Below are positions 1-64,000 of a stretch of 64,000 nt of DNA, piece by piece. The DNA comes from Candidatus Tayloriibacteriota bacterium (lineage in GTDB: Bacteria > Patescibacteriota > Minisyncoccia > Phycocordibacterales > UBA6065). The stretch is from the NCBI GenBank assembly GCA_016215405.1, contig JACRJQ010000007.1:71297-135296 (forward strand), read 5' to 3'. Made by a program: the position numbers and the translations under genes. Numbering within the stretch: position 1 is the stretch's first letter; every line of letters starts with the position of its first letter. The notes beneath the pieces are model-generated. The model made no database searches, was not told the DNA's origin, and saw only the letters and a list, made by a program, of their open reading frames with translations.

Positions 1-14
1 TGAGCTATTACGCT

Positions 15-464
15 TTGGGCGCGAGAGATACGATATGGCTCCCTCTCGCCTACGTCATAGGCTCGGCGGCGGTCACCGCCCTCTCCTTTAGATACGGGAC
101 CGAGGGATGGGGAGCCCTCGAGAAATTCGCTTTGGGTATCGCGTTCATAGGCGCGATACGCTGGATATTCTTCGACAACGTCCTCTTCACCCTCCTCGCG
201 AACCTCGCTATCGGCCTCACGACCTACCTAAGCCCCATCAAAGACCTCATACAGAACCCTGAGCAGGAAAAATACAAGCTCGTCGCGTGGACGGTATTCT
301 TCGTCGGCGCATCCCTTAACCTCCTCGCGGTGCCGTCTTGGACCTTGGCGATCTCGACGATGCCTATCGCGGTGTTCGTCGTGAACGCGCTCGTGTTCGG
401 GCTCGTCGCTATAAACATGCTGCGAGCGAAGAAAGGACCTCCTCAGGCGCCTGCTGTACAATAA
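15..464 (+). CDS. hypothetical integral membrane protein (about 4 TM helices)
   Basis: 149-aa ORF with several hydrophobic helices; no recognisable family; N-terminus may lie outside the window. Confidence 0.4.
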   Translation: MGARDTIWLPLAYVIGSAAVTALSFRYGTEGWGALEKFALGIAFIGAIRWIFFDNVLFTLLANLAIGLTTYLSPIKDLIQNPEQEKYKLVAWTVFFVGASLNLLAVPSWTLAISTMPIAVFVVNALVFGLVAINMLRAKKGPPQAPAVQ

Positions 465-468
465 GGGG

Positions 469-1320
469 ATGAAAACAATCGCCATATACCACAAAGACTG
501 CAATGACGGCACGACCGCGGCTGCGGTCGTATTGCGCAGATACCCGGACGCGCTCGTGTTCCCCCTCTCTCACGGCTACTTTCCCGAAGAGGTGGAAGAG
601 ATCATCGCGAAGGCCGAGAAGGGCGACAGGATATTGACCGTCGATTGCGTCATGGGCGTGAAGGAGTTCCTCGCAAAGGGGTTCAAAGTGACCTCGATCG
701 ACCACCACATCGGCGGCAAGGAGGAGTATTCAGCGATCGCGGGATCGAACCCTGATTTCACTTACATATTCGACAACGACAAATCCGGAGCCTCCCTCGC
801 GTGGTCTGTATTGTTCCCCGGCGAGCCTGTCCCGGAGCTCGTACGGCTCGTGGAAGATTCCGACATATGGAAATGGCGCTACGGTGAGGATACGAAGAGC
901 GTCAACAGCTATATATTCTTGCTCGCCAATAAGCCCGAGAGAGTCCTCCCTCTCCTCGACGGGCCTCTCGACGACGCCAAGAGAGAGGGCGGCGCCATAT
1001 CGCGCTACTCGGACTATATGGTGGACTGGGCCGTAAGGACGATAGACCCCGTCACCCTTAAGATAGGCGGGCGCGAGGTCTTCGCATACAATCTCACCTC
1101 TTACAAATCGGAAGCTGGGAACACCCTCTCGAAAGCCAAAGACCAGGCCGTGGGCATATTCAATATCGACGGAGGAGAGGTCAGGATAAGCTTCAGGAGC
1201 CTCGACGCCCATTCGCCTTCCGCCCTCGACCTGGCGAAGGCGCTTGGAGGCGGGGGCCACAGGAATGCGGCGGCCGCGAGGATGACGCTCGGCGAATTCC
1301 TCAACCTTCTCTCAAAATAG
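469..1320 (+). CDS. DHH/DHHA1 family phosphoesterase (NrnA-like oligoribonuclease/pAp phosphatase)
   Basis: N-terminal DHH-like region (YHKDCNDGTTAAAV, DHH motif at IDHH) and C-terminal DHHA1-like GGGGH motif; 283 aa. Confidence 0.65.
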   Translation: MKTIAIYHKDCNDGTTAAAVVLRRYPDALVFPLSHGYFPEEVEEIIAKAEKGDRILTVDCVMGVKEFLAKGFKVTSIDHHIGGKEEYSAIAGSNPDFTYIFDNDKSGASLAWSVLFPGEPVPELVRLVEDSDIWKWRYGEDTKSVNSYIFLLANKPERVLPLLDGPLDDAKREGGAISRYSDYMVDWAVRTIDPVTLKIGGREVFAYNLTSYKSEAGNTLSKAKDQAVGIFNIDGGEVRISFRSLDAHSPSALDLAKALGGGGHRNAAAARMTLGEFLNLLSK

Positions 1321-1322
1321 CA

Positions 1323-1350
1323 AAACTCTGGGCTCTAGGGCCCAGAGTTT
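1323..1350. terminator. intrinsic terminator hairpin (aactctgggc-tcta-gcccagagtt), bidirectional position
   Basis: perfect 10-bp stem followed by a T-run; lies after the DHH gene (+) and downstream of the small minus-strand gene ending at 1371. Confidence 0.5.
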
Positions 1351-1370
1351 ACCTTAACCGTCCCCCCGGT

Positions 1371-1523
1371 TCAGCTTATCGGGTTGCGACCCTGGATGAT
1401 CCGGATGAGGAACATAATGATCGCCGCCACGAGAAGGACATGTATGAATCCTCCGAGGGTGTATGACGTGACGAAGCCTAGGACCCAGAGTATTACGAGT
1501 AGAGTTGCGATTGTTACTAGCAT
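1371..1523 (-). CDS. small membrane protein, lmo0937/DUF-like (about 50 aa; below the ORF-track size cutoff)
   Basis: minus-strand translation MLVTIATLLVILWVLGFVTSYTLGGFIHVLLVAAIIMFLIRIIQGRNPIS; two TM helices with the GG..H signature of this small-protein family. Confidence 0.45.
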   Translation of the reverse strand: MLVTIATLLVILWVLGFVTSYTLGGFIHVLLVAAIIMFLIRIIQGRNPIS

Positions 1524-1899
1524 TATGCGTTTCTTAACCTTGTAATGGGAGTTTGCCCGTTATTACTACGAGGCGTCCGCTCAAAAACGCTCACCTCTCT
1601 CGCCGAGGCCGCGTGCCTATAAACGCCAAAACCCCCGAGCGGGGGTTAAGGCTAGCTTCGTGCCGGATGAGATCCGGGGACCTGTCGAGGGAAATCGACA
1701 GACCCAGAAGCGTAATTCCCTTGCAGCACTATTTTTGATCTTTTGAGATTGATATGTTGAAAGAGCTTCTAGATGTAATACGCCTCTTCCTGTCGAAATG
1801 TCGCTAGACGAACTCTGCGATCTGTATCCTGATAAGATACCCTCCTCGTTCTGTGTCGGGGCCCTCAGGCCGAGCAGACGCAGAGCTTCGTCCGACCGC

Positions 1900-2682
1900 T
1901 TATTCGACAGAGGATGCGTCTCGCGCGCCAGTAGACGTCGACGCCTCGACCGAGGCCTCGTGCCGGGCCTCAAGGACGGCCCTGAGGGCGTTCACGAGCC
2001 TCGCTTGAGCGTTCGACGAGAGAGCGGCGGACGCCTCGGTCCTCGCTATCGCGCCGGCAGTCGCAGTAAGGTCCGTCTCGATATCCTCCGTATTCTCGCC
2101 GGTGACGAAGAGGGCCGCCCACCACGGACGGTCTATCTCTATCTCGCCTCCGGCATAGACCGTGGCGCGGGTCGACACCGTCACCGGGACGATGCCGATG
2201 AATTTCGCCGGTTCCCTATACCAAACGGAGACCTTCTCTGGGCCAGACTCAATCTTCAAGACGTTATCGTCAGACGCGACGACGGACCTCGCATACGCCT
2301 CGAAATCCGCGGTAGCCGATACCTCCATAGGATCGAGCGTCTCCGACGGCTCTTCCCCTTCTACGTCGCCTTTCGTCACGACGACCGTGCCGCTCTTAGC
2401 CGAGACAGAGGCGCCGGCAGCGACCCCTTCATCGGTTGCGGGCGTCGTGGTCGCTGTAGACGCTTCCGTGCCCGAGCTCTCGCCCGATCGAGCGTTAGAA
2501 GGGCCCGCTTCCGTCCGTAGACCCCCATCGACCGTCGAGGTCGCTTGGACGACCCGCGCGTTAAGCCCGCTCTCTGCCCTGACGTCAACCTGGCCGACGA
2601 TCCCCGCCGCCGACGCGCCCTGCGCGGACGCGAAGGCTCCGAGAGCGAGAGAGAACGCTCCCAATCGCTTGATAGTGTCCAT
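1900..2682 (-). CDS. secreted Ala/Ser/Thr-rich hypothetical protein
   Basis: 260 aa; N-terminal signal peptide (LALGAFASAQGASA); low-complexity surface-protein-like composition; hairpin plus T-run at 1628-1652 on the minus strand. Confidence 0.5.
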   Translation of the reverse strand: MDTIKRLGAFSLALGAFASAQGASAAGIVGQVDVRAESGLNARVVQATSTVDGGLRTEAGPSNARSGESSGTEASTATTTPATDEGVAAGASVSAKSGTVVVTKGDVEGEEPSETLDPMEVSATADFEAYARSVVASDDNVLKIESGPEKVSVWYREPAKFIGIVPVTVSTRATVYAGGEIEIDRPWWAALFVTGENTEDIETDLTATAGAIARTEASAALSSNAQARLVNALRAVLEARHEASVEASTSTGARDASSVE

Positions 2683-2775
2683 AGATATGATGTGTACTTT
2701 ATGGTTAAAACGACTCCGACTTCTTACCTATGAGATACTACGAAAGCAGCTCGGTATTGTTTCGCGGACGAGCCC

Positions 2776-3693
2776 CTACTCTTTGACGCATGTCCTACCG
2801 TCTCTACCGATGTCGAACCTCCTCTCCTTCACTGCGATATCGCCCTGGACGAGCGACACTTCTAACCCTCCTCCGACTCTCACTTCCTCCGTCCAATATT
2901 GATCGAATATGAAATTGCCGAGGGAATAATATATAGGCTTTCCGGCGTAGACCTCGCTCTCTTGGACGATGTGAGGGTGAGAGCCCACGACCAGGTCGGC
3001 GCCAGCGTCTATGAATCGGTGCGCGAGCGCCTTTTGATACTCGTTCGCGGGAAGGTATTCGTCTCCCCAATGCGCGTACACGGCGACGAGGTCGCTCGAC
3101 CTCCTCGCTTTCCAGATAGCGTCTATCGTCTTTTGCGGGTCGTTCTCGCCCAAAAATTGGTTAAACCCCACGAAAGAAAGCCGGTTGCCGCCCTTAACGA
3201 CGGTCGCTGATATGTCTCCTATAGGATCGCCAAAATGCGCGATCCCGCTCTCACGAAGGAGGGCCTTCGTGCTCTCTACGCCCTCTCTGCCGAAATCCCA
3301 TATGTGATTGTTGCCGAGGCTCACGAGTCCGACGCCTGCGCCCGAGAGCGCCTCTATGGCGCCCTTTGAAAAAGTGAAGGTCGTATTGCCTGGCTCGCCG
3401 GGCACGGTCTCTAGCGATATCGAATCGTGAAAGGTGACAGGCCCTTCGAGATTTCCCACTACGAGGTCGAAGCCGGCCAGGTAGTCCTTCGCGCACGAGA
3501 AAAGGTGGTCGTACCCCCGCGACTCTCCTATCTTTCGCAGGGTACGATCGAGCATGATGTCGCCCACGAATAGTATCTTCGTCTCGCCGCCTCTCTCTTC
3601 GCCCGAACGCCCTGACGAGAGGACGGCGAAAGCGATTCCCGTTCCGATCAATATGAGGATAAGGGCCTTTTTTACCTTCGTGTTCATAGCCAT
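2776..3693 (-). CDS. CapA/PgsA-family metallophosphatase (poly-gamma-glutamate capsule synthesis-like)
   Basis: Motifs GDIMLDR, GNNHIWDFG, YAHWGDEY and GADLVVGSHPH characteristic of the CapA family; N-terminal TM anchor. Confidence 0.75.
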   Translation of the reverse strand: MAMNTKVKKALILILIGTGIAFAVLSSGRSGEERGGETKILFVGDIMLDRTLRKIGESRGYDHLFSCAKDYLAGFDLVVGNLEGPVTFHDSISLETVPGEPGNTTFTFSKGAIEALSGAGVGLVSLGNNHIWDFGREGVESTKALLRESGIAHFGDPIGDISATVVKGGNRLSFVGFNQFLGENDPQKTIDAIWKARRSSDLVAVYAHWGDEYLPANEYQKALAHRFIDAGADLVVGSHPHIVQESEVYAGKPIYYSLGNFIFDQYWTEEVRVGGGLEVSLVQGDIAVKERRFDIGRDGRTCVKE

Positions 3694-3727
3694 CGATTTA
3701 TCGAAAAGGCGTCCTCGACGGCAGGAC

Positions 3728-4645
3728 CTAGACCTTCAGATATCTTCGTACCGCGAGATAGCTCGATATAGCGCCGAGAAGGATGCCTACGCCTATGATA
3801 AGGGCTGACACCTGGGCGAAATTGGCGGTGTAGTAGTCGAAAAGGCTGAATCCGCTGAAGAAGGTCTCAGTGATGGACGACACCCAGTACGTCACCGGAT
3901 AGAAGACGACGAGCGTGGCGAGAGCCGACACGACGCCGTACATGACGCCCGAAATCACGAACGGCCCGCGGATGTAGCGGTTAGACGCGCCCACGAGCCT
4001 CATCACCGATATCTCCTCTCGGGCGATGTAGATGGCGAGGCGTATGGTGTTGAGCGTGATGAGGATGGATATCGCGATAAGGACTATCGTTATAGCGAGG
4101 CCTATCTTCCTCGATCCGTCGATCATCCTCGTAAGAGAGTCGATAGCCGCCTTATTCTGATAGTAATTAACCTTGTCTATGAATTGGCCGTTCTCGCCGG
4201 ACTCCGAATCGAGGAATTTCGCGATGCCTTCATACTGCGAGGTCTCTTTCGCCCTTATGTTGAGGATCGCGCCAAGAGGGTTCTCTCCGAGCTCTTCGAG
4301 GGCCTGAAGGGTTATCTCGTCGTTCTCATGCTGAGCCTTGAAATTCTCGAGAGCCTGGTCGCGCGAGACGTATTCGACCTGAGCGACCTCGGGAAGAGCC
4401 TCGACCTTGTTCCTGAGCGCGAGTATCTCCTCCTCGTCGGCCGAAGGCGCGAAGTAGACGTTCACGTCGACCTTGGAGCGTATCTCGTCGAGAGACGAAT
4501 TGAGGAGAGCGCTCGCGAACATGAGAGAGCCCAGAACGAAAAGGGTCAACGTCATGATGAGGACCGAAGAGAGCGACACGAAGCCGTTCCTCCAGAACGA
4601 CACGAAGCCTGATTTTATGATGCGTCGGGTGTTGAGCCAGAACAT
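3728..4645 (-). CDS. ftsX: cell division ABC transporter permease FtsX
   Basis: 305 aa; 4 TM helices with a large periplasmic loop; immediately downstream of ftsE. Confidence 0.8.
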   Translation of the reverse strand: MFWLNTRRIIKSGFVSFWRNGFVSLSSVLIMTLTLFVLGSLMFASALLNSSLDEIRSKVDVNVYFAPSADEEEILALRNKVEALPEVAQVEYVSRDQALENFKAQHENDEITLQALEELGENPLGAILNIRAKETSQYEGIAKFLDSESGENGQFIDKVNYYQNKAAIDSLTRMIDGSRKIGLAITIVLIAISILITLNTIRLAIYIAREEISVMRLVGASNRYIRGPFVISGVMYGVVSALATLVVFYPVTYWVSSITETFFSGFSLFDYYTANFAQVSALIIGVGILLGAISSYLAVRRYLKV

Positions 4646-4656
4646 GGTGTTATCGA

Positions 4657-5337
4657 TTATATAGCGTATCTTCCCTCCTTGTCGTCGCGAACGAGCCTCC
4701 CCTTCTCCATGGTGATGACCCTCTTGCCTATGTTCTCTACTACGCCTTTATTGTGCGTCGTAAGGACGACCGTCGTGCCGAGGTCGTTTATCTTCTTCAG
4801 TATCTGGACGATCTCGTACGTATTGACCGGATCGAGGTTTCCCGTCGGCTCGTCCGCGATAATGACGTCCGGCTGGTTCACGATGGCGCGGGCGATCGCC
4901 ACGCGCTGCCTCTCTCCTCCCGAAAGCTCCCTCGGAAAGCTCCAGATCTTCCTGCCGAGGTCTACGAGGTCGAGCACATGCGGCACGTCCGACGCTATCT
5001 CGTCGTCGGAGCGTCCCGCCGCCTCCATGGCGAATGCGATGTTCTCGAATACCGTCTTGCCGGGAATAAGCCTGAAATCCTGAAAGACCGTGCCAAAGCG
5101 ACGGCGGTATTCCGGGACGTGCTTATCCTTGAGCTTGTGGACGTTCACGGACTCGAAAAGGACCGATCCTTTGGTCGGTTTGTCCTCGGCGAGGATCATC
5201 TTTATAAGGGTCGTCTTTCCCGCGCCGGAATGCCCTACGATCGAGACGAATTCCTTCGGCTCTATCTTGAGGGTCACGTCTTCGAGGGCGACCGTGTCGT
5301 CCGAGTATATTTTGGTTACTTTATCGAAATAGATCAT
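4657..5337 (-). CDS. ftsE: cell division ATP-binding protein FtsE
   Basis: Walker A GHSGAGKTT, ABC signature LSGGERQRV, Walker B VIIADEPT. The ORF-track 5' extension is arginine-rich junk; the start is reassigned to MIYFDKV. Confidence 0.9.
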   Translation of the reverse strand: MIYFDKVTKIYSDDTVALEDVTLKIEPKEFVSIVGHSGAGKTTLIKMILAEDKPTKGSVLFESVNVHKLKDKHVPEYRRRFGTVFQDFRLIPGKTVFENIAFAMEAAGRSDDEIASDVPHVLDLVDLGRKIWSFPRELSGGERQRVAIARAIVNQPDVIIADEPTGNLDPVNTYEIVQILKKINDLGTTVVLTTHNKGVVENIGKRVITMEKGRLVRDDKEGRYAI

Positions 5338-5419
5338 AGAAGGTCGTATTGGGGACGGCAGAGCATCCGATGCCAGAAAGCGGCATGCATGTATTCTATC
5401 ATATCCCATACCCCTTATT

Positions 5420-6289
5420 TTAAAGGGTTTTCTCGGCTTCGATGAAGATATCGATGTCCCCCTCGAGCACCGCGTCGACGTTCGACGTCTCGACGTCGGT
5501 CCTGTGGTCCTTGACCATCTTATAGGGGTGCAGAACGTAAGAGCGTATCTGATTGCCCCATTCGATGTCGGTAGTCTTGGAGATATACATGCCCTTCTCT
5601 TTGGCCTGGCGCTCCTCTTCTTGCCTCTTATAGAGCTTGGCTTGGAGGATGTCCATGGCGCGCGACCTGTTATCCGCCTGAGAGCGCTCAGAATCCACAT
5701 GGACAGCGATCTTCGTCGGAAGATGCACGAGCCGGACCGCGGTCTCGCGCTTGTTCACGTTCTGGCCGCCGGGACCGGACGACCGCGCGAATTCGAGCCG
5801 TATGTCGTCGGGATTCACGACGAATTTCTCGGCCTTCTCGAACTTCGGGATCACCTCTACGAGCGAGAACGAAGTATGGCGCTGCGACTTCGCGTTAAAG
5901 GGTGATATGCGGACGAGCCGGTGCACGCCCGATTCGTTCTTGAGGATGCCGTAGGCGCCCTTCCCCTCTATCTCGACCGTGACGTTCCTGTAGCCGCCGT
6001 GGTCGTTCTGGTTCTGATGGAGGAATCTCAAAGACCACCCCTTGCGGTCGAAGTACCTCATATACATCTCGAAAAGGATGCGCGAGAAGTCTTCGGCATC
6101 GTCGCCTCCCGCGCCGGAGAATATGGTCATTATGGCGTTCCCTTTCTCGTACTTTTCGACCTCCGCCATCTCGGATTTGAGCTGATTGAGCTCCTTGAGG
6201 ATCGATTGCGCTCGGTCCTTATTCTCCCAGAACTCGGCGTCGGCCATAAGGACCTCTATCTCCGCTATCCTTTTCTGCTTTTCTGACAT
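5420..6289 (-). CDS. prfB: peptide chain release factor 2
   Basis: SPF tripeptide anticodon motif (RISPFNAKSQRHTSF) and GGQ motif (SGPGGQNVNK); 289 aa; no upstream frame that would indicate a programmed +1 frameshift. Confidence 0.85.
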   Translation of the reverse strand: MSEKQKRIAEIEVLMADAEFWENKDRAQSILKELNQLKSEMAEVEKYEKGNAIMTIFSGAGGDDAEDFSRILFEMYMRYFDRKGWSLRFLHQNQNDHGGYRNVTVEIEGKGAYGILKNESGVHRLVRISPFNAKSQRHTSFSLVEVIPKFEKAEKFVVNPDDIRLEFARSSGPGGQNVNKRETAVRLVHLPTKIAVHVDSERSQADNRSRAMDILQAKLYKRQEEERQAKEKGMYISKTTDIEWGNQIRSYVLHPYKMVKDHRTDVETSNVDAVLEGDIDIFIEAEKTL

Positions 6290-6336
6290 GGCCTAAATAT
6301 ACCATCAAACAGAGCCCGTGCCGCCGATTTTAGGTA

Positions 6337-6370
6337 TAAAAAAGGGCCGACGCGAACCGCGCGTCGGCCC
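6337..6370 (-). terminator. intrinsic terminator (minus strand) between the nfi/tRNA region and prfB
   Basis: gggccgacgcg-aaccg-cgcgtcggccc hairpin followed by a T-run when read on the minus strand. Confidence 0.4.
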
Positions 6371-6619
6371 AGAAGCCCCTGAAGATGGTTCCGGAACTGA
6401 CTCATTATGGCTAGATCAGCTCGCAAACCCGAACACCATAAAGGGAGAGGTCTTGCCCGTGCAGAACTGCCCGTGACCCCAGTTTCATCGAAGAGCTTTA
6501 CCGCGCGAAGACTCGCATCCGTCGATCGATCGAACCTTTCCTGACGGATGAAGAGACGCCGCTGCAGTCAAAATATCATAAACGGAAAATTAGAAAAGTC
6601 AAGGCCCGTGTAGATATTT

Positions 6620-6648
6620 TTGCAAAAAAGGAGGAAATGGCCTATAGT
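6620..6648 (+). promoter_or_regulatory. sigma-70-like promoter for the tRNA-Thr pair
   Basis: TTGCAA, 17 nt, TATAGT, about 28 nt upstream of tRNA-Thr(GGT). Confidence 0.4.
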
Positions 6649-6675
6649 AGGCTTTGTCTTTTAGATTCCGTATCA

Positions 6676-6748
6676 GCCAACTTAGCTCAGTCGGTAGAGC
6701 ACGTCATTGGTAATGACGAGGTCTCCGGTTCGATCCCGGAAGTTGGCT
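6676..6748 (+). tRNA. tRNA-Thr (anticodon GGT)
   Basis: Cloverleaf GCCAACT/AGTTGGC acceptor, D-arm GCTCAGTCGGTAGAGC, anticodon loop TTGGTAA, T-arm TCCGGTTCGATCCCGGA. Confidence 0.85.
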
Positions 6749-6788
6749 CAGGCACGATCGCCCCGACCGAAGGTCGATGGTTCGCCGC

Positions 6789-6861
6789 GCCACCTTAGCT
6801 CAGCTGGTAGAGCAATACTTTCGTAAAGTAGAGGTCCCCGGTTCGATCCCGGGAGGTGGCT
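6789..6861 (+). tRNA. tRNA-Thr (anticodon CGT)
   Basis: Acceptor GCCACCT/AGGTGGC, anticodon loop TTCGTAA, T-arm CCCGGTTCGATCCCGGG. Confidence 0.85.
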
Positions 6862-6950
6862 CAGAAAACTAAAAGCCGCTTTTGCGGACTTTTAGTTTTC
6901 TGAGCCACCTAAGAGCGATCGAATCGCTCTGTCCCGGGATCGAAGAGGTT
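6851..6950. repeat. tRNA 3'-flank mirror element (hairpin incorporating the acceptor 3' strand, plus an antisense copy of acceptor and T-arm)
   Basis: aggtggctcagaaaactaaaag-[ccgcttttgcgg]-cttttagttttctgagccacct is a 22-bp perfect inverted repeat; a downstream gagcgatcgaatcgctc hairpin follows; then cccgggatcgaa is the reverse complement of the tRNA T-loop/stem. Confidence 0.6.
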
Positions 6951-6963
6951 CTCCTATATTTCT

Positions 6964-7115
6964 GAGGGATTCCTATTCCGAAGAAATGGGAAACCTGTAC
7001 TGCGGCTGTAAGCCGAGATTCTCGGGAGGAATCGAAAGGGTTCCCTGTTGTCTTCGAGGACTTCTATCCGAGAAAACTGAAACCTATACTGCCGCCGTAG
7101 GCAAAGACCCTCGGA
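6964..7115 (+). repeat. two imperfect tandem repeats of about 62 nt (period 89)
   Basis: gagggattcctattccgaagaaatgggaaacctgtactgcggctgtaagccgagattctcggg versus gaggacttctatccgagaaaactgaaacctatactgccgccgtaggcaaagaccctcgga. Confidence 0.5.
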
Positions 7116-7292
7116 TCGCATCCTGAATTATTTTGCTTTCGTAATACCTCCAAGCGGCCTGTCGTTAACTTCCCTCCCGCTTAAGCTTTTATACCCATCA
7201 TGAAAGACGTCTTCTGGGCATTCTTCTCCCTTTTCTATTGCATCACGATGGCGATCATCGAAAGACTGAAAGGCAAACACAGAAAATAGCCG

Positions 7293-7961
7293 CTAGAGAG
7301 GCTCCCCTCTCCTCGATCGGTTCACGAGGATGTGCGCCTGCCGCGTAGGTTCGGGAAGCCGATACCCGCGGATGCACGACCTCGCTATCTCGAGCGCCTC
7401 TTCTCTCTCGATCCCATATCCCGGGGACACGAGGATCGGATTGGCCCGCGCCTTCGATCTAAGGGCGTAGCCGATGGTCTCGCCCGTCTTCGGGTCGAGG
7501 ATCCTCTCTGTCTCGCCGACTTGCCCGGGCTCTCTATACGCGCCATACAGGCGCGACTTCGCGCAACCGATAGTTGGAATGCCTGTAAGCACGCCGAGAT
7601 GCGAGGCGATGCCCAACCGCCGCGGATGAGCTATGCCCTGGCCATCGACCATGATCAAGTCTGGCTTTTGACCAAGCCCCTCCAGACATCTCAGAAGGCC
7701 GGGGATCTCCCTAAAGGAGAGCAATCCGGGTATATACGGGAACGAGGCCTTGACCCTGACCACAGATCGATCGAGAGGCTCGAGCGACGGATACGAAAAG
7801 ACGATCATGCCGGCATAGAGATCATCCCCGAACCTGTCGGCGGACGCGTCTGCGCCCGCTATCGTCTTTGGCGGTTGCGCCAAAGGGCCGAGGACGACCT
7901 TCTCGGCGAGCCTCTTTTGCATCTCTATGGCCCTCTTCGGCGCGATATTCCATTCTGTCAT
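7293..7961 (-). CDS. nfi: endonuclease V (deoxyinosine 3' endonuclease)
   Basis: 222 aa; conserved VDGQGIAHPRRLGIASHLGV and GCAKSRLYG regions typical of Nfi. Confidence 0.85.
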   Translation of the reverse strand: MTEWNIAPKRAIEMQKRLAEKVVLGPLAQPPKTIAGADASADRFGDDLYAGMIVFSYPSLEPLDRSVVRVKASFPYIPGLLSFREIPGLLRCLEGLGQKPDLIMVDGQGIAHPRRLGIASHLGVLTGIPTIGCAKSRLYGAYREPGQVGETERILDPKTGETIGYALRSKARANPILVSPGYGIEREEALEIARSCIRGYRLPEPTRQAHILVNRSRRGEPL

Positions 7962-8019
7962 GGCGTCAAGAATCGGTTATAGGTAATATTACGACGTACG
8001 CCCTCCGCCCGTATCCGCA

Positions 8020-8616
8020 TTGAAACAAACGGCTGGGCAGAGGCGTAATACACTAGGCATGAGCATACAGACACGTACTATTCCCGCGGAGACCATAGAG
8101 CGCGCTAAAAAAGGCGACCTCTTCGCCTTCGAGGAGATCGTGGCGGAATTCGAAAAGCCTCTCTGGAACTATCTAGTGAGGCTTTCTGGCAGCCGCGACG
8201 ACGCGGAGGACCTCATCCAAGATACGTTCGTAAAGGTGTACAAGCACATAAAGACGATCGACCCGTCGAAGAACATCAAGTCTTGGATCTATACCATCGC
8301 CACGAACACCGCTTACGACTATCTGCGAAAAAAGAAGAGAGAGGCGCTGGTAGAGCTCGACGACGAGCACGAAACAAACGGCGACAGCGTCTCGTATAAT
8401 TCAATAGCGATAGAGGAAAACATGGAATCCAAAGACGTTGCGGCCGCTATTGAACGGCTGGACGCTTTGTATAAGGGCCCGATCCTCCTCTATTACAAAG
8501 ACGGCTTTAGCTACGAAGAGATAGCGCAGATGCTCTCCATACCGATAAACACCCTCAAGACCCGGCTCTCCAGAGCGAAAAAGCAGCTTGCGACATTACT
8601 TGTCAATTACCAATAG
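8020..8616 (+). CDS. RNA polymerase sigma-70 factor, ECF subfamily
   Basis: Region 2 (DLIQDTFVKVYKHI...WIYTIATNTAYDYLRKKKRE) and region 4 HTH (SYEEIAQMLSIPINTLKTRLSRAKKQL); the true start may be the internal MSIQTRT. Confidence 0.8.
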   Translation: MKQTAGQRRNTLGMSIQTRTIPAETIERAKKGDLFAFEEIVAEFEKPLWNYLVRLSGSRDDAEDLIQDTFVKVYKHIKTIDPSKNIKSWIYTIATNTAYDYLRKKKREALVELDDEHETNGDSVSYNSIAIEENMESKDVAAAIERLDALYKGPILLYYKDGFSYEEIAQMLSIPINTLKTRLSRAKKQLATLLVNYQ

Positions 8617-8617
8617 A

Positions 8618-8998
8618 ATGACTCAAGAAAAACTCAACTTCGAACATCCGGTAGCATCCCTCGCGGACGAGCCATTGCCTTCGCACCTCCACGGCAAGAT
8701 AATGAAGCGCGTATTTTTGGCAGGATACGGCAAATACCTCTACCTCTCGGCAGGCGTGCTCTTCCTCAACCTCTCAGTCCTCGGAAGCCAGCTCTGGAGG
8801 GTATTCGCCCATCCGCAGAACCTCGCCGCCCTAAAATCGCTCTTCGGGAAATTCGATCCGTCCGTCCTCACGACGATCATGCCTGTAGAGTCCCTCGTCG
8901 CGACGGCCCTCTCGACCACCATATCCGCATACCTAACCTTCGTCTTCATAAAGCTCTATCGAGACTGGAAATCGTACGGAGCGGCCCAGAGCGCCTAG
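8618..8998 (+). CDS. putative anti-sigma factor / small membrane protein cognate to the ECF sigma
   Basis: Directly follows the sigma gene with a stop/start overlap; one TM segment; the ORF-track start at 8588 overlaps the sigma gene and is reassigned to ATG 8618. Confidence 0.4.
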   Translation: MTQEKLNFEHPVASLADEPLPSHLHGKIMKRVFLAGYGKYLYLSAGVLFLNLSVLGSQLWRVFAHPQNLAALKSLFGKFDPSVLTTIMPVESLVATALSTTISAYLTFVFIKLYRDWKSYGAAQSA

Positions 8999-9012
8999 CC
9001 ACCAGAGAGACG

Positions 9013-9046
9013 AAAAAGCCGGAGCATAACGCCCCGGCTTTTTCGT
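9013..9046. terminator. bidirectional intrinsic terminator
   Basis: aaaaagccggagcataacgccccggcttttt, a hairpin flanked by an A-run and a T-run, between convergent genes. Confidence 0.5.
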
Positions 9047-9064
9047 CTCGCGCCCTACTCCGTC

Positions 9065-9262
9065 CTACTCTTGGGTCCCAGAGGCGCCCTCATCCTGACC
9101 GTTCCCTCCCGGGAGGTTTACCTCGAGGGACGCACCGGCATCGGGACCGCTGTCGATGGGGGCGCCGCCGCGGCGATCGACTATAAACCAGACTATGAAG
9201 CCCACAACTACCACGAGAAGCACCACGAGAATGGCGTTCGCAGTCGAATCGTTATTATTCAT
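9065..9262 (-). CDS. small hypothetical membrane protein (65 aa)
   Basis: single hydrophobic helix (AILVVLLVVVVGFIVWFIV); weak call. Confidence 0.3.
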   Translation of the reverse strand: MNNNDSTANAILVVLLVVVVGFIVWFIVDRRGGAPIDSGPDAGASLEVNLPGGNGQDEGASGTQE

Positions 9263-9424
9263 GCGTGTTATCGATAACCTTCCTAAATGGAAGCTACAGA
9301 TAGTACGTAAGCGCCGCAGGAGAGGTGTCAGGGCGGGACTCGGTCACAGGTCGTTTTCTGCTGAAAACGCCCGCCACCCCGCCTCGCGCTTTACGGATAT
9401 GCTCCCAGCATATCCTCACGCTCC

Positions 9425-9487
9425 GGCTTTCGAGTCCCTACTCCGCAAAGCAAAAAGCGTCCGAGAATGGACGCTTTTTGCTTTATG
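9425..9487. repeat. tRNA 3'-flank mirror element downstream of tRNA-Asp
   Basis: 16-bp perfect hairpin aaagcaaaaagcgtcc/ggacgctttttgcttt adjacent to the tRNA 3' end; ttcgagtccc at about 9429-9438 is an antisense copy of the tRNA-Asp T-loop/stem. Confidence 0.5.
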
Positions 9488-9562
9488 CGCGAGTGACGGG
9501 ACTCGAACCCGCGACCTCTTCCGTGACAGGGAAGCGCTCTAACCAAACTGAGCTACACCCGC
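9488..9562 (-). tRNA. tRNA-Asp (anticodon GTC)
   Basis: Minus-strand cloverleaf GCGGGTG...CTTCC-CTGTCAC-GGAAG...GCGGGTTCGAGTCCCGT-CACTCGC-G. Confidence 0.85.
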
Positions 9563-9640
9563 ATGCTGGGATATTTAAGCATAAACGGCCTTAAAAATCG
9601 AGAGTCTATCGACCCTTCGCTTAAGATCGCTTACCGCTTG

Positions 9641-9714
9641 TGTCGGGGGAGGGATTCGAACCCTCGACCCCAGGCTTATGAGTCCTGTGCTCTAACCAAC
9701 TGAGCTACCCCGAC
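9641..9714 (-). tRNA. tRNA with CAT anticodon (elongator Met or Ile2/lysidine)
   Basis: Acceptor GTCGGGG/CCCCGAC, anticodon loop CTCATAA, T-arm GAGGGTTCGAATCCCTC; an A31-G39 mismatch in the anticodon stem. Confidence 0.75.
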
Positions 9715-9941
9715 GGTTTTCATAAGATATCACGGCAAGGCCCCTTTTCCAAGATTTATTTGACAATTTATACCGTTTATTATTTGAAATACGATCTGAA
9801 AGAAAGCACATCCTACCCCCGTACTAACAGGGTGTACTTCCGATGATGGCAAATCAGGCGCCCCTCTGGGCGCCTTTGCCATTGAAACAAAGGGCTAAAA
9901 TAGGGTGTATTATTAAAGACTATCAATAAGCTAACAATTCT

Positions 9942-10427
9942 ATGAATAGGAATTCTTGGATCGCGGTCGTAGTTATCGTCATCCTCATCGTCCTCGGCAT
10001 ATTCATGTTCCGATCGGACGACGCGGCCGCGCCAGGCGAAGGCGACGCGACGAGCACTCCCCTCTCCGGAACGACGACCGTAAGGCCCTACGGCCAGGTG
10101 ACCCTCAAGCTCGGCGAAACGGCGGCGTTTCGAGGGATAACGTTCAGGCCGACCTCGATAATCGAAGATTCTAGGTGCCCTCAGGACGTCCAGTGCATCC
10201 AAGCCGGCACGGTGCGCGTGAACGTCGAATCGGAGCTCGACAGCGGCGTAACGCGCCAAGACGCTATCGGCCTTAACGCGACCTCGACGATCGACACCTT
10301 CCGGATATCGCTCGTCCGCGCCGAGCCTGCGACTTCGGCCGGTAAGACGATACCGAACTCCGATTACAGGCTCACGTTCGAGGTGAGACAAGGAGCCGTG
10401 ACGGATAGCGAGCTTATAGGAAAATAG
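9942..10427 (+). CDS. hypothetical secreted/membrane-anchored protein
   Basis: 161 aa; N-terminal TM/signal anchor (IAVVVIVILIVLGIFMF); no family recognised. Confidence 0.5.
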   Translation: MNRNSWIAVVVIVILIVLGIFMFRSDDAAAPGEGDATSTPLSGTTTVRPYGQVTLKLGETAAFRGITFRPTSIIEDSRCPQDVQCIQAGTVRVNVESELDSGVTRQDAIGLNATSTIDTFRISLVRAEPATSAGKTIPNSDYRLTFEVRQGAVTDSELIGK

Positions 10428-10450
10428 CGAGCCCGACTCCAAAGCCGCCC

Positions 10451-11221
10451 TCAGGCGGCTTTTCGCTGTCCGATCTCGAAATCGAGATAGACCGGAGAGT
10501 GGTCGGAGACGACATCGGGAAGGACTTTGAAGTCTTTCACTTCTATGTCCTCCGATACGAAGACGTAGTCAGCAAACCGATGCGGCTTCTTGTAGACCTC
10601 CGTGCGGGTCGAAGCGATGCCGTATTCCTTTATGAGATTCCTCATTCCCGCCCTTTCGATCACGCGTATGCTCTCCGTATCGGGTAAAAGGTTGAAATCC
10701 CCCATGAGGATCTTCGGACAGTCGAACAGGGACATGAACCTCACGATGGCCTCTGACTGAAGGAGCCTCTTCGAGCTATCGCCCTTCCCCTCAGGACGGT
10801 GTGTGAGATGGGCATTGAGGACGAGTAGGCTCTTTCCCTTCATCTCGATCTCAAGCCACTGGAGCTTTCTGTTATGGTCGCCCTTGCCGTCATAATCGCC
10901 TCCATGCCAGTCGCCGCGGGCCACGAGAGCCTCTCCGAAGCTTATGACCTTGATATCTGGCCTCATAAAAGCCGAGAGGCCATATATGTCCCGAAAGGTC
11001 GGACAGAAATAATCCTTATAGGGGGTAAGGAGGGCCGAAAGCGTCTGGTTAAGGGAGAAATCGGGTTTCTCGTATCCGCCGATGGCGACGAACTCCTCTT
11101 CCTTCTTCGAGTTATAGACCTCTTGAAAAAGCCAGAGGTCTACGTCGCGATAGCGATTGAAAAATCCCGAGAAACGATCCTTCATCCTGCCGCCCCAGGC
11201 GTTAAGCGTCACGATCTTCAT
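10451..11221 (-). CDS. endonuclease/exonuclease/phosphatase (EEP) family protein
   Basis: 256 aa; MGDFN and SDHSPV catalytic motifs typical of EEP-fold enzymes. Confidence 0.7.
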   Translation of the reverse strand: MKIVTLNAWGGRMKDRFSGFFNRYRDVDLWLFQEVYNSKKEEEFVAIGGYEKPDFSLNQTLSALLTPYKDYFCPTFRDIYGLSAFMRPDIKVISFGEALVARGDWHGGDYDGKGDHNRKLQWLEIEMKGKSLLVLNAHLTHRPEGKGDSSKRLLQSEAIVRFMSLFDCPKILMGDFNLLPDTESIRVIERAGMRNLIKEYGIASTRTEVYKKPHRFADYVFVSEDIEVKDFKVLPDVVSDHSPVYLDFEIGQRKAA

Positions 11222-11386
11222 AGGGAAAGTATAGCAAAAGACGCCTTACTGGACGTTTGTCATACATCTTGCGGAAGGGTTTGAATTATCATGAATCGCT
11301 AAGTCTTTTGCTGCAGAAGCCAGCAAAAGCCCAAGTGTTCGCGATCCCGCCTCGCCCGTCTCGCTTCGCTCGACATGGCTGCGACC

Positions 11387-11477
11387 TTCAAATCCAACCC
11401 GACGAACGTCTCAGGCGTTCGTCTCCCGCAACAAGCATGAAAAAAACCGCTATCAATAGCGGTTTTTTTCATGCTTG

Positions 11478-11484
<7 letters not shown>
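11387..11484. repeat. tRNA 3'-flank mirror element downstream of tRNA-fMet
   Basis: Perfect palindrome gcaacaagcatgaaaaaaaccgctat/atagcggtttttttcatgcttgttgc includes the tRNA 3' end; an antisense acceptor copy cccgcaaca; a gacgaacg...cgttcgtc hairpin insertion; an antisense T-arm copy ttcaaatccaaccc. Confidence 0.55.
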
Positions 11485-11551
<67 letters not shown>

Positions 11552-11641
11552 ATAGTTACTACGTAACTCCCTTAACAAAGGGGTAACGAGCATTATACCA
11601 GAGCAAAAACCCCTAATCAAGCCCGTCTGCGAGCCACAGGG

Positions 11642-12223
11642 CTATATATGATAGAACTCCGAGAATACCTGCTTATATTTGTCTATGACCGCTTTGGCCT
11701 CTCTTTCATTCAAAGGGTAGCTCGACCCGTCGTGAGCAATGCGATTCCTCACTCCATGGGCCTCTTGGGCGAGCTGGAGGGTGAGGAAATCACCTTTGGC
11801 GATCCCTCGGAACTTCTCAGCCATAGTATCCCCTTGATAGCCCATCTTATCGAGCATGCTATCGAGCATGATATCGGCCTCGAGGATAGCGAGCCTCCAG
11901 TCCGAAGGATTGTTCGAATTGATGTGGGCCACGACCTTCTGCCACTTCTCGACCATCTCCGTATCCTGGCCCGGCTGGTTCGCCGCATCCTTCGCCTTAA
12001 GGGCTTCGAACTCCTCCTTCTCCTTCTCTTCGAGCTGCTTTATGCGGATATGGGAATAGACTATTACAAAAAAGAGGAAGAGCGACACGATGATCGCGAT
12101 AGGCTTCAGTATATCGAGGAAGGCTATGAGCCTATTGAGAAGCGCTACTATATCGAAATTCTTGAAGAATTCGAAGATCCTCAAGAACAGGTATTCGAGA
12201 TTGAGAAAGTTTACCGCGTCCAT
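11642..12223 (-). CDS. hypothetical membrane protein (operonic with gatCA)
   Basis: 193 aa; N-terminal hydrophobic segment then a charged helical region; ends 4 nt from the gatA start. Confidence 0.5.
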   Translation of the reverse strand: MDAVNFLNLEYLFLRIFEFFKNFDIVALLNRLIAFLDILKPIAIIVSLFLFFVIVYSHIRIKQLEEKEKEEFEALKAKDAANQPGQDTEMVEKWQKVVAHINSNNPSDWRLAILEADIMLDSMLDKMGYQGDTMAEKFRGIAKGDFLTLQLAQEAHGVRNRIAHDGSSYPLNEREAKAVIDKYKQVFSEFYHI

Positions 12224-12227
12224 CCCT

Positions 12228-13643
12228 CTATTCTACATCTTCTCCCAGGAACTTCTTCCCCAGTTCGAAGAGCGCGTCCTCGCGGCCATGGGGCGAGACG
12301 AGATGAATGCCGATAGGAAGCCTCTTACCCTCGACCTCCTTTGTCCCCGCAGGGATAGATATGGCCGGGGTACCAACCAGGTTCGCCGTAACCGTAAATA
12401 TATCTTCGAGATACATCGCGACAGGGTCCGACGCCTTCTCCCCTATCTTGAACGCAGGAGCCGGCGCGGTCGGGGTGAGGATGACATCGGCTCTTTCGAA
12501 CGCCTTGGCGAAGTCGTCTTTGAGAAGCTCGCGGACGGCGGACGCTTTATTGTAATACGCGTCGTAATAGCCTGACGAGAGGACATAAGAGCCGAGCATG
12601 ACGCGGCGACGCGCCTCAGGACCGAATCCCTCGCCGCGAGAAAAGAGATAGTCCTCGAGCAGGTTCGAGCCTTCCTTATGGAGCCCGTACTTTATGCCGT
12701 CGAAACGCGCGAGGTTTGTCGACACCTCGGCCGGCATGAGGACGTAATAGACCGCGAGCGAGTACCCTATGTTAGGGAGCTCGATATCGACGATCTCATA
12801 GCCGAGCGACCGAAACCTCTCGATGGATGCCTCGAAGGCCTTCATGACTTCGGGATCGATGCCGTCGCCTTTGAGGAAATGGCGCGGAACACCTATCTTC
12901 TGTGGACGCTTACCCGCCATAGGCACGTCTAGAGATGTCGAATCGTAGCGGTCCTTGCCCTTTATGGCGTTAAAGAGTATCTCTGCGTCGGAAACGGTCT
13001 TCGAGAATGGGCCTATGACGTCGAGCGACGAGCCCATGGCCATGAGGCCATGGCGCGAGACGGAGCCGTAGGTAGGCTTCAGGCCCACGATGCCGCAGTG
13101 GCTCGCAGGCTGGCGGATCGAGCCGCCCGTATCGGAGCCCAGGGAGGCTAGGGCGAGGTCTGCCGCGACGGCCGCTGCCGAGCCGCCGGACGAGCCGCCA
13201 GCGACCCTCGAGAGGTCGTGAGGATTCTTCGTGACGCCGTAGGCGGAGTTCTCGGTCGAGCTCCCCATCGCGAATTCATCCATATTCGTCCTGCCGAGGA
13301 GCACGGCGCCGGCATCAACGAGCTTTCGTATCGCGGTCGCGGTATAGGGCGCGACATAGCCTTGGAGGATCTTCGACGCAGAGGTCGCGGCCTTGCCTTC
13401 GAAGAGCATGTTGTCCTTGATCGCTATCGGTATGCCCGCGAGCGAGTTCCCCTCGCCTACCTTCTTTTGCGCCGCATCCGCCTGAGCCATGACGTCGCTA
13501 TATACCTCGAGATAGGCATGGATGTCTCCGTCGCGTTTCTTTATCTCGTCGAGATACGCCTGGCAGAGCTCTCGTACCGTGAAATCGCCTCTGACGAGGG
13601 CTTCGTGCGCCTTCTTTATGGTGAGCTTCTTGAGGTCGATCAT
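12228..13643 (-). CDS. gatA: Asp-tRNA(Asn)/Glu-tRNA(Gln) amidotransferase subunit A
   Basis: 471 aa; amidase signature GGSSGGSAAAVAA and a Ser-cisSer-Lys triad context. Confidence 0.9.
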   Translation of the reverse strand: MIDLKKLTIKKAHEALVRGDFTVRELCQAYLDEIKKRDGDIHAYLEVYSDVMAQADAAQKKVGEGNSLAGIPIAIKDNMLFEGKAATSASKILQGYVAPYTATAIRKLVDAGAVLLGRTNMDEFAMGSSTENSAYGVTKNPHDLSRVAGGSSGGSAAAVAADLALASLGSDTGGSIRQPASHCGIVGLKPTYGSVSRHGLMAMGSSLDVIGPFSKTVSDAEILFNAIKGKDRYDSTSLDVPMAGKRPQKIGVPRHFLKGDGIDPEVMKAFEASIERFRSLGYEIVDIELPNIGYSLAVYYVLMPAEVSTNLARFDGIKYGLHKEGSNLLEDYLFSRGEGFGPEARRRVMLGSYVLSSGYYDAYYNKASAVRELLKDDFAKAFERADVILTPTAPAPAFKIGEKASDPVAMYLEDIFTVTANLVGTPAISIPAGTKEVEGKRLPIGIHLVSPHGREDALFELGKKFLGEDVE

Positions 13644-13644
13644 A

Positions 13645-13959
13645 TTATTGGGACGATCCGAGTATCTTCTTTACCTTGACGTACTTGCCGTCTTTGTTGA
13701 CCTCATGCTTCGGAGCGAGAGCGATGAGCTTGTCCGTGTATATCCCTCCTTCGTGGGGAGCCCTATCCTCGCGCAGGACGTTTCGGTTCGCCGACATGAC
13801 GGGGCCATGGTCTACGCCCTTCGCCTCCTTCAGCTTGTCCACATAGGCGAGTATCGCCGTCATATCGGCCTGCATCTTCGCGATCTCCTCCTCGGAGAGC
13901 TTGAGGCGAGAGAGGTTTGCGAGCTTTACGACTTCTTCGCGGGTTATCATGGGACTCAA
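13645..13959 (-). CDS. gatC: Asp-tRNA(Asn)/Glu-tRNA(Gln) amidotransferase subunit C
   Basis: About 100 aa; EEVVKLANLSRLKLSEEEIAKMQADM is typical of GatC; immediately upstream of gatA. Confidence 0.8.
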   Translation of the reverse strand: MSPMITREEVVKLANLSRLKLSEEEIAKMQADMTAILAYVDKLKEAKGVDHGPVMSANRNVLREDRAPHEGGIYTDKLIALAPKHEVNKDGKYVKVKKILGSSQ

Positions 13960-14016
13960 TATAGCAAATGACCGCCTAAATCGCGAGACAGGACGAGAAA
14001 TCTCTCCTATAAGCGG

Positions 14017-14517
14017 CTAATCGAGGCACAGGCACGCTCCATACATGCCGTCCGCGGTCGCTTGCGCCGAGCACGCGATATAAGGGGAGGTCGCCGGCCT
14101 CGTTAGATAGAGATGGAGGACCGCCCGCGTAGCGGGGGCCGTGCATCCTCCGTACGTGCCTACGCGGTAATAATAGGACTTGTAGGCGCTGGTATTCTCC
14201 GGGTCTCGGATAGGCGAAGCGAGATAGCCTCCCGAGACCAGATTCGACATAAATCCCGCCCCCGCGGTATAGCTTTCGGCCCAGCCGTCCCCTCGGTCGG
14301 GCGTCGCCGGGGGATACACGTTCCCGCTGTCGTTTAGATAGAGCGATATCGCCGTCCTCAGCGACTGCATGTCGGCGAGCCTGCGCGCATCGCGAGCCCT
14401 CGAGCGCGAAGCGTTGAGGCTAGAGAGGACCACGGCGGAAAGCAGGGAGATTATCGACACGACCACGAGAAGCTCGATAAGGGTGAATCCTCTTTTTTTG
14501 CGTAGCAGACTATTCAT
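14017..14517 (-). CDS. type IV pilin / pseudopilin (prepilin-type N-terminal methylation domain)
   Basis: KKRGFTLIELLVVVSIISLL class III signal peptide; C-terminal Cys pair. Confidence 0.8.
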   Translation of the reverse strand: MNSLLRKKRGFTLIELLVVVSIISLLSAVVLSSLNASRSRARDARRLADMQSLRTAISLYLNDSGNVYPPATPDRGDGWAESYTAGAGFMSNLVSGGYLASPIRDPENTSAYKSYYYRVGTYGGCTAPATRAVLHLYLTRPATSPYIACSAQATADGMYGACLCLD

Positions 14518-14518
14518 C

Positions 14519-16546
<2,028 letters not shown>

Positions 16547-16560
16547 CTATAAAGCGAGGT

Positions 16561-17091
16561 CTAGTAGGATACTTTGAGGGCCCTCTCCACCCTTCCCTTA
16601 TCGGTCGTATCGCACGTGTTATACCCTCGGGAATCTATCTCCGTCTTTATGATCCCAGAAGGAGCGGTCTTGGTGACGGTCACGATCGCGCAGTATGCCG
16701 CGGGAGAGTTCGGTATCGTGAGCGAGAATTGCGTAACGGCGGAATTGCTCGTCCTGGAGAGATAGTTGGTGACGTTTATCGTCTGCGGCGTCCCGATGGT
16801 ATCGACGCAGTCGGGGTTCGAAGGCGACGGAGAGTGAGTGGACGACGACGTGGCGAATACGCCCGTACCCTTGAAATCCCAATAGAGAGCGCACTCGGCC
16901 CCCGTGTCGGCCGCATAGAAGGCGAATTGGGATTCGCGCCCCGAGGAGGAAAGGAGGAGCTCCTTTACCGTGAGGTTGAATATGGAAAGGCCGATCGAGA
17001 GGAGGACGCTTCCGGTGAGCACGGCGAAAAGGAGCGCGAAGCCCTTCTCCTCCCTGATCCCTGAAGCCGGATGTTTGATGGGATATCTCAT
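16561..17091 (-). CDS. pseudopilin-like protein (minor pilin)
   Basis: EKGFALLFAVLTGSVLLSIGLSIF N-terminal hydrophobic helix resembling a degenerate prepilin signal; Thr/Ser-rich. Confidence 0.45.
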   Translation of the reverse strand: MRYPIKHPASGIREEKGFALLFAVLTGSVLLSIGLSIFNLTVKELLLSSSGRESQFAFYAADTGAECALYWDFKGTGVFATSSSTHSPSPSNPDCVDTIGTPQTINVTNYLSRTSNSAVTQFSLTIPNSPAAYCAIVTVTKTAPSGIIKTEIDSRGYNTCDTTDKGRVERALKVSY

Positions 17092-17092
17092 A

Positions 17093-17719
17093 TCAGAAAT
17101 TGAACATATACTCCTTCACGGTAAAGGTCTTAAGCGGGGTGAAGAGCGTGGTCGTCCAAGAGACCGTCACAGATACCGCCGCCTCCTTCGATGACGCCCT
17201 GTCGTCTATGGAGACCGTCCTCGTGAAAGGAGTGGTCCTCCATGTCGAGCACGAGCCTGAGCAGTATCCGTAGACGCTGTTCGCGTTATCGAACGAGAGC
17301 GCGGGACAGACGCCCGACGGGCAGGACGTCACCGCGTTCGGATTCGTGAAATCGGTATAGCGCGCGTCTATGGCGCACCTCTCGCCGAGGCCGGTGTCTT
17401 TGCACGCGGTGAGAGGGTTGAGCCAGGACGTATTGGTGATGCGGTTCGAATCTCGTATGTTCCTCACGTATTCGACCGCCTCTTGGGCGAGATAGAAGGC
17501 TGTTATCTGGTCGCGGGCATAGATGGCGGAACCTACTCCCTTTTGGGCGATGATGAGGGGGCCCGTGATCGCGAGGGAAAGTATGGAGATCGCGACCATA
17601 GCCTCTATGAGCGTGAATCCGCGCCGCGGACCGATCGCGGATTTCGAGCTAAAGGCCGTGAAAAGCAAAAGGGCCTTTCTTCCCGCTATCTTTTTCCCGG
17701 CTCTCGATTCTTTGTTCAT
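17093..17719 (-). CDS. prepilin-type N-terminal domain protein (minor pilin)
   Basis: RRGFTLIEAMVAISILSLAI motif. Confidence 0.65.
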   Translation of the reverse strand: MNKESRAGKKIAGRKALLLFTAFSSKSAIGPRRGFTLIEAMVAISILSLAITGPLIIAQKGVGSAIYARDQITAFYLAQEAVEYVRNIRDSNRITNTSWLNPLTACKDTGLGERCAIDARYTDFTNPNAVTSCPSGVCPALSFDNANSVYGYCSGSCSTWRTTPFTRTVSIDDRASSKEAAVSVTVSWTTTLFTPLKTFTVKEYMFNF

Positions 17720-17728
17720 GGTTCTTCT

Positions 17729-18340
17729 TTAGGAGTCTATGGCCCTCTGGGAGATGGTCGTCTGGATGTTGAACTCGGACTTCGTCTTGCCAGTGCCCGC
17801 GTCCCCCTTAAGCGTCATCACCACCTTAGGCTGTAGCCCGTCGTTCGCCGCCGTGCCCGTCACGTAGAAGCGCAAGAGGGTTATGTTTATGTCGCTCGCC
17901 GTTATGTCCGTCGTCGAAGGTATCGTACCGTATACCCTTTTCTGTATCCTGCCAGAGACGAGGCTATATTCTATCTGATCGTTAGCGTCGGCAGAGTTAT
18001 AGTTCCCGTCGCCGTCGATATCGCGGTTCGCCTTATAGCGGAAGACCGAGCCTCCAGACTGGCAGCTCCCCGACCCGTCGCAGACGTAATTGAAGCCGAC
18101 GCGGGTGTCTCGGGCCATCGACTCCAGCGCGAAATTGAGGTTCGTCATGACTGACTTCAGCGTATGGGTCTTTTTGTTCGCCTCGACGATCGAGAACACG
18201 GAGCCGGTCGCTATGAGCATGACCATCGCGAATATGGAGACGGATACGAGGACTTCGACGAGCGTGAAAGCCCGCTCTCCCTTCCCTGCCTTAGATCGTA
18301 GATTGATGTTGTTCATACTAGTTGCATACAGCTCCCGCAT
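17729..18340 (-). CDS. prepilin-type N-terminal domain protein (minor pilin)
   Basis: GERAFTLVEVLVSVSIFAMV motif; the start is probably the internal MNNINL. Confidence 0.65.
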   Translation of the reverse strand: MRELYATSMNNINLRSKAGKGERAFTLVEVLVSVSIFAMVMLIATGSVFSIVEANKKTHTLKSVMTNLNFALESMARDTRVGFNYVCDGSGSCQSGGSVFRYKANRDIDGDGNYNSADANDQIEYSLVSGRIQKRVYGTIPSTTDITASDINITLLRFYVTGTAANDGLQPKVVMTLKGDAGTGKTKSEFNIQTTISQRAIDS

Positions 18341-19022
18341 CCACCGATACGGATATCTGACCTGTCGACTCTACGGTCACCTTCCTCTTCGTGCCCGACG
18401 GCGACGACACGCAGATCTCGGCCTTTCCGTAGCTCGTCCCCTGTATGCCGCCGGCGCGGATATAGGCGTCTGGATTAGGTCTCACGAAGGAGATATCGAC
18501 GACCGAGTTCGAGCAGTTTCCATCGACGCAGACCTTGCTTATGGCGTTACCCTTCTGTATGCGGAAGGTCTCGACGGATATGTCGCTGCCGTCGTAGACG
18601 TGGTTCGGCACGCCTCCGGACTTCACGTCTTCGAATATGAAATAGGTCGAAGGGTTGGTGAGGTCGAAATGTATCCCGTATCCCGAATCGAACTTGGTGG
18701 CGTCGGCCGAGGTCTGCCTCACGATGATGCCGTAGAACTGGGCCTGACGGACGGAGAGCGCGACCTCATAGGCGAGGTTCGTGAGGATGACGGTGCCGTT
18801 GAATTTGGAATGGTTGAAGACCGCGACCGTCGTTATGAGAGAGAATATGCTAATAGACACGAGGAGCTCGACCAAGGTGAAACCGCCTCCTGTCGCCTTT
18901 TTAGCGAGACCCTCGTTCCTTCCTGCTGAAAAGACGCTCCGCTCGCGCCGTCGCGCCGCGCAAGGTTTTCTAAAAAAGGGCTCTCGCTTGCCTAGGAAGA
19001 TGGGACGCATAGTCCTCATCAT
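18318..19022 (-). CDS. prepilin-type N-terminal domain protein (minor pilin)
   Basis: GGGFTLVELLVSISIFSLIT motif; the long leader suggests an alternative start. Confidence 0.6.
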   Translation of the reverse strand: MMRTMRPIFLGKREPFFRKPCAARRRERSVFSAGRNEGLAKKATGGGFTLVELLVSISIFSLITTVAVFNHSKFNGTVILTNLAYEVALSVRQAQFYGIIVRQTSADATKFDSGYGIHFDLTNPSTYFIFEDVKSGGVPNHVYDGSDISVETFRIQKGNAISKVCVDGNCSNSVVDISFVRPNPDAYIRAGGIQGTSYGKAEICVSSPSGTKRKVTVESTGQISVSVDAGAVCN

Positions 19023-19825
19023 TATACAGCCAAAAACGAAAGGATGGCCTGGATATCTATGCGGAAAAGGAGCGACAGGAGGAATCCGACTATCATGAAA
19101 GGCCCAAAAGGTATCTCGCTTTTAAGCCCGAGGCCTCGCCTCGACCTGATCTTTTGGATCGCCATAGCCGCGAAAGCGAAGGCCGCTCCCGTCCAGAAAG
19201 ATAGAAGGACCGAAGCGACGCCTGCAGAGAGGCCCAACGCCCAGCCGATCGAGAGCGCGAGCTTCGCGTCGCCTAATCCCATCCACGTGCCCTTCGAGAC
19301 GAGCCAGAAGAAGCCGAAGAAGGCGAAGAGCGCGGGGCCCGCCGCGAGGCGCCCGAAGTCCAAGGTTCCCGTCGCTGCCCACTCGACGCCCAAGAGCGCG
19401 AGAGCGACGGCCGCGGCGCCGTAGGAGAACTCGTCGGGGATGATCTTGTGCCGAAGGTCATAAGCCGTTATGGCGATATAGAGGAATAGAAGCGCGGCGA
19501 GCAAGGCGAAAGAGGCGACGCTGAGCGCGCCCTGCCCGGGAAGCGCCCAAAGGTACGCGGCGAGTGCCGCGAGCCCGCCGGATATCTCGATCGCGGGATA
19601 TTGCCAAGATATCTTCGAGCGGCAACCCTTGCACCTGCCTCCCTGAAAGAGGAACGAGAAGATCGGGACGAGCTCGTACCAAGAGAGCGTCTTTCCGCAG
19701 GAGAAGCACTTCGACCTGCCGCGCGAGATCGACGCGCCTGTATCGAAGCGCAAGACGACGACGTTAAGGAAGCTCCCGATGATGGCGCCGAATACGAATA
19801 TGGAGGCGAAGATGAAGTGGTCCAT
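19022..19825 (-). CDS. pilD: prepilin peptidase (A24 family)
   Basis: 267 aa; N-terminal Zn-binding CxxC...CxxC (CFSCGKTL...CKGCRSK) and polytopic membrane domain. Confidence 0.85.
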   Translation of the reverse strand: MDHFIFASIFVFGAIIGSFLNVVVLRFDTGASISRGRSKCFSCGKTLSWYELVPIFSFLFQGGRCKGCRSKISWQYPAIEISGGLAALAAYLWALPGQGALSVASFALLAALLFLYIAITAYDLRHKIIPDEFSYGAAAVALALLGVEWAATGTLDFGRLAAGPALFAFFGFFWLVSKGTWMGLGDAKLALSIGWALGLSAGVASVLLSFWTGAAFAFAAMAIQKIRSRRGLGLKSEIPFGPFMIVGFLLSLLFRIDIQAILSFLAV

Positions 19826-20223
19826 TAGCGCTGGGACTTGTAGTTCGCGAGGGATCCCGAGGAGGCGCTCGTGCAGGTAGCCGAATCGTTCGGTATACCG
19901 GCTTCGAGCTTTACCCCGATGCAGTAGTTCTTGTTCGAGTTCGCGGGCAAGTATTCATACGCCGTGCCCAAAGGATCTCCTGGAAGCGACGGCAGATATT
20001 TCTCTGTGACGAGGGTGTTAAGGCTCGCGGGATATACCTTATTGACGTCGAAGTAGAGCGCGAGACCGAGCTCGATCTCCTTCATGTCGCTTATCCTCTT
20101 CGTGTCGCGCGCCTTCCCTCTCGACGCGTTCGTCGCGCCGATGACGACCGAGGTGAAGATGCCTATGATGGCGAGGACTATGAGGAGCTCGACGAGGGTG
20201 AAGCCCCTTTTGTTTGTTTTCAT
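19825..20223 (-). CDS. type IV pilin
   Basis: KRGFTLVELLIVLAIIGIFT prepilin signal. Confidence 0.8.
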   Translation of the reverse strand: MKTNKRGFTLVELLIVLAIIGIFTSVVIGATNASRGKARDTKRISDMKEIELGLALYFDVNKVYPASLNTLVTEKYLPSLPGDPLGTAYEYLPANSNKNYCIGVKLEAGIPNDSATCTSASSGSLANYKSQR

Positions 20224-20286
20224 AGAGCGATTATATCAAAGCAAAACCGCCCGCAAAAGCGGGCGGTTCGCCATATCGCTAGGATA

Positions 20287-20733
20287 TTACGGGCAGGCGA
20301 CGGTCGACGAGGAGTACGTCGTAGCCGCGAGACCCTTCGAGTTTCCGGTCGAGTCGACGCACCATGCGACGCTCGTGCCTTCAGCGGTCTTGAGAGCGGA
20401 GAACGCTATCCAGCCAGCCGAGGTCGAGTTGCAGCCGTAGTTCGAAGCGCCGAGAGCCGTAGCCGAGTAGGTAACGCCAGCGGCGGAACCTGCTGCGAGA
20501 ACGCCCTTCCATACGTTAGGGTCTCCACAGACCGTTGCGTAGCTGTTAGGCGAAGCGTTGTCATAGACGAGCTCTGCCTGAGCGCGGATGTTGTTAAGGT
20601 TCGCCTTAACAGCGGCGTTAGCGCCCTTTGCGCGAGCCGTGTTAAGCGATGCGAGCACGACAGACGAGAGTATGCCGATGATCGCGATCACGACGAGGAG
20701 CTCGATGAGGGTGAAACCCTTGTTCTTGTTCAT
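20287..20733 (-). CDS. type IV major pilin candidate
   Basis: NKGFTLIELLVVIAIIGILSSVVL; Ala/Ser-rich 148 aa with a C-terminal Cys pair; long 5' UTR. Confidence 0.8.
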   Translation of the reverse strand: MNKNKGFTLIELLVVIAIIGILSSVVLASLNTARAKGANAAVKANLNNIRAQAELVYDNASPNSYATVCGDPNVWKGVLAAGSAAGVTYSATALGASNYGCNSTSAGWIAFSALKTAEGTSVAWCVDSTGNSKGLAATTYSSSTVACP

Positions 20734-20854
20734 ATCTGATCTAAAAACTGATAAATAACCTGCTAATACCGATTCCCGCTCCGCTCAAATGCTCGAACCT
20801 TCCGTATCAAGCGCTTGGGCGGGCCGGGAATACGTCCGAAATCCGATAGTTCGG

Positions 20855-20870
20855 CTACTACATTATACAA
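20855..20870 (-). promoter_or_regulatory. candidate extended -10 promoter for the pilin gene
   Basis: minus-strand TGTATAAT about 125 nt upstream of the pilin ATG. Confidence 0.3.
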
Positions 20871-21033
20871 AACCCTTATTTTTAAGCTTAATTCCTATGT
20901 GGATAAGTGGGCGCTCCGCAGGTTAGCCTGATTTTTCGCTGCGGAGTACAAGTATCCCTCGGAGGTAACTCCTCGGGCATGTCCTCGCTCAAAACCAGGC
21001 TAATCTGACTCCGCTTAGGTGGAATGGAGATAG

Positions 21034-21067
21034 AAAGCCCCGATTCGCATAGCGAATCGGGGCTTTC
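21034..21067 (-). terminator. intrinsic terminator after pilC
   Basis: aaagccccgattcgc-ata-gcgaatcggggcttt perfect hairpin, T-rich 3' on the minus strand. Confidence 0.5.
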
Positions 21068-21092
21068 TTGCCGTCTCTCCTCTCTCGCCTCG

Positions 21093-22301
21093 CTACGAGA
21101 TATTCGACGAGATGTTGTAGATCGGGATGAGCACGGACGCGAGGAGGAAGCCGACGCCGAGGCCGAGGAGCACGATCATGGCAGGCTCGATGAGGTCGAC
21201 CATGGTATCGACGGCGTTCACGACCTCTCGACTATAGAACGTCGAGAGCGTCTTTAGGATCTTTCCGAGCTCTCCGGACTCCTCTCCCACTTTGATCATC
21301 TGGATCATGATGCCCGGGATGATCTTCTTGTCCGAGAGGGCGTCGGAGACGGATTTTCCTCCCTTGACCGATTCGGTGGCGTCTTCGAGGACCTTCTTGT
21401 ACATCTCGTTGCCTACGACGCCGGCGGTGAGCTCGAGGGCGCGGACCATAGGGATGCCCGAGACGAGCATCGTGTTCATGTTATCCGAGATGCGCGACAG
21501 ATAGAGCTTCTGATAGAGGTTCTTCACGAACGGTATCTTCGTCTTCGCGTCATCGACCGAGAATTTTCCGGTAGGCGTCTTCGAGAACCTGTAGAAGAAG
21601 AATCCGCCGATGATGAGCGCCACGAGTATGAACGCGCCGTAGTCGACGAAGAACTGCGACATGCCGATGACGATCTTGGTATAGATAGGTATCTCCTGGC
21701 CCGATTCGGTGAGTATCGTCGATATCTTAGGGATGACGATTGTGAGCATGAGGGCCATGACGACTATGAACGTGAATACGACGAACGCGGGATAGATGAG
21801 GGCGTTTCGCGCCTTCGAGTTCACCTCGTAGGTCCTGTCGAGATACTCGGCGAGGAACACGAACACCTCGTCGAGCTTTCCGGATTCCTCGCCCGAACGG
21901 ACCATGTTCACGTAGAAATCGCTGAATATCCTCGGGTGCTTGCTCATCGCCTTGGATATAGAGCTTCCGGCCTGGAGATCGTCTGCGACTTCGGTAAGAG
22001 CCTTCGCCAAGGTGGGATTCTCCGCTTCGGAGGCGAGGAGGCGGAATATGCGGAGCGCCGAGACTTGCGCCTCGAAGAGGGTCGCGAGCTGGCGCGAGAG
22101 CACGACGACGGATTTCGTCGAGACCCGCGAGAAGAGCGCGAAGTCGCGCGAGAGGATCGACTGCTTGTCGGCAGGGTTTATGTCCCGGATGACGAGGCCT
22201 CGCCTCTGCAGCGAGGTTATGGCGACGTCGAGGGAGATCGCGTCGATTGACCCTCTCGTCTCACCTCCCTTGTCGTCTACGGCGTTGTAATTGAAAAGCA
22301 T
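21093..22301 (-). CDS. pilC: type IV pilus assembly platform protein PilC (GspF family)
   Basis: 402 aa; duplicated GspF domains, 3 TM. Confidence 0.9.
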   Translation of the reverse strand: MLFNYNAVDDKGGETRGSIDAISLDVAITSLQRRGLVIRDINPADKQSILSRDFALFSRVSTKSVVVLSRQLATLFEAQVSALRIFRLLASEAENPTLAKALTEVADDLQAGSSISKAMSKHPRIFSDFYVNMVRSGEESGKLDEVFVFLAEYLDRTYEVNSKARNALIYPAFVVFTFIVVMALMLTIVIPKISTILTESGQEIPIYTKIVIGMSQFFVDYGAFILVALIIGGFFFYRFSKTPTGKFSVDDAKTKIPFVKNLYQKLYLSRISDNMNTMLVSGIPMVRALELTAGVVGNEMYKKVLEDATESVKGGKSVSDALSDKKIIPGIMIQMIKVGEESGELGKILKTLSTFYSREVVNAVDTMVDLIEPAMIVLLGLGVGFLLASVLIPIYNISSNIS

Positions 22302-22307
22302 GTTCGT

Positions 22308-23375
22308 TTAGATGAGCCTCTCGAGGACCCTTGGGTTAGGCGAGTAGAGGTAGGCGTTCTCTGACGTTATCTCTCCCTTCCTCACGAGCTCGGCGAGCGA
22401 TCGGTTCATGTCGATCATGCCGTGCTCGAGGCCGGTCTCGATGACCGTGTTTATCTCGTGGACCCTCTTTTCGCGGATGAGGTTCGACACGGCGGCGTTC
22501 GCGATGAGGAGCTCGTAGGCCGGTACGAGGCCGCCGGAGATCCTCGGCACGAGGCGCTGGGAGAATATGCCGGTGAGGGTCGAGGCGAGCTGGATCCTGA
22601 TCTGGTCCTGCTGCTGGCCTGGGAATGAGTCGATGATTCGGTTTATGGTTTGAGAGGCGTTGTTGGTGTGGAGGGTCGAGAGGACGAGATGGCCCGTTTC
22701 CGCCGCGGTCACCGCGGTGCCCATGGTATCGATGCCTCTCATCTCGCCGATGAGGATCACGTCGACGTCCTGGCGAAAGGCGCTTCGAAGGGCTGTCGAG
22801 AAGTCGATTGTATCGACCCTCACCTCTCTCTGGTCGATCACGCACTTCTTCTGCTCGTAGATATATTCGATCGGGTCCTCGATGGTGACTATATGCTCCG
22901 CTCTCGTCTGGTTGATCCTCTCGACCATAGCCGCGAGAGTGGTCGTCTTTCCGTGTCCTACCGGGCCCACCACGAGGAAGAATCCCTGTTGCTTTTCGCA
23001 GAAGGTCTCAAGTATCGGCGGCAATCCGAGCTCCTCGAAGGTCCTTATCTTCTTCGGTATGAGGCGGAAGGCGAAAGAAACGGAGGACTGCTGGAAATAG
23101 CCGTTGCCTCGGAACCTCGCCTTCTCCTTGTAGTTATAGGAAAAATCTATCTCTTTGTTTCGCAAGAAGAGCTCTCGGTCTTCCGGCGAGAGGATGACCG
23201 ACATGAAACCGAGCGTGTCTTCCCTGCTTATGACCTTGCGGTTCATGAGGGGGATGAGGAATCCCGCCACGCGGATGGTCGGATATCGCCCCTCCGAGAG
23301 ATGAAGGTCGGAAGCCGACTCTTTCATCACGGTCTCTACGAGATCTTCGAACTCTTTTTTGTAGTCGGTAGCCAT
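22308..23375 (-). CDS. pilT: twitching motility ATPase PilT
   Basis: Walker A GPVGHGKTTT, Asp box, His box; 355 aa. Confidence 0.9.
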   Translation of the reverse strand: MATDYKKEFEDLVETVMKESASDLHLSEGRYPTIRVAGFLIPLMNRKVISREDTLGFMSVILSPEDRELFLRNKEIDFSYNYKEKARFRGNGYFQQSSVSFAFRLIPKKIRTFEELGLPPILETFCEKQQGFFLVVGPVGHGKTTTLAAMVERINQTRAEHIVTIEDPIEYIYEQKKCVIDQREVRVDTIDFSTALRSAFRQDVDVILIGEMRGIDTMGTAVTAAETGHLVLSTLHTNNASQTINRIIDSFPGQQQDQIRIQLASTLTGIFSQRLVPRISGGLVPAYELLIANAAVSNLIREKRVHEINTVIETGLEHGMIDMNRSLAELVRKGEITSENAYLYSPNPRVLERLI

Positions 23376-23404
23376 TTATTTTTAACGGGCTCTCGGCCCT
23401 TAGC

Positions 23405-23805
23405 TTATTTCTGGCCTTTCTTGGCCTCGTATATCTTCTCCACCTCGTGAAGCACCTCAGAAGGGATGGTGGCCGCCTTCACGATGTAGCCGTCGACGTT
23501 GAGCTCCTTCGCCCTCTCTATGTCCGAAGACTGGCTCTGGTTCGTGAGCATGACGACGATGGCGTTATCCGCGAGCTTTTCCTGCCTCATCGTCTTGAGG
23601 AGCTCGAGGCCGTCCATATAAGGCATGATGATGTCGAGAAGGACGATATCCGGCTTCGCTCCTCCGCGCAGCTTCTCGAGGGCGGGAAGCGAGCCGACGG
23701 TCGTCTCGACGTCGTAGCCTGAGTTCGCGAACTTCAAGGAATACATGCCGAGGAGGAATTTATCGTCGTCTACTATGAATACCTTTATGTTTTTCTTCTC
23801 CATGG
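23405..23805 (-). CDS. single-domain response regulator (CheY-like receiver)
   Basis: KVFIVDDD...DIVLLDIIMPYMDG...K receiver motifs; start reassigned to MEKKN to avoid overlap with pilB. Confidence 0.8.
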
Positions 23806-23838
23806 GATTTGTGGTTTTTAGTATATCACAGGCGGACT

Positions 23839-25548
23839 CTAGAGCTTGTTCACCTCGCTCCAAGGGACCTGTCCCTGGAAAGCCTTGAGCATAGCGTCCT
23901 CTTTCATGGTTATCATCCCCTTCGTTCGAGCGATCTTGTACATCTCTTCTTCGGTGGCGCCCTTAAGTATCGCCCTTTCGAACTCGCGGTCCATCTCGAT
24001 AACCTCGGATACCGCCATTCGGCCGCGTACGCCGTTAGGGCACGTGGCGGAGGCCTGCGCCTCGAAGACCGATTTCGGTATCGCGATCTCCTTTCTGAAC
24101 TCCGCCGGGAGGTCGGAGAACTGTTTTTCGAGCATCATCTCTATAGAACCCTCGACAGGGACCTCCTTTCCGCCATCGCAGATGCGCGAGACGAGGCGCT
24201 GGGCCATTGTAAGGACGAGGGTCGGCGCGATGAGATACGGATCGACTCCCATGTCTATGAGTCGGGGCACCACGCCCATTGAGGTGTTGGTGTGGATGGT
24301 CGAGAGCACCAAGTGTCCGGTGAGCGCGGCCTGGATCGCGAGCTGGGCGGTCTCCTTGTCTCGGATCTCTCCCACCATGATGATGTCCGGGTCCTGACGG
24401 AGGGTCGTCCTGAGGCCAGACGCGAACGTATAGCCGATCTCGGGGCGCACCTGAGACTGGTTCACGCCCTCCATGTTGTATTCGACCGGGTCTTCGAGGG
24501 AGAGCACGTTCTTGGACTCGTCGTTTATCTCCTTGAGCATCGCGTAGAGGGTCGTCGACTTACCGGATCCGGTAGGGCCGGAGATCAGGATGAGGCCGTA
24601 TGGGCGGACCATCGCCTTACGAAGCAATTCGAGGTTTCGCGGAGAGAACCCGATATCGTCGAGCGATCGCACTCCTTTTTCCTGGTCGAGGATACGCATC
24701 TCGATCTTCTCGCCATAGTAGGCCGGGAACGTGGACACGCGGAAATCGACCTTCCTCCCCTCTATCCTCGCGGAGAATCGGCCGTCCTGAGGCTTCCTCT
24801 TCTCGTCGAGCTTCATGTTCGAGAGGATCTTGATGCGCGCGACGACCGCGTCATGGACCTTTACTGGCAGGACAAGGGACGTATGCAGGTCGCCGTCGAC
24901 GCGGAAGCGCACGCGGACCTTGTCGGAGAGCCTCTCCACGTGGATATCCGATGCGGAGCCCTCCACGGCGTAGCGCAAAATGGTCGCCACTATCTTCGTG
25001 ACAGGCGCGTCCTCTATGATGCGCGTCTCGCTTCCGGGCGTAGGGGCTGTCGCGACCTTCTCCTCGGCGTCTACGTCCGCGATATCCGTCTCGAGCTCGG
25101 AAAGGGCTTTGGTCACCTCTCCGGAAAGGCCCTTATAGAGGTCTATGGCCGCCTTGAAGTCCTCTTCCGATATGAGGAAGACCTTGAACGGCATGTTGAT
25201 CTTCGACGCGATGAAGTTAAGGGCGTCGCGGGCGTCTATGTCGTCAGGGTCGACGACTCCGACTTCGAGGACATTCTGCTTTACGGCCATCGGCACGAAC
25301 TGATAGTGGAGAGCCGACTCCTCGGGGATGTACTTGAGTATATCGAAAGGTATCGTCTGGTCTTTGAGCGACCGGACAGGGACGCCGAGGGCCTCCCCTT
25401 TCGCCGCGAGGATATCGGCGTCCTTCCAACCGTGCTTTTTCAGCACGAGCTCGATAGGCTCGCCGGTGAGGCGCGACTCCTCCGAGAACGCCGCTGCGTC
25501 CTTCTTGTCTATCGCTTTCTTTTGTAGAAGGGTTTCGAGTACGCTCAT
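23839..25548 (-). CDS. pilB: type IV pilus assembly ATPase PilB (GspE family)
   Basis: 569 aa; Walker A GPTGSGKSTT, tetracysteine motif, N-terminal GSPII domain. Confidence 0.9.
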   Translation of the reverse strand: MSVLETLLQKKAIDKKDAAAFSEESRLTGEPIELVLKKHGWKDADILAAKGEALGVPVRSLKDQTIPFDILKYIPEESALHYQFVPMAVKQNVLEVGVVDPDDIDARDALNFIASKINMPFKVFLISEEDFKAAIDLYKGLSGEVTKALSELETDIADVDAEEKVATAPTPGSETRIIEDAPVTKIVATILRYAVEGSASDIHVERLSDKVRVRFRVDGDLHTSLVLPVKVHDAVVARIKILSNMKLDEKRKPQDGRFSARIEGRKVDFRVSTFPAYYGEKIEMRILDQEKGVRSLDDIGFSPRNLELLRKAMVRPYGLILISGPTGSGKSTTLYAMLKEINDESKNVLSLEDPVEYNMEGVNQSQVRPEIGYTFASGLRTTLRQDPDIIMVGEIRDKETAQLAIQAALTGHLVLSTIHTNTSMGVVPRLIDMGVDPYLIAPTLVLTMAQRLVSRICDGGKEVPVEGSIEMMLEKQFSDLPAEFRKEIAIPKSVFEAQASATCPNGVRGRMAVSEVIEMDREFERAILKGATEEEMYKIARTKGMITMKEDAMLKAFQGQVPWSEVNKL

Positions 25549-25560
25549 TTGTAGCGGCGC

Positions 25561-25896
25561 CTAGAACGCAGAGCTCGTCGTGGTCGATCCTGCGAAGGGC
25601 GCGAACGGATTAGGCCTGCCGGGAGTCTCTGGGGCGAGGGTCTTGCTGAAGTCGGTGAGGCTCGACCAGATAGGGTCTCGGAACAGGGAGTCGTCGAGCT
25701 TGAGGCGCTTCAATTCGAAGAGCGCGGAAAGGAGGTCCCCCTCGACCGCCTGCTCCTGGCCAGAAGCCGACGACGTGAGAAGCCCTGTGTCGGGGATCCT
25801 GTCGCGCTTTATATAGGCATAGCCGGCGAAGAGCACGAGCCCTATGGCGATGAGCGCTATGATGAGATTCCTCGCGGTGTGTGATCTCTGTTGCAT
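25561..25896 (-). CDS. hypothetical pilus-assembly protein in the PilP position
   Basis: 111 aa; N-terminal TM anchor; located between pilO and pilB. Confidence 0.4.
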   Translation of the reverse strand: MQQRSHTARNLIIALIAIGLVLFAGYAYIKRDRIPDTGLLTSSASGQEQAVEGDLLSALFELKRLKLDDSLFRDPIWSSLTDFSKTLAPETPGRPNPFAPFAGSTTTSSAF

Positions 25897-25897
25897 A

Positions 25898-26467
25898 TTA
25901 TTTGAGCCAATAGGTCTTTACGGACACGTTGTAGTCGTAGAGGTCGCTCTGATTCGACGACGCGAACTGTATGCCTGTGACGTCGATGATGCGCAGGCTC
26001 TGCTCAAGGTCGCGGAGGAACGCGAGGAAGGTGTTATAAGGAGCCGTCGTCGAGAACGAGAGCGTGAGGGTGCCGTAGGCGGTCGAATCTCGGCCGATGG
26101 TATCGCCGTCTCCCCCAGGCTCGGCCCGGAAGTTCCTGATCCTCATGCCGTAGCTTTTAGCCATCTCGTCGACGTCGATCACGAGGCGGACGTTGTCGAT
26201 GTTGTTCGGGAGGAGCTTCTCGAGCTTCTCGAGGTTCGACCTCGGCATCTCGTTGAACTTCTTGAGGAGCCTCTCCTTCTCCTCTTGGTACTCACGCGAG
26301 TTGGTGAGCGCCCGGTCGTAGTCGGCCTTCTTCGAGAGGAGCTCCTTTATCGAGAGCTCTTTCTCGGTCGCGTCGGGAGCGGAGACGGAGGAATAGGTCG
26401 GATCGATGTATCCGAAGAAGAGCCCGAAGGAAGCTATTACGAGGATTATGGATACGATGTTGCTCAT
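25898..26467 (-). CDS. pilO: PilO-like pilus assembly protein
   Basis: 189 aa; N-terminal TM, coiled coil; in pilMNO order. Confidence 0.55.
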   Translation of the reverse strand: MSNIVSIILVIASFGLFFGYIDPTYSSVSAPDATEKELSIKELLSKKADYDRALTNSREYQEEKERLLKKFNEMPRSNLEKLEKLLPNNIDNVRLVIDVDEMAKSYGMRIRNFRAEPGGDGDTIGRDSTAYGTLTLSFSTTAPYNTFLAFLRDLEQSLRIIDVTGIQFASSNQSDLYDYNVSVKTYWLK

Positions 26468-27144
26468 TGTCGTTGTGTCGTAGAGGTCGCGAACGGATTA
26501 GGATTCCCTTGGGCCGCCGGAGTGCTCGACGCCTGCTGCGCTGCTGGAGCGACGCTCTTCGAGAGACCGCCCGAATAGAGGAGGAGCGTAGGGTCTATCG
26601 TCGTCGAGACGCTAAACGAGACCGTGCCCGCGGACTCGAGCGTCATGTCGCCTATGATCGTGTTCTTGAGATACTTCTGGCTGTTGAGGATGTCGGACTG
26701 GAGCGCGACCGAGGCATAGCCCTGGGCCTGTCCCTTCATCTCCACCTGTATCTGGTCAGGCGCGAGGTAGGCGAAGCTGAAGTCGCGGAAACGCACGCTT
26801 CGAAGAGTGATCTTCGAGAGGAAGTCGAAGAGAGGCGTCGCCGAGACGTGGGTGGAGAACAGCTTCTTCGACGTCTCGATCCTACTGTCGAGGCGAGTCA
26901 CCTGCTGGATGAAAGCGGGATCAAACGCCTCTTTCGCGAGGTCGAAGGACGCCTTCCTCTCCTCTATCTGCTTTACGAGGAGGCTCTTATAGAAGAAGGC
27001 TCCTCCGGAGAGGGCGAGCGCGAGGATAAAAAGGATGGTCGCGATGAGCGCGAAGAGATTGATAGCCGCCGGAGCGGAAGACATGCCCGGCTGGGCGACC
27101 ATCGGCTTCTTCGGTATGAACGATGATTGGAATCGAGGATCCAT
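26464..27144 (-). CDS. pilN: PilN-like pilus assembly protein
   Basis: 226 aa; single TM after a short cytoplasmic N-terminus; follows pilM. Confidence 0.55.
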   Translation of the reverse strand: MDPRFQSSFIPKKPMVAQPGMSSAPAAINLFALIATILFILALALSGGAFFYKSLLVKQIEERKASFDLAKEAFDPAFIQQVTRLDSRIETSKKLFSTHVSATPLFDFLSKITLRSVRFRDFSFAYLAPDQIQVEMKGQAQGYASVALQSDILNSQKYLKNTIIGDMTLESAGTVSFSVSTTIDPTLLLYSGGLSKSVAPAAQQASSTPAAQGNPNPFATSTTQRQ

Positions 27145-27198
27145 AGTGCGATAGTACCCGATTATTATACTACCCCGACCTTCTAACTGCTATCCACA

Positions 27199-28320
27199 CT
27201 ACTCGGATTCTTGGAGCTTTCGAAGGGCGATGCCTATGGCGACGGCGAATTCCGGCCCAGCGACGCGCAAGACCGGTTCGAGGAATGCCGGGGCCTCGGT
27301 CTTCGAGAACGGATCGCCGAGGACGACCTCCGTCTGGAAGCGCGTCCGGGCGAGGTCGAGGAAGCCCTTAAGGAGGGATCCTCCGCCGGTAAGGACGACT
27401 TTGGATACGCTCCTGCCGTACTTCTTCTCGAACGCCCCTATGACGCGATTCGTCTCCGCGAACACGTAGTCGAGGTTAAGCGTGACGATCTCCTTGATGT
27501 TCTTGTGCTCCGGCTCGCTCGAAAGCCCGATGGTCCTCTTTATATGCTCCGCCTCCCCCACCGCGAGCCCCAAAGACCGCGAGAGCGCGAGGGTTATCTC
27601 TTGCGAGCCGCGATTGACCGTATGCGAGGCGCGCAGGATACCTCTCTCGATAACGTAGAGCTTCGTCGAGCCGGCACCCATGTCGAAGACCATGACGGAC
27701 TCCAGGTTCTGGTCTATGACCGACCGCATCGAGCTGAATATCTCGATCTCGTAGAAAGACGACTGCAGCCCCGTGCCCTGAGAGATCTGATTGAGCCTGT
27801 TGAGGACGTCGTTGTGGATGACGACGAGAAGTATCTCTATGCCCTTCTCCTTCGGAGCCTCTCCTGCGACGGGCGCCTTCTCGAACTCGGAAAAGGAGTT
27901 CTCCTGCTTCGGGATGACCCACCAGTCGAGAGCGACCTCGGTGATAGGGACCGGGATATATTTGCGAGCCTCGATTGGGATCATCGTCGCGAGCTGCTTC
28001 TGGTCCATCTCCGGCATGCGGATGAAGGAGAGGAGCGAGGACGAGGACGCGATCGATATGCCCGCCGCGCGGGTCGTCACGTTGGACTCCTTGAGGAGGT
28101 CCCGCAGAGCGTCCGTTATCTTCTCGTTCGGCAGGTTCGTGGCGCGGCCGATCTCGATGCCGGCATAAGGTCCCAAGGCAAGCTCGCCGTACGTCTCGAG
28201 CACCGCTTTGCCTCCCTTCTTGCGCAGTTGGACCACCTTTATAGACGACGAGCCGATGTCTATCCCGAGCACGCTCTGGCTTTGAGGCTTGAGGATGTTT
28301 TGAAAAAAGGAAAAAGCCAT
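27199..28320 (-). CDS. pilM: type IV pilus assembly protein PilM (actin-like ATPase)
   Basis: 373 aa; LGIDIGSSSIKVV phosphate-1 motif. Confidence 0.85.
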   Translation of the reverse strand: MAFSFFQNILKPQSQSVLGIDIGSSSIKVVQLRKKGGKAVLETYGELALGPYAGIEIGRATNLPNEKITDALRDLLKESNVTTRAAGISIASSSSLLSFIRMPEMDQKQLATMIPIEARKYIPVPITEVALDWWVIPKQENSFSEFEKAPVAGEAPKEKGIEILLVVIHNDVLNRLNQISQGTGLQSSFYEIEIFSSMRSVIDQNLESVMVFDMGAGSTKLYVIERGILRASHTVNRGSQEITLALSRSLGLAVGEAEHIKRTIGLSSEPEHKNIKEIVTLNLDYVFAETNRVIGAFEKKYGRSVSKVVLTGGGSLLKGFLDLARTRFQTEVVLGDPFSKTEAPAFLEPVLRVAGPEFAVAIGIALRKLQESE

Positions 28321-28383
28321 ACGGGATTCAGTATATCACGGCGATATAGCCTTTATATTCCCTTTAACCCCCTCGCGTAGCAT

Positions 28384-29076
28384 ATGCCCATGACGAAAAG
28401 TAAAGGCAAAGCCTTCTCGATGGCGATCTCCGCGATATTCGAATATGCCCTCGATACCATCGCCCCGCCGGACCCGCTCGTCCGAAAGATAGAGCGCATG
28501 GGAAGCGCCGAGTTCGCGAGGCTTACAGAGCCCTCCAGCTCAAAAGACCGGATCGCCAGCGTGACAGCCCTCTTCTCCTATAAAGACAGGCTCGCCAGGG
28601 CCGCCATACTCGAAGTCAAATCGTACGGCAACAAGAAGGTCGCCCACATCCTCGGAGAGGCCGCCTACGAATATCTTCTCGCCGAGCTCTCCGACCTCGA
28701 GCTTTTCGAGAATTTCGACCGACCCATCCTCACGGCCATCCCTATGACGAGAAGGTCCCTGCGAAAGCGCGGTTGGAACCAGTGCGACCTCATAGCCCGA
28801 GGCATAGCCCTCGTCGACGAAGCGAGGGTTATCGACGTGAGGACGGACCTCCTCGAGAAGGTCAAAGAGACGAAAGACCAGGTCGGCAGGACGCGCAAAG
28901 AGAGGCTCGAGAACCTCAAAGGCGCGTTCGCGGCGAAGCGACCAGAAGAGATACGAGGCCGCAACGTGATCGTCCTCGACGATATAGCGACGACGGGAGC
29001 GACCCTCGGAGAAGCGAAGCGCGCGCTTCTGCGCGCGGGAGCTAAAAAGGTCTGGTGCGTGGCCCTGGCGCATTAA
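28384..29076 (+). CDS. comF: ComF family protein (phosphoribosyltransferase domain)
   Basis: VIVLDDIATTGATL PRTase motif; RGWNQ; divergent from the pilus operon. Confidence 0.7.
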   Translation: MPMTKSKGKAFSMAISAIFEYALDTIAPPDPLVRKIERMGSAEFARLTEPSSSKDRIASVTALFSYKDRLARAAILEVKSYGNKKVAHILGEAAYEYLLAELSDLELFENFDRPILTAIPMTRRSLRKRGWNQCDLIARGIALVDEARVIDVRTDLLEKVKETKDQVGRTRKERLENLKGAFAAKRPEEIRGRNVIVLDDIATTGATLGEAKRALLRAGAKKVWCVALAH

Positions 29077-29094
29077 AAGGGTCGCGCCGCCTAC

Positions 29095-29124
29095 TTGACT
29101 TTTATGTATTAATCATGGTATAAT
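29095..29124 (+). promoter_or_regulatory. near-consensus sigma-70 promoter with extended -10
   Basis: TTGACT, 18 nt, tgg-TATAAT, about 80 nt upstream of the 29206 ORF. Confidence 0.55.
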
Positions 29125-29205
29125 TAACAGGAAAGCAGTCGGGAACGTCCCTAGTACCCTCTGCGAATTCGGCCACAACGGTCGAATAGTCAGTTCGTTA
29201 ACGTC

Positions 29206-29679
29206 ATGAAAAATCCGTCCGTAATCCTCGCCACGACCTCCCTCCTCACGCCCGAGCGGTTCTCGCAGATCGCCCTCTGGCACGCCATCCGGCTCGTCCG
29301 GCGGCACGAAGGAGAGTTCACCAAGCAAAGGCTCGCGAAGTCGGCCGATAAGATCGCCCGGCTCAAGCAAGCCTTCGACTTGGGGGTCACCGAAGGAGAC
29401 CTGGTCTCGTTCGCCCTCGGAGTGATCGAATCGAACCTGGACGAGGCGGTCCCGAGCAGAAAGAAGCTCGGCGACATCGCCCTCATCCTGTCGGTCCAAT
29501 CATTCCGCGAGAACGGCCACGTCAAAAAAGTCACGCGCCGCGATATCGGGGCCTCGCTCTGCGAGCTTCAGGACCTGGTGCCGCAATCGAAAAGCGTGAC
29601 GCTCGACGAAGCCTGCAAGTTCGCAGCGCTCGTCGTCTACAAGGCGGTCCTCGTGACCACCTTGGAACGGAGCTCCTAG
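29206..29679 (+). CDS. hypothetical protein
   Basis: 157 aa, no family recognised; driven by the consensus promoter above. Confidence 0.45.
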   Translation: MKNPSVILATTSLLTPERFSQIALWHAIRLVRRHEGEFTKQRLAKSADKIARLKQAFDLGVTEGDLVSFALGVIESNLDEAVPSRKKLGDIALILSVQSFRENGHVKKVTRRDIGASLCELQDLVPQSKSVTLDEACKFAALVVYKAVLVTTLERSS

Positions 29680-29796
29680 CTCCACATCCGAAACGGGTTG
29701 CCCTTCGCAGAGATGCGAAGAAGCCTAAAGGGGTAATTGATCCTCCCGACCACAAGTCGGCCTGGAGCAGAACAAGAACCCTCCCTCTTTCGGGTT

Positions 29797-29829
29797 CCGG
29801 CCGCCATTCTCACGAATGGCGGCCGGTTT
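29797..29829. terminator. bidirectional intrinsic terminator
   Basis: ccggccgccattc-tcac-gaatggcggccgg followed by tttt. Confidence 0.5.
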
Positions 29830-29832
29830 TCG

Positions 29833-30183
29833 TTATCGAGAGAGCATCGAGAAGATAAGGCCCACCGAAACGGACGCCGCGTTCGCGACGAACGATACGA
29901 AAAGCGCATCTTTGATCTTGAGGCCGAGGAGTTGTTTATAGACCAGGGCCTCGATAGCGACTATCACCGCTTCGCCCAGGGTCGAATACCACGCGAAACC
30001 GAAGAATTCCGGCAGCACGAACCACAGGTACGGAAGCGTGAGAGACGAAGCGAGGATAGCGGCGAGGAGAGACGCGCCGCGCGCGCCCTTTTCATAGACG
30101 AAAGCGCAGAGAGCCCAGACGATCGGGGCTTCGACCGCGAGCGTGAGGAGGAGCGCCCCGAGAAAGAGCGTCTCGTATCCCAT
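29833..30183 (-). CDS. hypothetical membrane protein
   Basis: 116 aa, 3-4 TM helices. Confidence 0.45.
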   Translation of the reverse strand: MGYETLFLGALLLTLAVEAPIVWALCAFVYEKGARGASLLAAILASSLTLPYLWFVLPEFFGFAWYSTLGEAVIVAIEALVYKQLLGLKIKDALFVSFVANAASVSVGLIFSMLSR

Positions 30184-30833
30184 TAGCAGCTCTTGCGCAG
30201 CCCGATGAAACAGAGGATCTTCTGCCAGAGGCCGGCCTTAGCCTGACTCTTCGCAGGAGAGACATCGACGGGAGACGAGCTCGACATGAGGCTAGTCGTC
30301 GCCTGCGAGCTCGAGGCTGAGGCCGGAGCCGGACCGGAGAAATCAAACGGATCGTTATAGAACTCGCTCTTCCCCGGCTTCTCATCGGCTCGAGTCTGTA
30401 CAAGCTTCGACTTGTAGGCGGCGATCCTGCCCTCGGGCGACCTCACGAGTGAGAATTCTATGTCCTCCTTCGAGAGAGGGCTCGCCTCGTCGATGTATCC
30501 GCTCATAGGGCCGACGTTCTCGATCACCCTGTTCTCTTCGACGACGCTCTCGGGCTCAGCCTTCGACGTCCAGTAGACGCTTAGCTTGTTGAACTTGTAG
30601 CCCTTTTCGAGGCATGCGCCGTCCTTTACGCGGTAAGACTTCACGACCTCCCCTCCCGGGCTAAACTCTCGGGCGACGAGCGAGATCTCGGGAAAATCGG
30701 CGAGGTTCACGAATTTGACGCACCTCTCGAGCATCTTCGATCCCGGCGGGATGATATCGGCCGATGCGAACGACGGCGCGAGGGCGATGAGGGCAAGAGC
30801 GAAAAGAGACGATGGGACGTATTTCATACTCAT
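30183..30833 (-). CDS. hypothetical secreted protein
   Basis: 216 aa; signal peptide ending ASA; C-terminal Ser/Ala-rich tail. Confidence 0.5.
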   Translation of the reverse strand: MSMKYVPSSLFALALIALAPSFASADIIPPGSKMLERCVKFVNLADFPEISLVAREFSPGGEVVKSYRVKDGACLEKGYKFNKLSVYWTSKAEPESVVEENRVIENVGPMSGYIDEASPLSKEDIEFSLVRSPEGRIAAYKSKLVQTRADEKPGKSEFYNDPFDFSGPAPASASSSQATTSLMSSSSPVDVSPAKSQAKAGLWQKILCFIGLRKSC

Positions 30834-30919
30834 ATATTAAGCGCGCTTCTATGTCGCTAATAGTAGCAGGTATAAGGAGAGGTATCGAGGGCGGGGTTCG
30901 AACGCGAGCCTTCATTTGG

Positions 30920-31005
30920 CGGAGACGGAGAGAATTTCGGTCCTTACAGGACCAGTACCCCGATTGGCGCGAGTACGCGGCTCAATCGGGCTTCGAATCT
31001 CTCAC
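30920..31005. repeat. 86-bp direct repeat, copy 1 (duplicated tRNA-Ser mirror element)
   Basis: Identical to 31076-31161 by eye. Begins with ggagacggagaga, antisense of the tRNA-Ser 3' end; ends with ttcgaatctctcac, antisense of the T-loop/stem; two internal hairpins. Confidence 0.8.
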
Positions 31006-31075
31006 ACCCCTATCGATGATTCGGTCACAGGTTTTCGCTTGCTAGCGAAACCCGCGACCCCGCCTCGCGCCGTCG

Positions 31076-31161
31076 CGGAGACGGAGAGAATTTCGGTCCT
31101 TACAGGACCAGTACCCCGATTGGCGCGAGTACGCGGCTCAATCGGGCTTCGAATCTCTCAC
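31076..31161. repeat. 86-bp direct repeat, copy 2 (tRNA-Ser mirror element)
   Basis: Same 86 bp as copy 1, period 156. Followed by a gcaggcgtaccacgcctgc hairpin and a sense-strand ctcgtctccgcca. Confidence 0.8.
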
Positions 31162-31227
31162 GCAGGCGTACCACGCCTGCTCGTCTCCGCCAAACAAAAA
31201 ACGGCACTTTCGTGCTCGTTTTTGTAT

Positions 31228-31319
31228 TGGCGGAGACGGAGAGATTCGAACTCTCGAACCAGTTTTACCCGGTTAACACCTTAGCAAGGTGCCGCTTTCG
31301 ACCACTCAGCCACGTCTCC
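31228..31319 (-). tRNA. tRNA-Ser (anticodon GCT), CCA encoded
   Basis: Type II tRNA. Acceptor GGAGACG/CGTCTCC, anticodon loop TTGCTAA, long variable arm, T-arm CGAGAGTTCGAATCTCTC, G73 plus CCA. Confidence 0.85.
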
Positions 31320-31461
31320 CTCGTACTAGCTTTGGAGCAGAGAGACAATACCATATCGACGCTCGATTTTCTACGTTTTTCAGCGAAGATTGATAAAACA
31401 GAGAGCGAGTGATAGGGTTTGCGAGAATTCAGTCACAGCAACATCGAAACAGGAGGCTACC

Positions 31462-31947
31462 ATGGCTCAAGAGACCTATCAGACGGTCGAGTCGCTTTGG
31501 AACGAGGAGGGTCGCGGCATGAGAGCGGTGTGGAGCGCAGACCCAATGCATTTCCGGACGCTCACGAATCAGACAGCTACCGCGCACCTCCTCCTCTCTT
31601 CCACCAGGCAAAAGACTCGCGGGGTCCGCGCGATCATCTTCGACGAGAGCGAGGGCAAGAAGGTCGATTACAGGTTCGACGAGGATTCTCCTCTGGCCTG
31701 GACCGACAGGGAGCTCGCGACGGCGTTCGACCGGGTCCGAAACTCGAAGAACCTCGCCACTGACCCTGACTTCGCTCGCGAATGCGGCGCAGACGTCGCT
31801 ATCCGCGGCAAGTTCGCCCGCAAAGGCAGAGAGCTCGTCATCTTCTGCGAGGAAATGGAGGGAGACCCTCCCAAAAAGAGAGCGTTCTCGATCCTCGTCA
31901 CGGACGAAATCGCAGGGGCCGTGGGAATGCTCCTGCCGAAGCTCTAA
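31462..31947 (+). CDS. hypothetical protein, paralog A of a tandem pair
   Basis: Start reassigned to MAQETYQ with an AGGAGG SD; shares the GKFARKG...V.FC...G...V.DEI C-terminal block with the next gene. Confidence 0.55.
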   Translation: MAQETYQTVESLWNEEGRGMRAVWSADPMHFRTLTNQTATAHLLLSSTRQKTRGVRAIIFDESEGKKVDYRFDEDSPLAWTDRELATAFDRVRNSKNLATDPDFARECGADVAIRGKFARKGRELVIFCEEMEGDPPKKRAFSILVTDEIAGAVGMLLPKL

Positions 31948-32056
31948 GCCCTTCATGCACTTTCCGCCCCGCGTCCGCGCGGGGCTTTGATTTGAAAAAG
32001 GGCCATCCCTCTGATAAGGTCACCCAGAAACTCAAACCAACGGGAGGATACAGACC

Positions 32057-32497
32057 ATGAACGAACAGACCGAAACGACGCCCATCGACTGGAAAGAAGG
32101 AGCGAGATACAAAGCGACCCTCGCAGAGGACGTGAACCACAAAGGGCTCACCGTCACGACCTTCGCGGCGCATCTTATGATCGAGCGCGCGGAGGACGGG
32201 TTTTCGACCCGCCTCGTCGCGTTCGGCGAGAAGAGCAAGAGGTCCGCGGACGGCCTACTCAACTTCTCGCGAGACGAGCTCCTCACGGCGCTCGGCCTGC
32301 CGCGCGAGGCAGATTCGACCGACCGGCGATTCGCCGAATCAGTCGAAGCGGAATTCGCCTTGCCCGGGAAATTCGCCCGCAAGGGAGGCGTCCTCGCCGT
32401 CTTCTGCAAAGCGGAAGACGGCACCGAGCGGCGCTACTACTTCGTCATCCCTGACGAGATTAAGCCCGCCCTTTCCCTCTATCTCAACCATCGCTGA
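32057..32497 (+). CDS. hypothetical protein, paralog B of a tandem pair
   Basis: 146 aa; GGAGGA SD; C-terminal LPGKFARKGGVLAVFCKAEDG...VIPDEI is homologous to paralog A. Confidence 0.55.
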   Translation: MNEQTETTPIDWKEGARYKATLAEDVNHKGLTVTTFAAHLMIERAEDGFSTRLVAFGEKSKRSADGLLNFSRDELLTALGLPREADSTDRRFAESVEAEFALPGKFARKGGVLAVFCKAEDGTERRYYFVIPDEIKPALSLYLNHR

Positions 32498-32559
32498 TCC
32501 CCAAAGGATCGATATCCGACCGCGAGCGCCAAGCTCGCGGTTTTTGCTATCATACCCCC

Positions 32560-33366
32560 ATGACAGAATCTCGGTTCAAGGCCCTCATATGGGACTATTA
32601 CAAAAATGCCGGCCGGCACGGATTACCGTGGAGAAAGACCAAAGATCCTTACCGTATCCTCGTCTCCGAAGTGATGCTCCAGCAGACCCAGGTGCCGCGA
32701 GTCCTCGCGAAGTACCCCGAATTCCTCTCCCGCTTCCCCACCACGAGATCGCTCGCCCGAGCGAAGGTCTCAGAGATCCTTAAGGTGTGGAAAGGGCTCG
32801 GATACAACCGTCGGGCGCTCGCCCTCAAGCGCGTATCGGAGATCGTCTCGATCGAGTTCAAAGGAAGATTTCCGAAAGAGGCCCACGAGCTGGAATCTCT
32901 GCCCGGCATCGGCCCGTCTACCCGCGGCGCCATCATGGCCTTCTCGTTCGGGCTCCCCACCACATATATAGAGACGAACATCCGCGCGGTCTTCCTCCAT
33001 TTTTTCTTCAAGGGCAAGAAAGGCGTCGACGACAAAGAGATACTACCTCTCGTCGAGAGGACTCTCGACCGCGAGAGGCCGCGCGACTGGTACTACGCCT
33101 TGATGGACTACGGCGTCTATCTCAAGCGGACGCTCCCTAACCCCTCGCGCGCTTCGAAGCATCACGCGAGGCAAGCCTCCTTCAAAGGATCTAACCGCGA
33201 GGTGCGCTCGAAGATACTCTCGTACGTCCTTGAAAAGCCTCGTACGCAAAAAGAGATCGAGAGGTACATAGGAAAGACGCCGCACGACATAGACAAGAAC
33301 ATACGAGATCTCGTAAAAGAGGGATTCCTCGCGAAGGCGGGAAAGACGCTCTCGGCGCGCTCCTGA
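32560..33366 (+). CDS. MutY-like HhH-GPD DNA glycosylase lacking the Fe-S cluster, with a C-terminal winged-helix-like extension
   Basis: N-terminus LPWRKTKDPYRILVSEVMLQQTQV...LGYNRRA matches the MutY/EndoIII family; HhH-GPD motif LPGIGPSTRGAIMAFSF; zero cysteines in 268 aa. Confidence 0.65.
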   Translation: MTESRFKALIWDYYKNAGRHGLPWRKTKDPYRILVSEVMLQQTQVPRVLAKYPEFLSRFPTTRSLARAKVSEILKVWKGLGYNRRALALKRVSEIVSIEFKGRFPKEAHELESLPGIGPSTRGAIMAFSFGLPTTYIETNIRAVFLHFFFKGKKGVDDKEILPLVERTLDRERPRDWYYALMDYGVYLKRTLPNPSRASKHHARQASFKGSNREVRSKILSYVLEKPRTQKEIERYIGKTPHDIDKNIRDLVKEGFLAKAGKTLSARS

Positions 33367-33430
33367 GAAACCCCGCAGCAAAGGGATTCGTATTATGGTG
33401 AAACGCCTCTTAACCGACTAAAGGAACCAT

Positions 33431-34006
33431 ATGAAAATCGTCCTCATAGCAATACTCTGCCTCGTCGTCGTCGGAGGAGTCGTCTATGCCCTGACATCGA
33501 CCCAAAGCTACGAAACCGACGGCGAAGGGATCGTCTGCACCATGGACGCAAAGCTCTGCCCTGACGGATCGTATGTCGGGCGGACAGGGCCTGATTGCCA
33601 GTTCGCGGCATGCCCCGACGGAAACGCGACTTCGACGGCGACCTCGACCGGCGCGACGACGAGAGCGGCCGGGGCGCGACAAGCAGACGCGGCGACGATC
33701 GAGCTTGCGCCCGCTTCGACCGTCTCGCTGCCAACATCGGCTTCGGTAGCGTACACCGGCCTCGGATTCTCGCCGCGCGAGGCAATGGTCGCTCTCGGCG
33801 GAAAGGTGACCTTCACCAACAAGTCGAGCTCCAACCTGTGGGTCGCCTCCGACCCGCATCCGACGCATAACGGCTATCCAGGCTTCGACCAAGGCCGATC
33901 CGTGCCGCCGGGCGGATCGTGGACCTTTACGTTCGAGCGCGAAGGATCGTGGACGTATCACAACCATATAATATCGACGCACAGAGGGACCGTCGTCGCG
34001 CGATAG
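33431..34006 (+). CDS. hypothetical secreted protein
   Basis: 191 aa; signal/TM anchor; C-terminal beta-rich domain (KVTFTNKSS...SWTFTFEREGSWTYHNH), possibly cupredoxin-like. Confidence 0.45.
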   Translation: MKIVLIAILCLVVVGGVVYALTSTQSYETDGEGIVCTMDAKLCPDGSYVGRTGPDCQFAACPDGNATSTATSTGATTRAAGARQADAATIELAPASTVSLPTSASVAYTGLGFSPREAMVALGGKVTFTNKSSSNLWVASDPHPTHNGYPGFDQGRSVPPGGSWTFTFEREGSWTYHNHIISTHRGTVVAR

Positions 34007-34075
34007 AGATATAAAGAGGAGTATAAAACGAAACAGCGCTCGAACGAGCGCTGTCTGAAAGTCGGGAGATGCCCG

Positions 34076-34366
34076 TCACGTCTTCGGAGAGGCCCACTGA
34101 AGGCGCTTCTCGATGACCATGAAGCAGACGAGGGCGAGCAATCCTCCTACGATGAGCGCCGACCAGAAGCCGAGGCCGAAGTAGGAGGCGATCGCCGAGA
34201 GACAGGACCAGCCGGAGAGGAACCCAAAGCCGAGGATATCCTCCTTGCCCTGGTCGTCGCCTCCCCTCAGAGAAGAGACAAGGAGGCAGAGTTTGATGAG
34301 GCAGGCGAAGAACGAAAGGCCGAAGAATACTAAGGCCTTGTGGGACATAAGCCATTCGATGAGCAT
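34076..34366 (-). CDS. small hypothetical membrane protein
   Basis: 96 aa, 3 TM; last gene of the flotillin operon on the minus strand. Confidence 0.35.
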   Translation of the reverse strand: MLIEWLMSHKALVFFGLSFFACLIKLCLLVSSLRGGDDQGKEDILGFGFLSGWSCLSAIASYFGLGFWSALIVGGLLALVCFMVIEKRLQWASPKT

Positions 34367-34539
34367 GGTGAGTGCGGTGGTTGCGGAGCCGGGAAGTCGG
34401 ACACCAGCGAGAACTATACCGACCCCTAAAAATTAGTCAAAGGCCCCTCTTCCCGCTCTCTATATATAAAAGAAAAGGCGCGGGGATCTTTCGATTCCCG
34501 CGCCTCGCAAATTTGACACTACTTACTTGTTGCTTTTCG

Positions 34540-36384
34540 TCAGCTGACCGTCGGAGTATCGGTCGCACCAGGCGCCGCAGGGGCGCCATTCGCCGACCGA
34601 GCAGCCGCAGCGATCGTCGTCGGATTGAGTCCGACGTTCATGCCGAGCATCTTCTGGAGACCCGAGCCATCCATCTTGAAGAAGGACAAGAGGGGCTTCA
34701 CATCGACGCCGCGAGCTTCGCACTGAGTGAAGAAGTTCGCGATCGCCGTCGGGATCGACGTGGCCAGAGTCTGGAGGGCATCCCCCGTCGTCTTGCCGCC
34801 GCCGAGATCCGTGATGTTGATCGTGCCGATCTTGCCAAGGCCGATGCCCATGGGTCCGAAGACCTCCTTGGCGATCGCCGCGCCCGCTTCGCCGCCTTTT
34901 TCGAGGAGGCCGGGCAAACGGTCGAGGATCAGGATGAGCTGACCGCGCTCGTCCATCTTTTGGAGCGCTTCGGCGAGCTTTTCAGTGCCGGTCGCTTCCG
35001 CCAGAAGGGCGTTCTGCTTGCCCTCCGCGATGGCGTTAAGCCGCAGGCGTTCGCCCTCGGCTGTCGCCACGAGCTTCGCCTTGTCGCCTTCCGCCGCCGC
35101 CAGGAGCTTCGCCTTGTCGCCTTCCGCCGTAGCGAGCGCGACAGCGCGATTGCCCTCGGCCTGAGCGCCGAGAGTGACCTTGGTCGCCTCAGCCTCGGCG
35201 TTCGCCTGGAGCTTGCGCTTTTCGGCTTCGCCTTGACCGGTGGTGACCGCTGCCTTCCGTTGGCCTTCGGCCTGGATGGCAGCGCGTTCGGCTTCGAACT
35301 GGGCAGCCTTCTGCCCGGCCTCAGCGCGAATGAGGATCGCCTTGCTTTCCGCTTCGGCGGCGACGATGACCGTCGCGTCGAGCTCCTTTTCCTTGCGCTT
35401 GCGCTCTTGCTCTTCCACGCCGACGCGCGCCTCGGCATCTGCCTTGTCGCGGTCTGCCTGGGCGATCTTGAGCTGCTTTTCCATGCTCGCCTTAGCGAGC
35501 TCGCCCGCCAGATTCGCTTCCGCGTTTTTGGCGTCGACGAGCCCCTTGTTCGCTGCGACTTGAAGCGCGAGCTGGCGCTGGGCTTCTGCGATCTTCGCGT
35601 CGTTCTGGGCCTTCGCCTCCGCGGCTTCGCGGGCGGCGTTGCTCGTCTTGACGCTCGTTTCCTTCTGCGCTTCCGCGACCCTGATCGCCGTCTCCTTCTC
35701 GGCTTCGGCGACCTGGATGTTGGCGTCGCGCATCGTGTTGGCGATCTCCTGCTTGCCGAGGGCCTCGATGTAGCCGTGCTCGTCCGAGACGTCCTGGATG
35801 ACCAGGGTGAGGATCTGCAGGCCGAGCTTGCGGAATTCTTCCGCCGACTCCTTGACGACCATCTCATTGAACGTCGCGCGCTCCCGAAGGAGCTCGTGGA
35901 CCTCCAATTTTCCGATGATCGACCGGATGTGGCCCTTGAGGATCTGCCCGACGAATTCATTGATCTCCTGCGGCGATTTGCCGAGGAAAGCCTGAACCGC
36001 GTTGTGCTGGTCCTCCGGGGCGTTCGAGATGCGGCACGTGGCCACGCCTTCGATCGAGACCCGGACGTTCTTGGCGCTCGGGATCTTCGCCTCCTTCACA
36101 TCCACCTGGAATGCCGCCATCGACATCTCCTGGTAGCGTTCGAAGAGGGGCCACAAGATCGAGCCGCCGCCCGTTACGGTGCGGAAACCGCGCTTGTGGA
36201 CCTTGTTGTCGGCGTCGATGTAGGAGTATTTCATCCCATAGAAGACGCCGATGACGTTCGGAGCGACGCGTTTGTAGCGCGACGAGACGACGTAGCCGAG
36301 GAACACGAACGCGAGGACGATTGCCACCGCGATGATCGGAGTCGTGAACGACCCCGCGCTGACTTCTGCGATAATAAGATTCAT
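34540..36384 (-). CDS. flotillin-like SPFH/band-7 protein (FloT/YqiK family)
   Basis: 614 aa; N-terminal TM, SPFH domain, long Ala/Glu-rich coiled-coil (EA repeats). Confidence 0.85.
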   Translation of the reverse strand: MNLIIAEVSAGSFTTPIIAVAIVLAFVFLGYVVSSRYKRVAPNVIGVFYGMKYSYIDADNKVHKRGFRTVTGGGSILWPLFERYQEMSMAAFQVDVKEAKIPSAKNVRVSIEGVATCRISNAPEDQHNAVQAFLGKSPQEINEFVGQILKGHIRSIIGKLEVHELLRERATFNEMVVKESAEEFRKLGLQILTLVIQDVSDEHGYIEALGKQEIANTMRDANIQVAEAEKETAIRVAEAQKETSVKTSNAAREAAEAKAQNDAKIAEAQRQLALQVAANKGLVDAKNAEANLAGELAKASMEKQLKIAQADRDKADAEARVGVEEQERKRKEKELDATVIVAAEAESKAILIRAEAGQKAAQFEAERAAIQAEGQRKAAVTTGQGEAEKRKLQANAEAEATKVTLGAQAEGNRAVALATAEGDKAKLLAAAEGDKAKLVATAEGERLRLNAIAEGKQNALLAEATGTEKLAEALQKMDERGQLILILDRLPGLLEKGGEAGAAIAKEVFGPMGIGLGKIGTINITDLGGGKTTGDALQTLATSIPTAIANFFTQCEARGVDVKPLLSFFKMDGSGLQKMLGMNVGLNPTTIAAAARSANGAPAAPGATDTPTVS

Positions 36385-36438
36385 GGTTCTGAACTGGATT
36401 TCTGAGTTTTTGGTTAGACTGAAGTGAACTGAACTTGA

Positions 36439-37047
36439 TTACACGGCTTCGACGACCAATTGGCCGCCTGCGTTTGATTTGACCTTGACCCTCCGGCCGA
36501 ACGAGATCGGTTGCCCGCTCTCCGTCCGAGCCGAGAAGGTCGAGTAGCTTCCTTGGACCGTGACGCCGACTTCCCCGATCCCGTCTTGGGGGATGCCGAC
36601 CGTGACCTGGCCGAGCTGCCCTACGGCATTGTTCGTATCGATGGCTGAGTTCGACTGCTGGCGATACATCGCCCGCAGCATGCTCCAGCCGACGAGTCCG
36701 AACACGACACCGGAGCAGAGGCCTCCGGACACGCTCGCCGCCGACGAAAAGCCGTTGTGGCTCATGATGGCGCCGATGCCGCCGAAACCGACGAGAAAGA
36801 TCGCGATGACCTTGAATGAGAAGATGCTCACCGTGGTATCGCCGTCATGTCCGTCGCCTGCAGAAGCGTCGTGCCCGCCGTCCCCATCATGTCCGAGGCC
36901 GCCGAAAAGGGCGGACACTGCGAGATAGATGAAGCCGAGGAGCCCGATGCTGATAAAGACCGTCGTCTGTCCGGTCTGCGTTATTGACTCCCAGAGATTT
37001 GAGAGCATGGTATTTGTCCTTGGTTGAGGTTTGACTGTCCTAAACAA
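36439..37047 (-). CDS. NfeD-like membrane protein (flotillin partner, YqiJ-like)
   Basis: TM helices plus a C-terminal OB-fold-like beta domain (GQVTVGIPQDGIGEVGVTVQGSYSTFSAR); immediately upstream of flotillin. Confidence 0.7.
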   Translation of the reverse strand: MFRTVKPQPRTNTMLSNLWESITQTGQTTVFISIGLLGFIYLAVSALFGGLGHDGDGGHDASAGDGHDGDTTVSIFSFKVIAIFLVGFGGIGAIMSHNGFSSAASVSGGLCSGVVFGLVGWSMLRAMYRQQSNSAIDTNNAVGQLGQVTVGIPQDGIGEVGVTVQGSYSTFSARTESGQPISFGRRVKVKSNAGGQLVVEAV

Positions 37048-37175
37048 GTAGTGGTGTCGATGAACACCTGGTTCCGAATACTACATATATTTGTGTATAA
37101 GTCAAGTTTATTGCCGAATAAACAAAAGCCCTCACCTACTTGGAGGGAGGGCCGCATTGAGCCATATACCAGACC

Positions 37176-38702
37176 TTAGGCTCGAACCGCCTTCTGAGCG
37201 GCGTCGTGGAGCTCCGAACCATCTTCCGCGAGAAGAGCAAGAAGTCGCAGCTCGCTATGAGTCGCGATCCGGACGGCCTTCTCGGCGACCCTTCTCTCTA
37301 GATCGTCCGGGCAATCCATATCCTCGTTATCCTCGTCACGGATGACAAGGGAGAGCTCGACTAGTTCGAATACGGACACAGAAAGGCAGAAGGCAGACTC
37401 GAAGGCGTGCAGGCTGAGAGCCTGGGGACAGGAGCCGTCCTTCAGGCACTCGATCACCTTCCCCCGAGACAAGCCGAGGCGATTAAACGCCGCCGCAGCC
37501 GCCTTGATCCGTTCATCGTCATCGTTCAACAGCTCGCAAAGATCGAAGACGTCGTCGAGACCGCGAGAGGCTGCCGCAACCTTGGCGAAGGCGAGTTCCG
37601 CGAGCTCCTCTGTAGCCTCGTCGTCCTCGCAAACGGATTTCCACGAATCACGGCTCTCCCCCTCGCGGCCCTGGAGGGCCTCGAAGACGAGCTTCTCCGC
37701 CTTCGAGGAGCCGGCCGCGGCTTTGTGGAGTTCGACGAGGTCGTCGAGGTCTCCCGCTGCTGCGATTGCTTTAGTGGCTATGGTGAGCTCGAACGGGCTA
37801 TCTTCGTCAGCCCTCTCGAAAAGCTCTTTCCATTCCGAAAAGGAGGCGTCGATCTTGGATATCTCGACGGTCGCCTTGTCGAGCACTTCGAACATCTCGC
37901 GGCTCTCGGCATAATCGCAGACATCTGTCCACTGAGAGAACGTGCCCGCCGTGACGGCCATCTTCTCGAGAGCGAGGCTCGCCAGAGCTTCCGACACATC
38001 CTCGTCATAGGTCCGTTTCCAGTCTTCGAAATCCGCCTCGAACGCTTTGATCGCGCTTAAGACAGACGTTTCGGACTCGTCGCCGTCCGGGATTTCCCGA
38101 TAAACCCTGACGAGCTCGTCGAGGCTCTTCGCGCTCTCGATCGCCTTCTTAAGGGCGACGAGCTTGAAGGCTTCTCCCGCGCCCTCCTTCGAATAGAGGG
38201 AGAGCCACTGGTCGAAGGCAACGGACAGCCTTATAAGCTCCGCTTCCGCCTTGGCAGCGATACCGGAAGCCGGCTCGCTTTCGGACGAGCGGGAAAGGAC
38301 CGTGGCCCACTCCTCGAACGTCTTCGCCGTTTCGGACATCTTCGCCGTCGCGTGCGATTTAAGCGACGCGTCGGCGGCGTCGAGGCAAAGGACGCGCGAC
38401 CAGTCGCTGAACGACTTAGCCGTTTCCTTTATCTTCTCGAGAGCCTTTTGGCCGAGCCTGCTGTCCTGAGAGACCTCGTTATGGACCGTGATCCAGTCGT
38501 CGAGGCTCCTCGCCAGCTTGGAGATCTTGTCGATCGTCTTCCCTTCGAGGACGCTCCCTGTCTCGGTATTGACATAGATGCGGATGCACTGACGAAGGGT
38601 CTCCGCTCCGGCCAACACGTCGACCTGCTGAACTTTTTTCGAGGGCTCGATGTAATCTTCGCCCGAGATGACACATTTGATCCGATGAAGCCATTTGAAC
38701 AT
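37176..38702 (-). CDS. acidic tandem-repeat protein of unknown function (about 10 repeats of roughly 35 aa with an F..W core)
   Basis: Recurrent KAxxTAKSFSDWSRV / AKTFEEWATV / VAFDQWLSLY / AFEADFEDWKRTY / AGTFSQWTDV / DASFSEWKELF units; no TM, D/E-rich. Confidence 0.55.
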   Translation of the reverse strand: MFKWLHRIKCVISGEDYIEPSKKVQQVDVLAGAETLRQCIRIYVNTETGSVLEGKTIDKISKLARSLDDWITVHNEVSQDSRLGQKALEKIKETAKSFSDWSRVLCLDAADASLKSHATAKMSETAKTFEEWATVLSRSSESEPASGIAAKAEAELIRLSVAFDQWLSLYSKEGAGEAFKLVALKKAIESAKSLDELVRVYREIPDGDESETSVLSAIKAFEADFEDWKRTYDEDVSEALASLALEKMAVTAGTFSQWTDVCDYAESREMFEVLDKATVEISKIDASFSEWKELFERADEDSPFELTIATKAIAAAGDLDDLVELHKAAAGSSKAEKLVFEALQGREGESRDSWKSVCEDDEATEELAELAFAKVAAASRGLDDVFDLCELLNDDDERIKAAAAAFNRLGLSRGKVIECLKDGSCPQALSLHAFESAFCLSVSVFELVELSLVIRDEDNEDMDCPDDLERRVAEKAVRIATHSELRLLALLAEDGSELHDAAQKAVRA

Positions 38703-38817
38703 GATCTTGTCCCCTGGTTGGTTGTTGCTGATTCAAAGAAATTCTTTCTCACATAATCTTAAACTTGTCTTTTTGTCAATGATATAAACGATAAGGCTGC
38801 TATAGAATAAAGACTGT

Positions 38818-40983
38818 ATGGACCTAATCTCTCCCATCGAAAGCCACTTCCGTCTCTTGGGACCCCAGAAGAGCGCCCTAAGGAAGCTCGGCATATCGAC
38901 CGTCGAGGACCTTCTCTACCACTTCCCCGTCCGATACGGCGACACTGCGGAATCGCGCAACATCGCGAGCCTCAGGAAAGGCGATGAGGCCGTCGTATAC
39001 GGCAAGATCTCGAGGCTCAAGACGTCGAAAGGGTTCCGCACCAAGATCGCGATGGCGGACGGGGTCGTCGTCGACGATACCGGCTCCATAAAGTGCGTCT
39101 GGTTCAACCAGCCCTACCTCGCGAAGATGATCCCCGACGAGGCGCTGGTCCGCGTCGAGGGGAAGGTCTCGGAGAGGAAGAAAGACGGCGAGCTCTACCT
39201 CTCGAATCCGAAGATCGAGAGGGTCGACAAGCTCCCGACCGCCGTAGGCGACTCTCTCTTCGGCTCGGACGGAGGGATTCACACGCTCTATCCCGTCTAC
39301 CCGGAATCGCGCGGAATAACGTCTAACTGGTTCTATCACGCGATACAAAAGGCGTTCAAAAGCGGCATCCTCGACGCGCTCGAAGACCCTCTGCCTCCTG
39401 AGATACTAGAAAGATACAGTCTCCCTACGCTGCGCACAGCGCTCGTCTGGATGCACGCGCCCCAAAAGGACGCGGACGCCCACGCCGCCCGAAAGCGGTT
39501 CGCCTTCGAAGAGGTGTTCTTCATACAGCTCGAACGGCAGAGGGAGAGGAGGGAGTGGAAAAAGAACCCCGCGTTCGTTATAGAGCCGAAGCCTGAAGTC
39601 ATAGAGCGCTTCGTCTCGCGCTTTCCCTTCCCTCTCACCTCGGCCCAGTCAAAGGCCATATCCGACGTGCTCGACGATTTCAAGAAAGGCAACGCTATGG
39701 CGCGCCTCCTCGAAGGCGACGTGGGCTCCGGCAAAACCGCCGTAGCGGCGGCGACCGCGCACGCCGCTATCATGACCCGGCCCCGCGGCCAGGATTACGG
39801 GTCGCTCCAGGTCGCCTATATGGCGCCGACCGAGATCCTCGCGGCCCAACACTTCGAGTCTTTCATCCAGTACTTCGAGCACACGGGGATATCGATCGGC
39901 CTCATCACCGGCTCCGGCTGCAGGAAATTCCCATCCAAAGTAAACCCTAGAGGGTGGACCGACATATCGAGGACGCAGCTCCTTAAATGGGTGGGTAACG
40001 GAGAGATCCCTATACTCATAGGCACCCATGCCCTCATCCAAAAGTCGGTGAAGTTCAAGAACCTCGCCTACGCCATCGTCGACGAGCAGCACCGCTTCGG
40101 CACGGCCCAGAGGCAAAAGCTCGTCCGCAAAGACGAAATCCACCCCCACCTCCTCTCCATGACCGCGACGCCTATACCGCGCACGCTCGCCCTCACTATT
40201 TACGGCGACCTCGACATCACGCTCCTCGACCAAATGCCCCACGGGCGAAAGCCCATCGTCACCGAGATCGTGCTTAAAACCAAGCGCGACGAGATGTACG
40301 AGAAGGTCCGACGCGAATTGAGGCTCGGACGGCAGGCCTACGTCATATGCCCCCGCATAGACGAGCCGGATCCAGCCAAAGAGATGGCCGTATTGGCGAA
40401 ATCCGTCAAAGAAGAGGCCAAAAGGCTCCAGGATTCGGTCTTCAAGGAGTACGAGATAGGCATCCTGCACTCCAAGATGAAGGACGCGGAAAAAGAAAGG
40501 GTGATGGCGGAATTTAAAAAGGGCTCGATCCACATCCTTGTCGCCACTTCGGTCGTCGAGGTGGGCGTGAACGTCCCCAACGCGACGGTCATCCTCATCG
40601 AGGGCGCCGAGAGGTTCGGGCTTTCTCAGCTTCACCAGCTGCGCGGCCGCGTCGTGCGCTCGAACCATCAGGCATACTGCTTCGTCTACGCCGAGACCCA
40701 GAGCCAAAAGACTATCGACCGTCTCAAAGCCCTCACCACCGCGAAGAACGGCTTCGAGCTCGCCGAATTCGACCTGAAATTCCGCGGCGCCGGAGAGCTC
40801 TACGGCAAAAGGCAGTGGGGCATCTCGGACGTGGGCATGGAGGCGATAAAGAACATAAAGATGGTCGAGGCAGCGAGGACGGAGGCCGTACGCATCGTAG
40901 AGTCAGACGGCTCGCTCGCGAACCTGCCTCTCCTGCGCGCGAAGCTCGACGAGCGCAAGAGCCAGAGGATACACTTCGAATAG
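38818..40983 (+). CDS. recG: ATP-dependent DNA helicase RecG
   Basis: 721 aa; wedge domain, Walker A GDVGSGKT, DEQH box, helicase C motifs. Confidence 0.9.
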   Translation: MDLISPIESHFRLLGPQKSALRKLGISTVEDLLYHFPVRYGDTAESRNIASLRKGDEAVVYGKISRLKTSKGFRTKIAMADGVVVDDTGSIKCVWFNQPYLAKMIPDEALVRVEGKVSERKKDGELYLSNPKIERVDKLPTAVGDSLFGSDGGIHTLYPVYPESRGITSNWFYHAIQKAFKSGILDALEDPLPPEILERYSLPTLRTALVWMHAPQKDADAHAARKRFAFEEVFFIQLERQRERREWKKNPAFVIEPKPEVIERFVSRFPFPLTSAQSKAISDVLDDFKKGNAMARLLEGDVGSGKTAVAAATAHAAIMTRPRGQDYGSLQVAYMAPTEILAAQHFESFIQYFEHTGISIGLITGSGCRKFPSKVNPRGWTDISRTQLLKWVGNGEIPILIGTHALIQKSVKFKNLAYAIVDEQHRFGTAQRQKLVRKDEIHPHLLSMTATPIPRTLALTIYGDLDITLLDQMPHGRKPIVTEIVLKTKRDEMYEKVRRELRLGRQAYVICPRIDEPDPAKEMAVLAKSVKEEAKRLQDSVFKEYEIGILHSKMKDAEKERVMAEFKKGSIHILVATSVVEVGVNVPNATVILIEGAERFGLSQLHQLRGRVVRSNHQAYCFVYAETQSQKTIDRLKALTTAKNGFELAEFDLKFRGAGELYGKRQWGISDVGMEAIKNIKMVEAARTEAVRIVESDGSLANLPLLRAKLDERKSQRIHFE

Positions 40984-41805
40984 CTACCTCTCCGCGAGCC
41001 TATCGAGCCGGCCCGCTTCTGCGGCGTACATCTTCCCGACCTCGCTCGCCGTGAGCGCTTTCGTGAATATGCGCACGTTATCTATCTTGCCGTCGAAGGT
41101 GGTGCCCGCGGTGCATGCGTCGGCGCCTATGCTGTAAGGGTTGTCGTTTATGCCGTTCTCGCTCGTATAGCTCCACGTCCCTTGGCCCTTGAGGACTCCG
41201 TCGAGGTATATCTTTATGCGAGTGTTGCTAAGTCCGGTCGGATGCTCGTGCGTGAGAACGGCGTTATACCACCTATCCGTCGCTATCGGCCCGCCGGAGG
41301 CGTTGTTATAGACGGTCCCGTAGAGATTCGCGTTGTCGTGATAGATCCCCCATTCATAGCAGTTATCGGAAAATATCCTCCTTGTGCCCGAAAGCGAGTC
41401 GGCTTTGAACCAGAGCGAGAGCGTGCTCGGGCCGTGTATCGTATCGAACGCTATCTGGTTAGCGATCCTCACGGAATCGTCCGACCCGTCGAAATCGATC
41501 GAGCAGCCTCCTCCGTAAGGCACGTCCGAAGAAGACCAGGTCGGCCCGTTCGTAAGGACGCCGTTGTTATTGAATCCCGACCGGTCTGTCGCCGTAGCGC
41601 CCGAACAATTGTCGAGATCGAGCACGGCGACCGCCGCCTCTCCCGCGAGCCTCGATGCTTGGGCCTCGAATTGCCTGCCTGCGGCGACGCGCGCCTTGTC
41701 CCTCGATGAGTTGAGGGATGAAAGGACGACAGACGAAAGGAGCGATATGATCGATATCACCACCAAAAGCTCTATGAGGGTAAAGCCTGAGCGCTCCCGC
41801 TTCAT
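40984..41805 (-). CDS. type IV pilin-like protein with a LamG/concanavalin-A-like lectin domain
   Basis: MKRERSGFTLIELLVVISIISLL prepilin signal, then LSLWFKADSL...DGKIDNVRIF LamG-type beta-sandwich motifs. Confidence 0.75.
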   Translation of the reverse strand: MKRERSGFTLIELLVVISIISLLSSVVLSSLNSSRDKARVAAGRQFEAQASRLAGEAAVAVLDLDNCSGATATDRSGFNNNGVLTNGPTWSSSDVPYGGGCSIDFDGSDDSVRIANQIAFDTIHGPSTLSLWFKADSLSGTRRIFSDNCYEWGIYHDNANLYGTVYNNASGGPIATDRWYNAVLTHEHPTGLSNTRIKIYLDGVLKGQGTWSYTSENGINDNPYSIGADACTAGTTFDGKIDNVRIFTKALTASEVGKMYAAEAGRLDRLAER

Positions 41806-41898
41806 ACACGACGATAATATCATGTTTTAATCGAGGAACAGGGCGATTTTGAATTATATGCAATCTGGTTTAGTATAACGATTGCCTTTCTCTTAGAC

Positions 41899-41972
41899 GC
41901 GCCTATAGCTCAGTTGGTTAGAGCATCGAGCTTATACCTCGAGGGTCCTTGGTTCGAGTCCAAGTAGGCGCA
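41899..41972 (+). tRNA. tRNA-Ile (anticodon TAT)
   Basis: Acceptor GCGCCTA/TAGGCGC, anticodon stem TCGAG/CTCGA with loop CTTATAC, T-arm CTTGGTTCGAGTCCAAG. Confidence 0.8.
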
Positions 41973-41980
41973 CCGACATA

Positions 41981-42005
41981 AAAAATCCGCCTCGGGCGGA
42001 TTTTT
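41981..42005 (+). terminator. intrinsic terminator after tRNA-Ile
   Basis: aaaaatccgcc-tcg-ggcggattttt. Confidence 0.6.
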
Positions 42006-42116
42006 ACCCGGTGCGAGACGGAACCGAAGGCGTTTCAACCGACAGCGAAAACGATCCTCAGCCACATAGAAGAAGCGGTAGCGAGGGTTTATCAAGCGAG
42101 GCTCTTCTCTGAAAAG

Positions 42117-42554
42117 TTGGTATACTATCGTCCAAACCCCCCTTCCGAAACCTCAGCCATACCTACCATGAAAAAAGTGATCGCGTTCTTTGTCGTGATC
42201 TATGAGAATCGTCTCGTCGCGATGCGACGGGGCCCTTACGTAGGACTGCCCCAAGCGGTCCTATCCTATACGGAGGAGATCAGCACCTGCGCCGAACGCG
42301 CCGTCGGCAGATGCGCCATCCTCCGTTCGCTCGGGCGATGGGTCGACCTCGGCGGCGAGGACGGAGAATGGGACGGAGAGCCTGTCTCTTTCCGGATCTT
42401 CTTCTTTCCCAACGCCGAAGCGATGATCGCTCCGACCCACCCTGACGCCACCCTCGTCGACATCGACGCCCTCTCCGGAGAGCCCGACGTCTCGATCCAC
42501 CTTTTGAGGCGTCTCGGGTGGAGGGCTCCCTCGCAGGTAGCACTGAGCGCCTGA
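42117..42554 (+). CDS. hypothetical protein
   Basis: 145 aa; possible internal start at MKKVIAFF; no family recognised. Confidence 0.4.
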   Translation: MVYYRPNPPSETSAIPTMKKVIAFFVVIYENRLVAMRRGPYVGLPQAVLSYTEEISTCAERAVGRCAILRSLGRWVDLGGEDGEWDGEPVSFRIFFFPNAEAMIAPTHPDATLVDIDALSGEPDVSIHLLRRLGWRAPSQVALSA

Positions 42555-42632
42555 CGCCCTTTCATACGCGCGACCCTCTCAATGCCGAAGCCGCCTCGAG
42601 TAAAGGCGGCTTCTCTATTTTCTTATGTATCC

Positions 42633-44567
42633 TTACGGCTGGTGCTCTATGTCTTTCTTCTTCTTCGGTATCACTCCATGAGCGACGAGTATCTTCTCGA
42701 AATCGTCCCTCTCGATGGTCTCTGCTTCCATGAGCCTCTCCGCGATCGCGTCGAGAAGCTTCCTGTGGGTCTTGACGGTCTTCTCCGCTTTCTCCATACC
42801 TTCCGTCATTATCGACTTCACCTCGGCGTCTATCTCGGCGGCGACCCTCTCCGAATACTCGCCCTCGTCGACGCCTTTGCCGAAGAGCACCCGCCCGCCC
42901 GCGCTCTCGAGTGCGACAGGGCCCATCTTCTCCGACATGCCGTATTTAGTGACCATGTCGCGCGCGAGCGCGGTCGAGACCTGAAGATCGTTCGAAGGGC
43001 CGGTCGTAAGGTCCCCGAATATCATCCTCTCCGTGACATAGCCGCCGAGAGAGACCGCGATGTCGTCGAGGAATTCCCTCTTGGACTGGAGCTTCCTGTC
43101 TTCGAGAGGCAGATGGAGCACGTACCCGGCCGCCCTACCTCTCGAGATTATCGATATCTTATGCACCGGATCCGCGTAATCGAGGACCGAGGAGACGACC
43201 GCGTGGCCCGCCTCGTGGTACGCGGTTATCTTCTTCTCTTCCATAGAGAGGAGATGGCTCTTGCGCTCGGGGCCGAGCATGACTTTTTCGATGGCGCGGA
43301 TAAGGTCGTACTGAGAGACCTTCGTCCTGTTCTCGCGCGCGGCGAGTATGGCGCCCTCGTTCATGAGGGAGTAGAGGTCTGCGCCCGAGAACCCAGGCGT
43401 CCTCTCTGCCACGACGCGCAGGTTCACATCCTCGGCGAACGGCTTCTTACGGGCATGTATCTTGAGGATCTCCTCACGGTCGTTTCGGTCGGGGACGTCT
43501 ATGGTGACGCGACGGTCGAATCGTCCGGGCCTTAGGAGCGCGGGGTCGAGGACATCGGGCCTGTTCGTCGCCGCCATGACGATGACCTTCTCGTTCGGCT
43601 CGAAGCCGTCCATCTCGACGAGTATCTGATTGAGGGTCTGCTCCCTTTCGTCGTTGCCGCCTCCCATGCCTACGCCGCGCGAGCGCCCCACGGCGTCTAT
43701 CTCGTCGACGAATATGATGGCGGGTGCCGCCGCCTTCGCCATCTTGAAAAGGTCGCGCACGCGCGAAGCGCCGACGCCCACGAACATCTCGACGAACTCG
43801 GATCCCGAGATCGAGAAGAACGCGACGCCCGCCTCGCCCGCCACCGCTCGCGCGAGGAGGGTCTTACCCGTTCCCGGAGCGCCCATGAGGAGGATGCCCT
43901 TCGGTATGACCGCCCCCACGTCGAGGAACTTCTTCGGGTTCTTGAGGAAGTCTACGATCTCCATGAGCTCCTGCTTCGCTTCTCTCGCGCCCGCGACGTC
44001 CTTGAACGTCACCTTCTGCTTCTTGTCCTGGGGCAACGTTATGCGCGCCTTCGACTGGCCGAAGGAGAATGCCTGCATGCCCGCGCCCTTGACCTGCCGC
44101 GAGAGGAGCCAGATGAAGAATCCTATGAATACGAGCGGGATGAGGAACGGCGCGAGGTTGAGTATCCAATAGCCTGCGCCGCCCGGCTCCTTGACGTCGA
44201 TCTTCACCGCCGCGATCTGCGACGGCAGGACGCCGTAGTTCGTGAGGGTGGACGTGAGAGCGTTGTCAGACTCTTTTTTTGAGCTCTTGATCGTGCCGTC
44301 GGCATAGGTCGCTTTGAGGCTGTCTCCGTCGACCTCGATGGACGTCACCATGCCCTTCGAGACATCGACCGAGAGCTCGGAGAGCGACACGAGGACCTTC
44401 TCCTCCTGCGACGACGTGAGGATCGAATAGAGTGCGATGAGGAGGAAGAATATGAGAAGCCCCGTACCGAAGCTGCCCAGGAATCGCCCTAGGTTCTGGC
44501 GCGGGTCCCCTTTCTTTTTGCCTCCGCCCTTGCGAGGCTCGCGTTGTATTTGAAATTGAAGTGGCAT
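42633..44567 (-). CDS. ftsH: ATP-dependent zinc metalloprotease FtsH
   Basis: 644 aa; 2 TM, AAA+ Walker [17 protein letters not shown] zinc-binding motif. Confidence 0.95.
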
Positions 44568-44644
44568 GAAAAGGATTATAGCAGAAACAGGCCGAAATGA
44601 AGCGCTTATTATCGATATGGATTCTAATGTGTTAGCATCTCCGT

Positions 44645-45091
44645 ATGGCCTTGGCCGACAACAAAAAAGCGCGATTCGACTACGAGATAATCGAGACCAT
44701 CGAGGCCGGGATCGAGCTTTTAGGCATGGAAGTTAAGTCCATAAGGACCCACGGAGCGACTTTAGACGGCGCCTACGTAACAATACGAGGCGGAGAGGCG
44801 TATATGATGCAGATGTCCGTGCCTCCCTACCAGCCGACGAACTCGCCGAAGGAGTATGACCCCTTGAGGATCCGCCGGCTCCTCCTTACGAAGAAGGAGA
44901 TACGAAAATTGGCCGATATCGAGGCCGGCAAAGGGTTGACAATAGTGCCAATTAAGGTGTATAATAAAGGGAAGAAGGTCAAGATCGCCATCGGGATCGC
45001 CCGTGGCAAGAAGACCTTCGACAAGAGAGAGTCGATAAAGAAGAGAGAGACGGACAGAGAGTCGAGAAGGACATTGAAATACGAAGAATAG
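44645..45091 (+). CDS. smpB: SsrA-binding protein SmpB
   Basis: 148 aa; NKKARFDYEI...GMEVKSIR N-terminus typical of SmpB. Confidence 0.9.
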   Translation: MALADNKKARFDYEIIETIEAGIELLGMEVKSIRTHGATLDGAYVTIRGGEAYMMQMSVPPYQPTNSPKEYDPLRIRRLLLTKKEIRKLADIEAGKGLTIVPIKVYNKGKKVKIAIGIARGKKTFDKRESIKKRETDRESRRTLKYEE

Positions 45092-45105
45092 TCGGTCGCA
45101 ATAAC

Positions 45106-45495
45106 GGGGATGATCGGCCTAGACATGCGATTCCCTTCCCTTTGCGCGCGATAGAGCTCCGACAACTCTTTAAACTGCCGGAAACCACAAATGCTAAATC
45201 CGTTAAATCGCCGTTTACGGCTAACGATTTTTCATTCGCTTACGCAATAGCCTAAGCGACATCGCACTCCTCGCATTCCTGGCGCGGGAGAGAGCGGTGT
45301 TATAGATCCAGGATAGAGCCCGACCCGCTTCGGTCCCGCTCGAAAGGCTTCGGCCTCATGAAGCTCGGCGCCCGCGCGTTCTGGAACTCTTAGAGCGCGT
45401 CCGCTTAAATCCGCCTTCGGCGGAAAGACTTCCTACATCGCGTAGACACAATCGGAAATTTCGCTTGCACCCGAGTTCGATTCTCGGCATCTCCA
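45106..45495 (+). ncRNA. ssrA: tmRNA (ssrA), one-piece; encoded tag ANDFSFAYAIA
   Basis: Begins GGGGAUGAU 15 nt after smpB. The 5' GGGGAUG pairs with the 3' CAUCUCC including a G3-U70 wobble and A73 discriminator (alanine identity). T-arm CCGAGUUCGAUUCUCGG precedes it. An in-frame GCU AAC GAU UUU UCA UUC GCU UAC GCA AUA GCC UAA (45220-45255) resembles the E. coli ANDENYALAA tag. Confidence 0.75.
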
Positions 45496-45590
45496 CAAAG
45501 CAAGTCGCCCGCAAGGGCGGCTTTTGCTTTGTGGAGATGAGTCGTGCCGGGGGGGGCACGACGTCCGAGAATCGAAGCCCGGTTGAGCAT
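45488..45590. repeat. tRNA-like 3'-flank mirror element downstream of tmRNA
   Basis: catctccacaaagcaag-[tcgcccgcaagggcgg]-cttttgctttgtggagatg long hairpin including the acceptor 3' strand; then gtcgtgcc-gggggg-ggcacgac hairpin; then ccgagaatcgaa, antisense of the tmRNA T-arm. Confidence 0.5.
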
Positions 45591-45808
45591 AATTTATGAG
45601 CAAAGCGAAGTAAATTATCCAACCGCGGGTACTGGTCCTGTAAGGACCGATAAGCGCACTCGCGATCTCGGCTCCACTGCACCATCACCCTTATCCGCGA
45701 TTGGTATCATATATGATACCAATCGTAATCTAACGGTCTGAGGGATCGCGCGTAACCGATGCTCAGACAAATGTATTACACTAAAATGCGAGAACATAAC
45801 ATCCACAT

Positions 45809-46084
45809 ATGACAAAAAGAATATCGATTATCGTCGCGGTCGTGGTCGCATTGCTCATGGTCCCGCTCGTCGCCATGCAGTTTACCGAAGAGGTGCAGTG
45901 GACCGGATCGGACTTCGCCGCCATGGGAGCTCTCCTCTTCATAACAGGCCTTATCCTCGACTTCGCCGTAAGGAAGGCCGGGACGACCCCGCGCAAGATA
46001 GGCTTCGCGGCTGCCATCCTGCTCGGATTCGTCTATATCTGGGCAGAGCTCGCCGTCGGCATCTTCACGAACATCGGAAGCTAG
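45809..46084 (+). CDS. small hypothetical membrane protein
   Basis: 91 aa, 3 TM. Confidence 0.45.
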   Translation: MTKRISIIVAVVVALLMVPLVAMQFTEEVQWTGSDFAAMGALLFITGLILDFAVRKAGTTPRKIGFAAAILLGFVYIWAELAVGIFTNIGS

Positions 46085-46103
46085 AGCGCGTCGAGGGCGG
46101 CGC

Positions 46104-46499
46104 ATGCTAAGATGGCAGAACATGACAAAGAGCCGTCCGAGAAAGGTCCTGGGAAGCTTCCTCGTCTTTTTGGGCTTTTGGCTCTCTCCTCTCTCGCCTT
46201 GGAACGACGTCTTCACGAACGTCCCTATCGCCTATGCGTTCGGCTTCGTCTTCTCGTTCTTCTACCCGCCCCTCTTCTTCCCGCTCGTCGTCATAGGCTA
46301 TTGGCTCACTAACGCCCTCGGGTTCGTCCTCATGCATTACGGATACGCGCACCTGCATTCGCGGCACGGCGCGTATTCTTTCCGAAAGCACTGGAAGACA
46401 TACGCTCTGGCGACCACGCTCTACACCCTCCTTATCGTCGTCCTTATCTGGTACGGCATACTGCCGTCTGCCCAAGAAGTCGTGGGATTCTTCAGATAG
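46104..46499 (+). CDS. hypothetical membrane protein
   Basis: 131 aa, 4 TM, aromatic-rich. Confidence 0.5.
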   Translation: MLRWQNMTKSRPRKVLGSFLVFLGFWLSPLSPWNDVFTNVPIAYAFGFVFSFFYPPLFFPLVVIGYWLTNALGFVLMHYGYAHLHSRHGAYSFRKHWKTYALATTLYTLLIVVLIWYGILPSAQEVVGFFR

Positions 46500-46517
46500 C
46501 GCCCTTTTTTTCAAATA

Positions 46518-46553
46518 AAAGCGGCGCGCTATGTTTCCGTGCGCGCCGCCGCT
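46518..46553. terminator. bidirectional intrinsic terminator
   Basis: aaaagcggcgcgc...gcgcgccgcttgt GC-rich hairpin between convergent genes. Confidence 0.5.
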
Positions 46554-46568
46554 TGTGCGAAACAGGCT

Positions 46569-47513
46569 TCAGCCGCTTCGGCCGGATGAAAGCTTCGCCT
46601 TTACCTCCTCTTGGCTCGGGACAACCACGTCCCAGGCGAGCCCGAGAGCTTCGAGGAGCCTGATGAGCAGGTAGCTTACGTCAGGCTGCCACCAAAAGAG
46701 ACCGTGCTTCGCGGAGCGCTCGAAGGCGTGATGGTTGTGATGCCATCCTTCCCCGAACGCGAGATATCCGAAGAACGCGTTGTTCCTGCTTTGGTCCTTG
46801 GACCTGAACGGCCGAGATCCGAAGATGTGGCAGACCGAGTTGATGCTCCACGTCGTGTGATGGACGAAGAACACGCTCGCGAGGCCGCCCCAGAGAAATC
46901 CGAGGAGAGCGCCCGTCCACGTCCCTTCGATGAGGAAGCCCAGAGCCGCCGGAAAGATGAGGCCCAAGGCAGACCACAGGGCGAAGTGGCGGTTCACGAA
47001 CGACACGTGCCTGTCTCGCATGAGGTCAGGTATGTAACGGGCGTGATCCGAGCGCGAGTCCGAGAGCATCCATCCTATATGCGAATGGACGAAGCCCTTA
47101 AGCGCTCCGAGAAACCCCGACCTGCCTGCGTTAGGCGAATGGGGATCCTCTTCGGTATCGCTGTGGACGTGATGCCTGCGGTGGTCCGCTACCCAGACGA
47201 AAGGCTTGCCCTCGATCGCCATGGAACCCATGACTGTAAGGACGACCTTTACCCACGGGACCGTCTTGAACGACTTGTGGGTCAAGAGGCGGTGAAAGCC
47301 GACTGTGATGCCCAGGATCCGCATGGCCGATAAGGCCGCGAAGAGCCCGAACGATACGAGGTCGATCCCTTTTCCCCACGAGAGGATGATGGCCGCGACG
47401 AGGCCAGCGAAAGGGACGATGACGGTCGCGAGGACGGCGCCTTTGGGGGCGCTGACGTTTACTTCATTCATAAATGAGCTGGAGTTGAAGGTGTATTTTC
47501 GTGAGTATAGCAC
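46569..47513 (-). CDS. acyl-lipid/acyl-CoA fatty acid desaturase (membrane, di-iron)
   Basis: Three His boxes HRLLTHKSF, HRRHHVHSD, HHNHHAF; the start is likely the internal MNEV. Confidence 0.85.
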   Translation of the reverse strand: MLYSRKYTFNSSSFMNEVNVSAPKGAVLATVIVPFAGLVAAIILSWGKGIDLVSFGLFAALSAMRILGITVGFHRLLTHKSFKTVPWVKVVLTVMGSMAIEGKPFVWVADHRRHHVHSDTEEDPHSPNAGRSGFLGALKGFVHSHIGWMLSDSRSDHARYIPDLMRDRHVSFVNRHFALWSALGLIFPAALGFLIEGTWTGALLGFLWGGLASVFFVHHTTWSINSVCHIFGSRPFRSKDQSRNNAFFGYLAFGEGWHHNHHAFERSAKHGLFWWQPDVSYLLIRLLEALGLAWDVVVPSQEEVKAKLSSGRSG

Positions 47514-47582
47514 GCGCCCTCCCCTCCCATTCCCAGGGCTCCTGCCATAGACTAGGCATAGTACCTTGCATCACAAGGTACT

Positions 47583-47933
47583 ATGCGATATGCTTTGCAT
47601 ATGAAGGAAATTAACATCGAAAAGACGAAGACGGAGATGCGGCGCGGGATGCTCGAATACTGCATCCTCCTCATCATCTCGAAGGGATCGGTCTACGCGA
47701 CGGATATACTCAACAAGCTCAAAGAGGCGAACCTGATCGTCGTCGAGGGCACGCTCTATCCCCTGCTCTCGCGGCTGCGCTCCGAAGGGCTCCTCGACTA
47801 CGAATGGGAAGAGTCGAGGTCCGGGCCGCCGCGGAAGTACTACACCCTCACGGCCCGCGGCAAGGAGAATCTCTCAGAGCTCAAGGCGACGTGGAAATCC
47901 CTCTCGGCATCGGTTAGCACACTTATGAACTAA
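47583..47933 (+). CDS. PadR family transcriptional regulator
   Basis: GMLEYCILLIISKGSVYATDILNKL...EGTLYPLLSRLRSEGLL winged HTH of the PadR family. Confidence 0.85.
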   Translation: MRYALHMKEINIEKTKTEMRRGMLEYCILLIISKGSVYATDILNKLKEANLIVVEGTLYPLLSRLRSEGLLDYEWEESRSGPPRKYYTLTARGKENLSELKATWKSLSASVSTLMN

Positions 47934-47937
47934 ATAT

Positions 47938-49599
47938 ATGAAGAAAGCATTTCAGATAAGCATAGCGGGCACCCTGTTCTCCATCGAGGAGGACGCCTAT
48001 CAGCGCCTCGACGGCTATATATCGCAGGTAAAGAGGCACTTCGCGCAGACCGCAGGATCGGAAGAGATCGTCCGAGACATAGAGGCGAGGATCGCCGAAC
48101 AGCTCCTCGACGCGAAGAGGGCCGTCGTCTCGATCATGGAAGTAGACGCGGTCATCGCCACGATGGGCAAAGTCGAGGACTTCGAAGACGGTATCGGGGA
48201 CGAAGCATCCCCCGAGGCCGAATCGAAGCAGAAGAAGCTCTATAGGGATTCCGACGACAGGGTCATAGCGGGCGTCTGCTCCGGCCTCGCGCGCTATTTC
48301 GGGACGGACCCTCTCTGGGTGCGCATCGCCTTCGTCGTCCTCATGTTCGTCCTCAACGGGTTCCCTCTATTCGCCTATATCGTCTTGTGGATAGTCATGC
48401 CCGAAGCGAAGACGGCCGCGCAGAAGCTCGAGATGTCGGGAAGCCCGGTCAACCTCGAGACCTTAAGCGAGAACATAAAGGAGAAGGTCGATAAAGCAAG
48501 CCAAAGGCACGGCTCGACCATACGGCGCATCCTCTCCGCGCCCTTCATCGCCCTTAAGGCGATAGCGACGTTCGTCCGCAAGGCCCTATTCCCTCTCGTG
48601 CGCATAGCGTTCGGCCTCGCTCTCGGCGTCATGACCCTCGGCGCCATCCTCGCGAGCTCGTTCGGAGCGCCGTTCTTCCTTACCTCTCCGGAGAGGCTCG
48701 CGGATTTCCCTATAACAGAGGCAATCCCGCTCGCCGCCCTCTACGCCGCGGTCATGAGCGCCTACTTCGTCGTCGTGATACCGGCAGCGCTCCTCTTCGC
48801 CTTCGCGCTCTACGTGCTCCGAAAGAAGACCGTCCTAAGCGGAGGCGCTATCGCCGGATTCCTGGGGCTCTGGCTCGTATCGATAGTCAGCCTCGGCGCG
48901 TCGGCGGCCGTCTCTGTCGCGTCATACGAGAGCTATACGAGGACGAGCCCCCTCTTCGAGATCGAGACGCGCGACATAGCGATCGAAGGCCCTCTCACCG
49001 GCCTTTACGCCTCCTTCGGGCAGAAGGTGACTATCGTCCGAGGCGACGAGGTGTCCCTCACGGCCACAGGCAGGAGGAAGGACCTCGATTCGGTGAGCGC
49101 GGAGAACAGGGACGGCGTCCTCTCGGTCTCGCAAGGGCGAAAGAAGGACTCGTGCCTATTCTGCGACGCGAGGAATCCCGACCTCGTCCTCACGGTCCCA
49201 AGCCTCTCGTCCATAAAGGCGGGGCACGGATCGGCCGTCGAGTCGGAGTCGCTCTGGAAGTCTGACGGGCGCTTCGAGATCGAACTCCTCTTTGGATCGA
49301 AAGTTGATATGAAGATAGAGGCCGACAGCGTGGTCGCGAAGGCCGAGCACGGATCGCGCCTCAAGCTCGAAGGGACCGCGAAGACGGCGAGCTTCGAAGC
49401 GCTCTTCGGGAGCACCATAGACGCTCTCGGCCTTATAGCAGATGACGTCTCGGCCCGGACGGAATTCGGAGCGAGTATAACCGCCTCGGCGTCGAAGACC
49501 CTCGACGCGCGGGCATCGAACGGCGGCATCATCCGATACGACGGCGACCCGACGATCGAAAAGGGTGAAGACTTCGGAGGAGAGATAGACAAGATCTAA
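47938..49599 (+). CDS. PspC domain-containing membrane protein with a C-terminal beta-rich extracellular domain
   Basis: YRDSDDRVIAGVCSGLARYFGTDPLWVRIAFVV PspC motif; 4 TM; follows PadR (common pairing). Confidence 0.75.
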   Translation: MKKAFQISIAGTLFSIEEDAYQRLDGYISQVKRHFAQTAGSEEIVRDIEARIAEQLLDAKRAVVSIMEVDAVIATMGKVEDFEDGIGDEASPEAESKQKKLYRDSDDRVIAGVCSGLARYFGTDPLWVRIAFVVLMFVLNGFPLFAYIVLWIVMPEAKTAAQKLEMSGSPVNLETLSENIKEKVDKASQRHGSTIRRILSAPFIALKAIATFVRKALFPLVRIAFGLALGVMTLGAILASSFGAPFFLTSPERLADFPITEAIPLAALYAAVMSAYFVVVIPAALLFAFALYVLRKKTVLSGGAIAGFLGLWLVSIVSLGASAAVSVASYESYTRTSPLFEIETRDIAIEGPLTGLYASFGQKVTIVRGDEVSLTATGRRKDLDSVSAENRDGVLSVSQGRKKDSCLFCDARNPDLVLTVPSLSSIKAGHGSAVESESLWKSDGRFEIELLFGSKVDMKIEADSVVAKAEHGSRLKLEGTAKTASFEALFGSTIDALGLIADDVSARTEFGASITASASKTLDARASNGGIIRYDGDPTIEKGEDFGGEIDKI

Positions 49600-49602
49600 T
49601 GA

Positions 49603-49632
49603 AAAGCCGTCAGCCTCTGGCTGACGGCTTTT
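49603..49632 (+). terminator. intrinsic terminator after the PspC-domain gene
   Basis: gaaaagccgtcagcc-tctg-gctgacggcttttc perfect hairpin plus T-run. Confidence 0.6.
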
Positions 49633-49661
49633 CATTTGACTTAGGCCGTCTGGTCCTTACT

Positions 49662-50126
49662 ATGGAAGGCGACATGCAAAAACAACCACCACTGCCGCTC
49701 CCCCCGTTCTTCAAACGAACCGATATCGAAACGCTCAAAACGCTCCGCAGCGAGGCCGCCGGATTCCTCCGATGGGCAGAGAAGCGCGACATATTCATCA
49801 TCCAGGTCCTCATCGGGACGAAAAAGGTCCCGGCGATGACGTCGCTCCTCTTTATCCTCTATAAGTCTGGAGGAAAGCCTATGCTCCTCGTGCACAAGTC
49901 GCCGCCAAAGCTCGTCCGGGACGTCTCGACCTGGCTTCTCGCGAGCAAAGACGGGATCGACTGGCAAGACTCGGTCCAAGACCGCATCGAGGACTCGGCC
50001 GTATCGCTCTCCCGAAAGATGCGCATCCCCCAAAAGGAGCTCATCCTATCCTTCGAGATCGGCAAAAGGGCCGAGGTCGAGGACATCGTGAGCGAAGCAG
50101 GAGCCTTCATCATCAAGTTCCGCTGA
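49662..50126 (+). CDS. hypothetical protein
   Basis: The ORF-track start lies inside the terminator hairpin; reassigned to MEGDMQ; no family recognised. Confidence 0.4.
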   Translation: MEGDMQKQPPLPLPPFFKRTDIETLKTLRSEAAGFLRWAEKRDIFIIQVLIGTKKVPAMTSLLFILYKSGGKPMLLVHKSPPKLVRDVSTWLLASKDGIDWQDSVQDRIEDSAVSLSRKMRIPQKELILSFEIGKRAEVEDIVSEAGAFIIKFR

Positions 50127-50259
50127 CCGCCGCGAAGCATCCGCACACTAGCGCCCGCCGACATTCCGGCGGGCTTTCCTTATCCCGGCTAGATGCGAAC
50201 CATTTGCATTTAAAATCGCCTCCTGTATAGTAGGCGCCATACAAGCTAAGCGATACACC

Positions 50260-51069
50260 ATGCTCGCACTCGCCTTCATATCAGCGCTCGCTATCAGCCT
50301 CGCCTCCCTAGGCGGGGTCATCTTCGCCTCGAAGAGGCTATCGGGCTTCATGTCATACCGCCTCCCCTTCCTCGCCACGTTCTCGATAGGTATATTCGCC
50401 GTCATCACGTGGGGCCTTTTCGAAGAGGCCATCGGGCATGGAGAGGCTCTAGTCGTCGTCCTTTCGGTCATAGGAGGAGCGGTTCTCGTCAATCTGTTCT
50501 CCAAGCTCATCCCGGACGCGCATCACCATCACGACCCTGATACCGGACACGCCCACTCGAAGATCGACGCGAGAAGGCTCCTCTTGGGCGACGCCGTCCA
50601 CAACATAAGCGACGGCCTCCTACTCGTACCGGCGTTCCTCGCCGACGTAAAGCTCGGCATCGCGACCGCGGCAGGGATCTTCATCCACGAGCTGGTCTCC
50701 GAGGTCTCGGAATTCTTCATATTGAAAGAGGCCGGATATACGACGAGGCAAGCGCTCACCAGGAATTTCATCGCCTCCCTCACCATATTCATAGGCGTCG
50801 GGGTATCCGCCTCCCTAGCCTCGGTCGAAGCCCTCGAAGCGCCCCTCATCGGCCTTGCCGCCGGAGGGTTCCTCTATGTAATCCTGCGCGACCTCATGCC
50901 CCATACGGTCTCCTCGATCCGAGAGAAAGGCCACGGCGATAAGCACATCCAAGCCCTTATCCTCGGCATCCTCGTCATGCTCGGCATACAGACCGTCATC
51001 CCGCATTCCGAGGCGCATGAAGCAGACGTAGAATCGAACCGATATGAAACGACTCAAACCGTCCGATAG
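50260..51069 (+). CDS. ZIP family metal (zinc) transporter
   Basis: 269 aa; His-rich loop HHHHDPDTGHAHS; HNISDGLLLV and HELVSEVSEF metal-binding TM motifs. Confidence 0.85.
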   Translation: MLALAFISALAISLASLGGVIFASKRLSGFMSYRLPFLATFSIGIFAVITWGLFEEAIGHGEALVVVLSVIGGAVLVNLFSKLIPDAHHHHDPDTGHAHSKIDARRLLLGDAVHNISDGLLLVPAFLADVKLGIATAAGIFIHELVSEVSEFFILKEAGYTTRQALTRNFIASLTIFIGVGVSASLASVEALEAPLIGLAAGGFLYVILRDLMPHTVSSIREKGHGDKHIQALILGILVMLGIQTVIPHSEAHEADVESNRYETTQTVR

Positions 51070-51457
51070 ATACGCGGCCATCCTCCGCGAAAAGGGAGAG
51101 AAGGCCACAAAGGCGCGCATAGGGCTCCTTGTCGCCCTCGAGCGCGAGCGCTTTCCCATATCCATAAAGGAGCTCGGCACGAAGGTGAAGGCTCCGGATC
51201 CGAGCACTCTCTACAGGTCGCTTAAGGCTCTCGCGGAAAAGGGCCTCGTCCGAGAGATAATGACGGACAAAAAAGAGGCGCGCTACGAGATAGCGATAGG
51301 ACGCGCCCACCACCATCACGTGGTATGCACTTCCTGCGGGCTCATGAAAGACGTACGGGTCTGTCCCGAAAAGGCGATCGCGCCCGCCTCCCTCGGATTC
51401 TCGAAGATAACAGGGCATACCCTCGAATTCTTCGGGATATGCAAAAGCTGCGCCTAA
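51044..51457 (+). CDS. Fur family transcriptional regulator (likely Zur)
   Basis: Winged helix plus HHHHVVCTSCG...CKSC metal sites; overlaps the ZIP gene end. Confidence 0.8.
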   Translation: MKRLKPSDRYAAILREKGEKATKARIGLLVALERERFPISIKELGTKVKAPDPSTLYRSLKALAEKGLVREIMTDKKEARYEIAIGRAHHHHVVCTSCGLMKDVRVCPEKAIAPASLGFSKITGHTLEFFGICKSCA

Positions 51458-51472
51458 TCGTACTATAGACGC

Positions 51473-52627
51473 ATGAAGACATTCATCATATCCGCGCTCG
51501 CGCTCGCCTCGATCGCCCTGCCCACTTACGGACAGGAATTCGTCGAGGACACCCACGAGACAATAAAGGCGCGCGTCGTCGAGGTGCTCTATCAAGGCAC
51601 CGAAGAGATAGCCGGCACCGATAGCAGCCACACCGTGCAGACCGTCGCCGCGGAGCTCTTGTCGGGAAGCGATAAGGGCGAGAGGATCGAGATACGAAAC
51701 GACTATGTGATGCTCGACGAAGGCGATACGTTCTATCTGACCCGCACCGTGCCGTGGGACGGCGGAGAGCCCCAGTACATGGTCTCTGAGCCGAACAGGC
51801 TCCCTTTCCTCGCGTTCCTTGGAATACTCTTCGTGGCGCTCACCGTCCTATTCGGCGGCAAACAGGGCATCCGGGGCCTCGCCTCTCTCGCGGCGAGCCT
51901 ATTCCTCATCGCTTTCGTCCTTTTGCCTGGGATCATGAAGGGCTACTCTCCCGTCGCGGTCTCGATCGGCGTATCGGCGCTTATCATCGTCCTCGGCTCG
52001 TACGTGACGCACGGGTTCAACAAGACGACCACAGCGGCGGTCATGGGCATGATCGCGACCATCCTCCTTATCGGATTCTTCGCCCATTGGTCCATAGGCG
52101 CCGCACGGCTCACCGGCATGAGCGAGGAAGAGGCCGTCTACCTAAGCTTCAACTCGGCGGGCACGCTCGACCTCGCAGGGCTCCTCCTCGGCGGAATGCT
52201 CATCGGCCTTCTCGGCGTCCTGTATGATGCGGCCATAAGCCAGGCTATCGCCGTCGAGGAGCTCCACAGGGTTGCTCCCCACCTCTCGCGAAAGTCCATA
52301 TATAAGAGGGCTACGAGGATAGGCCGCGAGCACATAGGAGCGCTCGTCGACACCCTCGCCATCGCCTACGTCGGCGTCTCCTTGCCCTTGCTCCTCCTTT
52401 TCTATTCTTCCGCCTTCGAGCCGGCGCACATCATAATGAACCGCGAGATATTCGCCTCCGAGATCGTCCGAGCCATCGTAGGCTCCATCGGCCTCATCCT
52501 CACCGTCCCTCTTACCACCCTCATATCGACCTGGATGCTCATAAAACGCTCCGGTCACGCCGATCCCGCCACCCTCGCCAAAGAAGAGGAATCCCTAAAG
52601 CACGCAGGACACCATCACCATCACTAG
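51473..52627 (+). CDS. YibE/F-like polytopic membrane protein with a C-terminal His-tail
   Basis: 384 aa; signal peptide, extracytoplasmic N-domain, about 8 TM; ends GHHHHH. Confidence 0.5.
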   Translation: MKTFIISALALASIALPTYGQEFVEDTHETIKARVVEVLYQGTEEIAGTDSSHTVQTVAAELLSGSDKGERIEIRNDYVMLDEGDTFYLTRTVPWDGGEPQYMVSEPNRLPFLAFLGILFVALTVLFGGKQGIRGLASLAASLFLIAFVLLPGIMKGYSPVAVSIGVSALIIVLGSYVTHGFNKTTTAAVMGMIATILLIGFFAHWSIGAARLTGMSEEEAVYLSFNSAGTLDLAGLLLGGMLIGLLGVLYDAAISQAIAVEELHRVAPHLSRKSIYKRATRIGREHIGALVDTLAIAYVGVSLPLLLLFYSSAFEPAHIIMNREIFASEIVRAIVGSIGLILTVPLTTLISTWMLIKRSGHADPATLAKEEESLKHAGHHHHH

Positions 52628-52714
52628 GGCTTTTTTCTTCTTACCCTCCGCCGAGTCTTCGAAGGCGAGTTCCGCAGCCAAGAGAGCGCGGATCGACCAA
52701 AAGAAAAGATCCTT

Positions 52715-53116
52715 CTATTTTTTCTCCTCCAGATCGAGGCACACCGAATTCATACAATACCTCTTCCCCGTCTCGGTCGGCCCGTCGTCGAAGACGTGCC
52801 CGAGATGCGAGCCGCAGCGCGCGCAGACGGTCTCGACCCTCTTCATGCCGTGAGCATCGTCGGCCACCTCCCGCACCGCTCCCGGGAGCGCTTCGTCGAA
52901 GGACGGCCAGCCCGTACCCGAATCGAATTTCGCATCGGACGAGAAGAGAGGGTTCCCGCACGCCCTACACGCATATGTGCCGTTCGCATCCGAATGGAGA
53001 AGCTTTCCGGAGAAAGGCGCTTCGGTTCCCTTTTGTCTCAGCACCCGATACGCTTCGGGCGATAGCTCCTTCTTCCACTCTTCCTCGCTTTTCGGTATCT
53101 GTCTTTTTATATCCAT
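52715..53116 (-). CDS. msrB: peptide-methionine (R)-S-oxide reductase MsrB
   Basis: CxxC...CxxC zinc site and catalytic RCGSHLGHVF motif. Confidence 0.9.
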   Translation of the reverse strand: MDIKRQIPKSEEEWKKELSPEAYRVLRQKGTEAPFSGKLLHSDANGTYACRACGNPLFSSDAKFDSGTGWPSFDEALPGAVREVADDAHGMKRVETVCARCGSHLGHVFDDGPTETGKRYCMNSVCLDLEEKK

Positions 53117-53127
53117 ATCCTAGAGGC

Positions 53128-53673
53128 TTATGCCTGTTGCGCCTTTAAAAGAGAGTAAAAGCTCTGCTCGACTTTTTTAAGCTTGGGATTGATGACGACC
53201 TCGCAATACTGGTTATCCGGATTGCGGCCATAGTAGTCCCTGTGGTAATCCTCCGCCTCGTAGAACGCCCCGAGAGGCTCTACCGAGGTGACGATGGGCT
53301 CTCCCGAAGGGCTCGAATCGTTCAAACCGCGTATAAAGCTCAAGGCCTCCTCCTGTTGCTCTGGCGTCGTATAGAAGATCGCCGACCGATACTGCGGCCC
53401 TACGTCGCTTCCCTGCCGGTCCTTTGTCGTCGGGTCATGAGTGCCGAAGAATACGGTGAGAAGGTCGGAGAACGAGACGAATTTCGGGTCGAATTCTATC
53501 TTCACCGCTTCGGCATGGCCCGTCCTGCCAGAGGAGACCTCTTCGTAGGTGGGATCCTCCTTCGTTCCCCCTGTATATCCAGGAACCACAGAGGAGACGC
53601 CCTTAAGCAGTTTGAAAACCGCTTCGGTGCACCAGAAGCATCCTCCCGCAAAGACGGCGATCTCTCTTTTCAT
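53128..53673 (-). CDS. msrA: peptide-methionine (S)-S-oxide reductase MsrA
   Basis: AVFAGGCFWCTEAVF catalytic motif. Confidence 0.9.
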   Translation of the reverse strand: MKREIAVFAGGCFWCTEAVFKLLKGVSSVVPGYTGGTKEDPTYEEVSSGRTGHAEAVKIEFDPKFVSFSDLLTVFFGTHDPTTKDRQGSDVGPQYRSAIFYTTPEQQEEALSFIRGLNDSSPSGEPIVTSVEPLGAFYEAEDYHRDYYGRNPDNQYCEVVINPKLKKVEQSFYSLLKAQQA

Positions 53674-53789
53674 ACTTATATTACGGCGTAGGAAATGATA
53701 ATGGACGCCTCTTTAGTATAGCCCGAATCCTTTGATTTTTAAGCGTAAAAATGCTTTAATCCTCATACATTAGCGTAATCTTAAAGACT

Positions 53790-54302
53790 TTGAGCAAAGA
53801 CAGGACACGAATAAACCACCAGATAAGGGCCGCAGAGGTGCGGGTCATCGGATCCGAAGGAGAGAACTATGGCGTCATGACCGTCTCGGCGGCCCTCGCC
53901 AAGGCTCACGAGGTAGGACTCGACCTTATCGAGATCTCCCCTAACGCGAATCCGCCTGTCACGAAGATCGCCGATTACGGGAAGTACTCGTACGAGGAGA
54001 ACAAGAAGCAGAAGGCCCAGAAGGCGAAGGCACACGTGATAGAGATCAAGACCCTCCAGGTCAAGATCGGCACGGGCGAGCACGACCTCGAGCTTAAGGC
54101 GAAGAAAGCCTCTGAATGGCTCAAGGAAGGCCATAGGATAAAGATCGACCTCTTCCTCCCGGGACGCTCCAAATACATGGATCCTAAATTCCTCCAAGAA
54201 AGGCTCGAGAGGCTCTTCACGTTCGTTACCGAAGACTTCAAAGTGGCCGAAAAGCCCCAGAAGAGCCCTAAGGGACTCACCACTATCATCGAAAAGGCCT
54301 AA
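53790..54302 (+). CDS. infC: translation initiation factor IF-3
   Basis: RINHQIRAAEVRVIG N-terminus; TTG start (a non-ATG start is typical of infC). Confidence 0.9.
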   Translation: MSKDRTRINHQIRAAEVRVIGSEGENYGVMTVSAALAKAHEVGLDLIEISPNANPPVTKIADYGKYSYEENKKQKAQKAKAHVIEIKTLQVKIGTGEHDLELKAKKASEWLKEGHRIKIDLFLPGRSKYMDPKFLQERLERLFTFVTEDFKVAEKPQKSPKGLTTIIEKA

Positions 54303-54376
54303 AGCCTTTACAAAACGGCCGAATCTGTTAGACTGCTTGGCAACAGCCTTCGGGCTCTTATTTTTTCCCTAAAGTC

Positions 54377-54565
54377 ATGAAAACTAATAAGTCTTTCGCA
54401 AAAAGGCTCAAAGTAACGAGGAACGGCAAGGTCCTCGCGAGGCGCCCTGGCCAGAACCACTTCAACTCGAAGGAATCGGGCCGCTCTCAGATAAAGAAGG
54501 GCACCACCACGGCTTTCCACATGACCCACAAGGAGAAGTCCCGATTCCTCTCAGGCCTCCGATAA
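54377..54565 (+). CDS. rpmI: 50S ribosomal protein L35
   Basis: 62 aa, basic, infC-rpmI-rplT order. Confidence 0.8.
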   Translation: MKTNKSFAKRLKVTRNGKVLARRPGQNHFNSKESGRSQIKKGTTTAFHMTHKEKSRFLSGLR

Positions 54566-54583
54566 TCTTTAACGAATAAACAC

Positions 54584-54928
54584 ATGGCACGAGTAAAAAA
54601 AGGAGTAAACGCGCTTAAGACCAGGAAGAATATCCTCAAGGCAGCAAAGGGCTTCAGGTTCCGCCGATCGACGAACGAGCGCGCAGCCTACGAAGCGCTC
54701 ATGCACGCAGGCGCATATGCGTTCGCCCACCGACGCGACAAGAAGGGCGACCGCCGAAACCTTTGGATCGTAAAGATCAACGCCGCTCTCGACGCGAAGG
54801 GCATCTCCTACTCGAAGTTCATGGGCCAGGTAAAGAAGATGGGCATCCAGGTAGACCGCAAGATCCTCGCGGACCTCGCAGAGAACAACCCAGAGACCTT
54901 CGACCGATTCGTCGCTCAGATCAAATAA
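54584..54928 (+). CDS. rplT: 50S ribosomal protein L20
   Basis: MARVKKGVNALKTRKNILKAAKGFR N-terminus. Confidence 0.9.
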   Translation: MARVKKGVNALKTRKNILKAAKGFRFRRSTNERAAYEALMHAGAYAFAHRRDKKGDRRNLWIVKINAALDAKGISYSKFMGQVKKMGIQVDRKILADLAENNPETFDRFVAQIK

Positions 54929-54930
54929 AC

Positions 54931-54958
54931 AAAAACCGCCATTCGGCGGTTTTTGTTT
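54931..54958. terminator. intrinsic terminator (bidirectional position)
   Basis: aaaaaccgcc-attc-ggcggtttttgtttt. Confidence 0.6.
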
Positions 54959-54962
54959 TCCG

Positions 54963-55274
54963 CTATACTAACTCGTAGACATCCAAGGCTATTTCTTCGT
55001 AAGGATGGACCTTTTTAATAGCCGAGATCACTTTCTCCTCGATCTCTTTATCACACGTAACCTCTATCCTCTCTTCCTCTACAGATTCAAGCGAGCCAAC
55101 TTTACCGATATGAGGATTCGCGCCTTCATCAGGCCTAAATCTGCCAATACCTCGTATAGAGAAGCTGCAGAAGGAATATTTGCCGAGTCTGCCTCCTCCT
55201 GCCGTGCCAATAGCCTCCCTTACAGTATCAGCATGAGACAAAGGGACATACACCACGATCTTTCTTTGCGCCAT
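54963..55274 (-). CDS. hypothetical protein (small alpha/beta protein)
   Basis: 103 aa; possibly a PII/Nif3-insert-like fold; no confident family. Confidence 0.4.
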   Translation of the reverse strand: MAQRKIVVYVPLSHADTVREAIGTAGGGRLGKYSFCSFSIRGIGRFRPDEGANPHIGKVGSLESVEEERIEVTCDKEIEEKVISAIKKVHPYEEIALDVYELV

Positions 55275-55276
55275 AT

Positions 55277-56641
55277 CTAAAGACTATACTCTTTGTTCTT
55301 CTCCGGAACAATCGCGTTAACGCCAAGCTCAGCGCGAAGGCGCTGGGCGAGGAACGACGACGATTTGGTCTCCCCCATCGCCACGAAACAGGTGGAGAGC
55401 TTGGGCTGGGCGTGAGATACGAACTCGACGAGGTTGTTCGAGTCCTTATGCGACGAGAAGCCGGATATCTTGTCTATGCGCGCGCGGATCTTCACGTAGG
55501 CGCCGTCTATCACTATCTTCGAAGCCCTCTCCTCTATGAGGCGGCCGAGAGATCCCGGCACCTGGTAGCCGACGAGGAGTATGGTCGCATTGGGATCCGA
55601 GAGGTAATTCCTCTCGTGATGGAGGACTCGTCCGCCCACCGACATGCCGGAGCCTGCGATTATGATCTTTGGCCCCTTTACCCTGATGATGCTCTCGGAC
55701 TCTTGATGGCTCGAGACGACGCGCAGGCCTGGAAAATCGAATATGTCGTCGCCTCCCCGTATCTCGCCTTTGACCTTATCGTTGAAATTCGACGTATGCG
55801 AGCGATAGACCTGCGTTATCTTTATCGCCAGGGGCGAGTCGAGGAATACAGGAACCTCCGGCAGGGTGCCCGATTCGATGAGGTTGTTTATGGCATAGAG
55901 GATGACCTGCGTCCGCTCCATGGAGAAAGCGGGGATGACGACGGTCCCTCCCCTCTTTACTGCGTTGACGAGCACGTCGCGGAGCTTCGCGTCCCGGACG
56001 TCCTTCGGCTCGTGATTCCGGTCGCCGTAGACCGACTCGATGACCATGTAATCGGCGTCCGTCACATATTCGGTATCGCGCAACAAAGGCGTCGGCGAAT
56101 TGCCGAGGTCTCCCGTAAAGGCAATCTTCTTCCCGGCCCCTTTAAGGGTAAGCTCGACGATAGCCGACCCGAGTATGTGCCCGGCGTCTCTCATGTACGC
56201 CGATACGTCTTTGGTGACCTCGAACGCCTCGTGATACGGATAGGTCCTCCACAAAAGGAGGGCTCGGGCTATGTCGTCGGGGCCGTACAGAGGGTCATGC
56301 CCGCTCTCGCGCGCCTCCCTCGCGAGGAGGGCCTGAGCGTCGTCGAGCATTATCGCCGCGAGCTCTTTGGTCTCGGCCGTCGAATGTATGGTCCCGCTGA
56401 AGCCTTCCTTCACGAGCTTGGGGATCCTGCCGATATGGTCCATATGGGCATGGGTTATGAAAAGATGGGACACCTTCGTCGGATCGTATGGAAAGGCCGA
56501 CCGGTTCTCGTCCATAGCGAAATGCGATCCCTGCACGAGGCCGCAGTCGACGAGGATGTCCGTCTCGGGCGTACGCAAAAGGAAATTCGCTCCGGTCGCG
56601 TTCGCTATGCCGCCGCAGCCTGTGAGGGTATATCCTTTCAT
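55277..56641 (-). CDS. MBL-fold beta-CASP family ribonuclease/metallo-hydrolase
   Basis: HAHMDH zinc motif, beta-CASP and C-terminal RMMBL-like region. Start reassigned to MKGYTL (the ORF-track extension is Arg-rich); ATGA overlap with the upstream gene. Confidence 0.7.
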   Translation of the reverse strand: MKGYTLTGCGGIANATGANFLLRTPETDILVDCGLVQGSHFAMDENRSAFPYDPTKVSHLFITHAHMDHIGRIPKLVKEGFSGTIHSTAETKELAAIMLDDAQALLAREARESGHDPLYGPDDIARALLLWRTYPYHEAFEVTKDVSAYMRDAGHILGSAIVELTLKGAGKKIAFTGDLGNSPTPLLRDTEYVTDADYMVIESVYGDRNHEPKDVRDAKLRDVLVNAVKRGGTVVIPAFSMERTQVILYAINNLIESGTLPEVPVFLDSPLAIKITQVYRSHTSNFNDKVKGEIRGGDDIFDFPGLRVVSSHQESESIIRVKGPKIIIAGSGMSVGGRVLHHERNYLSDPNATILLVGYQVPGSLGRLIEERASKIVIDGAYVKIRARIDKISGFSSHKDSNNLVEFVSHAQPKLSTCFVAMGETKSSSFLAQRLRAELGVNAIVPEKNKEYSL

Positions 56642-57030
56642 CTCTTTCCGATCGATCTCCTGTAGACCAAGAACACCGCGATCGCGCCGAGCGTGTCCAT
56701 CACGAGGTCGATAGAGGTGTCGAGGGGGTATTCGCTGTCCGTTACGAACGTGAAACCGAAAGCGATCTCGTAGAGCTCCCACGCGACTCCCACGGCTATG
56801 ACGCCGACGACGAGGCTCCGCAGGGTCGTAAGCGAGAAGAGCCATGCGCCGAGGTTCGTTCGCGATACCCATAAGAGGAACAGGGCCGTCCAGACGCCGC
56901 CGAGGAAATGCATCATGACGTCATACCAGCCCAGAGTCCAGTAGAGCCCCTTATACGAAGCGACCCAGTGAAGAGCCGCGACAAGGACGAGAGAGGCGAA
57001 CGAGGGCGCGAAATAGCGGTTCCAGAACAT
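56638..57030 (-). CDS. hypothetical membrane protein
   Basis: About 130 aa, 4 TM; translationally coupled to the MBL gene. Confidence 0.45.
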   Translation of the reverse strand: MFWNRYFAPSFASLVLVAALHWVASYKGLYWTLGWYDVMMHFLGGVWTALFLLWVSRTNLGAWLFSLTTLRSLVVGVIAVGVAWELYEIAFGFTFVTDSEYPLDTSIDLVMDTLGAIAVFLVYRRSIGKR

Positions 57031-57649
57031 GGATAAAAGTATAGCATGGCGAGGCTCTCCTCCTTCCGATATCCGACCGAGACGGATCGAGACGAGGGAA
57101 CGCAAAGCCCGACGCTCTCGCGTCGGGCTTTCCGGGGGCTATTCGAAGATTGTCCCTAGTATTAACTAGGTGGGTGACCGCAGCCTTGAACCAAGGTTCG
57201 AGGCTATAGAGGCCTCCCTAAAAAAATGTTATAGAGTTAATCTTGCGAATAACCCATAGTCATTATATTCCTCTCTTCCCTCGCCGCAATCCCCAGGCTC
57301 GACTCTGAAACGGAAAAACAGAACGGTAAATAGATACGATGCTCCGCAGACAAAGTTTCATAGGAGACGAAAGCCGTCCGCCAGAGGCGGACGGCTTTAC
57401 CGGATTAGGGATCGGTCGGGCTTGGTGAGGCCTCTTCATAGAGAGGGACCTGGAGAGGAATCCGTCAGAACTCTGGGGCGCTCATCGGAACTCCTCTACG
57501 CGAAGGTCCTGATGAATGATATATGCCTGCGAGCTCGAGATGATCCTTAGATACAATTATACGCTCATTCCGTCAAGATTCAATGCTTTCGTGCATAACA
57601 TGTGCACAAAGCGTGCGCAGGGCGTGGATAACCCCTCGTTTTCTGGGGA

Positions 57650-58258
57650 TTATTCGAGAATACCGTCGAGATTGACGTCGTAGATGATCTTTTCTTGGAC
57701 GTGCTTGTAATCGACGATCTCCCCTTTCGAGAACCAATGAGGGATCTCCTGCTCGGCCTCCTTGGGCGAACCGGAGGCGTGGATGAGGTTTCGCACCGAG
57801 CGGCCGTCGGAATCCGCCATCCTGTATGAATCGAGGACGAAATCCCCGCGGATCGTCCCGACATCCGACGAGAGAGGCTCCGTCGAGCCTACGAGCTTGC
57901 GCACGACCTCCACCGAGTGTGCGCCCTCGAGGACCAAGGCGACGACCGGCCCGGACGTCATGTATTTCTTGAGCTTCGCGAGGATGACTTCGGTGACCTT
58001 TATCGGATCTTCGCTTACCGGATGCTTGAGGCCCTTATCGGCATAGGACTTTATCGTCTTTTCGCCCGTGATCCTCCGCCACTCTGGATCGAGCGTATAG
58101 TGCTTTTCTACGAAATCGGACGAGAGGACCATCATCTTCGTCGCGACGACCTTAAGGCCGATCCTCTCGAACCGCCCGATGATCTCGCCTATGAGGCCTC
58201 TCTGAACTCCGTCGGGCTTTATGACCGCGAGCGTTCGCTCTTGTTTTGGATGCTTCAT
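57650..58258 (-). CDS. ndk: nucleoside diphosphate kinase (long form with insertions)
   Basis: LAVIKPDGVQRGLIGEII and NLIHASGS (active His) motifs; 202 aa versus the usual about 140. Confidence 0.85.
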   Translation of the reverse strand: MKHPKQERTLAVIKPDGVQRGLIGEIIGRFERIGLKVVATKMMVLSSDFVEKHYTLDPEWRRITGEKTIKSYADKGLKHPVSEDPIKVTEVILAKLKKYMTSGPVVALVLEGAHSVEVVRKLVGSTEPLSSDVGTIRGDFVLDSYRMADSDGRSVRNLIHASGSPKEAEQEIPHWFSKGEIVDYKHVQEKIIYDVNLDGILE

Positions 58259-58332
58259 CCGTGCTCGAAGCAGGTCCCGCTCGTACGCCGACTGAGCTTT
58301 ACTGCCTCTCGGAAATTAGGGATATGCGGCTA

Positions 58333-59106
58333 TTATAGCGCAGTCAGGACTTCGCACCCTCTTTCGGTGACGACGACCGTGTGTTCGAAATGCGCGCTGC
58401 GCTTACCGTCCCTCGTCCTGTATGTGTATCCGTCCTTGTCGAGGACGACCTTGGCGGAGCCTTCGTTCACGATAGGCTCGATAGCTATGACCATGCCCGG
58501 GACGAGAGGCTCTCCCTCGCCGGCCCTGCCGTAGTTGGGCACGAACGGGTCTTCATGGACCTTGTAGCCTACTCCGTGGCCCGCGAGCTCGTCGACGATG
58601 GTGAGGCCGAACGATCTCACGTGCGCCTCGACCGCTTCGCCTATGTGACCTGTCGTATGCCCCGGCTTTACCGCCTGTATACCCTTTGCGAGAGCCTCCC
58701 TCGTAGCCTGTAGGAGGGTCTGCGCCGCTTTGTCTATCTTTCCCACCGGCACGGTCACGGCCGCGTCGGTTATGAGGCCCTTATGGACGAGGCCGAGGTC
58801 GAGAGTCACCGTGTCCCCTTCCTTGAGAATCACAGGATCCTCGTTCGGGATGCCGTGCACCACCGCGTCGTTCACGGATATGCAGATCGAGGCCGGATAG
58901 GGCCTCTTGGCGCCGCGCGGACGATATCCGAGGAAAGCAGCCTTATCTCCGCCTTCCGCGATGAGCCGTGCCGTCATATCGTCGAGATCCTTGGTCGAGA
59001 CCCCCGGACGCACAGCCTTCGATACTTCGCTCAATATGAAAGCGTGCCTCTTGCCGCCTTCGCGCAAGACCGCTATGTGCTCTGGAGTCTTAAGCTTTAC
59101 AGCCAT
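58333..59106 (-). CDS. map: type I methionine aminopeptidase
   Basis: 257 aa; metal ligands D..D..H..E..E in conserved context. Confidence 0.9.
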   Translation of the reverse strand: MAVKLKTPEHIAVLREGGKRHAFILSEVSKAVRPGVSTKDLDDMTARLIAEGGDKAAFLGYRPRGAKRPYPASICISVNDAVVHGIPNEDPVILKEGDTVTLDLGLVHKGLITDAAVTVPVGKIDKAAQTLLQATREALAKGIQAVKPGHTTGHIGEAVEAHVRSFGLTIVDELAGHGVGYKVHEDPFVPNYGRAGEGEPLVPGMVIAIEPIVNEGSAKVVLDKDGYTYRTRDGKRSAHFEHTVVVTERGCEVLTAL

Positions 59107-59163
59107 GGCTCAAGATTACCTTTTTGATGCGAAAAAGCCAGCTTCGATGAGCCGGCCTTCGTC

Positions 59164-59757
59164 CTACAATCCGAGCGCCTTGAGGATGTCTGCGTGCACC
59201 TTCTCTACGGTCTGGTGGCCGTCTATCTCAAGGAACCTGCAAGTCGGGCTCTTCTTGAAGTAGTGTACCGACGGCATGACGTCCGTCTCGAACCAGCGGA
59301 GGCGCTCTGCTATCTTTTCGTGCTTATCATCGTGCCTACCCCTCTTTAGGAGCCTGTCTGTCACCTCGGGCACCGGCACGTCGAGAAAGACGATCGAGGG
59401 CTTTTCGCGGGCGTAGAACTGGAGAGCCTGGTCGAGGATAGGCGCCTCGTCCGCCCTGCGGGCGACGCCGTCGAAGACCATATGCTCCTTACCGGTGGCG
59501 ACCTCGCTCATGAGGAGATTCGACCAGGCCCAGATAGGGATCGACGCAGGCATGAGACCGCCCTTGTCCATGATCTCGGCGGTGAGCTTTGCCGTGTGAG
59601 TCCCGTTCGCCTTCATCTTGCGGAGCTCAGCGCCGGTCTCGACATAGACGACGCGATTCGCCGGATCGAGCTCTTTGAGCTTCTTGATAAGGAGCTCCGC
59701 CTGGGTGCCTTTGCCCGAGCCGGAGCGGCCAAAGAATACAGCTGTGATTGGTTTCAT
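59164..59757 (-). CDS. adk: adenylate kinase
   Basis: P-loop GRSGSGKGTQ; secY-adk-map order. Confidence 0.9.
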   Translation of the reverse strand: MKPITAVFFGRSGSGKGTQAELLIKKLKELDPANRVVYVETGAELRKMKANGTHTAKLTAEIMDKGGLMPASIPIWAWSNLLMSEVATGKEHMVFDGVARRADEAPILDQALQFYAREKPSIVFLDVPVPEVTDRLLKRGRHDDKHEKIAERLRWFETDVMPSVHYFKKSPTCRFLEIDGHQTVEKVHADILKALGL

Positions 59758-59865
59758 GCTATCAAGTGTATCCGCAAAACAGAGATTAGAGAATCTTTTG
59801 CAAAACCGCTTTTTATCGTGAAAAGAAAAGCCCGCGCCCTAGGGCGCGGGCTTTTCTTTTGAGGG

Positions 59866-61137
59866 CTAGTACTCCCTCATCGAGAGCTGAGCGTCGAGCT
59901 TCTTTACGACGTCGAGGACGACGGAGACGGCGATGAGGAGGGACGTTCCGCCGATAGCGAGGGTCGTAAGGCCCGTAGCGGTGCGAAGGATGAGCGGAAG
60001 GACCGCGATCACGCCGAGGAAGAGGGCTCCGACGAGGGTTATCCTCGTCACTATCTTCGAGAGATACTCTGCGGTCGACTGTCCCGGGCGCACGCCTGGG
60101 ATGAACGCTCCCGACTTCTGGAGGTTCTCCGAGATCATGTGAGGATCGAAGGTGACCGCCGTGTAGAAGTAAGTGAAGATGAATACGAGGAGGAAGTAGG
60201 CCGAGTTGTAGAGGAGGTGGTTATTGAGGAACGAGAGCCCTACCGAAGAGACGCTCTGGAGGACCTGGTTCGAGGATGCCGCGAAGAAGTTGAATATCAT
60301 CTGAGGGAAGAGGAGGATCGAGAGAGCGAAGATGATAGGGATCACGCCGGCCTGATTGAGGCGGAGCGGGAGATAGGTCGATACGCCGCCGTAGACCTTC
60401 ATGCCGCGGACCTGCTTAGCATAGGTGACAGGGATCGGCCTCTCGGCTTCCGTGATGAATACGACCGCGTAGATAACCGCGAGGGCGAGGGCGATGAGGC
60501 CTATGTACACAGGGAGCTGCGAAGGGTCGTAGGCAGCGAGGGCGCCGGAGACCGCCTGAGGAAGGGACGCTACGATACCGGCGAAGATGATGAGAGACGT
60601 GCCGTTGCCGAGGCCGAACTCGGTGATGAGCTCGCCGATCCACATAAGGAGGGTCGAGCCTGCGGAGATGACGAGGACGTTCATGATGAGGCCGAAGGCG
60701 TCGAGGTCAGGGATGATGCCCTGGCGCTGGAATATGACGATGAAAGAGAAAGCCTGGAGAAGCGCGAGAGGGAATGAGAGGCGCCTCGAATACTGGGCGA
60801 ACTTCGCGCGGCCGGCCTCCCCTTCCTCCTGATACATCGCCTTCATGCGAGGGATCATGATGGTGAGGAGCTGCATGATGATCGAAGCCGTGATGTAAGG
60901 GCCCACGCCGAGCATCACGATAGAGAGGTTAGAGAGCCCTCCTCCCGAGAAGATGTTGAGGAGGCCGAGGAACTGGCTGTTCTCGATGAGGGACGCGAGG
61001 CGGACCACGTCTATGCCCGGGATCGGTATCGCGGCGAGGAGCCTGAACGCGACGAGCGCGAGGACGACGAAGAGTATCCTCTTTCGGAGGCTCTTGTCTC
61101 GGAATGCCTGGGAGATCTTGGCGAAGAATGCGTTCAT
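59866..61137 (-). CDS. secY: preprotein translocase subunit SecY
   Basis: 423 aa, 10 TM. Confidence 0.95.
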   Translation of the reverse strand: MNAFFAKISQAFRDKSLRKRILFVVLALVAFRLLAAIPIPGIDVVRLASLIENSQFLGLLNIFSGGGLSNLSIVMLGVGPYITASIIMQLLTIMIPRMKAMYQEEGEAGRAKFAQYSRRLSFPLALLQAFSFIVIFQRQGIIPDLDAFGLIMNVLVISAGSTLLMWIGELITEFGLGNGTSLIIFAGIVASLPQAVSGALAAYDPSQLPVYIGLIALALAVIYAVVFITEAERPIPVTYAKQVRGMKVYGGVSTYLPLRLNQAGVIPIIFALSILLFPQMIFNFFAASSNQVLQSVSSVGLSFLNNHLLYNSAYFLLVFIFTYFYTAVTFDPHMISENLQKSGAFIPGVRPGQSTAEYLSKIVTRITLVGALFLGVIAVLPLILRTATGLTTLAIGGTSLLIAVSVVLDVVKKLDAQLSMREY

Positions 61138-61239
61138 GTTCTCAGTGTTACTCTCTTGTAAATAAGCCTATAAAATCTATACCCTTTCTAATCTCGTGTC
61201 TATTCGACGAAACATCCCGTTTGAAGCGGGATGTTCGGT

Positions 61240-61680
61240 TTAAGCGTGGACCTTTCCTCCTGCCTTCTCTACCTGAGCCTTTGCAGAAGCCGATATCTCG
61301 ACTCCCGAGACCGTGACCTTCTTGGTGATCTCTCCTGCGAGGACCTTTATCCTCGGAAAGTTCCCTTCGGTCTTCTCTACGAGGCCCTTTTCGACGAGAG
61401 TCGCAGGCTCTACCCTCTCTCCGGCCTTGAAGGCCTTCTCAATCTCTGAGAGCGACACAGGCACCGCGCGAGGGGCGAAGGACTTGAAGGAATTGACTCC
61501 TCGTCCTCGCATCTTCGGGATCCTCTTTATGAAGTCTCGGAGCTCAGGGCGCTTCTTGTTTCCGGCGCGCGCCTTCTGTCCCTTCGTGCCGCGGCCCGAA
61601 GTCTTGCCGCGCTTTCCGCCTCGGCCTACGAGAGGCTTCTTGGCGTTCGGAGTCTTGCGTGCGATGTTGTTGAGTTGCAT
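61240..61680 (-). CDS. rplO: 50S ribosomal protein L15
   Basis: Gly/Lys/Arg-rich N-terminus (GRGGKRGKTSGRGTKGQKAR). Confidence 0.9.
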   Translation of the reverse strand: MQLNNIARKTPNAKKPLVGRGGKRGKTSGRGTKGQKARAGNKKRPELRDFIKRIPKMRGRGVNSFKSFAPRAVPVSLSEIEKAFKAGERVEPATLVEKGLVEKTEGNFPRIKVLAGEITKKVTVSGVEISASAKAQVEKAGGKVHA

Positions 61681-61691
61681 ATTGGTAGCTA

Positions 61692-62327
61692 TTACTTGGA
61701 CTCCTTAGGCGGGCGGACGAGATCGAGGCTCTGGAGGGCCATGATGGTAGCGCGGGCGATGTTGAGCTTGTTCTTCGAAGGCGAGACGATCTTCGCAGCC
61801 ACGTTCTTGAGGCCTGCGAGCTCGAGCACGTTTCGGGCGGACGAGCCTGCTACGAGGCCTCGGTCCTTCACCGGTCGGATGACGACGCGCGCGGAAGAGT
61901 ACTTGGCGAACGACTCGTGAGGGATAGACATGTCCTTGGTCGCATTGACCTTGATCATGTGCTTCTTCGCGTTTCGGGTCGCCTTGTCGATGGCGAGGGC
62001 GGTGTCGCCTCCCTTTCCGAGGCCTACGCCTACCTTGCCTTTCCTGTCGCCCGCTACGAGAGCGACCGAGAACGAGAATCGACGGCCGCCGGACACGGTT
62101 CGAGCGACGCGGCGGATGTTGAGCATGACCGAGTCGAACTCAGGCTTCGCGCGAGGGGCGCGAGAATCTCCTTTTCGAGGGCCGCGGCCGCCGCCTCGGC
62201 CACCCCTGTCTCCGCCTCGAAAGCCTCCGCGATCGGATCGAGGGAGGTCTCCCGGGCCTGGAGCCTGCGCTGCCGGAGCTGGCGCTGCCGTAGGTGCCGT
62301 AACGTTCTTGTTTTCTTCAGGATTCAT
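61692..62327 (-). CDS. rpsE: 30S ribosomal protein S5 with an RGG-rich N-terminal extension
   Basis: Core GRRFSFSVALVAGDRKGKVGVGLGK; about 60-aa N-terminal low-complexity extension. Confidence 0.9.
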   Translation of the reverse strand: MNPEENKNVTAPTAAPAPAAQAPGPGDLPRSDRGGFRGGDRGGRGGGRGPRKGDSRAPRAKPEFDSVMLNIRRVARTVSGGRRFSFSVALVAGDRKGKVGVGLGKGGDTALAIDKATRNAKKHMIKVNATKDMSIPHESFAKYSSARVVIRPVKDRGLVAGSSARNVLELAGLKNVAAKIVSPSKNKLNIARATIMALQSLDLVRPPKESK

Positions 62328-62336
62328 AGTAATTGA

Positions 62337-62684
62337 TTAGAATTTGAGACCGCCTTCTCGCGCGCTCTCGGCAAGGGCCTTTACCCGTCCTCGATAGCCG
62401 AAGCCTCCTCGGTCGAACACGACGGTCGTTATCTTGAGGGCGTGAGCCTTCTCGGCGATCGCCTTTCCGACCTTGGATGCGACCTCTGACTTCTTGCCCT
62501 TCATGTCGAGGGAAGACGCCGACGCGAGGGTGACCGCCTTCGAGTCGTCGATGAGCTGAGCGTACATGAATTTGTTCGAGCGGAATACCGCGAGGCGAGG
62601 CTTCTCTGCCGTGCCCGAGATGCGCGTGCGGATAGCGACGTGCCTTCGTACCCTCTTTATCTTCTTGATGTTTGAGTTAGCCAT
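62337..62684 (-). CDS. rplR: 50S ribosomal protein L18
   Basis: 115 aa; conserved L18 C-terminus. Confidence 0.9.
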
Positions 62685-62700
62685 GGTGATTCTTTAGAGA

Positions 62701-63228
62701 TTACGCGGCCTTCTTGCCCTGCTTCCTGCGGATGACCTCGTTGTCATAGCGGATGCCCTTGCCCTTATAGGGCTCTGGCTTCTTGAGGGCGCGCACCTTC
62801 GAAGCGAACTCGCCCACGAGCTCGTTCGAGACGCCTGTGACCGTGATGACGTTCTTCTCTGCGGTTACCTTGAGCTCCTTTGGTATCTCGACGGAGATAG
62901 GGTGGGAGAAGCCGAGGGAGAGGTCGAGCTTCGCGCCCTTTACGTCGGACTTGAATCCGATACCCTCGATGACGAGCTTCTTCTGGAAGCCTGCCGTCAC
63001 GCCCTTGATCATGTTCTTGAGGTGGGACGCGTAGGTGCCGAGGAGCATGTACGCCTCTGGCCTGTGGAGAAGGACGTTCACCGCGCCGTTCTCTACTTTG
63101 AATTCGATTCCTGGCTTGAAATCGCGGGAGATCTCGCCGAGAGGGCCTTTTACGGACACAGTCTGCCCTGCGACCTTGACCTCGGTCTTCTCAGGGATGA
63201 TTATCGGCTTTTTTGCTACTCGTGACAT
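62701..63228 (-). CDS. rplF: 50S ribosomal protein L6
   Basis: 175 aa; duplicated L6 domains. Confidence 0.9.
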   Translation of the reverse strand: MSRVAKKPIIIPEKTEVKVAGQTVSVKGPLGEISRDFKPGIEFKVENGAVNVLLHRPEAYMLLGTYASHLKNMIKGVTAGFQKKLVIEGIGFKSDVKGAKLDLSLGFSHPISVEIPKELKVTAEKNVITVTGVSNELVGEFASKVRALKKPEPYKGKGIRYDNEVIRRKQGKKAA

Positions 63229-63251
63229 AGGAGTGTGGTTATTAAAAAGTA

Positions 63252-63641
63252 TTACCAGATCTGGAAGAGGACCTCGCCGCCGACCTTTTCCTTTCGCGCC
63301 TCGTCGTCCGAGAGAACGCCCTTCGGAGTGGAGATGAACGTGGAGCCGTAGCCCTGCTTTACCTGGAAGATCTCGGTATAGCCCTTATAGAGCCTCTTCG
63401 AAGGCTTGGATACGCGCTTTACGTCCGTTATGCGGCACTTTCCGTCGTTATAGATAAGGCCGATCTCGAGGGTCTTCTGGATGGCCTTGCCCTTCTTAGC
63501 TGCCGGCTTTACGTAGCCTTTGCGAGCGAGAGCAGAGGCGACCGCCTCGACGAAATTGGTAGCAGGGACCGTGACCGACTCCTTTCGTGAAGCCGATCCG
63601 TTCTTGATGGTCGTTATAAGATTCGAAATTGGGTCTCTCAT
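63252..63641 (-). CDS. rpsH: 30S ribosomal protein S8
   Basis: 129 aa; MRDPISNLITTIKNG N-terminus. Confidence 0.9.
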   Translation of the reverse strand: MRDPISNLITTIKNGSASRKESVTVPATNFVEAVASALARKGYVKPAAKKGKAIQKTLEIGLIYNDGKCRITDVKRVSKPSKRLYKGYTEIFQVKQGYGSTFISTPKGVLSDDEARKEKVGGEVLFQIW

Positions 63642-63714
63642 GTGATTTAGCGTCTAGGGTCGGGCTGTTGCTTTCGTGTATCGCCCCTCCCCTACTGCCT
63701 AAATTAATAATGTT

Positions 63715-63900
63715 CTACCAGGACGATTTCTTTATGCCCGGGATAAGGCCATCGTTCGCGAGCTCCCTAAAGCAGATTCGGCACATACCGAAATCCCTCA
63801 TAAAGCCGTTCTTTCGGCCGCAGCGGAAGCAGCGTCGAACGATCCTCGAAGAGAACTTCGGTTTCTTGTTCGCGCGCGCTATAACTGAGGTTTTTGCCAT
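63715..63900 (-). CDS. rpsN: 30S ribosomal protein S14 type Z (zinc-binding)
   Basis: 61 aa with CxxC...CxxC. Confidence 0.85.
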
Positions 63901-64000
63901 TGAATTGCTAAGGGAAAAATAAAAAGCCCTGAAAAAGCTTGTTTGGGCATACTAGCAAACGATTTAAGGGGTGTCAAATATTAGAGCCTGCGCCGCGACG

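Follow-up and report, generated by a model that had tools for sequence, protein, structure and literature searches.

Short non-coding elements with inverted copies of the adjacent gene end lie behind tRNA and tmRNA genes in Patescibacteria

Behind most tRNA and tmRNA operons in the 64-kb window (the whole stretch of DNA analysed, from a Candidatus Taylorbacteria genome) lies an element whose tRNA-proximal arm is a mirror, that is, an inverted and hairpin-split copy, of the 3' end of the very gene it adjoins. The mirror is part of a larger element of about 100-250 nt, and the family to which it belongs is specific to Patescibacteria, with members in dozens of candidate-phyla-radiation bacteria. 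Our preferred reading, to which we assign a probability of roughly 45%, is that these are non-coding, non-autonomous insertion elements residing at tRNA-gene ends, with the mirror aiding target recognition. The initial annotation had described the arrangement at tRNA-Thr(CGT), where it covered the first ~90 nt of what is a feature of ~250 nt. The components of that locus are as follows.

6789..6862, plus strand: tRNA-Thr(CGT), the host gene (ARAGORN; Rfam tRNA, 62.1 bits), with T-loop 6842-6848, T-stem 3' strand 6849-6853, acceptor 3' strand 6854-6860 and discriminator 6861
6854..6910, no strand: palindrome with a terminator-like hairpin at its centre and flanking A-run and T-run (sequence, RNA fold)
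6911..6931, no strand: hairpin P3 and flanking bases, splitting the mirror of position 66 from the mirror of position 65 (sequence)
6932..6944, no strand: mirror of tRNA positions 54-66 (tcccgggatcgaa), a 13-nt exact reverse-complement match
6929..7026, minus strand: type-A body of the tRNA-nearest copy (covariance model R1, 48.9 bits, E = 1.2e-11)
7027..7112, minus strand: second type-A body, in tandem, more decayed and farther from tRNA-Thr (R1, 18.9 bits, E = 0.0035)

The 22-bp perfect inverted repeat reported at this locus was borne out, its arms (6854-6875 and 6889-6910) being perfect reverse complements. The left arm, aggtggctcagaaaactaaaag (6854-6875), consists of the acceptor 3' strand, the discriminator and the trailer, and the right arm is the mirror; nested between them are the ccgc-tttt-gcgg hairpin (6876-6887) and a single bulged A at 6888. 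Compared as reverse complement with the tRNA 3' end, the palindrome contains a 12-nt exact block. The P3 hairpin that follows (gagcgat-cga-atcgctc, 6913-6929, stem 6913-6919 / 6923-6929) had been called D-arm-like; it has no D-arm features and is instead an insert found throughout the family. Beyond it, the claimed exact antisense copy of the T-loop and T-stem was confirmed, tcccgggatcgaa being the reverse complement of positions 54-66 and stopping at the complement of T54. The body of this copy reads, in plus-strand order, as the long hairpin P2, gtact (6997-7001) and hairpin P1 (gcggc-tgtaa-gccga, 7002-7016), and beyond P1, at 7017-7029, tRNA positions 57-69 recur in direct orientation as the decayed copy gattctcgggagg.

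Related elements were found behind the other tRNA and tmRNA operons of the window.

9320..9486, minus strand: element behind tRNA-Asp (gene 9487-9562, minus strand; sequence, repeat family D8, mirror comparison)
11290..11476, minus strand: element behind tRNA-Met(CAT) (gene 11477-11551; sequence, mirror comparison)
30917..31227, minus strand: array behind tRNA-Ser(GCT) (gene 31228-31319; repeat families D2 and D8, R1)
41975..42040, plus strand: weak decayed mirror behind tRNA-Ile(TAT), an uncertain member (7-mer only)
45497..45660, plus strand: element behind tmRNA (gene 45106-45496; sequence, mirror comparison, R1)

At tRNA-Asp the acceptor mirror is partial and the T mirror is gggactcgaa (9428-9437); this element also has a terminator palindrome, a type-D body at 9337-9389 (GAYTC|GGTCAC...CCCGCCTCGCGC) and a decayed direct copy, gagtcccg. 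Behind tRNA-Met, a palindrome with 27-bp arms is accompanied by an acceptor mirror (11425-11435) and, on the other side of P3 (11401-11424), by the T mirror gggttggatttgaa at 11387-11400; the body is D-like and includes cgcgatcccgcctcgc. The tRNA-Ser array begins at the gene with a palindrome, an acceptor mirror (31182-31193), P3, a T mirror (31148-31159) and a type-A body; farther out come a direct copy of the tRNA 3' end (31075-31089) and a truncated type-D body (31018-31070), and its distal part holds a second T mirror (30992-31003), a second type-A body and, at 30917-30933, a direct copy with CCA. Its two type-A bodies are 100% identical, with R1 matches of 67 bits (31085-31163) and 66 bits (30929-31007). 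The tmRNA element carries a palindrome, an acceptor mirror (45528-45539), P3, a T mirror (45565-45576) and a type-A body that matches R1 on the minus strand at 45561-45658 with 76.3 bits. At tRNA-Ile(TAT), the remnants are limited to cggtgcg and a T-loop-like ccgaagg. Overall, five of the window's six tRNA/tmRNA operon ends have a clear element and the sixth has a questionable remnant; a weak covariance-model match at 1687-1794 was judged to be no element.

To compare mirrors with their neighbouring genes, the reverse complement of the last 32 nt of every gene in the window was matched against the 400 nt downstream. Exact cover at the gene's own locus (k >= 8) was 21 nt for tRNA-Thr(CGT), 21 for the tRNA-Met at 11477, 23 for tRNA-Ser, 21 for tmRNA and 10 for tRNA-Asp, whereas every cross-gene comparison gave 11 nt or less, so that the reported recurrence at these four further genes, each matching its own sequence, stands. 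The layout is constant: one block mirrors the acceptor 3' strand and trailer, the other mirrors the T-loop from T54 together with the T-stem 3' strand, and the two are separated exactly between tRNA positions 65 and 66. The same specificity was observed in other genomes, where mirrors at 79 loci scored a mean of 12.8 against their own tRNA and 8.2 against other tRNAs, and where the acceptor mirror agreed with its own tRNA at 7 or more of 8 positions at 24/76 loci, compared with 0/76 for non-cognate controls. The earlier argument for a systematic mechanism over chance holds. P3 is of fixed length, 22-26 nt in 20/24 measurable copies and shorter or missing in the other 4, with the family consensus AC-GCAAG...CTTGC-T. 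The palindrome arms are almost perfect, with a median of 22 bp and a maximum of 30. At every locus examined, a terminator-like G+C-rich hairpin with A-run and T-run is visible by eye; a simple terminator scanner listed none of the hairpins at the Thr, Asp and tRNA-Met (11477) loci.

A complete copy, read in the sense of the tRNA, runs from the intact tRNA through a short trailer to the terminator-like hairpin with its A-run and T-run, continues with the mirror of the trailer, discriminator and acceptor 3' strand, P3 and the T-stem/T-loop mirror to T54, and ends with the body and a directly repeated tRNA segment that starts at position 56/57 and stops a few bases beyond the discriminator. In type-A bodies, GTACT stands between the long hairpin P2 and hairpin P1, whose loop is TGTAA; a second type, D, is marked by GGTCAC...CGACCCCGCCTCGC. 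The base stem of P2 covaries in the RNAalifold consensus, and the P1 stem occurs in at least 14 Watson-Crick variants. The P1 20-mer GGTCCTTACAGGACCAGTAC is present in 110 DNA stretches, and all records listed are Patescibacteria MAGs. A tRNA or tmRNA gene lies within 600 nt of 79/116 copies, in identical relative orientation in 79/79, and these 79 copies use 34 tRNA types plus tmRNA. Among 21 additional copies found by the covariance model alone, none was on the same strand and 7 had no tRNA nearby. The host gene was the last of its tRNA operon in all cases examined.

The distal direct repeat is likewise specific to its locus, scoring 12.0 against its own tRNA and 5.6 against others; a direct copy of positions 57-76 is kept at 10 or more of 13 positions at 34/76 loci, and in 0/76 controls. 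It frequently extends 2-5 bases into the trailer, and where the tRNA has G-U pairs both the direct and the mirror copies carry the 3'-strand base rather than the 5'-strand base. Because the G-U positions follow the 3' strand and trailer bases are included, the repeats, on this sequence evidence, are best described as DNA-level copies of the 3' strand of the tRNA gene. The same G-U positions rule out copying of the mirror from the tRNA 5' strand, and the trailer bases, together with the pattern of CCA (present in the distal repeat and absent from the gene in 5 cases, the reverse in 5), rule out copying from a mature tRNA via an RNA intermediate or by primer-binding-site logic. Where repeat and tRNA differ, the mirror sides with the tRNA at 127 positions and with the repeat at 8, and since the mirror tracks the tRNA, we take the distal repeat to be a scar. 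In kind it resembles the attR, or duplicated target, of tRNA-targeting islands that use the T-loop sublocation, and it decays thereafter. Among the loci compared, there was no clear case of a distal repeat derived from another tRNA, as from a donor locus. All host tRNA genes were called full-length, the gene being left intact.

Arrays were found at the Ser and Thr loci of the window and at loci L050, L038, L097, L024 and L099 of other genomes, with the member closest to the tRNA usually having the higher score; solo copies retain just 3-8 nt of acceptor mirror. P2 hairpins that are 88-94% identical adjoin different tRNAs (Asp/Arg, Gly/Leu, Ser-GCT/Ser-TGA), one such pair, Arg-GCG and Gly-TCC, lying inside a single genome, and the flanks of such near-identical pairs agree with the local gene each time. 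A syntenic relative, L112, has the same order of sigma factor, nfi, two tRNA-Thr, prfB, ftsE and ftsX, and the 3' end of its tRNA-Thr(CGT) is identical, yet 25 nt alone separate that gene from the nfi stop codon. Its tRNA-Asp is followed by a plain terminator and no element, and a covariance model search of L112 and two further genomes (L114 and L116) gave zero matches. As its absence from syntenic relatives that have the same tRNA shows, the element is dispensable.

These observations bear on the three candidates that the initial annotation had proposed. An element that targets and copies the T-arm/acceptor sequence of tRNAs fits best, and is preferred because of the conserved body, the distal repeat of positions 57-76, the arrays and solo copies, the empty syntenic sites and the similar bodies beside different tRNAs. 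Processing or protection of the precursor 3' end as an essential function is not supported, given the relatives in which an identical tRNA-Thr(CGT) 3' end has no mirror, and this absence in relatives partly coincides with the outcome that had been named as refuting that reading; folding predictions add that a read-through transcript would unfold the tRNA. The idea of a termination module copied from the gene survives in part: a terminator-like hairpin does occupy the centre of the palindrome and reads as a terminator on both strands, but terminators differ among near-identical elements, and the conserved portion is located past the mirror. Movement of the element is suggested by comparisons between species, while no excised form, no empty and filled site within a population and no identical copies at two different tRNAs were seen.

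Several counts concern the strand on which the element would act. Folding was better on the tRNA-sense strand in 74/96 copies, and isolated mismatches comprised 12 A-C against 3 G-T on the opposite strand; the working strand appears to be tRNA-sense, with counts that are small and copies that are phylogenetically related. An earlier idea that G-U pairs favour the opposite strand was dropped, since the G-U pair in the RNAalifold consensus is actually a bulge and three other counts favour tRNA-sense. The read-through transcript of the Thr locus folds very stably (z = -9.3), and its predicted pairing with the tRNA 3' half would disrupt the cloverleaf. No positional enrichment of -10 boxes was detected upstream of elements, and no promoter was predicted in the window on the strand opposite the tRNA.

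If these are insertion elements, their hairpins would work in the tRNA-sense strand in its single-stranded form, where an enzyme encoded elsewhere would recognise them. This candidate mobilising activity is hypothetical, as no recombinase, transposase or enriched protein is linked to the elements. Clustering of 1216 ORFs from 110 loci, up to 8 kb each, revealed no protein family enriched beside elements, the neighbours being housekeeping genes; no recombinase or transposase adjoins the elements or occurs in the 64-kb window, whose examined genes are housekeeping genes. The element itself (100-250 nt) has no ORF, and an interrupted copy, L025, holds a 65-aa ORF with no family match. The mirror would take part in target recognition in one of two ways: it may supply the complementary arm when a single-stranded attachment site folds so as to mimic the duplex of the tRNA gene, paralleling CTX-phi attP or integron attC, or it may act as a guide by base-pairing to the target strand, comparable to the left end of IS200/IS605. 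A new tRNA specificity could arise if the universal T-loop served as a first foothold and the gene-specific part were then copied or converted across the palindrome. We know of no element class that copies its target in inverted orientation, nor of a demonstrated mechanism that makes such a mirror or places a hairpin between positions 65 and 66.

We think it improbable that the mirror is a reprogrammable guide of 20-35 nt, complementary to the strand of the tRNA gene from T-loop to 3' end and interrupted by a scaffold hairpin, which would steer a trans-acting single-strand transposase or recombinase to tRNA gene ends and be rewritten at each hop. Rewriting would take place from the new neighbour after the hop, with the universal T-loop as the starting foothold. 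If true, ~150 nt would constitute a naturally reprogrammable, target-copying insertion system, for which there is, to our knowledge, no counterpart.

Among known systems, the closest in target are the islands and prophages at the T-loop sublocation of tRNA/tmRNA genes, a class with tyrosine integrases reportedly described by Williams in 2002. In both, the 3' part of tRNA and tmRNA genes is targeted, the gene is left intact, the identical block reaches from the T-loop to just beyond the 3' end, the far side carries a copy that was displaced or duplicated, and tandem accretion occurs. Unlike those islands, the present element is ~100-250 nt long and has neither an integrase nor any other gene, a single family uses at least 34 tRNA types, and the target copy is inverted, split by a hairpin and joined to a conserved hairpin-rich body. 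Of the traits expected of a tRNA-targeting integrative element, the repeated 3' segment and the intact gene were found, and an encoded or adjacent integrase was not. CTX-phi attP(+)/XerCD and integron attC offer a putative functional analogy, in which two inverted target-like copies in one strand can fold into a duplex mimicking the site, conservation is of structure and not of sequence, and a single strand counts; the parallel seen here is one of topology, with inverted target copies in one strand and one strand favoured. The target of the present element is a tRNA gene end rather than dif or attI, with no phage or cassette cargo. PATEs, which are miniature elements derived from IS200/IS605, and REP/BIME with Y1 HUH enzymes are also small, non-coding and intergenic near terminators, are built of hairpins that act in one DNA strand, and are mobilised in trans, as the present element would be; IS608 has an internal guide that base-pairs with target DNA at its flank. 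Hairpins with strand asymmetry are present here too. IS200/IS605 and REP recognise 4-5 nt and neither duplicate nor mirror the target, whereas the present element mirrors 20-35 nt of it and directly repeats ~20 nt. Like a MITE, the element is short, lacks coding sequence and is present in many copies, but its inverted termini are copied from the local tRNA instead of being constant, element-borne sequence, and its direct repeat is ~20 nt, where a MITE has a short target duplication of fixed length. IS110 bridge RNAs, CAST homing spacers, TIGR arrays, retrons and group II introns were set aside, since presumably their layout, size or copies per 64 kb do not fit. A phage or viral origin was rejected, with zero matches in 50,697 phage records or IMG/VR, and a full-text literature search found no description matching these elements.

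A service to the host is the main competing explanation, and one we hold to be unlikely without dismissing it. The element would be an RNA module in tRNA sense, and read-through would carry an antisense tRNA 3' half split by P3. This RNA might pair with the upstream tRNA 3' half and flag read-through RNA for double-strand cleavage; or, on the model of plant mitochondrial t-elements, the mirror and distal repeat might pair into a minihelix of tRNA shape with N73-C(C)A at its end, a substrate for RNase P, RNase Z and CCA enzyme that would serve as a processing signal or a stable tRNA-like RNA. The folding strand, seemingly tRNA-sense, agrees with this, as does the polarity, with the acceptor-5'-like strand first and the 3' strand, discriminator and CA/CCA last. 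P3, of fixed length, sits at the equivalent of the 7/49 junction, from which the D and anticodon arms of a tRNA branch off; the distal end often has a second terminator (for example at L007 and L018); the read-through fold is stable, as noted above; P1 and P2 are deeply conserved and covarying; and almost every tRNA operon end of the window carries an element. Such occupancy, 5/6 operon ends, and a 20-mer identical across distant lineages would fit a host function too, and count against the insertion reading. Decay of the mirror/distal-repeat helix points the other way: its 127 uncompensated against 8 co-varying differences, and the survival of both acceptor parts intact in just 9/76 loci, rule out a tRNA-like minihelix under selection. 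Moreover, the element sits past a terminator-like hairpin and has no space for a promoter of its own, relatives that share the synteny and the tRNA do without it, and pairing with the tRNA 3' half is predicted to break the cloverleaf. A minihelix of acceptor and T-arm can be drawn from the mirror and distal repeat as in t-elements, mascRNA and YrlA, with a hairpin in place of the D and anticodon arms, but here the pairing is not conserved, the copy is exact for the neighbouring tRNA rather than generic, and the T-loop is broken by ~75 nt. No Rfam family matched: at the gathering threshold the whole window yielded tRNA and tmRNA only, E-value scans of the Ser locus and 6600-11700 gave chance-level hairpin matches only, and known RNAs (HDV-like/theta ribozyme, tmRNA fragment, Y RNA) were discarded for want of a gathering-level match. 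If a host function were nonetheless true, the elements would be a new structured RNA class at tRNA operon ends.

It is much less probable that each element is an independent small RNA gene, convergent toward the tRNA and ending at a shared bidirectional terminator, with a 3' domain that copies the tRNA. The order of promoter side, structured body and terminator would suit such a gene, and AT-rich -10-like sequences lie upstream at some loci, but these are not enriched by position, no promoter is predicted on that strand in the window, and mismatch patterns and folding energies point to the other strand. The A-tract/T-tract hairpins are symmetric and would terminate the opposite strand too; this symmetry is not independent evidence because a palindrome yields it automatically. 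Slimmer still are the chances of a passive by-product, in which fold-back or template-switch replication errors would have lengthened terminator palindromes outward, so copying the 3' end of the gene in inverse orientation, with neither an element nor a function involved. Correction of quasi-palindromes via template switching is an established mutational process, and the long near-perfect palindromes (median arms of 22 bp, up to 30) and a mirrored trailer that is perfect even where the inner hairpin may be imperfect are what it might produce. It leaves unexplained the conserved body with its cross-genome identical 20-mer beside every mirror, why mirrors always stop at T54, the direct repeat at the distal end, the arrays and the restriction to tRNA/tmRNA genes, and template switching would erase a fixed-length P3 between positions 65 and 66. 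The conserved body already largely refutes this explanation.

Should the insertion reading be correct, these would be the smallest known tenants of tRNA gene ends and the first known with an inverted, locally matched target copy, spread over 34 tRNA types and tmRNA. It would raise the question of how 150 nt of gene-less DNA acquires the sequence of each new target, and the answer could expose a new recombination or template-switching activity, which might be programmable, in the reduced genomes of the candidate phyla radiation. The elements take up a sizeable part of the DNA between genes near tRNAs in these small genomes. They create perfect palindromes, with arms reaching 30 bp, that may break assemblies, and they merit masking or annotation in Patescibacteria MAGs.

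The window has six transcription units for seven tRNAs and a single tmRNA (Thr-GGT with Thr-CGT; Met with Asp; tRNA-Met(CAT); Ser-GCT; Ile-TAT; tmRNA). The initial annotation had described, behind tRNA-Thr(CGT), an inverted copy of the gene's own 3' end, here called the mirror, and its account of 22-nt arms, a nested ccgc-tttt-gcgg hairpin and an antisense T-loop and T-stem reads from the sequence as described.

6789-6862, tRNA-Thr(CGT)
6854-6875, acceptor 3' strand, discriminator and trailer of this gene
6889-6910, perfect reverse complement of 6854-6875, with the nested hairpin between the two arms
6913-6929, hairpin downstream of the palindrome
6932-6944, tcccgggatcgaa, exact reverse complement of tRNA-Thr(CGT) positions 54-66
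6929-7026, first tandem main (type-A) body at Thr, from the covariance model
7027-7112, second tandem type-A body at Thr, from the covariance model
9337-9389, second body type
11300-11386, second body type
31018-31070, second body type
11477-11551, tRNA-Met(CAT)
41899-41974, tRNA-Ile, anticodon TAT (UAU)
45106-45496, tmRNA

When the final 32 nt of each gene were reverse-complemented and compared with the 400 nt downstream of each window gene, exact mirror cover at the gene's own locus was 21 for Thr-CGT, 21 for the Met gene at 11477, 23 for Ser, 21 for tmRNA and 10 for Asp, versus at most 11 in all cross-gene comparisons. This confirms the mirror, and its match to the local gene, far beyond chance. 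In every case the mirror is built of two blocks that break between positions 65 and 66, and its end point is constant, at the complement of T54. The window mirrors are unusually complete relative to those at other loci.

The mirror makes up just the opening portion of a feature that extends further. An 87-nt unit present twice behind tRNA-Ser with 100% identity also follows the tmRNA mirror (core GGTCCTTACAGGACCAGTAC), and a second conserved unit, GAYTCGGTCAC...CCCGCCTCGCGC, lies after the Asp mirror and between the two Ser units. A covariance model of the type-A body, built from 86 copies, identifies five bodies in the window (tmRNA one, Ser two, Thr two). Read in the tRNA sense, a full copy runs from the tRNA and its trailer into a terminator-like hairpin with an A-run on one side and a T-run on the other, then through the mirror of the trailer and acceptor 3' strand, a hairpin that splits the mirror (P3) and the mirror of positions 65-54, and finally through a long hairpin (P2), GTACT and a hairpin with the loop TGTAA (P1) to a direct repeat of the tRNA, the distal repeat, which starts at position 56/57 and stops a few bases beyond the discriminator. 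The second body type takes the place of type A, between flanks of the same kind, and the two can be fused; between GAYTC and TTCGA it reads GGTCAC, hairpin, CGCGACCCCGCCTCGC, hairpin, CTCCGGCT, and it is also found at loci of other genomes (L003, L004, L021, L025, L029, L037, L041, L087, L088, L097 and L111). In L025 (5452-6000), a type-A element is split within P2 by some 350 nt in which, on the opposite strand, there is a 65-aa basic ORF with no significant Pfam match.

A conserved 20-mer from P1 is present in 110 stretches of a genome collection with one genome per species, and among the matches listed all carriers are Patescibacteria MAGs (Parcubacteria/Paceibacteria, Kaiser-, Taylor- and Nomurabacteria, plus MAGs labelled Saccharibacteria). 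A tRNA or tmRNA lies within 600 nt on one side in 79 of 116 copies, and the relative orientation is identical in all 79, with 34 tRNA types plus tmRNA as neighbours; copies lacking such a neighbour are mostly at contig ends or adjoin a tmRNA or tRNA remnant. The covariance model alone recovered 21 extra copies with different P1 stems, in the same orientation (0 same-strand), seven of them with no nearby tRNA. No match was found in phage genomes or IMG/VR, no Rfam family matched, and no description was found in the literature searched. The feature is real, systematic and widespread within one bacterial superphylum, and the earlier suggestion of a systematic mechanism instead of chance is borne out.

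Each flank follows the sequence of the gene beside it. For the distal repeat, the score is 12.0 with its own tRNA and 5.6 with other tRNAs; the corresponding values for the mirror are 12.8 and 8.2, and non-cognate controls reached threshold at 0 of 76 loci. At G-U positions of the tRNA, the 3' strand rather than the 5' strand is followed by the mirror (T stem, 9 versus 2; acceptor, 7 versus 1) and by the distal repeat (5 versus 0), and the flanks are therefore two copies, one direct and one inverted, of the 3' portion of the gene. A copy of the mature tRNA was rejected as the source of the distal repeat, since trailer bases are often common to repeat and gene and there is no consistent CCA signature (5 cases versus 5), indicating a DNA-level copy. 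Of the positions where distal repeat and tRNA differ, the mirror sides with the tRNA in 127 and with the repeat in 8; mirror and distal repeat do not stay complementary to each other, and the repeat behaves like a scar in decay. In the mirror, the T-loop/T-stem portion stays close to the adjacent gene (at most 2 mismatches over 12 nt in 68/79 copies). Of 76 loci, 24 have an intact acceptor part of the mirror, 34 an intact distal repeat and 9 both, and palindromes of gene and mirror have arms of median 22 bp (maximum 30). A few mirror copies (L048 ~4406-4500, L084 ~7631-7726, L037 ~1342-1480 and L087) carry the T-loop TTCTCNTC in place of TTCGANTC, so that positions 57-58 read TC, the reverse complement of the GA retained in the adjacent tRNA; the swap could be a 2-nt crossover mark or a deliberately unpaired spot.

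The body is a conserved structure. Covariation is heavy at the base of P2 (at one pair, 41 copies have C-G, 31 have A-U and 11 have G-C), at least 14 different Watson-Crick stems of P1 lie beneath the invariant loop, and in 20 of 24 measurable copies P3 (consensus AC-GCAAG...CTTGC-T, with covarying stems) is an insert of 22-26 nt whose position does not vary. Folding energies (better on the tRNA-sense strand in 74/96 copies), arm mismatches (71 versus 32) and isolated 1x1 mismatches (12 versus 3) all favour the tRNA-sense strand as the folding strand, in copies that are mutually related. A fold on the opposite strand, suggested by an apparent G-U pair in the consensus from RNAalifold, was discarded because that pair is really a bulge.

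Evidence for insertion comes from a related locus, L112 (GCA_035546035.1), whose endonuclease V is 64% identical to that of the window and whose gene order is the same (sigma factor, nfi, two tRNA-Thr, prfB, ftsE, ftsX). There, the tRNA-Thr(CGT) 3' end is the same, the nfi stop codon is 25 nt away, and neither mirror nor body is present; tRNA-Asp has a plain terminator, and the small downstream gene, the same as in the window, lies at 85 nt versus 225 nt in the window. The covariance model had no match in L112 or in two other comparison loci, L114 and L116. Moreover, P2 hairpins 88-94% identical occur beside unlike tRNAs (Asp and Arg-TCG; Gly-CCC and Leu; Ser-GCT and Ser-TGA), and one pair, Arg-GCG and Gly-TCC, shares a single genome; in every such pair the flanks agree with the local gene. 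Terminator-like hairpins are unlike between near-identical bodies, so this hairpin is local or fast-evolving. Arrays occur at Ser and Thr in the window and in L050, L038, L097, L024 and L099, and by our own reading of the model scores the copy closest to the tRNA scored higher in four cases, tied in two and lower in one. Solo copies, with no adjoining tRNA, have an acceptor mirror reduced to 3-8 nt beyond their hairpin. Two of these from different MAGs, L030 (minus strand, ~150 nt past the element at 235-319) and L057 (past 1798-1901), have in common a conserved sequence that follows them, GCGGTGTGTnTGGACAAAGTTCGAATnTATTTCGArCAAAA, which includes a T-loop-like TTCGAA hairpin and is not called by ARAGORN.

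Our leading interpretation, to which we assign a probability of 0.45, is an insertion element that is non-autonomous and resides at the ends of tRNA and tmRNA genes; no linked protein was found among the window genes examined or in the 110 loci of up to 8 kb each. The element shares with T-loop-sublocation islands the identity block from T-loop to 3' end, the intact gene and tandem accretion, but because it has no integrase and an extra inverted copy it falls outside that class; small mobile occupants of tRNA gene ends are a known kind of element, an architecture that mirrors its target is unfamiliar. We can only infer the role of the mirror, which may supply the complementary arm of a single-stranded site that folds to imitate the tRNA gene duplex, by analogy with CTX-phi attP or attC, or alternatively a guide that pairs with the target strand, as at the IS608 left end. 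Its gene-specific part might be acquired at each new tRNA by priming from the universal T-loop or by conversion across the palindrome.

A host RNA module in the tRNA sense is a less likely alternative: relatives lacking the element show it to be dispensable, the would-be helices decay uncompensated, and the feature is located behind the terminator-like hairpin, where the tRNA strand offers no space for a promoter. In a read-through transcript, the tRNA 3' half would fold onto the mirror (z = -9.3). A convergent small RNA is improbable, and no positional signal for a -10 box was found upstream on the opposite strand. Passive palindrome growth, which leaves the conserved body, the fixed T54 end and P3 unexplained, is the least probable of these accounts.

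Several other features of these genes and the window were observed. Among tRNA genes of L002-L111 and the window (e.g., 6861-6863, 9487 and 11477), the discriminator is followed by CA in 109/165 and by CCA in 26/165; a conserved N73-CA without full CCA is unusual. The window encodes a tRNA-Ile(TAT), whereas AUA is read by a modified CAT tRNA in most bacteria. The tmRNA tag peptide, AKSVKSPFTANDFSFAYAIA, ends in AIA and not the common LAA, and the L004 tmRNA has a related tag, AKNSTSPYFGAKDFSFAYAIA. A putative 29-codon ORF, MKDVFWAFFSLFYCITMAIIERLKGKHRK (7199-7288, plus strand), falls in the interval from the distal Thr element to the nfi stop codon. The release-factor gene (5420-6289, minus strand; PCRF and RF-1 domains) is called as 289 aa only, with its PCRF match beginning at profile position 97; prfB usually has a programmed +1 frameshift, and the short call would fit one, the beginning of the gene then being in a different frame. 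Finally, a 26-nt motif, ACGAGGAGCTCGAyraGGGTGAArCC, occurs five times at 14465-20718 within a run of minus-strand ORFs, which are probably paralogous genes beside a type IV pilus/T2SS-F cluster.

Follow-up and report, generated by a model that had tools for sequence, protein, structure and literature searches.

A hairpin and a tRNA mirror downstream of tRNA-Asp form the front end of a folded DNA insertion belonging to an apparently undescribed family of Patescibacteria

The analyzed stretch of DNA (64,000 nt, referred to below as the window) carries a tRNA-Asp gene on the minus strand, and the 3' part of this gene is both mirrored and repeated downstream of it. The features of the locus, listed in the direction of the tRNA strand, are the following:

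9487-9562, minus strand: tRNA-Asp(GTC) gene (ARAGORN; Rfam tRNA, 69.8 bits; sequence read)
9507-9488, minus strand: segment A, positions 54-73 of tRNA-Asp, mirrored and repeated downstream
9308-9486, minus strand: whole extra stretch relative to empty orthologous sites (syntenic comparison)
9447-9484, minus strand: perfect 16-bp hairpin with a 6-nt loop (repeat search, I1)
9329-9446, minus strand: structured unit with the mirror as its 5' arm
9429-9446, minus strand: mirror arm B, GCGGAGTAGGGACTCGAA (repeat search, I2; family statistics; co-variation in orthologues)
9343-9428, minus strand: type-2 internal module (16 related copies elsewhere; repeat search, I3 and I4; motif search; fold)
9321-9342, minus strand: direct copy C of tRNA-Asp from position 56 on (repeat search, D1; fold; weak covariance-model match)
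9301-9307: conserved CGTACTA, the flank past the insertion

Segment A consists of the T-loop TTCGAGT, the T-stem 3' strand CCCGT, the acceptor 3' strand CACTCGC and the discriminator G. The hairpin begins 3 nt past the tRNA end, and its 16-nt arms (9447-9462 and 9469-9484, AAAGCAAAAAGCGTCC / GGACGCTTTTTGCTTT) are 100% complementary, as had been stated in the initial annotation, which placed a 16-bp perfect hairpin directly 3' of tRNA-Asp. The G+C core GCGTCC/GGACGC encloses the loop ATTCTC and is bordered by a complementary A-tract on the 5' side and by TTTTTGCTTT on the 3' side. With its G+C-rich stem-loop, the T-run directly after it and its place at the 3' end of a transcription unit, the hairpin is shaped like an intrinsic terminator of the bidirectional type. 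It was not flagged by a simple terminator scan, because pairing of the A-tract with the T-tract extends the stem over the T-run, which reflects the rule of the tool and not the sequence. The hairpin also sits at the apex of the long palindrome that A makes with its mirror: in the predicted fold of 9310-9512 it caps a continuous stem with the tRNA 3' half (z = -7.8).

The mirror arm B can be divided into two parts. B2 (9429-9438, GGGACTCGAA) is the exact reverse complement of tRNA-Asp positions 54-63, the two arms of this inverted repeat (9429-9438 and 9498-9507, GGGACTCGAA vs TTCGAGTCCC, the latter being the T-loop and the T-stem 3' strand) having 10 nt and 100% complementarity; thus the antisense of the T-loop and T-stem noticed earlier past the hairpin is real. 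In the 64 kb GGGACTCGAA occurs only at these two places, the shuffle expectation being 0.41 copies. B1 (9439-9446) corresponds, in degenerate form, to the reverse complement of the remaining T-stem and of the acceptor 3' strand, its acceptor mirror being GCGGAGT (9440-9446) against the expected GCGAGTG, in agreement with the partial antisense of the acceptor strand described initially.

The mirror is merely the 5' arm of a larger structured unit, and neither this unit, nor the direct copy of the mirrored tRNA segment that closes it (D1), nor the fact that the unit is an insertion missing in some close relatives had been mentioned in the initial annotation. The module downstream of B reads AGCCGGAGCG, hairpin 9395-9415, GCGAGGCGGGGT (9376-9387), hairpin 9349-9372 and TGTGAC. 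It is followed by C, where CGAGTCCCG (9334-9342) is a copy of the T-loop and T-stem identical to tRNA-Asp, forming a 9-nt direct repeat with 9497-9505, while the acceptor part of C is decayed (CCCTGAC...). The sense strand of the unit is predicted to fold as a three-way junction, in which C pairs with B2 in the closing helix GGGACTCG/CGAGTCCC; the covariance-model match over 9329-9442 is weak. The hairpin, the mirror and the downstream module are identical in sequence in an independent Logan assembly (L001, SRR12113407), and thus they are no assembly or sequencing artefact, which disposes of the sequencing errors considered at the outset.

The same organization was found behind other tRNA genes of the window and behind the tmRNA gene:

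6863-7029, plus strand: instance behind tRNA-Thr(CGT) (6789-6862); covariance model R1 at 6931-7029, E = 2e-8
11222-11476, minus strand: instance behind tRNA-Met (11477-11551); sequence reading and motif search
30917-31227, minus strand: two instances behind tRNA-Ser(GCT) (31228-31319); R1 at 31082-31161 and 30926-31005, E = 1e-21
45497-45680, plus strand: instance behind the tmRNA gene (45106-45496); R1 at 45563-45661, E = 1e-25

Behind tRNA-Thr(CGT), where the initial annotation had already seen the same arrangement as at tRNA-Asp, a palindromic terminator is followed by the acceptor mirror TGAGCCACCT (6901-6910), a small hairpin (6912-6930), the T-arm mirror CCCGGGATCGAA (6933-6944), a type-1 module with a variant of hairpin hp2 and a partial direct copy; a degenerate second unit extends to about 7110. 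The two loci differ in their internal modules (type 1 here, type 2 at tRNA-Asp), a distinction absent from the initial annotation. At tRNA-Met the order is a perfect palindromic terminator, mirror GTTGCGGG, small hairpin, mirror GGGTTGGATTTGAA and a type-2-like module (GCGAGGCGGGAT, 11338-11355). The first unit behind tRNA-Ser(GCT) comprises a terminator, the acceptor mirror TGGCGGAGACG, a small hairpin, the T-arm mirror GAGAGATTCGAA, a type-1 module and a direct copy, beyond which a type-2 module in truncated form precedes another, identical type-1 unit with the end CTCTCCGTCTCCGCCA. The tmRNA gene is followed by a terminator, mirror GTGGAGATG, a small hairpin, mirror CCGAGAATCGAA, a type-1 module, a mini-hairpin and a decayed direct copy. 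Overall, full units are present at five of the six tRNA/tmRNA transcription-unit ends in the window, the sixth, tRNA-Ile(TAT), having only a short acceptor-end palindrome and no module, and the covariance model R1 finds copies in the window only beside tRNAs.

Two types of modules can be distinguished, type 1 (hp1-GTA-hp2) and type 2 (as at tRNA-Asp, with 16 related copies in other Patescibacteria loci), and the helices of both are backed by compensatory changes. In the consensus structure, 14 of 21 predicted pairs show such changes, and the complementarity of B to A/C corresponds to helix P2. In particular, the stem of hp2 varies among GGTCC/GGACC, GAACC/GGTTC, GATCC/GGATC, GAAGC/GCTTC and GCCGC/GCGGC with the TGTAA loop being constant, and the type-2 helices co-vary between copies on both sides of the invariant internal loop GGAG/CGAG. 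The inner boxes TCGAA and ACCGA are conserved. Both modules contain tandem G.A motifs (GAGC..GCGAA in hp1 of type 1, GGAG/CGAG in type 2), which are typical of RNA. Wobble pairs lean moderately to the tRNA strand (about 19 G.T vs 7 A.C, a hand tally over the consensus pairs and type-2 helices).

The mirror was proposed initially to be a recurrent element 3' of tRNA genes, and this is confirmed by a survey of 142 tRNA genes from about 100 fetched Patescibacteria genome fragments and the window. A mirror, defined as at least 11 matches of 12 to the reverse complement of the gene's own T-loop and T-stem within 200 nt downstream, is present in 72 of the 142 genes, nearly all isoacceptors being covered, with none found upstream (0/142), which is far beyond chance at the family level. 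At 55 loci representing many isoacceptors, B2 matches its own tRNA in 11.4 of 12 positions on average, and it is better preserved than B1. C is intact (at least 11/13) in 27 of 63 loci; when the reference segment was taken from a different tRNA, this level was reached in 5 of about 600 comparisons. Thus, at the level of sequence, B follows the functional tRNA far more faithfully than C does. Similarly, a tRNA or tmRNA gene on the same strand precedes 76 of 108 occurrences of the hp2 21-mer GTACTGGTCCTGTAAGGACCG, mostly at a distance of 90-160 nt; these tRNAs span most isoacceptors, one module serving more than 20 different tRNAs.

Co-variation of the T-arm with its mirror at orthologous tRNA-Asp loci, suggested earlier as a check, is observed in three cases. 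tRNA-Asp of L105 has the T-stem CCCAT, the mirror ATGGGACTCGAA and a perfect acceptor mirror GCGCGAGTG; that of L109 has the T-stem CCCGT and the mirror GATGACGGGACTCGAA; in L030 the T-loop TTCGAAT is matched by the mirror ATTCGAA. The apical hairpins are different at each locus, and about a quarter of type-1 loci have no terminator between the tRNA and B, so that the unit must be co-transcribed with the tRNA there. In several genomes (L017, L041, L050, L052, L053) C carries CCA where A does not. This difference at positions 74-76 fits either distinct origins of the copies or C merely abutting the native flank. It is no evidence for an RNA intermediate, since CCA is encoded in 16% of tRNA genes with or without a unit.

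Comparison with related syntenic genomes shows that the units are insertions, as some of these genomes have empty sites consisting of the tRNA, a plain terminator and the next gene. The tRNA-Asp, tRNA-Thr(CGT) and tRNA-Met loci are all empty in L106 and L107, where merely 40-50 nt with a plain terminator separate the 3' end of tRNA-Asp from the conserved CGTACTA. The window is occupied at all three loci, L105 at tRNA-Asp and tRNA-Thr(CGT), and L109 at tRNA-Asp and tRNA-Met. In L105 a unit lies between two tRNA-Thr genes and is associated with a perfect 19-nt direct repeat CGATCCTGGACGTTGGCTC, the spacer past C being similar to that of L109. Tandem arrays are seen at tRNA-Ser of the window, in L045 and L034, and at tRNA-Asp and tRNA-Thr of L105. 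Sometimes two neighboring units enclose a cargo of 1-4 kb, located past C of the first and ahead of B of the second, such as a pterin-4a-carbinolamine dehydratase gene in L052 or 3.7 kb with HTH and KilA-N genes in L017; no recombinase was seen in either of these two cargoes. The units thus accrete in tandem, sometimes enclose cargo and lie between direct repeats beginning in the T-loop, and the hairpin and mirror at tRNA-Asp are the front end of a folded DNA insertion of roughly 180 bases.

As read from the sequence on the tRNA strand, the plan of a unit is A (56-73), the apical hairpin (usually a terminator), B (positions 54-73 in inverted form, in many units interrupted by a small hairpin), the module, C (a direct copy of 56-73) and the native flank. 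We suggest, with a probability of about 0.5, that the hairpin and mirror make up the proximal portion of a non-autonomous integrative element, which is small (about 120-200 nt) and encodes no protein. The mobile unit would extend from tRNA position 56 through the module end and would enter by site-specific recombination within the universally conserved T-loop (TT|CGA), at 55|56. The element's copy would then take over the tRNA 3' end, and the original 3' end, pushed to C, would decay. In the single-stranded form, provided by replication or by DNA uptake (cf. the type IV pilus genes of the window), B may anneal to the element's own 56-73 segment, creating a folded attachment site; the B/56-73 duplex would have the sequence of the target tRNA gene, with the module as the fork, which would be the reason for the presence of B. 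The logic would be that of the forked-hairpin attP(+) of phage CTXphi or of the integron attC, with a putative recombinase encoded elsewhere in the genome and acting in trans. The expected circle junction is ...CTGTAAGGAC or ...GTGAC joined to CGA-N59N60-T-stem of the same unit.

The acting enzyme is pure inference, since no recombinase, transposase or reverse transcriptase recurs beside the elements (871 ORFs clustered from about 100 loci of 8 kb); the clustered families near the units are syntenic housekeeping ones only (EF-G-like, YraN, membrane proteins). A Pfam scan of 66 window ORFs revealed no recombinase among the best 25 of 64 families (E up to about 1e-25), these 25 comprising housekeeping and type IV pilus functions only. 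No free, circular, plasmid or phage copy of a unit was found. Moreover, the retargeting of near-identical modules to more than 20 tRNAs, each copy being tailored to its own tRNA, is not explained by a simple integrase model. The palindrome sometimes takes in bases that flank the tRNA in empty relatives (gaaaac at tRNA-Thr, aag at tRNA-Met), which may point to partial templating of the mirror at the locus itself.

Among known systems, the CTXphi attP(+) is a forked hairpin, in which two inverted dif-like sites about 90 bp apart anneal in one strand (PMC3089051). Sequence and predicted folds show two such inverted target-like arms in the units (B vs A/C, positions 54-73). As in CTXphi and IMEX, copies in opposite orientation about 85-90 nt apart can rebuild a duplex mimic of the target with the intervening DNA as a fork, the integrated form is composed of a hybrid site, cargo, inverted arm, spacer and hybrid site, tandem arrays are common, and the recombinase is not element-borne. 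Unlike them, the units are targeted to tRNA or tmRNA genes of any kind, between the T-loop and the 3' end, instead of dif, where the host XerCD integrates such elements by exchanging a single pair of strands; they have arms tailored to each target, mostly lack cargo, and have a conserved three-way-junction module as the spacer. Integron attC sites are likewise imperfect palindromes recognized as folded single strands (single-strand recognition of the units being our proposal), with co-variation conserving structure rather than sequence, extrahelical features on one arm, and arrays with short or gene-sized cargo at one chromosomal platform. However, the units have no integron integrase nearby, no attI, no Pc promoter and no GTTRRRY/RYYYAAC boxes; their inferred crossover lies at the inner stem end beside the module and not in the outer R box, and their arms copy the adjacent tRNA.

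The units also resemble short gene-less hairpin-rich intergenic repeats found near terminators, REP/BIME and IS200/IS605-derived PATEs, which are presumably mobilized in trans with single-stranded hairpin recognition; the conserved GTA(C) 5' of the hp2 foot may be compared with GTAG of REPs. In contrast to these repeats, the units are found strictly at tRNA 3' ends, have target-derived arms of 18-20 nt and an unrelated sequence, and no RAYT or TnpA gene is linked to them. Genomic islands at tRNA and tmRNA genes that cross over in the T-loop and their derivatives devoid of an integrase (CIMEs), including the tandem Dehalococcoides ssrA islands (PMC3146451), share with the units the far end marked by a direct repeat of the tRNA 3' segment, the new tRNA 3' end provided by the element, tandem accretion at one tRNA and presence varying among relatives. 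The units differ in being 120-200 nt long, in lacking an integrase, in having an inverted core copy with a co-varying folded module, and in occupying most tRNA loci of a genome instead of one.

If the integrative-element reading is correct, most Patescibacteria tRNA and tmRNA genes are followed by an unnoticed family of structured mini-elements, although these genomes, about 1 Mb in size, are otherwise believed to have lost their repeats. tRNA genes would then be a third target class for the integration of folded single strands, beside CTXphi/dif and integron attC, with the puzzle of one module retargeted to every tRNA, and the family would account for the broken assemblies and strange "partial tRNA" calls at these loci in CPR MAGs. 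Plasmids, phages and integrases are seldom observed in this phylum, and the copies that carry cargo point to a way in which genes may flow there.

An alternative, which we consider unlikely though deserving attention, is that B, the module and C constitute a cis-encoded structured RNA used by the host and transcribed with or after the tRNA, either as a tRNA-like minihelix (acceptor stem, T-stem and a giant "T-loop") or as an antisense or guide RNA directed at its own tRNA's 3' half (processing, quality control, modification, decoy). The terminator-less quarter of type-1 loci makes an RNA role possible, and the co-varying helices, the preference of wobble pairs for the tRNA strand and the tandem G.A, K-loop-like motifs are consistent with it, as are the near-saturation of the window tRNA loci with units and the tRNA-like topology (B1, small hairpin, T-stem 5' strand, expanded loop, T-stem 3' strand, acceptor 3' strand, N73(CCA)). 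The better agreement of B2 than of C with the tRNA is expected if B pairs with the tRNA itself, and box C/D-like guide systems exist in CPR bacteria (PMC12045711). On the other hand, close relatives lack units at all three orthologous loci, hence the units are dispensable. Tandem, truncated, decayed and cargo-flanking copies look selfish, a strong terminator separates the tRNA from B in most loci with no room for a separate promoter, and there is no matching Rfam family: the gathering-threshold scan of the window with Rfam 15 yielded only tRNAs and tmRNA, and permissive scans of the Ser and Asp flanks gave only chance-level matches.

It is less probable still that the system is programmed by nucleic acid, with the B and C arms guiding one trans-acting enzyme to any tRNA gene or tRNA, instead of a protein-read att site. 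One possible version of it is programmable self-retargeting integration, where the arms are rewritten from the target, giving more than 20 specificities with one module; another is a cis-encoded set of guide or mimic RNAs, one per tRNA, for the T-arm and acceptor end. An IS200/IS605-like mode of insertion (3' of TTCGA, right end ACCGA) would agree with the boundaries but would not account for the left end copying the target, and is a possible sub-variant at most. Dual guides and box C/D-like G.A motifs were the reason to consider IS110 bridge RNAs and TIGR-Tas arrays. They were rejected, as no IS110-type or Tas (Nop-domain) gene recurs near the units, and B and C are directed at the same positions and are paired to one another instead of being exposed in open loops (compared according to PMC12045711).

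Slightly more doubtful is the possibility that the units are scars of classical islands with double-stranded integrase sites, that is, attL/attR remnants of a prophage or ICE, or CIME-like leftovers, in which case the module would simply be the arm region of attP to which proteins bind. Integrases with a crossover in the T-loop have as their hallmark direct repeats that extend from there to the tRNA 3' end, as reportedly established by Williams (Nucleic Acids Res, 2002). Such a hallmark is seen here, the distal direct repeat starting in the T-loop (9 nt at tRNA-Asp) and both empty and occupied alleles existing at one site, and there are cases with cargo; tandem islands are known to have accreted at tRNA and tmRNA genes, for instance at ssrA of Dehalococcoides (PMC3146451). 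However, the units have no ORF, and none of about 100 loci has an integrase nearby. Compensatory upkeep of hairpins is unexpected for duplex protein-binding arms, such arms need no inverted core copy about 85 nt away, and one module is common to more than 20 different tRNAs.

A very improbable explanation dispenses with an element, the palindrome having grown locally from the terminator hairpin via template switching or fold-back synthesis in replication (quasi-palindrome extension). The palindrome is indeed unbroken from the tRNA 3' end across the locus-specific spacer and terminator at several loci (Thr and Met in the window, Asp in L105, Asp and Met in L109), and tRNA-Ile(TAT) has a short acceptor-end palindrome without a module. 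This explanation is largely refuted by the modules of types 1 and 2 common to about 100 genomes, and it leaves unexplained C, the small hairpin splitting the mirror, the abrupt end of the latter at position 54 and the better preservation of B2 than of B1; still, local extension may contribute to keeping B matched to A. Finally, a convergent opposite-strand tRNA gene or pseudogene sharing the bidirectional terminator with tRNA-Asp is refuted, since the mirror co-varies with the adjacent gene throughout the family: although 9429-9446 on the plus strand (TTCGAGTCCCTACTCCGC) resembles a T-loop, a T-stem 3' strand and an acceptor 3' strand, there is no ARAGORN or Rfam tRNA call at 9425-9450 of that strand, the matching T-stem 5' strand is missing upstream, and the sequence copies the neighboring gene whatever its identity, tmRNA included.

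Several other classes were considered and discarded. The ends of the units are not mutual inverted repeats (on the left there is a locus-specific end, on the right hp2), which does not agree with MITEs or casposon-like elements, and the flanking repeat of about 18-20 nt, tRNA positions 56-73, compares with duplications of 2-10 bp in MITEs. A retroelement primer-binding site is not suitable, as the mirror reproduces the genomic flank instead of the mature tRNA with its CCA tail, and synthesis primed from B would proceed away from the module. Group I introns of Patescibacteria tRNAs, located in the anticodon loop (PMC13011429), are unrelated.

A literature search on CPR, tRNA, MITE and integrase, as well as on the hp2 sequence, yielded no description of the family, which is therefore apparently undescribed. 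Among the IMG/VR viral contigs there are no matches to the exact hp2 21-mer, one to an 18-mer and three to a degenerate hp2 pattern, all inside coding regions and with no stem complementarity, and thus due to chance. Exact copies of the hp2 21-mer were found in 102 DNA stretches, all from Patescibacteria MAGs; the 21-mer is also a handy lineage marker.

The perfect hairpin and the antisense of the T-arm described behind tRNA-Asp in the initial annotation belong to a longer feature, which extends past the mirror (the inverted copy of the tRNA 3' segment) into a structured stretch. On the minus strand the gene is followed by three bases, then the hairpin, then the mirror stretch, and further downstream by a module and a direct tRNA copy:

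9487-9562, minus: tRNA-Asp(GTC)
9447-9484, minus: perfect 16-bp hairpin, AAAGCAAAAAGCGTCC / GGACGCTTTTTGCTTT, with a 6-nt loop
9429-9446, minus: mirror stretch GCGGAGTAGGGACTCGAA
Next, minus: module, in order AGCCGGAGCG; hairpin 9395-9415; GCGAGGCGGGGT; hairpin 9349-9372; TGTGACCGA
9334-9342, minus: CGAGTCCCG, direct copy of tRNA-Asp from position 56, abutting the module (D1, a 9-nt direct repeat in the repeat search)

The repeat search recovered the hairpin and a perfect 10-nt inverted repeat, GGGACTCGAA (9429-9438) against the T-loop/T-stem TTCGAGTCCC (9498-9507), with no further occurrence of the mirror 10-mer in the 64 kb. The acceptor mirror, reported as partial, is indeed degenerate, and the acceptor portion of the direct copy is decayed. 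The suspicion that the match might vanish upon correction of sequencing errors can be dropped, as the flank is identical in an independent Logan assembly, which excludes such errors. The hairpin is shaped like an intrinsic terminator (G+C core, T-run and complementary A-tract), the region from the T-loop through the mirror is predicted to form one long stem (z = -7.8), and the tRNA strand of 9326-9446 is predicted to form a three-way junction closed by a stem of the mirror and the direct copy. The independent short-read Logan contig (L001, 2612 nt) starts inside tRNA-Asp, consistent with assemblies breaking at tRNA-linked repeats.

The organisation, as had been proposed, is shared with tRNA-Thr(CGT): a common unit plan is found 3' of both genes and, in the window, also after the tmRNA gene, the second tRNA-Met and tRNA-Ser, which has two units in tandem. 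In the labels used here, positions 54-73 of the tRNA are A and the apical hairpin is t. The acceptor mirror is B1, and a small hairpin of variable sequence is h0; B2 mirrors the T-loop and the 3' strand of the T-stem and has an invariable TCGAA end. The folded, conserved stretch is the module, and C is the direct tRNA copy from position 56 onward. Type 1 modules (in the window at Ser, tmRNA and Thr) have the structure hp1 - GTA - hp2, with hp2 being CTGGTCC-TGTAA-GGACCG, and type 2 modules are those at Asp and Met in the window. Either type closes with GACCGA, after which come N59 N60 and then the T-stem 3' strand. The parts of the units look modular and shuffled.

The consensus of 22 aligned type 1 units is a three-way junction comprised of P2 (B2 paired with C), hp1 and hp2, with compensatory changes at 14 of the 21 predicted pairs; in hp2, whole pairs change in the stem and the TGTAA loop is constant. 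In type 2, two short helices covary on both sides of an invariant GGAG/CGAG internal loop. A hand tally over type 1 pair-type counts and type 2 helices gives about 19 wobble pairs versus 7 A.C mismatches on the tRNA strand, and this moderate excess points to the tRNA strand as the one that folds, either as RNA or as single-stranded DNA. Matches of the covariance model built from the type 1 alignment are confined, in the window, to the sides of tRNA/tmRNA genes; at tRNA-Asp the match is weak and spans exactly 9329-9442.

Syntenic loci of related genomes were fetched via homologues of the neighbouring ECF sigma factor, and the occupancy of three sites was compared.

Occupancy of the 3' flanks of tRNA-Asp, tRNA-Thr(CGT) and the second tRNA-Met
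Window: Asp, type 2; Thr, type 1; Met, type 2-like
L105: Asp, occupied; Thr, occupied; Met, not seen in the fetched locus
L109: Asp, occupied; Thr, empty; Met, occupied
L106: all three empty
L107/L108: all three empty

Thus, the units are insertions, polymorphic between relatives. Downstream of tRNA-Asp, L106 and L107/L108 have a plain terminator, then the conserved CGTACTA and the small ORF also present in the window, with no mirror, module or covariance-model match at this gene. At the occupied orthologous loci the mirror covaries with the T-stem, in the comparison that the initial annotation proposed: L105 has CCCAT in the tRNA, ATGGGACTCGAA in the mirror and a perfect acceptor mirror GCGCGAGTG, and L109 has CCCGT and GATGACGGGACTCGAA. 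Between its two tRNA-Thr genes L105 carries a further unit, with a perfect 19-nt direct repeat on either side; past C its spacer resembles that of L109. Tandem or truncated units are common (window Ser and Thr loci, L045, L034, L105), and cargo may lie between C of one unit and B of the next: a pterin-4a-carbinolamine dehydratase gene in L052, and 3.7 kb including HTH and KilA-N genes in L017. The latter, behind tRNA-Glu, is bounded by inverted repeats of ~60 nt (925-1000, 4270-4345), also encodes four proteins without assigned function, and may be a transposon in its own right, nested within the unit array.

An RNA used by the host, either as a tRNA-like minihelix or as an antisense/guide RNA to its own tRNA, would agree with the lack of a terminator ahead of B in about a quarter of loci and with RNA-like G.A motifs in the modules, but close relatives dispense with the units, and the decayed and tandem copies look selfish; we consider this explanation unlikely.

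L107, lacking 3' units, has short insertions within or just before tRNA-Thr(CGT) and tRNA-Asp (3778-3867 and about 5379-5464), and so does L108. In each, the start of the tRNA (12 nt, to TAGCT) is duplicated before the sequence departs from it (gccaccttagctGTTTTGgtagataac...; gcgggtgtagctGTTTTGattagttaag...); they may represent a different insertion targeting the 5' side or D-loop, or its scar.

In one-genome-per-species bacterial and archaeal DNA, the exact hp2 21-mer was found in 102 stretches, all from Patescibacteria MAGs (the window's own relatives are annotated as Paceibacterota/Parcubacteria). A tRNA/tmRNA gene lies upstream on the same strand in 76 of 108 hp2 occurrences, typically at 90-160 nt, the isoacceptors including Arg, Met, His, Trp, Leu, Gly, Glu, Ile, Val, Ser, Pro, Lys, Gln, Cys, Phe, Ala and Asp. 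Type 2 modules give 16 matches in the fetched Patescibacteria loci. Flanks were adequate for 142 tRNA genes; in 72 of these, the reverse complement of the gene's own T-loop and T-stem (at least 11/12) lies at most 200 nt downstream, and no such mirror was found upstream of the same genes (best 10/12). B2 matches its own tRNA at 11.4/12 on average, the two variable T-loop bases included (AATCGAA with TTCGATT, ATTCGAA with TTCGAAT, ACTCGAA with TTCGAGT, GGTCGAA with TTCGACC). C is intact (at least 11/13) in 27 of 63 loci, the T-stem part being better preserved than the acceptor part.

Classical duplex attL/attR scars would leave both the hairpin covariation and the inverted arm unexplained, and seem quite improbable. 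One module serves more than 20 tRNAs. Local palindrome growth alone, a very improbable explanation, cannot account for modules common to different loci. A convergent tRNA pseudogene is ruled out by ARAGORN, Rfam and family-wide covariation.

In the window and loci L002-L103, the discriminator is followed by CA (CAA, CAG, CAC) in most tRNA genes, and the full CCA is encoded in about 16%, with or without a unit. Several C copies have CCA where the tRNA gene copy has none, as expected if the native flank follows C or if C is another allele than A; given this base rate, CCA on C does not indicate an RNA intermediate.

The units are best read as small integrative or insertion elements at tRNA 3' ends, with unusual architecture and abundant across a phylum. 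Inverted arms annealing with forked intervening DNA are the design of CTXphi attP(+), where two inverted dif-like sites ~90 bp apart form a forked hairpin (PMC3089051), and the proposed folded-site mechanism echoes integron attC sites. The nearest systems also include integrase-less derivatives of tRNA-targeting islands and REP-like hairpin repeats. Each of these, including the Xer-exploiting elements (IMEX), shares some logic with the units, but for none of them are all the defining features seen in the units. As, moreover, the units match no Rfam family and yielded no copy in viral contigs and no published description in a literature search, we rate them as a variant of tRNA-3'-end integrative/insertion elements not described before.

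The sites are polymorphic for insertion, the direct repeats start in the T-loop, and tandem accretion and occasional cargo are observed; the inverted arm follows the sequence of the functional tRNA, and the folded module covaries. The most likely mechanism is site-specific recombination of a folded mobile unit. This unit would consist of positions 56-73, the apical hairpin, B and the module, entering by recombination at a specific site within the invariant T-loop (TT|CGA in the tRNA, AC|CGA at the module end). It would provide a new tRNA 3' end, pushing the old one to C, where it would decay, so that B matches A better than C. Single-stranded B would anneal to the element's own 56-73 segment, hence the need for B, with the duplex presenting the target gene sequence and the module forming the fork. 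That palindromes continue unbroken across locus-specific spacers suggests a contribution of template-switch correction at the hairpin to keeping or rewriting B. No recombinase recurs near units in the fetched loci, none is among the 25 families listed by the Pfam scan of the window, and the search of viral contigs turned up no free form. A type IV pilus/DNA-uptake-type set is encoded in the window (a prepilin peptidase, T2SSF, two T2SSE ATPases and five N-methyl pilin-like proteins), relevant if the elements move as single-stranded DNA from outside.

At 41975-42040, tRNA-Ile(TAT), with an anticodon unusual for a bacterium, has a short terminator palindrome reaching into the acceptor end (GGTGCG), with no T-arm mirror or module behind it in the window; the palindrome is a remnant or, alternatively, an initial stage in the making of a mirror. 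The mini-hairpin CGCG-TACT-CGCG or its reverse complement occurs at 31120-31131 and 45651-45662 of the window and in many loci (L010, L016, L026, L042-L044 among them), at the hp1 apex or between hp2 and C, and GAGCG-NAG-CGAA is a recurring hairpin cap. A 30-codon ORF, ATGAAAGACGTC...TAG (7200-7292, plus strand), separates the decayed Thr-linked units from the endonuclease V gene; it is absent from L106, where the intergenic space is 25 nt.

Follow-up and report, generated by a model that had tools for sequence, protein, structure and literature searches.

Genomic islands that tyrosine integrases insert into tRNA genes by crossing over in the T-loop usually share with their target an identity block extending from the T-loop to the tRNA 3′ end. 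The tRNA gene is kept intact because the element itself brings in everything from the T-loop to the 3′ end; the original 3′ end, now displaced, is retained as a direct repeat, and repeated insertion yields tandem arrays. In another group of systems, the recombination site itself is folded. CTX-phi and IMEX-like elements have a single-stranded circular form and are integrated by Xer or another tyrosine recombinase; in the CTX-phi attP(+) site, as in the integron attC site, two inverted segments of one strand pair to give a double-stranded copy of the target in the chromosome; extrahelical features single out that strand, and both regeneration of the target and array formation are seen. REP/BIME sequences, IS200/IS605-derived PATEs, BOX and Correia elements, and MITEs are multi-copy, non-coding, hairpin-rich, and modular, often lie at terminators, and occur as nested or truncated copies. 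In PATEs or REPs of the IS200/IS605 type, subterminal hairpins are read by a TnpA or RAYT HUH enzyme, and the target is a fixed tetranucleotide. Finally, tRNA-like structures, such as viral TLS, the tRNA-like domain of tmRNA, plant mitochondrial t-elements, and mascRNA, form a coaxial acceptor/T-arm helix in which a stub replaces the body of the tRNA.

The 3′ flank of an initiator tRNA gene of Ca. Taylorbacteria (Patescibacteria) can tentatively be read as one sequence-degenerate copy of a family of non-coding structured repeats of about 110–210 nt. The folded attP(+) of CTX-phi or the integron attC may be the closest analogy, but a tRNA gene takes the place of dif or attI as target, and the likeness is architectural only. 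In contrast to the tyrosine-integrase islands, the element is only about 110–210 nt long, has no integrase, and contains, besides a conserved core of two hairpins, the target itself in an exact inverted copy; it also has a second class, located at the extreme 3′ end of the tRNA or in the trailer (for example, at loci L104, L136, and L165). It differs from REP/BIME sequences, PATEs, BOX, Correia, and MITEs in that its flanking helix comes from the reverse complement of the local tRNA rather than from fixed terminal repeats, and in the strict co-orientation of its copies with tRNA genes. Some of the repeats end in CCA, which adds to the resemblance to tRNA-like structures; in contrast to those, the T-loop either is paired or gives way to the core, pairing is Watson–Crick throughout, even where the tRNA has a G·U pair or a mismatch, and the structure is known here from DNA sequence.

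On the minus strand, and in the sense of the tRNA, the locus comprises the tRNA, its trailer with a terminator, a mirror (that is, a reverse complement) of the trailer and acceptor strand, a hairpin termed H1, and a second stretch of mirror, that of the T-stem 3′ strand and the T-loop; hairpin-rich sequence follows for about 100 nt, and then comes a direct repeat of the tRNA end. The features are as follows.

11592–11620, minus strand: promoter-like site of the tRNA gene, TTGATT-17-TATAAT with TG in front, from a consensus scan only
11478–11551, minus strand: initiator tRNA-Met(CAU) gene (ARAGORN; Rfam tRNA model, 63.3 bits)
11425–11484, no strand assigned: long hairpin S, perfectly palindromic over 29 bp, in which the tRNA 3′ end and trailer pair with their own exact reverse complement
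11440–11469, no strand assigned: inner part of S, A7, a 7-bp stem (CCGCTAT/ATAGCGG), and T7, read directly
11401–11423, minus strand: H1, an 8-bp hairpin in the mirror strand, GACGAACG / CGTTCGTC, with a 7-nt loop, 1–2 nt off the acceptor/T-arm (65/66) junction
11387–11400, minus strand: T-arm mirror, complementary without mismatch to the 14 nt at 11484–11497, which are the T-loop, the T-stem 3′ strand, and the first two acceptor bases
11283–11382, minus strand: degenerate core (covariance model R1, 9.9 bits)
11305–11313 and 11321–11329, minus strand: third hairpin, 9 bp and perfect, CTTTTGCTG/CAGCAAAAG, at the position equivalent to the P4 hairpin of the core
11268–11285, minus strand: decayed direct repeat of the tRNA from T-loop to discriminator, TTCAAACCCTTCCGCAAG, a pattern unique to the repeat and the tRNA

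The tRNA-Met(CAU) was assigned as the initiator because pair 1:72 is unpaired and A11:U24 is present; CCA is not encoded. The gene for an Exo_endo_phos protein comes next beyond the element, its promoter region following the direct repeat, and GatA lies upstream. The only open reading frames in the flank, 11299–11472 on the minus strand (57 aa) and 11257–11496 on the plus strand (79 aa), overlap hairpin S and the tRNA and were taken as spurious, and a coding explanation was rejected.

The arms of hairpin S (11425–11453 and 11456–11484) are separated by a 2-nt spacer and take in the final 7 nt of the tRNA (11478–11484). No longer perfect inverted repeat is found in the 64-kb window (the whole stretch of 64,000 nucleotides that was analyzed), and the longest inverted repeats in block-shuffled sequence measured 9–11 bp in five shuffles, as against 29 bp in S. 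The inner part of S, with the sequence CCGCTAT-tg/ca-ATAGCGG followed by T7 and preceded by A7, looks like an ordinary bidirectional intrinsic-terminator-like hairpin: 30 nt, directly behind the tRNA, with a stem that contains G+C. It was not listed by a consensus terminator scan, probably because the stem runs on through the A and T runs. In contrast to a rho-independent terminator, the stem continues to 29 bp, into the tRNA, and for 14 more base pairs past H1, far exceeding what termination needs. For the minus strand from 11500 to 11262, the predicted fold (−117 kcal/mol, z = −10.2) is a single long hairpin from which H1 branches off.

Without the 24-nt H1 insert, the plus-strand copy reproduces exactly the trailer and the 21 nt at the end of the tRNA; the left arm is thus a faithful reverse complement from the T-loop through the acceptor strand and trailer. 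The mirror is perfect at 43 of 43 positions (29 + 14 nt), whereas the direct repeat has kept only about 14 of 22 in a manual alignment. The pattern TTCAAA-N3-12-CCGCAA occurs only at 11268–11285 and in the fMet tRNA, with 0.04 occurrences expected, and the repeat can still pair with the mirror strand over 8 bp of the acceptor and 3 + 6 bp of the T region. The distance from the tRNA end (11477) to the repeat (11285) is only 192 nt. In the core, the P1–P2 module GAGCGAAGCGAGACGGGCGAGGCGGG is recognizable, P3 is ATCGC/GCGAT, and P4 is replaced by a 41-nt insert that holds the third hairpin. The R1 score of 9.9 bits corresponds to an E value of about 1 over the whole window and of 0.004 when the search is confined to 251 nt; the assignment of this copy to the family rests mainly on architecture.

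These results refine a sequence-only reading of the locus, which had described a 26-bp perfect palindrome including the tRNA 3′ end (perfect and including that end, but 29 bp long) and an antisense acceptor copy, which lies within the palindrome. Its antisense T-arm copy at 11387–11400 and its perfect 8-bp hairpin with a 7-nt loop are as listed above, and the hairpin it placed at about 11306–11330 is found at 11305–11329. All three of its strong hairpins within 200 nt are thus present; they are, however, not independent but modules of one element, namely S, H1, and the P4 equivalent of the degenerate core. The segment it delimited, 11290–11484, holds these features yet misses part of the element, which spans from the direct repeat at 11268–11285 through the core and into the tRNA up to 11497. 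Neither the core nor the direct repeat had been remarked on in that reading.

The window contains seven tRNA genes and one tmRNA gene (checked against Rfam), and the recurrence implied when the fMet flank was numbered as a third instance is borne out: the same architecture is clear at five of the six ends of tRNA/tmRNA transcription units (fMet, Thr, Asp, Ser, and tmRNA) and weak at tRNA-Ile, so that the family is present at five, and probably at all six. In the sense of the tRNA, the shared order is the tRNA 3′ end, the trailer, a bidirectional terminator-like hairpin, and the mirror, which is exact and is split by H1 into a first part complementary to the trailer and acceptor 3′ strand and a second complementary to the T-stem 3′ strand and T-loop; the two-hairpin core and a direct repeat from C56 onward follow. 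The copies other than the fMet copy are listed here.

6854–7060, plus strand: tRNA-Thr(CGU) flank, with a 22-bp perfect palindrome, H1 at 6911–6930, a T-arm mirror at 6932–6944, and two decayed A-type units with direct repeats
9331–9440, minus strand: tRNA-Asp flank, a canonical B-type copy without H1 (R1, 72.6 bits, E = 5e-19)
18902–18972: reduced core copy (R1, 24 bits, E = 8e-5)
30919–31238, minus strand: tRNA-Ser flank, with hairpin S, H1 at 31160–31181, and a T mirror at 31148–31159
45488–45682, plus strand: tmRNA flank, with hairpin S at 45488–45539, H1 at 45540–45564, a T-arm mirror at 45564–45576, an A-type core, and a decayed direct repeat

Two A-type units of 87 nt, each consisting of T mirror, core, and direct repeat and 100% identical to the other, lie at the Ser locus (31075–31161 and 30919–31005), with a truncated B-core (31012–31103) between them. 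The R1 score of the Ser locus is 58.5 bits (E = 6e-15). The tmRNA flank has core blocks of 22 nt (91%) and 32 nt (94%) in common with the Ser unit. The direct repeat is decayed at fMet, Thr, and tmRNA. The tRNAs Thr-GGU and elongator Met, each closely upstream of another tRNA, lack the element, which therefore marks the ends of transcription units. Mirror scores at the window loci reached z = 4.7–8.5, compared with at most 2.5 at the tRNAs of relatives defined by GatA.

Beyond the window, relatives were sought by two routes. Those reached through GatA (at most 67% identity; 52–67% GatA identity) showed no mirrors at their tRNA genes. The neighborhood of the Exo protein gave no conserved synteny but yielded a relative labeled Ca. 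Parcubacteria (L083/L084; Exo protein 67% identical) with elements at other tRNAs, the architecture lying there behind tRNA-Arg, tRNA-Leu, and tRNA-His and the L083 core being shared with the window Asp and Ser loci. Across 1.35 Mb of GatA-anchored loci from many phyla, R1 matched only loci labeled Parcubacteria (L083), Paceibacterota (L012), and Nomurabacteria (L005), the matches including a tandem pair behind tRNA-Asp. A pattern for the 62–66 nt B-core (GGGGTSGCGGG-N7-AGCA-N8-CCTGTGAC) had exact matches in 88 metagenome contigs and none in the viral contigs of IMG/VR. In 49 of the 88, the core lies at most 100 nt downstream of a tRNA gene on the same strand, mostly at a distance of 38–100 nt, and at least 15 tRNA species are represented. 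A 25-nt two-block mirror score was too strict for the metagenome set because most copies mirror the T-loop and T-stem alone.

The canonical unit derived from these copies starts with an optional trailer and terminator and an optional mirror of the acceptor strand, followed by a mirror of the T-stem and T-loop that ends in ...TCGAA. Next comes the 62–66 nt core, R-GNC-GGA-[P2 hairpin]-GA-GN'C-GG-[P3], in which P3 is GGTCGCGGG...CCTGTGACC around a P4 hairpin with an AGCA loop. At the end of the unit stands a second, direct copy of the tRNA segment between C56 and the 3′ end, often including CCA; where the repeat also carries a trailer and terminator, tandem arrays result. Minimal units (L124/L139 and L138) begin directly after the tRNA and, when circularly permuted, measure about 107 nt. 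The end of the left flank varies (GAA, CAA, GCG, or GGA). B-cores also occur away from tRNA genes and then have a flanking helix of their own; they lie in partial 5′ duplicates of 5S rRNA (L087 and L113) and between umuD-like and umuC-like open reading frames (L126 and L158/L166). Such contexts suggest that the core may be a general RNA module rather than a device for insertion into tRNA genes. As judged from these sequences, the family would be widespread within, and restricted to, the Patescibacteria, with the fMet segment as a degenerate member; the architecture recurs in related genomes, with its hairpins kept in position and structure. Literature searches found no description of such elements, and the family appears to be undescribed, to judge from Rfam 15 and the searchable literature.

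The proposed helices were assessed in an alignment of 61 distinct units (A1), in which 87% of cells were paired compared with 72% in shuffles (none of 500 as high) and 37–43% in slid controls; the covariation score was 0.352 versus 0.124 in shuffles. Pairing in P3 is uninformative because P3 was fixed by the search pattern. The flank helix of the T mirror was paired in 72% of cells, and both-sided changes were observed at all eight of its pairs, at seven of seven pairs of P4, and at the middle pair of P1 (CG, AU, UA). Across 37 versions of P4, 88% of pairs were Watson–Crick, 9% tandem G·A, and less than 1% G·U. The two invariant G·T pairs of P3 and the tandem G·A pairs exist on the tRNA-sense strand only, which indicates that it is this strand that folds. 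The core forms a three-way junction, and purines that are both invariant and unpaired occupy a GGA/GA internal loop, the AGCA loop, and a GG linker. A search of Rfam 15, which includes the hammerhead, HDV-like, twister, pistol, hatchet, and hairpin ribozymes, gave no relevant match at the gathering score or at E values up to 10; the matches at the element were solely to tRNA, generic hairpin, miRNA, and terminator-like families.

A strict search for H1 required the reverse complement of tRNA positions 66–73 followed by that of positions 54–65. An insert of 22–26 nt lies exactly at the 65/66 junction in the window Thr, Ser, and tmRNA copies and in L099, L106, L119 (two loci), and L168, eight loci from at least five genomes. 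In all eight, H1 is a hairpin of 8–10 bp that is never alike in sequence, with an unpaired A at its start and two unpaired bases at its end. L103 and L109 also pass the search, but their 23–26 nt "insert" is the terminator region and not H1. At further loci, the mirror is continuous (gap 0) and H1 is absent. Read 5′ to 3′, the mirror strand offers an acceptor-5′-like strand, a stub hairpin, and a T-stem-5′-like strand, an order that would allow pairing with either copy of the tRNA 3′ end to give a coaxial acceptor/T helix in which H1 replaces the tRNA body. The Ser and tmRNA units are predicted to fold in this way, into an acceptor stem, H1, and a T-like stem, with z = −6.6 and −3.5, respectively.

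The recurrent mirror of the tRNA 3′ end and its hairpins, to which the sequence-only reading attached no function, are thus real and non-random. Based on the copy patterns, a simple model would suggest that they belong to a small, non-autonomous insertion element that targets the T-loop or 3′ end of tRNA genes and restores the gene, a reading that we favor with some hesitation. Identical copies at non-homologous loci, together with the nested, truncated, and tandem copies that are all found, look like the copy patterns of a repeat element. One trailer, terminator, and core are common to three different tRNA-Leu genes (L094, L111, and L145), and in L143 a unit with the mirror and the repeat of a tRNA-Leu stands behind a tRNA-Lys gene. 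The repeat from C56 beside an intact upstream gene appears to be the signature of insertion into the T-loop with the gene restored. In the model, the tRNA sequence from C56 to the 3′ end would arrive as part of the element, along with trailer and bidirectional terminator, so that the tRNA gene would remain intact and properly terminated; the original 3′ end would be pushed downstream and persist as the direct repeat; and the folded mirror strand would present a double-stranded copy of the target site to a recombinase acting in trans. Every insertion would rebuild the target, which would account for the tandem arrays. The perfect mirror and H1 as opposed to the decaying repeat, the position of the element beyond the T-run, and the scarcity of G·U pairs hint that a folded single strand in the tRNA sense, perhaps of DNA, is the relevant form. 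We infer mobility from the copy patterns alone, rather than from a pair of empty and filled sites, and with it folding at the DNA level and a trans-acting enzyme. No recombinase, transposase, or reverse-transcriptase gene was found among the 10 window open reading frames scanned. A bolder form of the model, in which the elements would be replicons bearing a ribozyme, or miniature mobile elements of a new class, that recognize tRNA genes by base pairing, is unlikely; here the mirror would act as a guide re-templated for each target, and a unit of about 110 nt with a catalytic or recombinogenic core of 62–66 nt would fold as a tRNA mimic, insert between T-loop positions 55 and 56, and regenerate the gene.

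The near-saturation of transcription-unit ends, five and probably all six in the window, and the concerted change of tRNA, mirror, and repeat between the orthologous loci L118 and L149 would fit equally well with a module maintained by the host at tRNA 3′ ends. The palindrome would then be the terminator, and the tRNA-like fold, of the kind predicted for the Ser and tmRNA units, would work as an insulator or as a signal for punctuation or processing, read, for example, by RNase P or RNase Z in transcripts that run past the terminator. The module would have spread by gene conversion or duplication; the cores inside operons and the rRNA spacer are likewise consistent with a host function. However, the element lies downstream of a strong terminator-like hairpin at most loci, relatives with 52–67% GatA identity lack it at their tRNA genes, the direct repeat is free to decay at fMet, Thr, and tmRNA, and truncated, nested, and tandem copies, as well as the mirror of the wrong tRNA in L143, are hard to square with function. 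Taken together, a host module seems somewhat improbable. The three-way junction with its invariant unpaired purines, the strand specificity conferred by tandem G·A and G·U pairs, and the tRNA-like fold of the unit could instead reflect an independent small RNA gene beside each tRNA, with which it would have its acceptor/T identity in common, encoding a tRNA-like sRNA or a new self-cleaving ribozyme on the tRNA-sense strand. Ribozyme-bearing satellites and retrozymes form arrays of tandem unit-length repeats, which the tandem units recall. No ribozyme or sRNA family of Rfam matched; a terminator, rather than an evident promoter, lies upstream, no cleavage site could be assigned, and variable helices almost devoid of G·U are unusual in a functional RNA, all of which makes this origin quite improbable.

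Other explanations place the cause in DNA replication or in lost islands. Fold-back or template-switch replication at the terminator hairpin and T-arm could produce a direct–inverted–direct triplication, the X–X′–X order expected from two successive template switches, with intrastrand templated repair keeping the palindrome perfect. Such non-adaptive growth would agree with the other window terminators (I3, I4, I7, and I9), which are also long perfect palindromes reaching past the A and T runs, and with the continuous mirrors devoid of H1. It leaves unexplained the conserved, covarying core, the constant size of H1 at an identical junction in eight independent loci, and the units that carry the mirror of a foreign tRNA (L143), and we regard it as distinctly unlikely. 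Scars of classical integrase-borne islands that later lost their interior would account for the direct repeat from C56 to the 3′ end, which is the usual island identity block. Yet an architecture of about 110–170 nt repeated at dozens of different tRNAs, and a conserved core and inverted copy that integrase islands lack, make this origin highly improbable, as do the absence of integrase remnants, and of any integrase gene between the fMet tRNA and its repeat, and that of the pattern from the IMG/VR viral contigs. Relative to all of these, the insertion element remains the reading that we prefer.

If it is correct, genome-reduced Patescibacteria would bear widespread, unannotated structured elements at their tRNA, tmRNA, and 5S genes. 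Their partial tRNA duplicates, tRNA-like folds, and long palindromes could break assemblies and mislead tRNA callers, and the elements would contribute to the evolution of tRNA gene ends by providing terminators and replacement 3′ ends. The core, which covaries but is not in Rfam, is a candidate for a new protein-binding, recombinogenic, or catalytic nucleic-acid motif. The mirror design would further suggest that targets are recognized through complementarity and not through a fixed protein–DNA code; were base pairing indeed the guide, the element would amount to a target-programmable insertion system of about 110 nt.

Several other identities were considered and set aside. Like the primer-binding site of retroviruses and LTR elements, the mirror is complementary to the 3′-terminal acceptor and T-arm nucleotides of a tRNA; in contrast to such a site, its complementarity runs into the unprocessed trailer without CCA, which fits the gene or precursor and not the mature tRNA, and it has no reverse transcriptase. 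The extension into the trailer ruled this reading out. A tRNA pseudogene on the opposite strand was rejected because H1 would fall between the T-stem and the acceptor strand, and because the mirror is an exact complement, Watson–Crick even at tRNA/tmRNA mismatches or G·U pairs, and not a copy of the 5′ strand. Matches to plant and animal miRNA precursors, RNAI, and similar Rfam families are generic matches to long hairpins, far below gathering scores. Hammerhead, C/D-box K-turn, HDV-like, and hatchet readings of the core junction have the wrong topology by eye and no Rfam match. An assembly artifact was rejected because the architecture is repeated in independent JGI, ENA, and NCBI assemblies. 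[quoted passage not shown]

The B-type core, the two-hairpin core (P1-P2 and P3-P4, with an AGCA loop in P4) that is described by the covariance model R1, was located at the following sites in the window and in other genomes.

L087 (B-core contig), about 1040-1230, oriented on the motif strand: B-core within a partial duplicate of the 5S rRNA 5' end; also in contig L113
L126, 4572, and L158/L166, 2117, 6828 (B-core contigs), motif-strand coordinates: B-core between two ORFs
L012 (GatA-anchored locus), 11033-11143 and 11362-11472: two R1 matches with equal scores behind a tRNA-Asp gene
Window 18902-18972, minus strand: reduced B-type core copy (R1 24 bits, E 8e-5)

In L087 and L113, the 5S duplicate with its B-core is placed in the 23S-5S spacer, directly upstream of the real 5S gene. 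The position of the core inside 5S 5'-end duplicates therefore indicates that the element family is associated with rRNA genes too. In L126 and L158/L166, the core has an additional upstream hairpin (loop GAATACTTGGAG) and a flanking helix of its own. The ORF preceding it resembles an S24/LexA-UmuD peptidase at its C-terminal end, and the ORF following it has a Y-family polymerase-like N-terminus (ILHVDGDSFFA), thus placing the core within an apparent SOS-mutagenesis operon. The reduced copy in the window retains the P1-P2 part and an AGCA-loop hairpin, lacks P3, and is situated where ORF 18318-19022 meets ORF 19022-19825, with no adjoining tRNA. The L012 pair, spaced 329 nt apart in a Ca. Paceibacterota MAG, is a tandem array in a genome independent of the window.

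The oligonucleotide d(GCGAAGC) forms an exceptionally stable DNA mini-hairpin. GCGAAGC is present in the degenerate core behind the initiator tRNA (window 11355-11368, minus strand), and GCGAAGGC in many P2 hairpins of an alignment of 61 distinct B-type units; both provide a lead toward putative folding at the DNA level.

Further features of the window are as follows.

41899-41974, plus strand: tRNA-Ile, anticodon UAU
45698-45725: perfect 28-bp palindrome, spacer 0, CGATTGGTATCATA/TATGATACCAATCG
9007-9049, 21032-21068, 49595-49639, 59821-59860: terminator-like hairpins, near-perfect palindromes
5420-6289, minus strand: release-factor ORF (PCRF and RF-1)
4657-5700, minus strand: next ORF

Besides a terminator, the tRNA-Ile 3' flank contains CGGTGCG, which mirrors 7 nt of the 3' end, and AGACGGAACCGAAGG, a degenerate P1-P2-like sequence. 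The 28-bp palindrome lies immediately past the tmRNA-flank element, and the arms of the four terminator-like hairpins are unusually long (17-21 bp), running past their own A and T runs. The release-factor ORF overlaps the next ORF by ~280 nt. Its match begins only at PCRF profile position 97, which indicates that the N-terminus is absent from this frame; this may be due to programmed frameshifting of the prfB type or to a wrongly assigned start.
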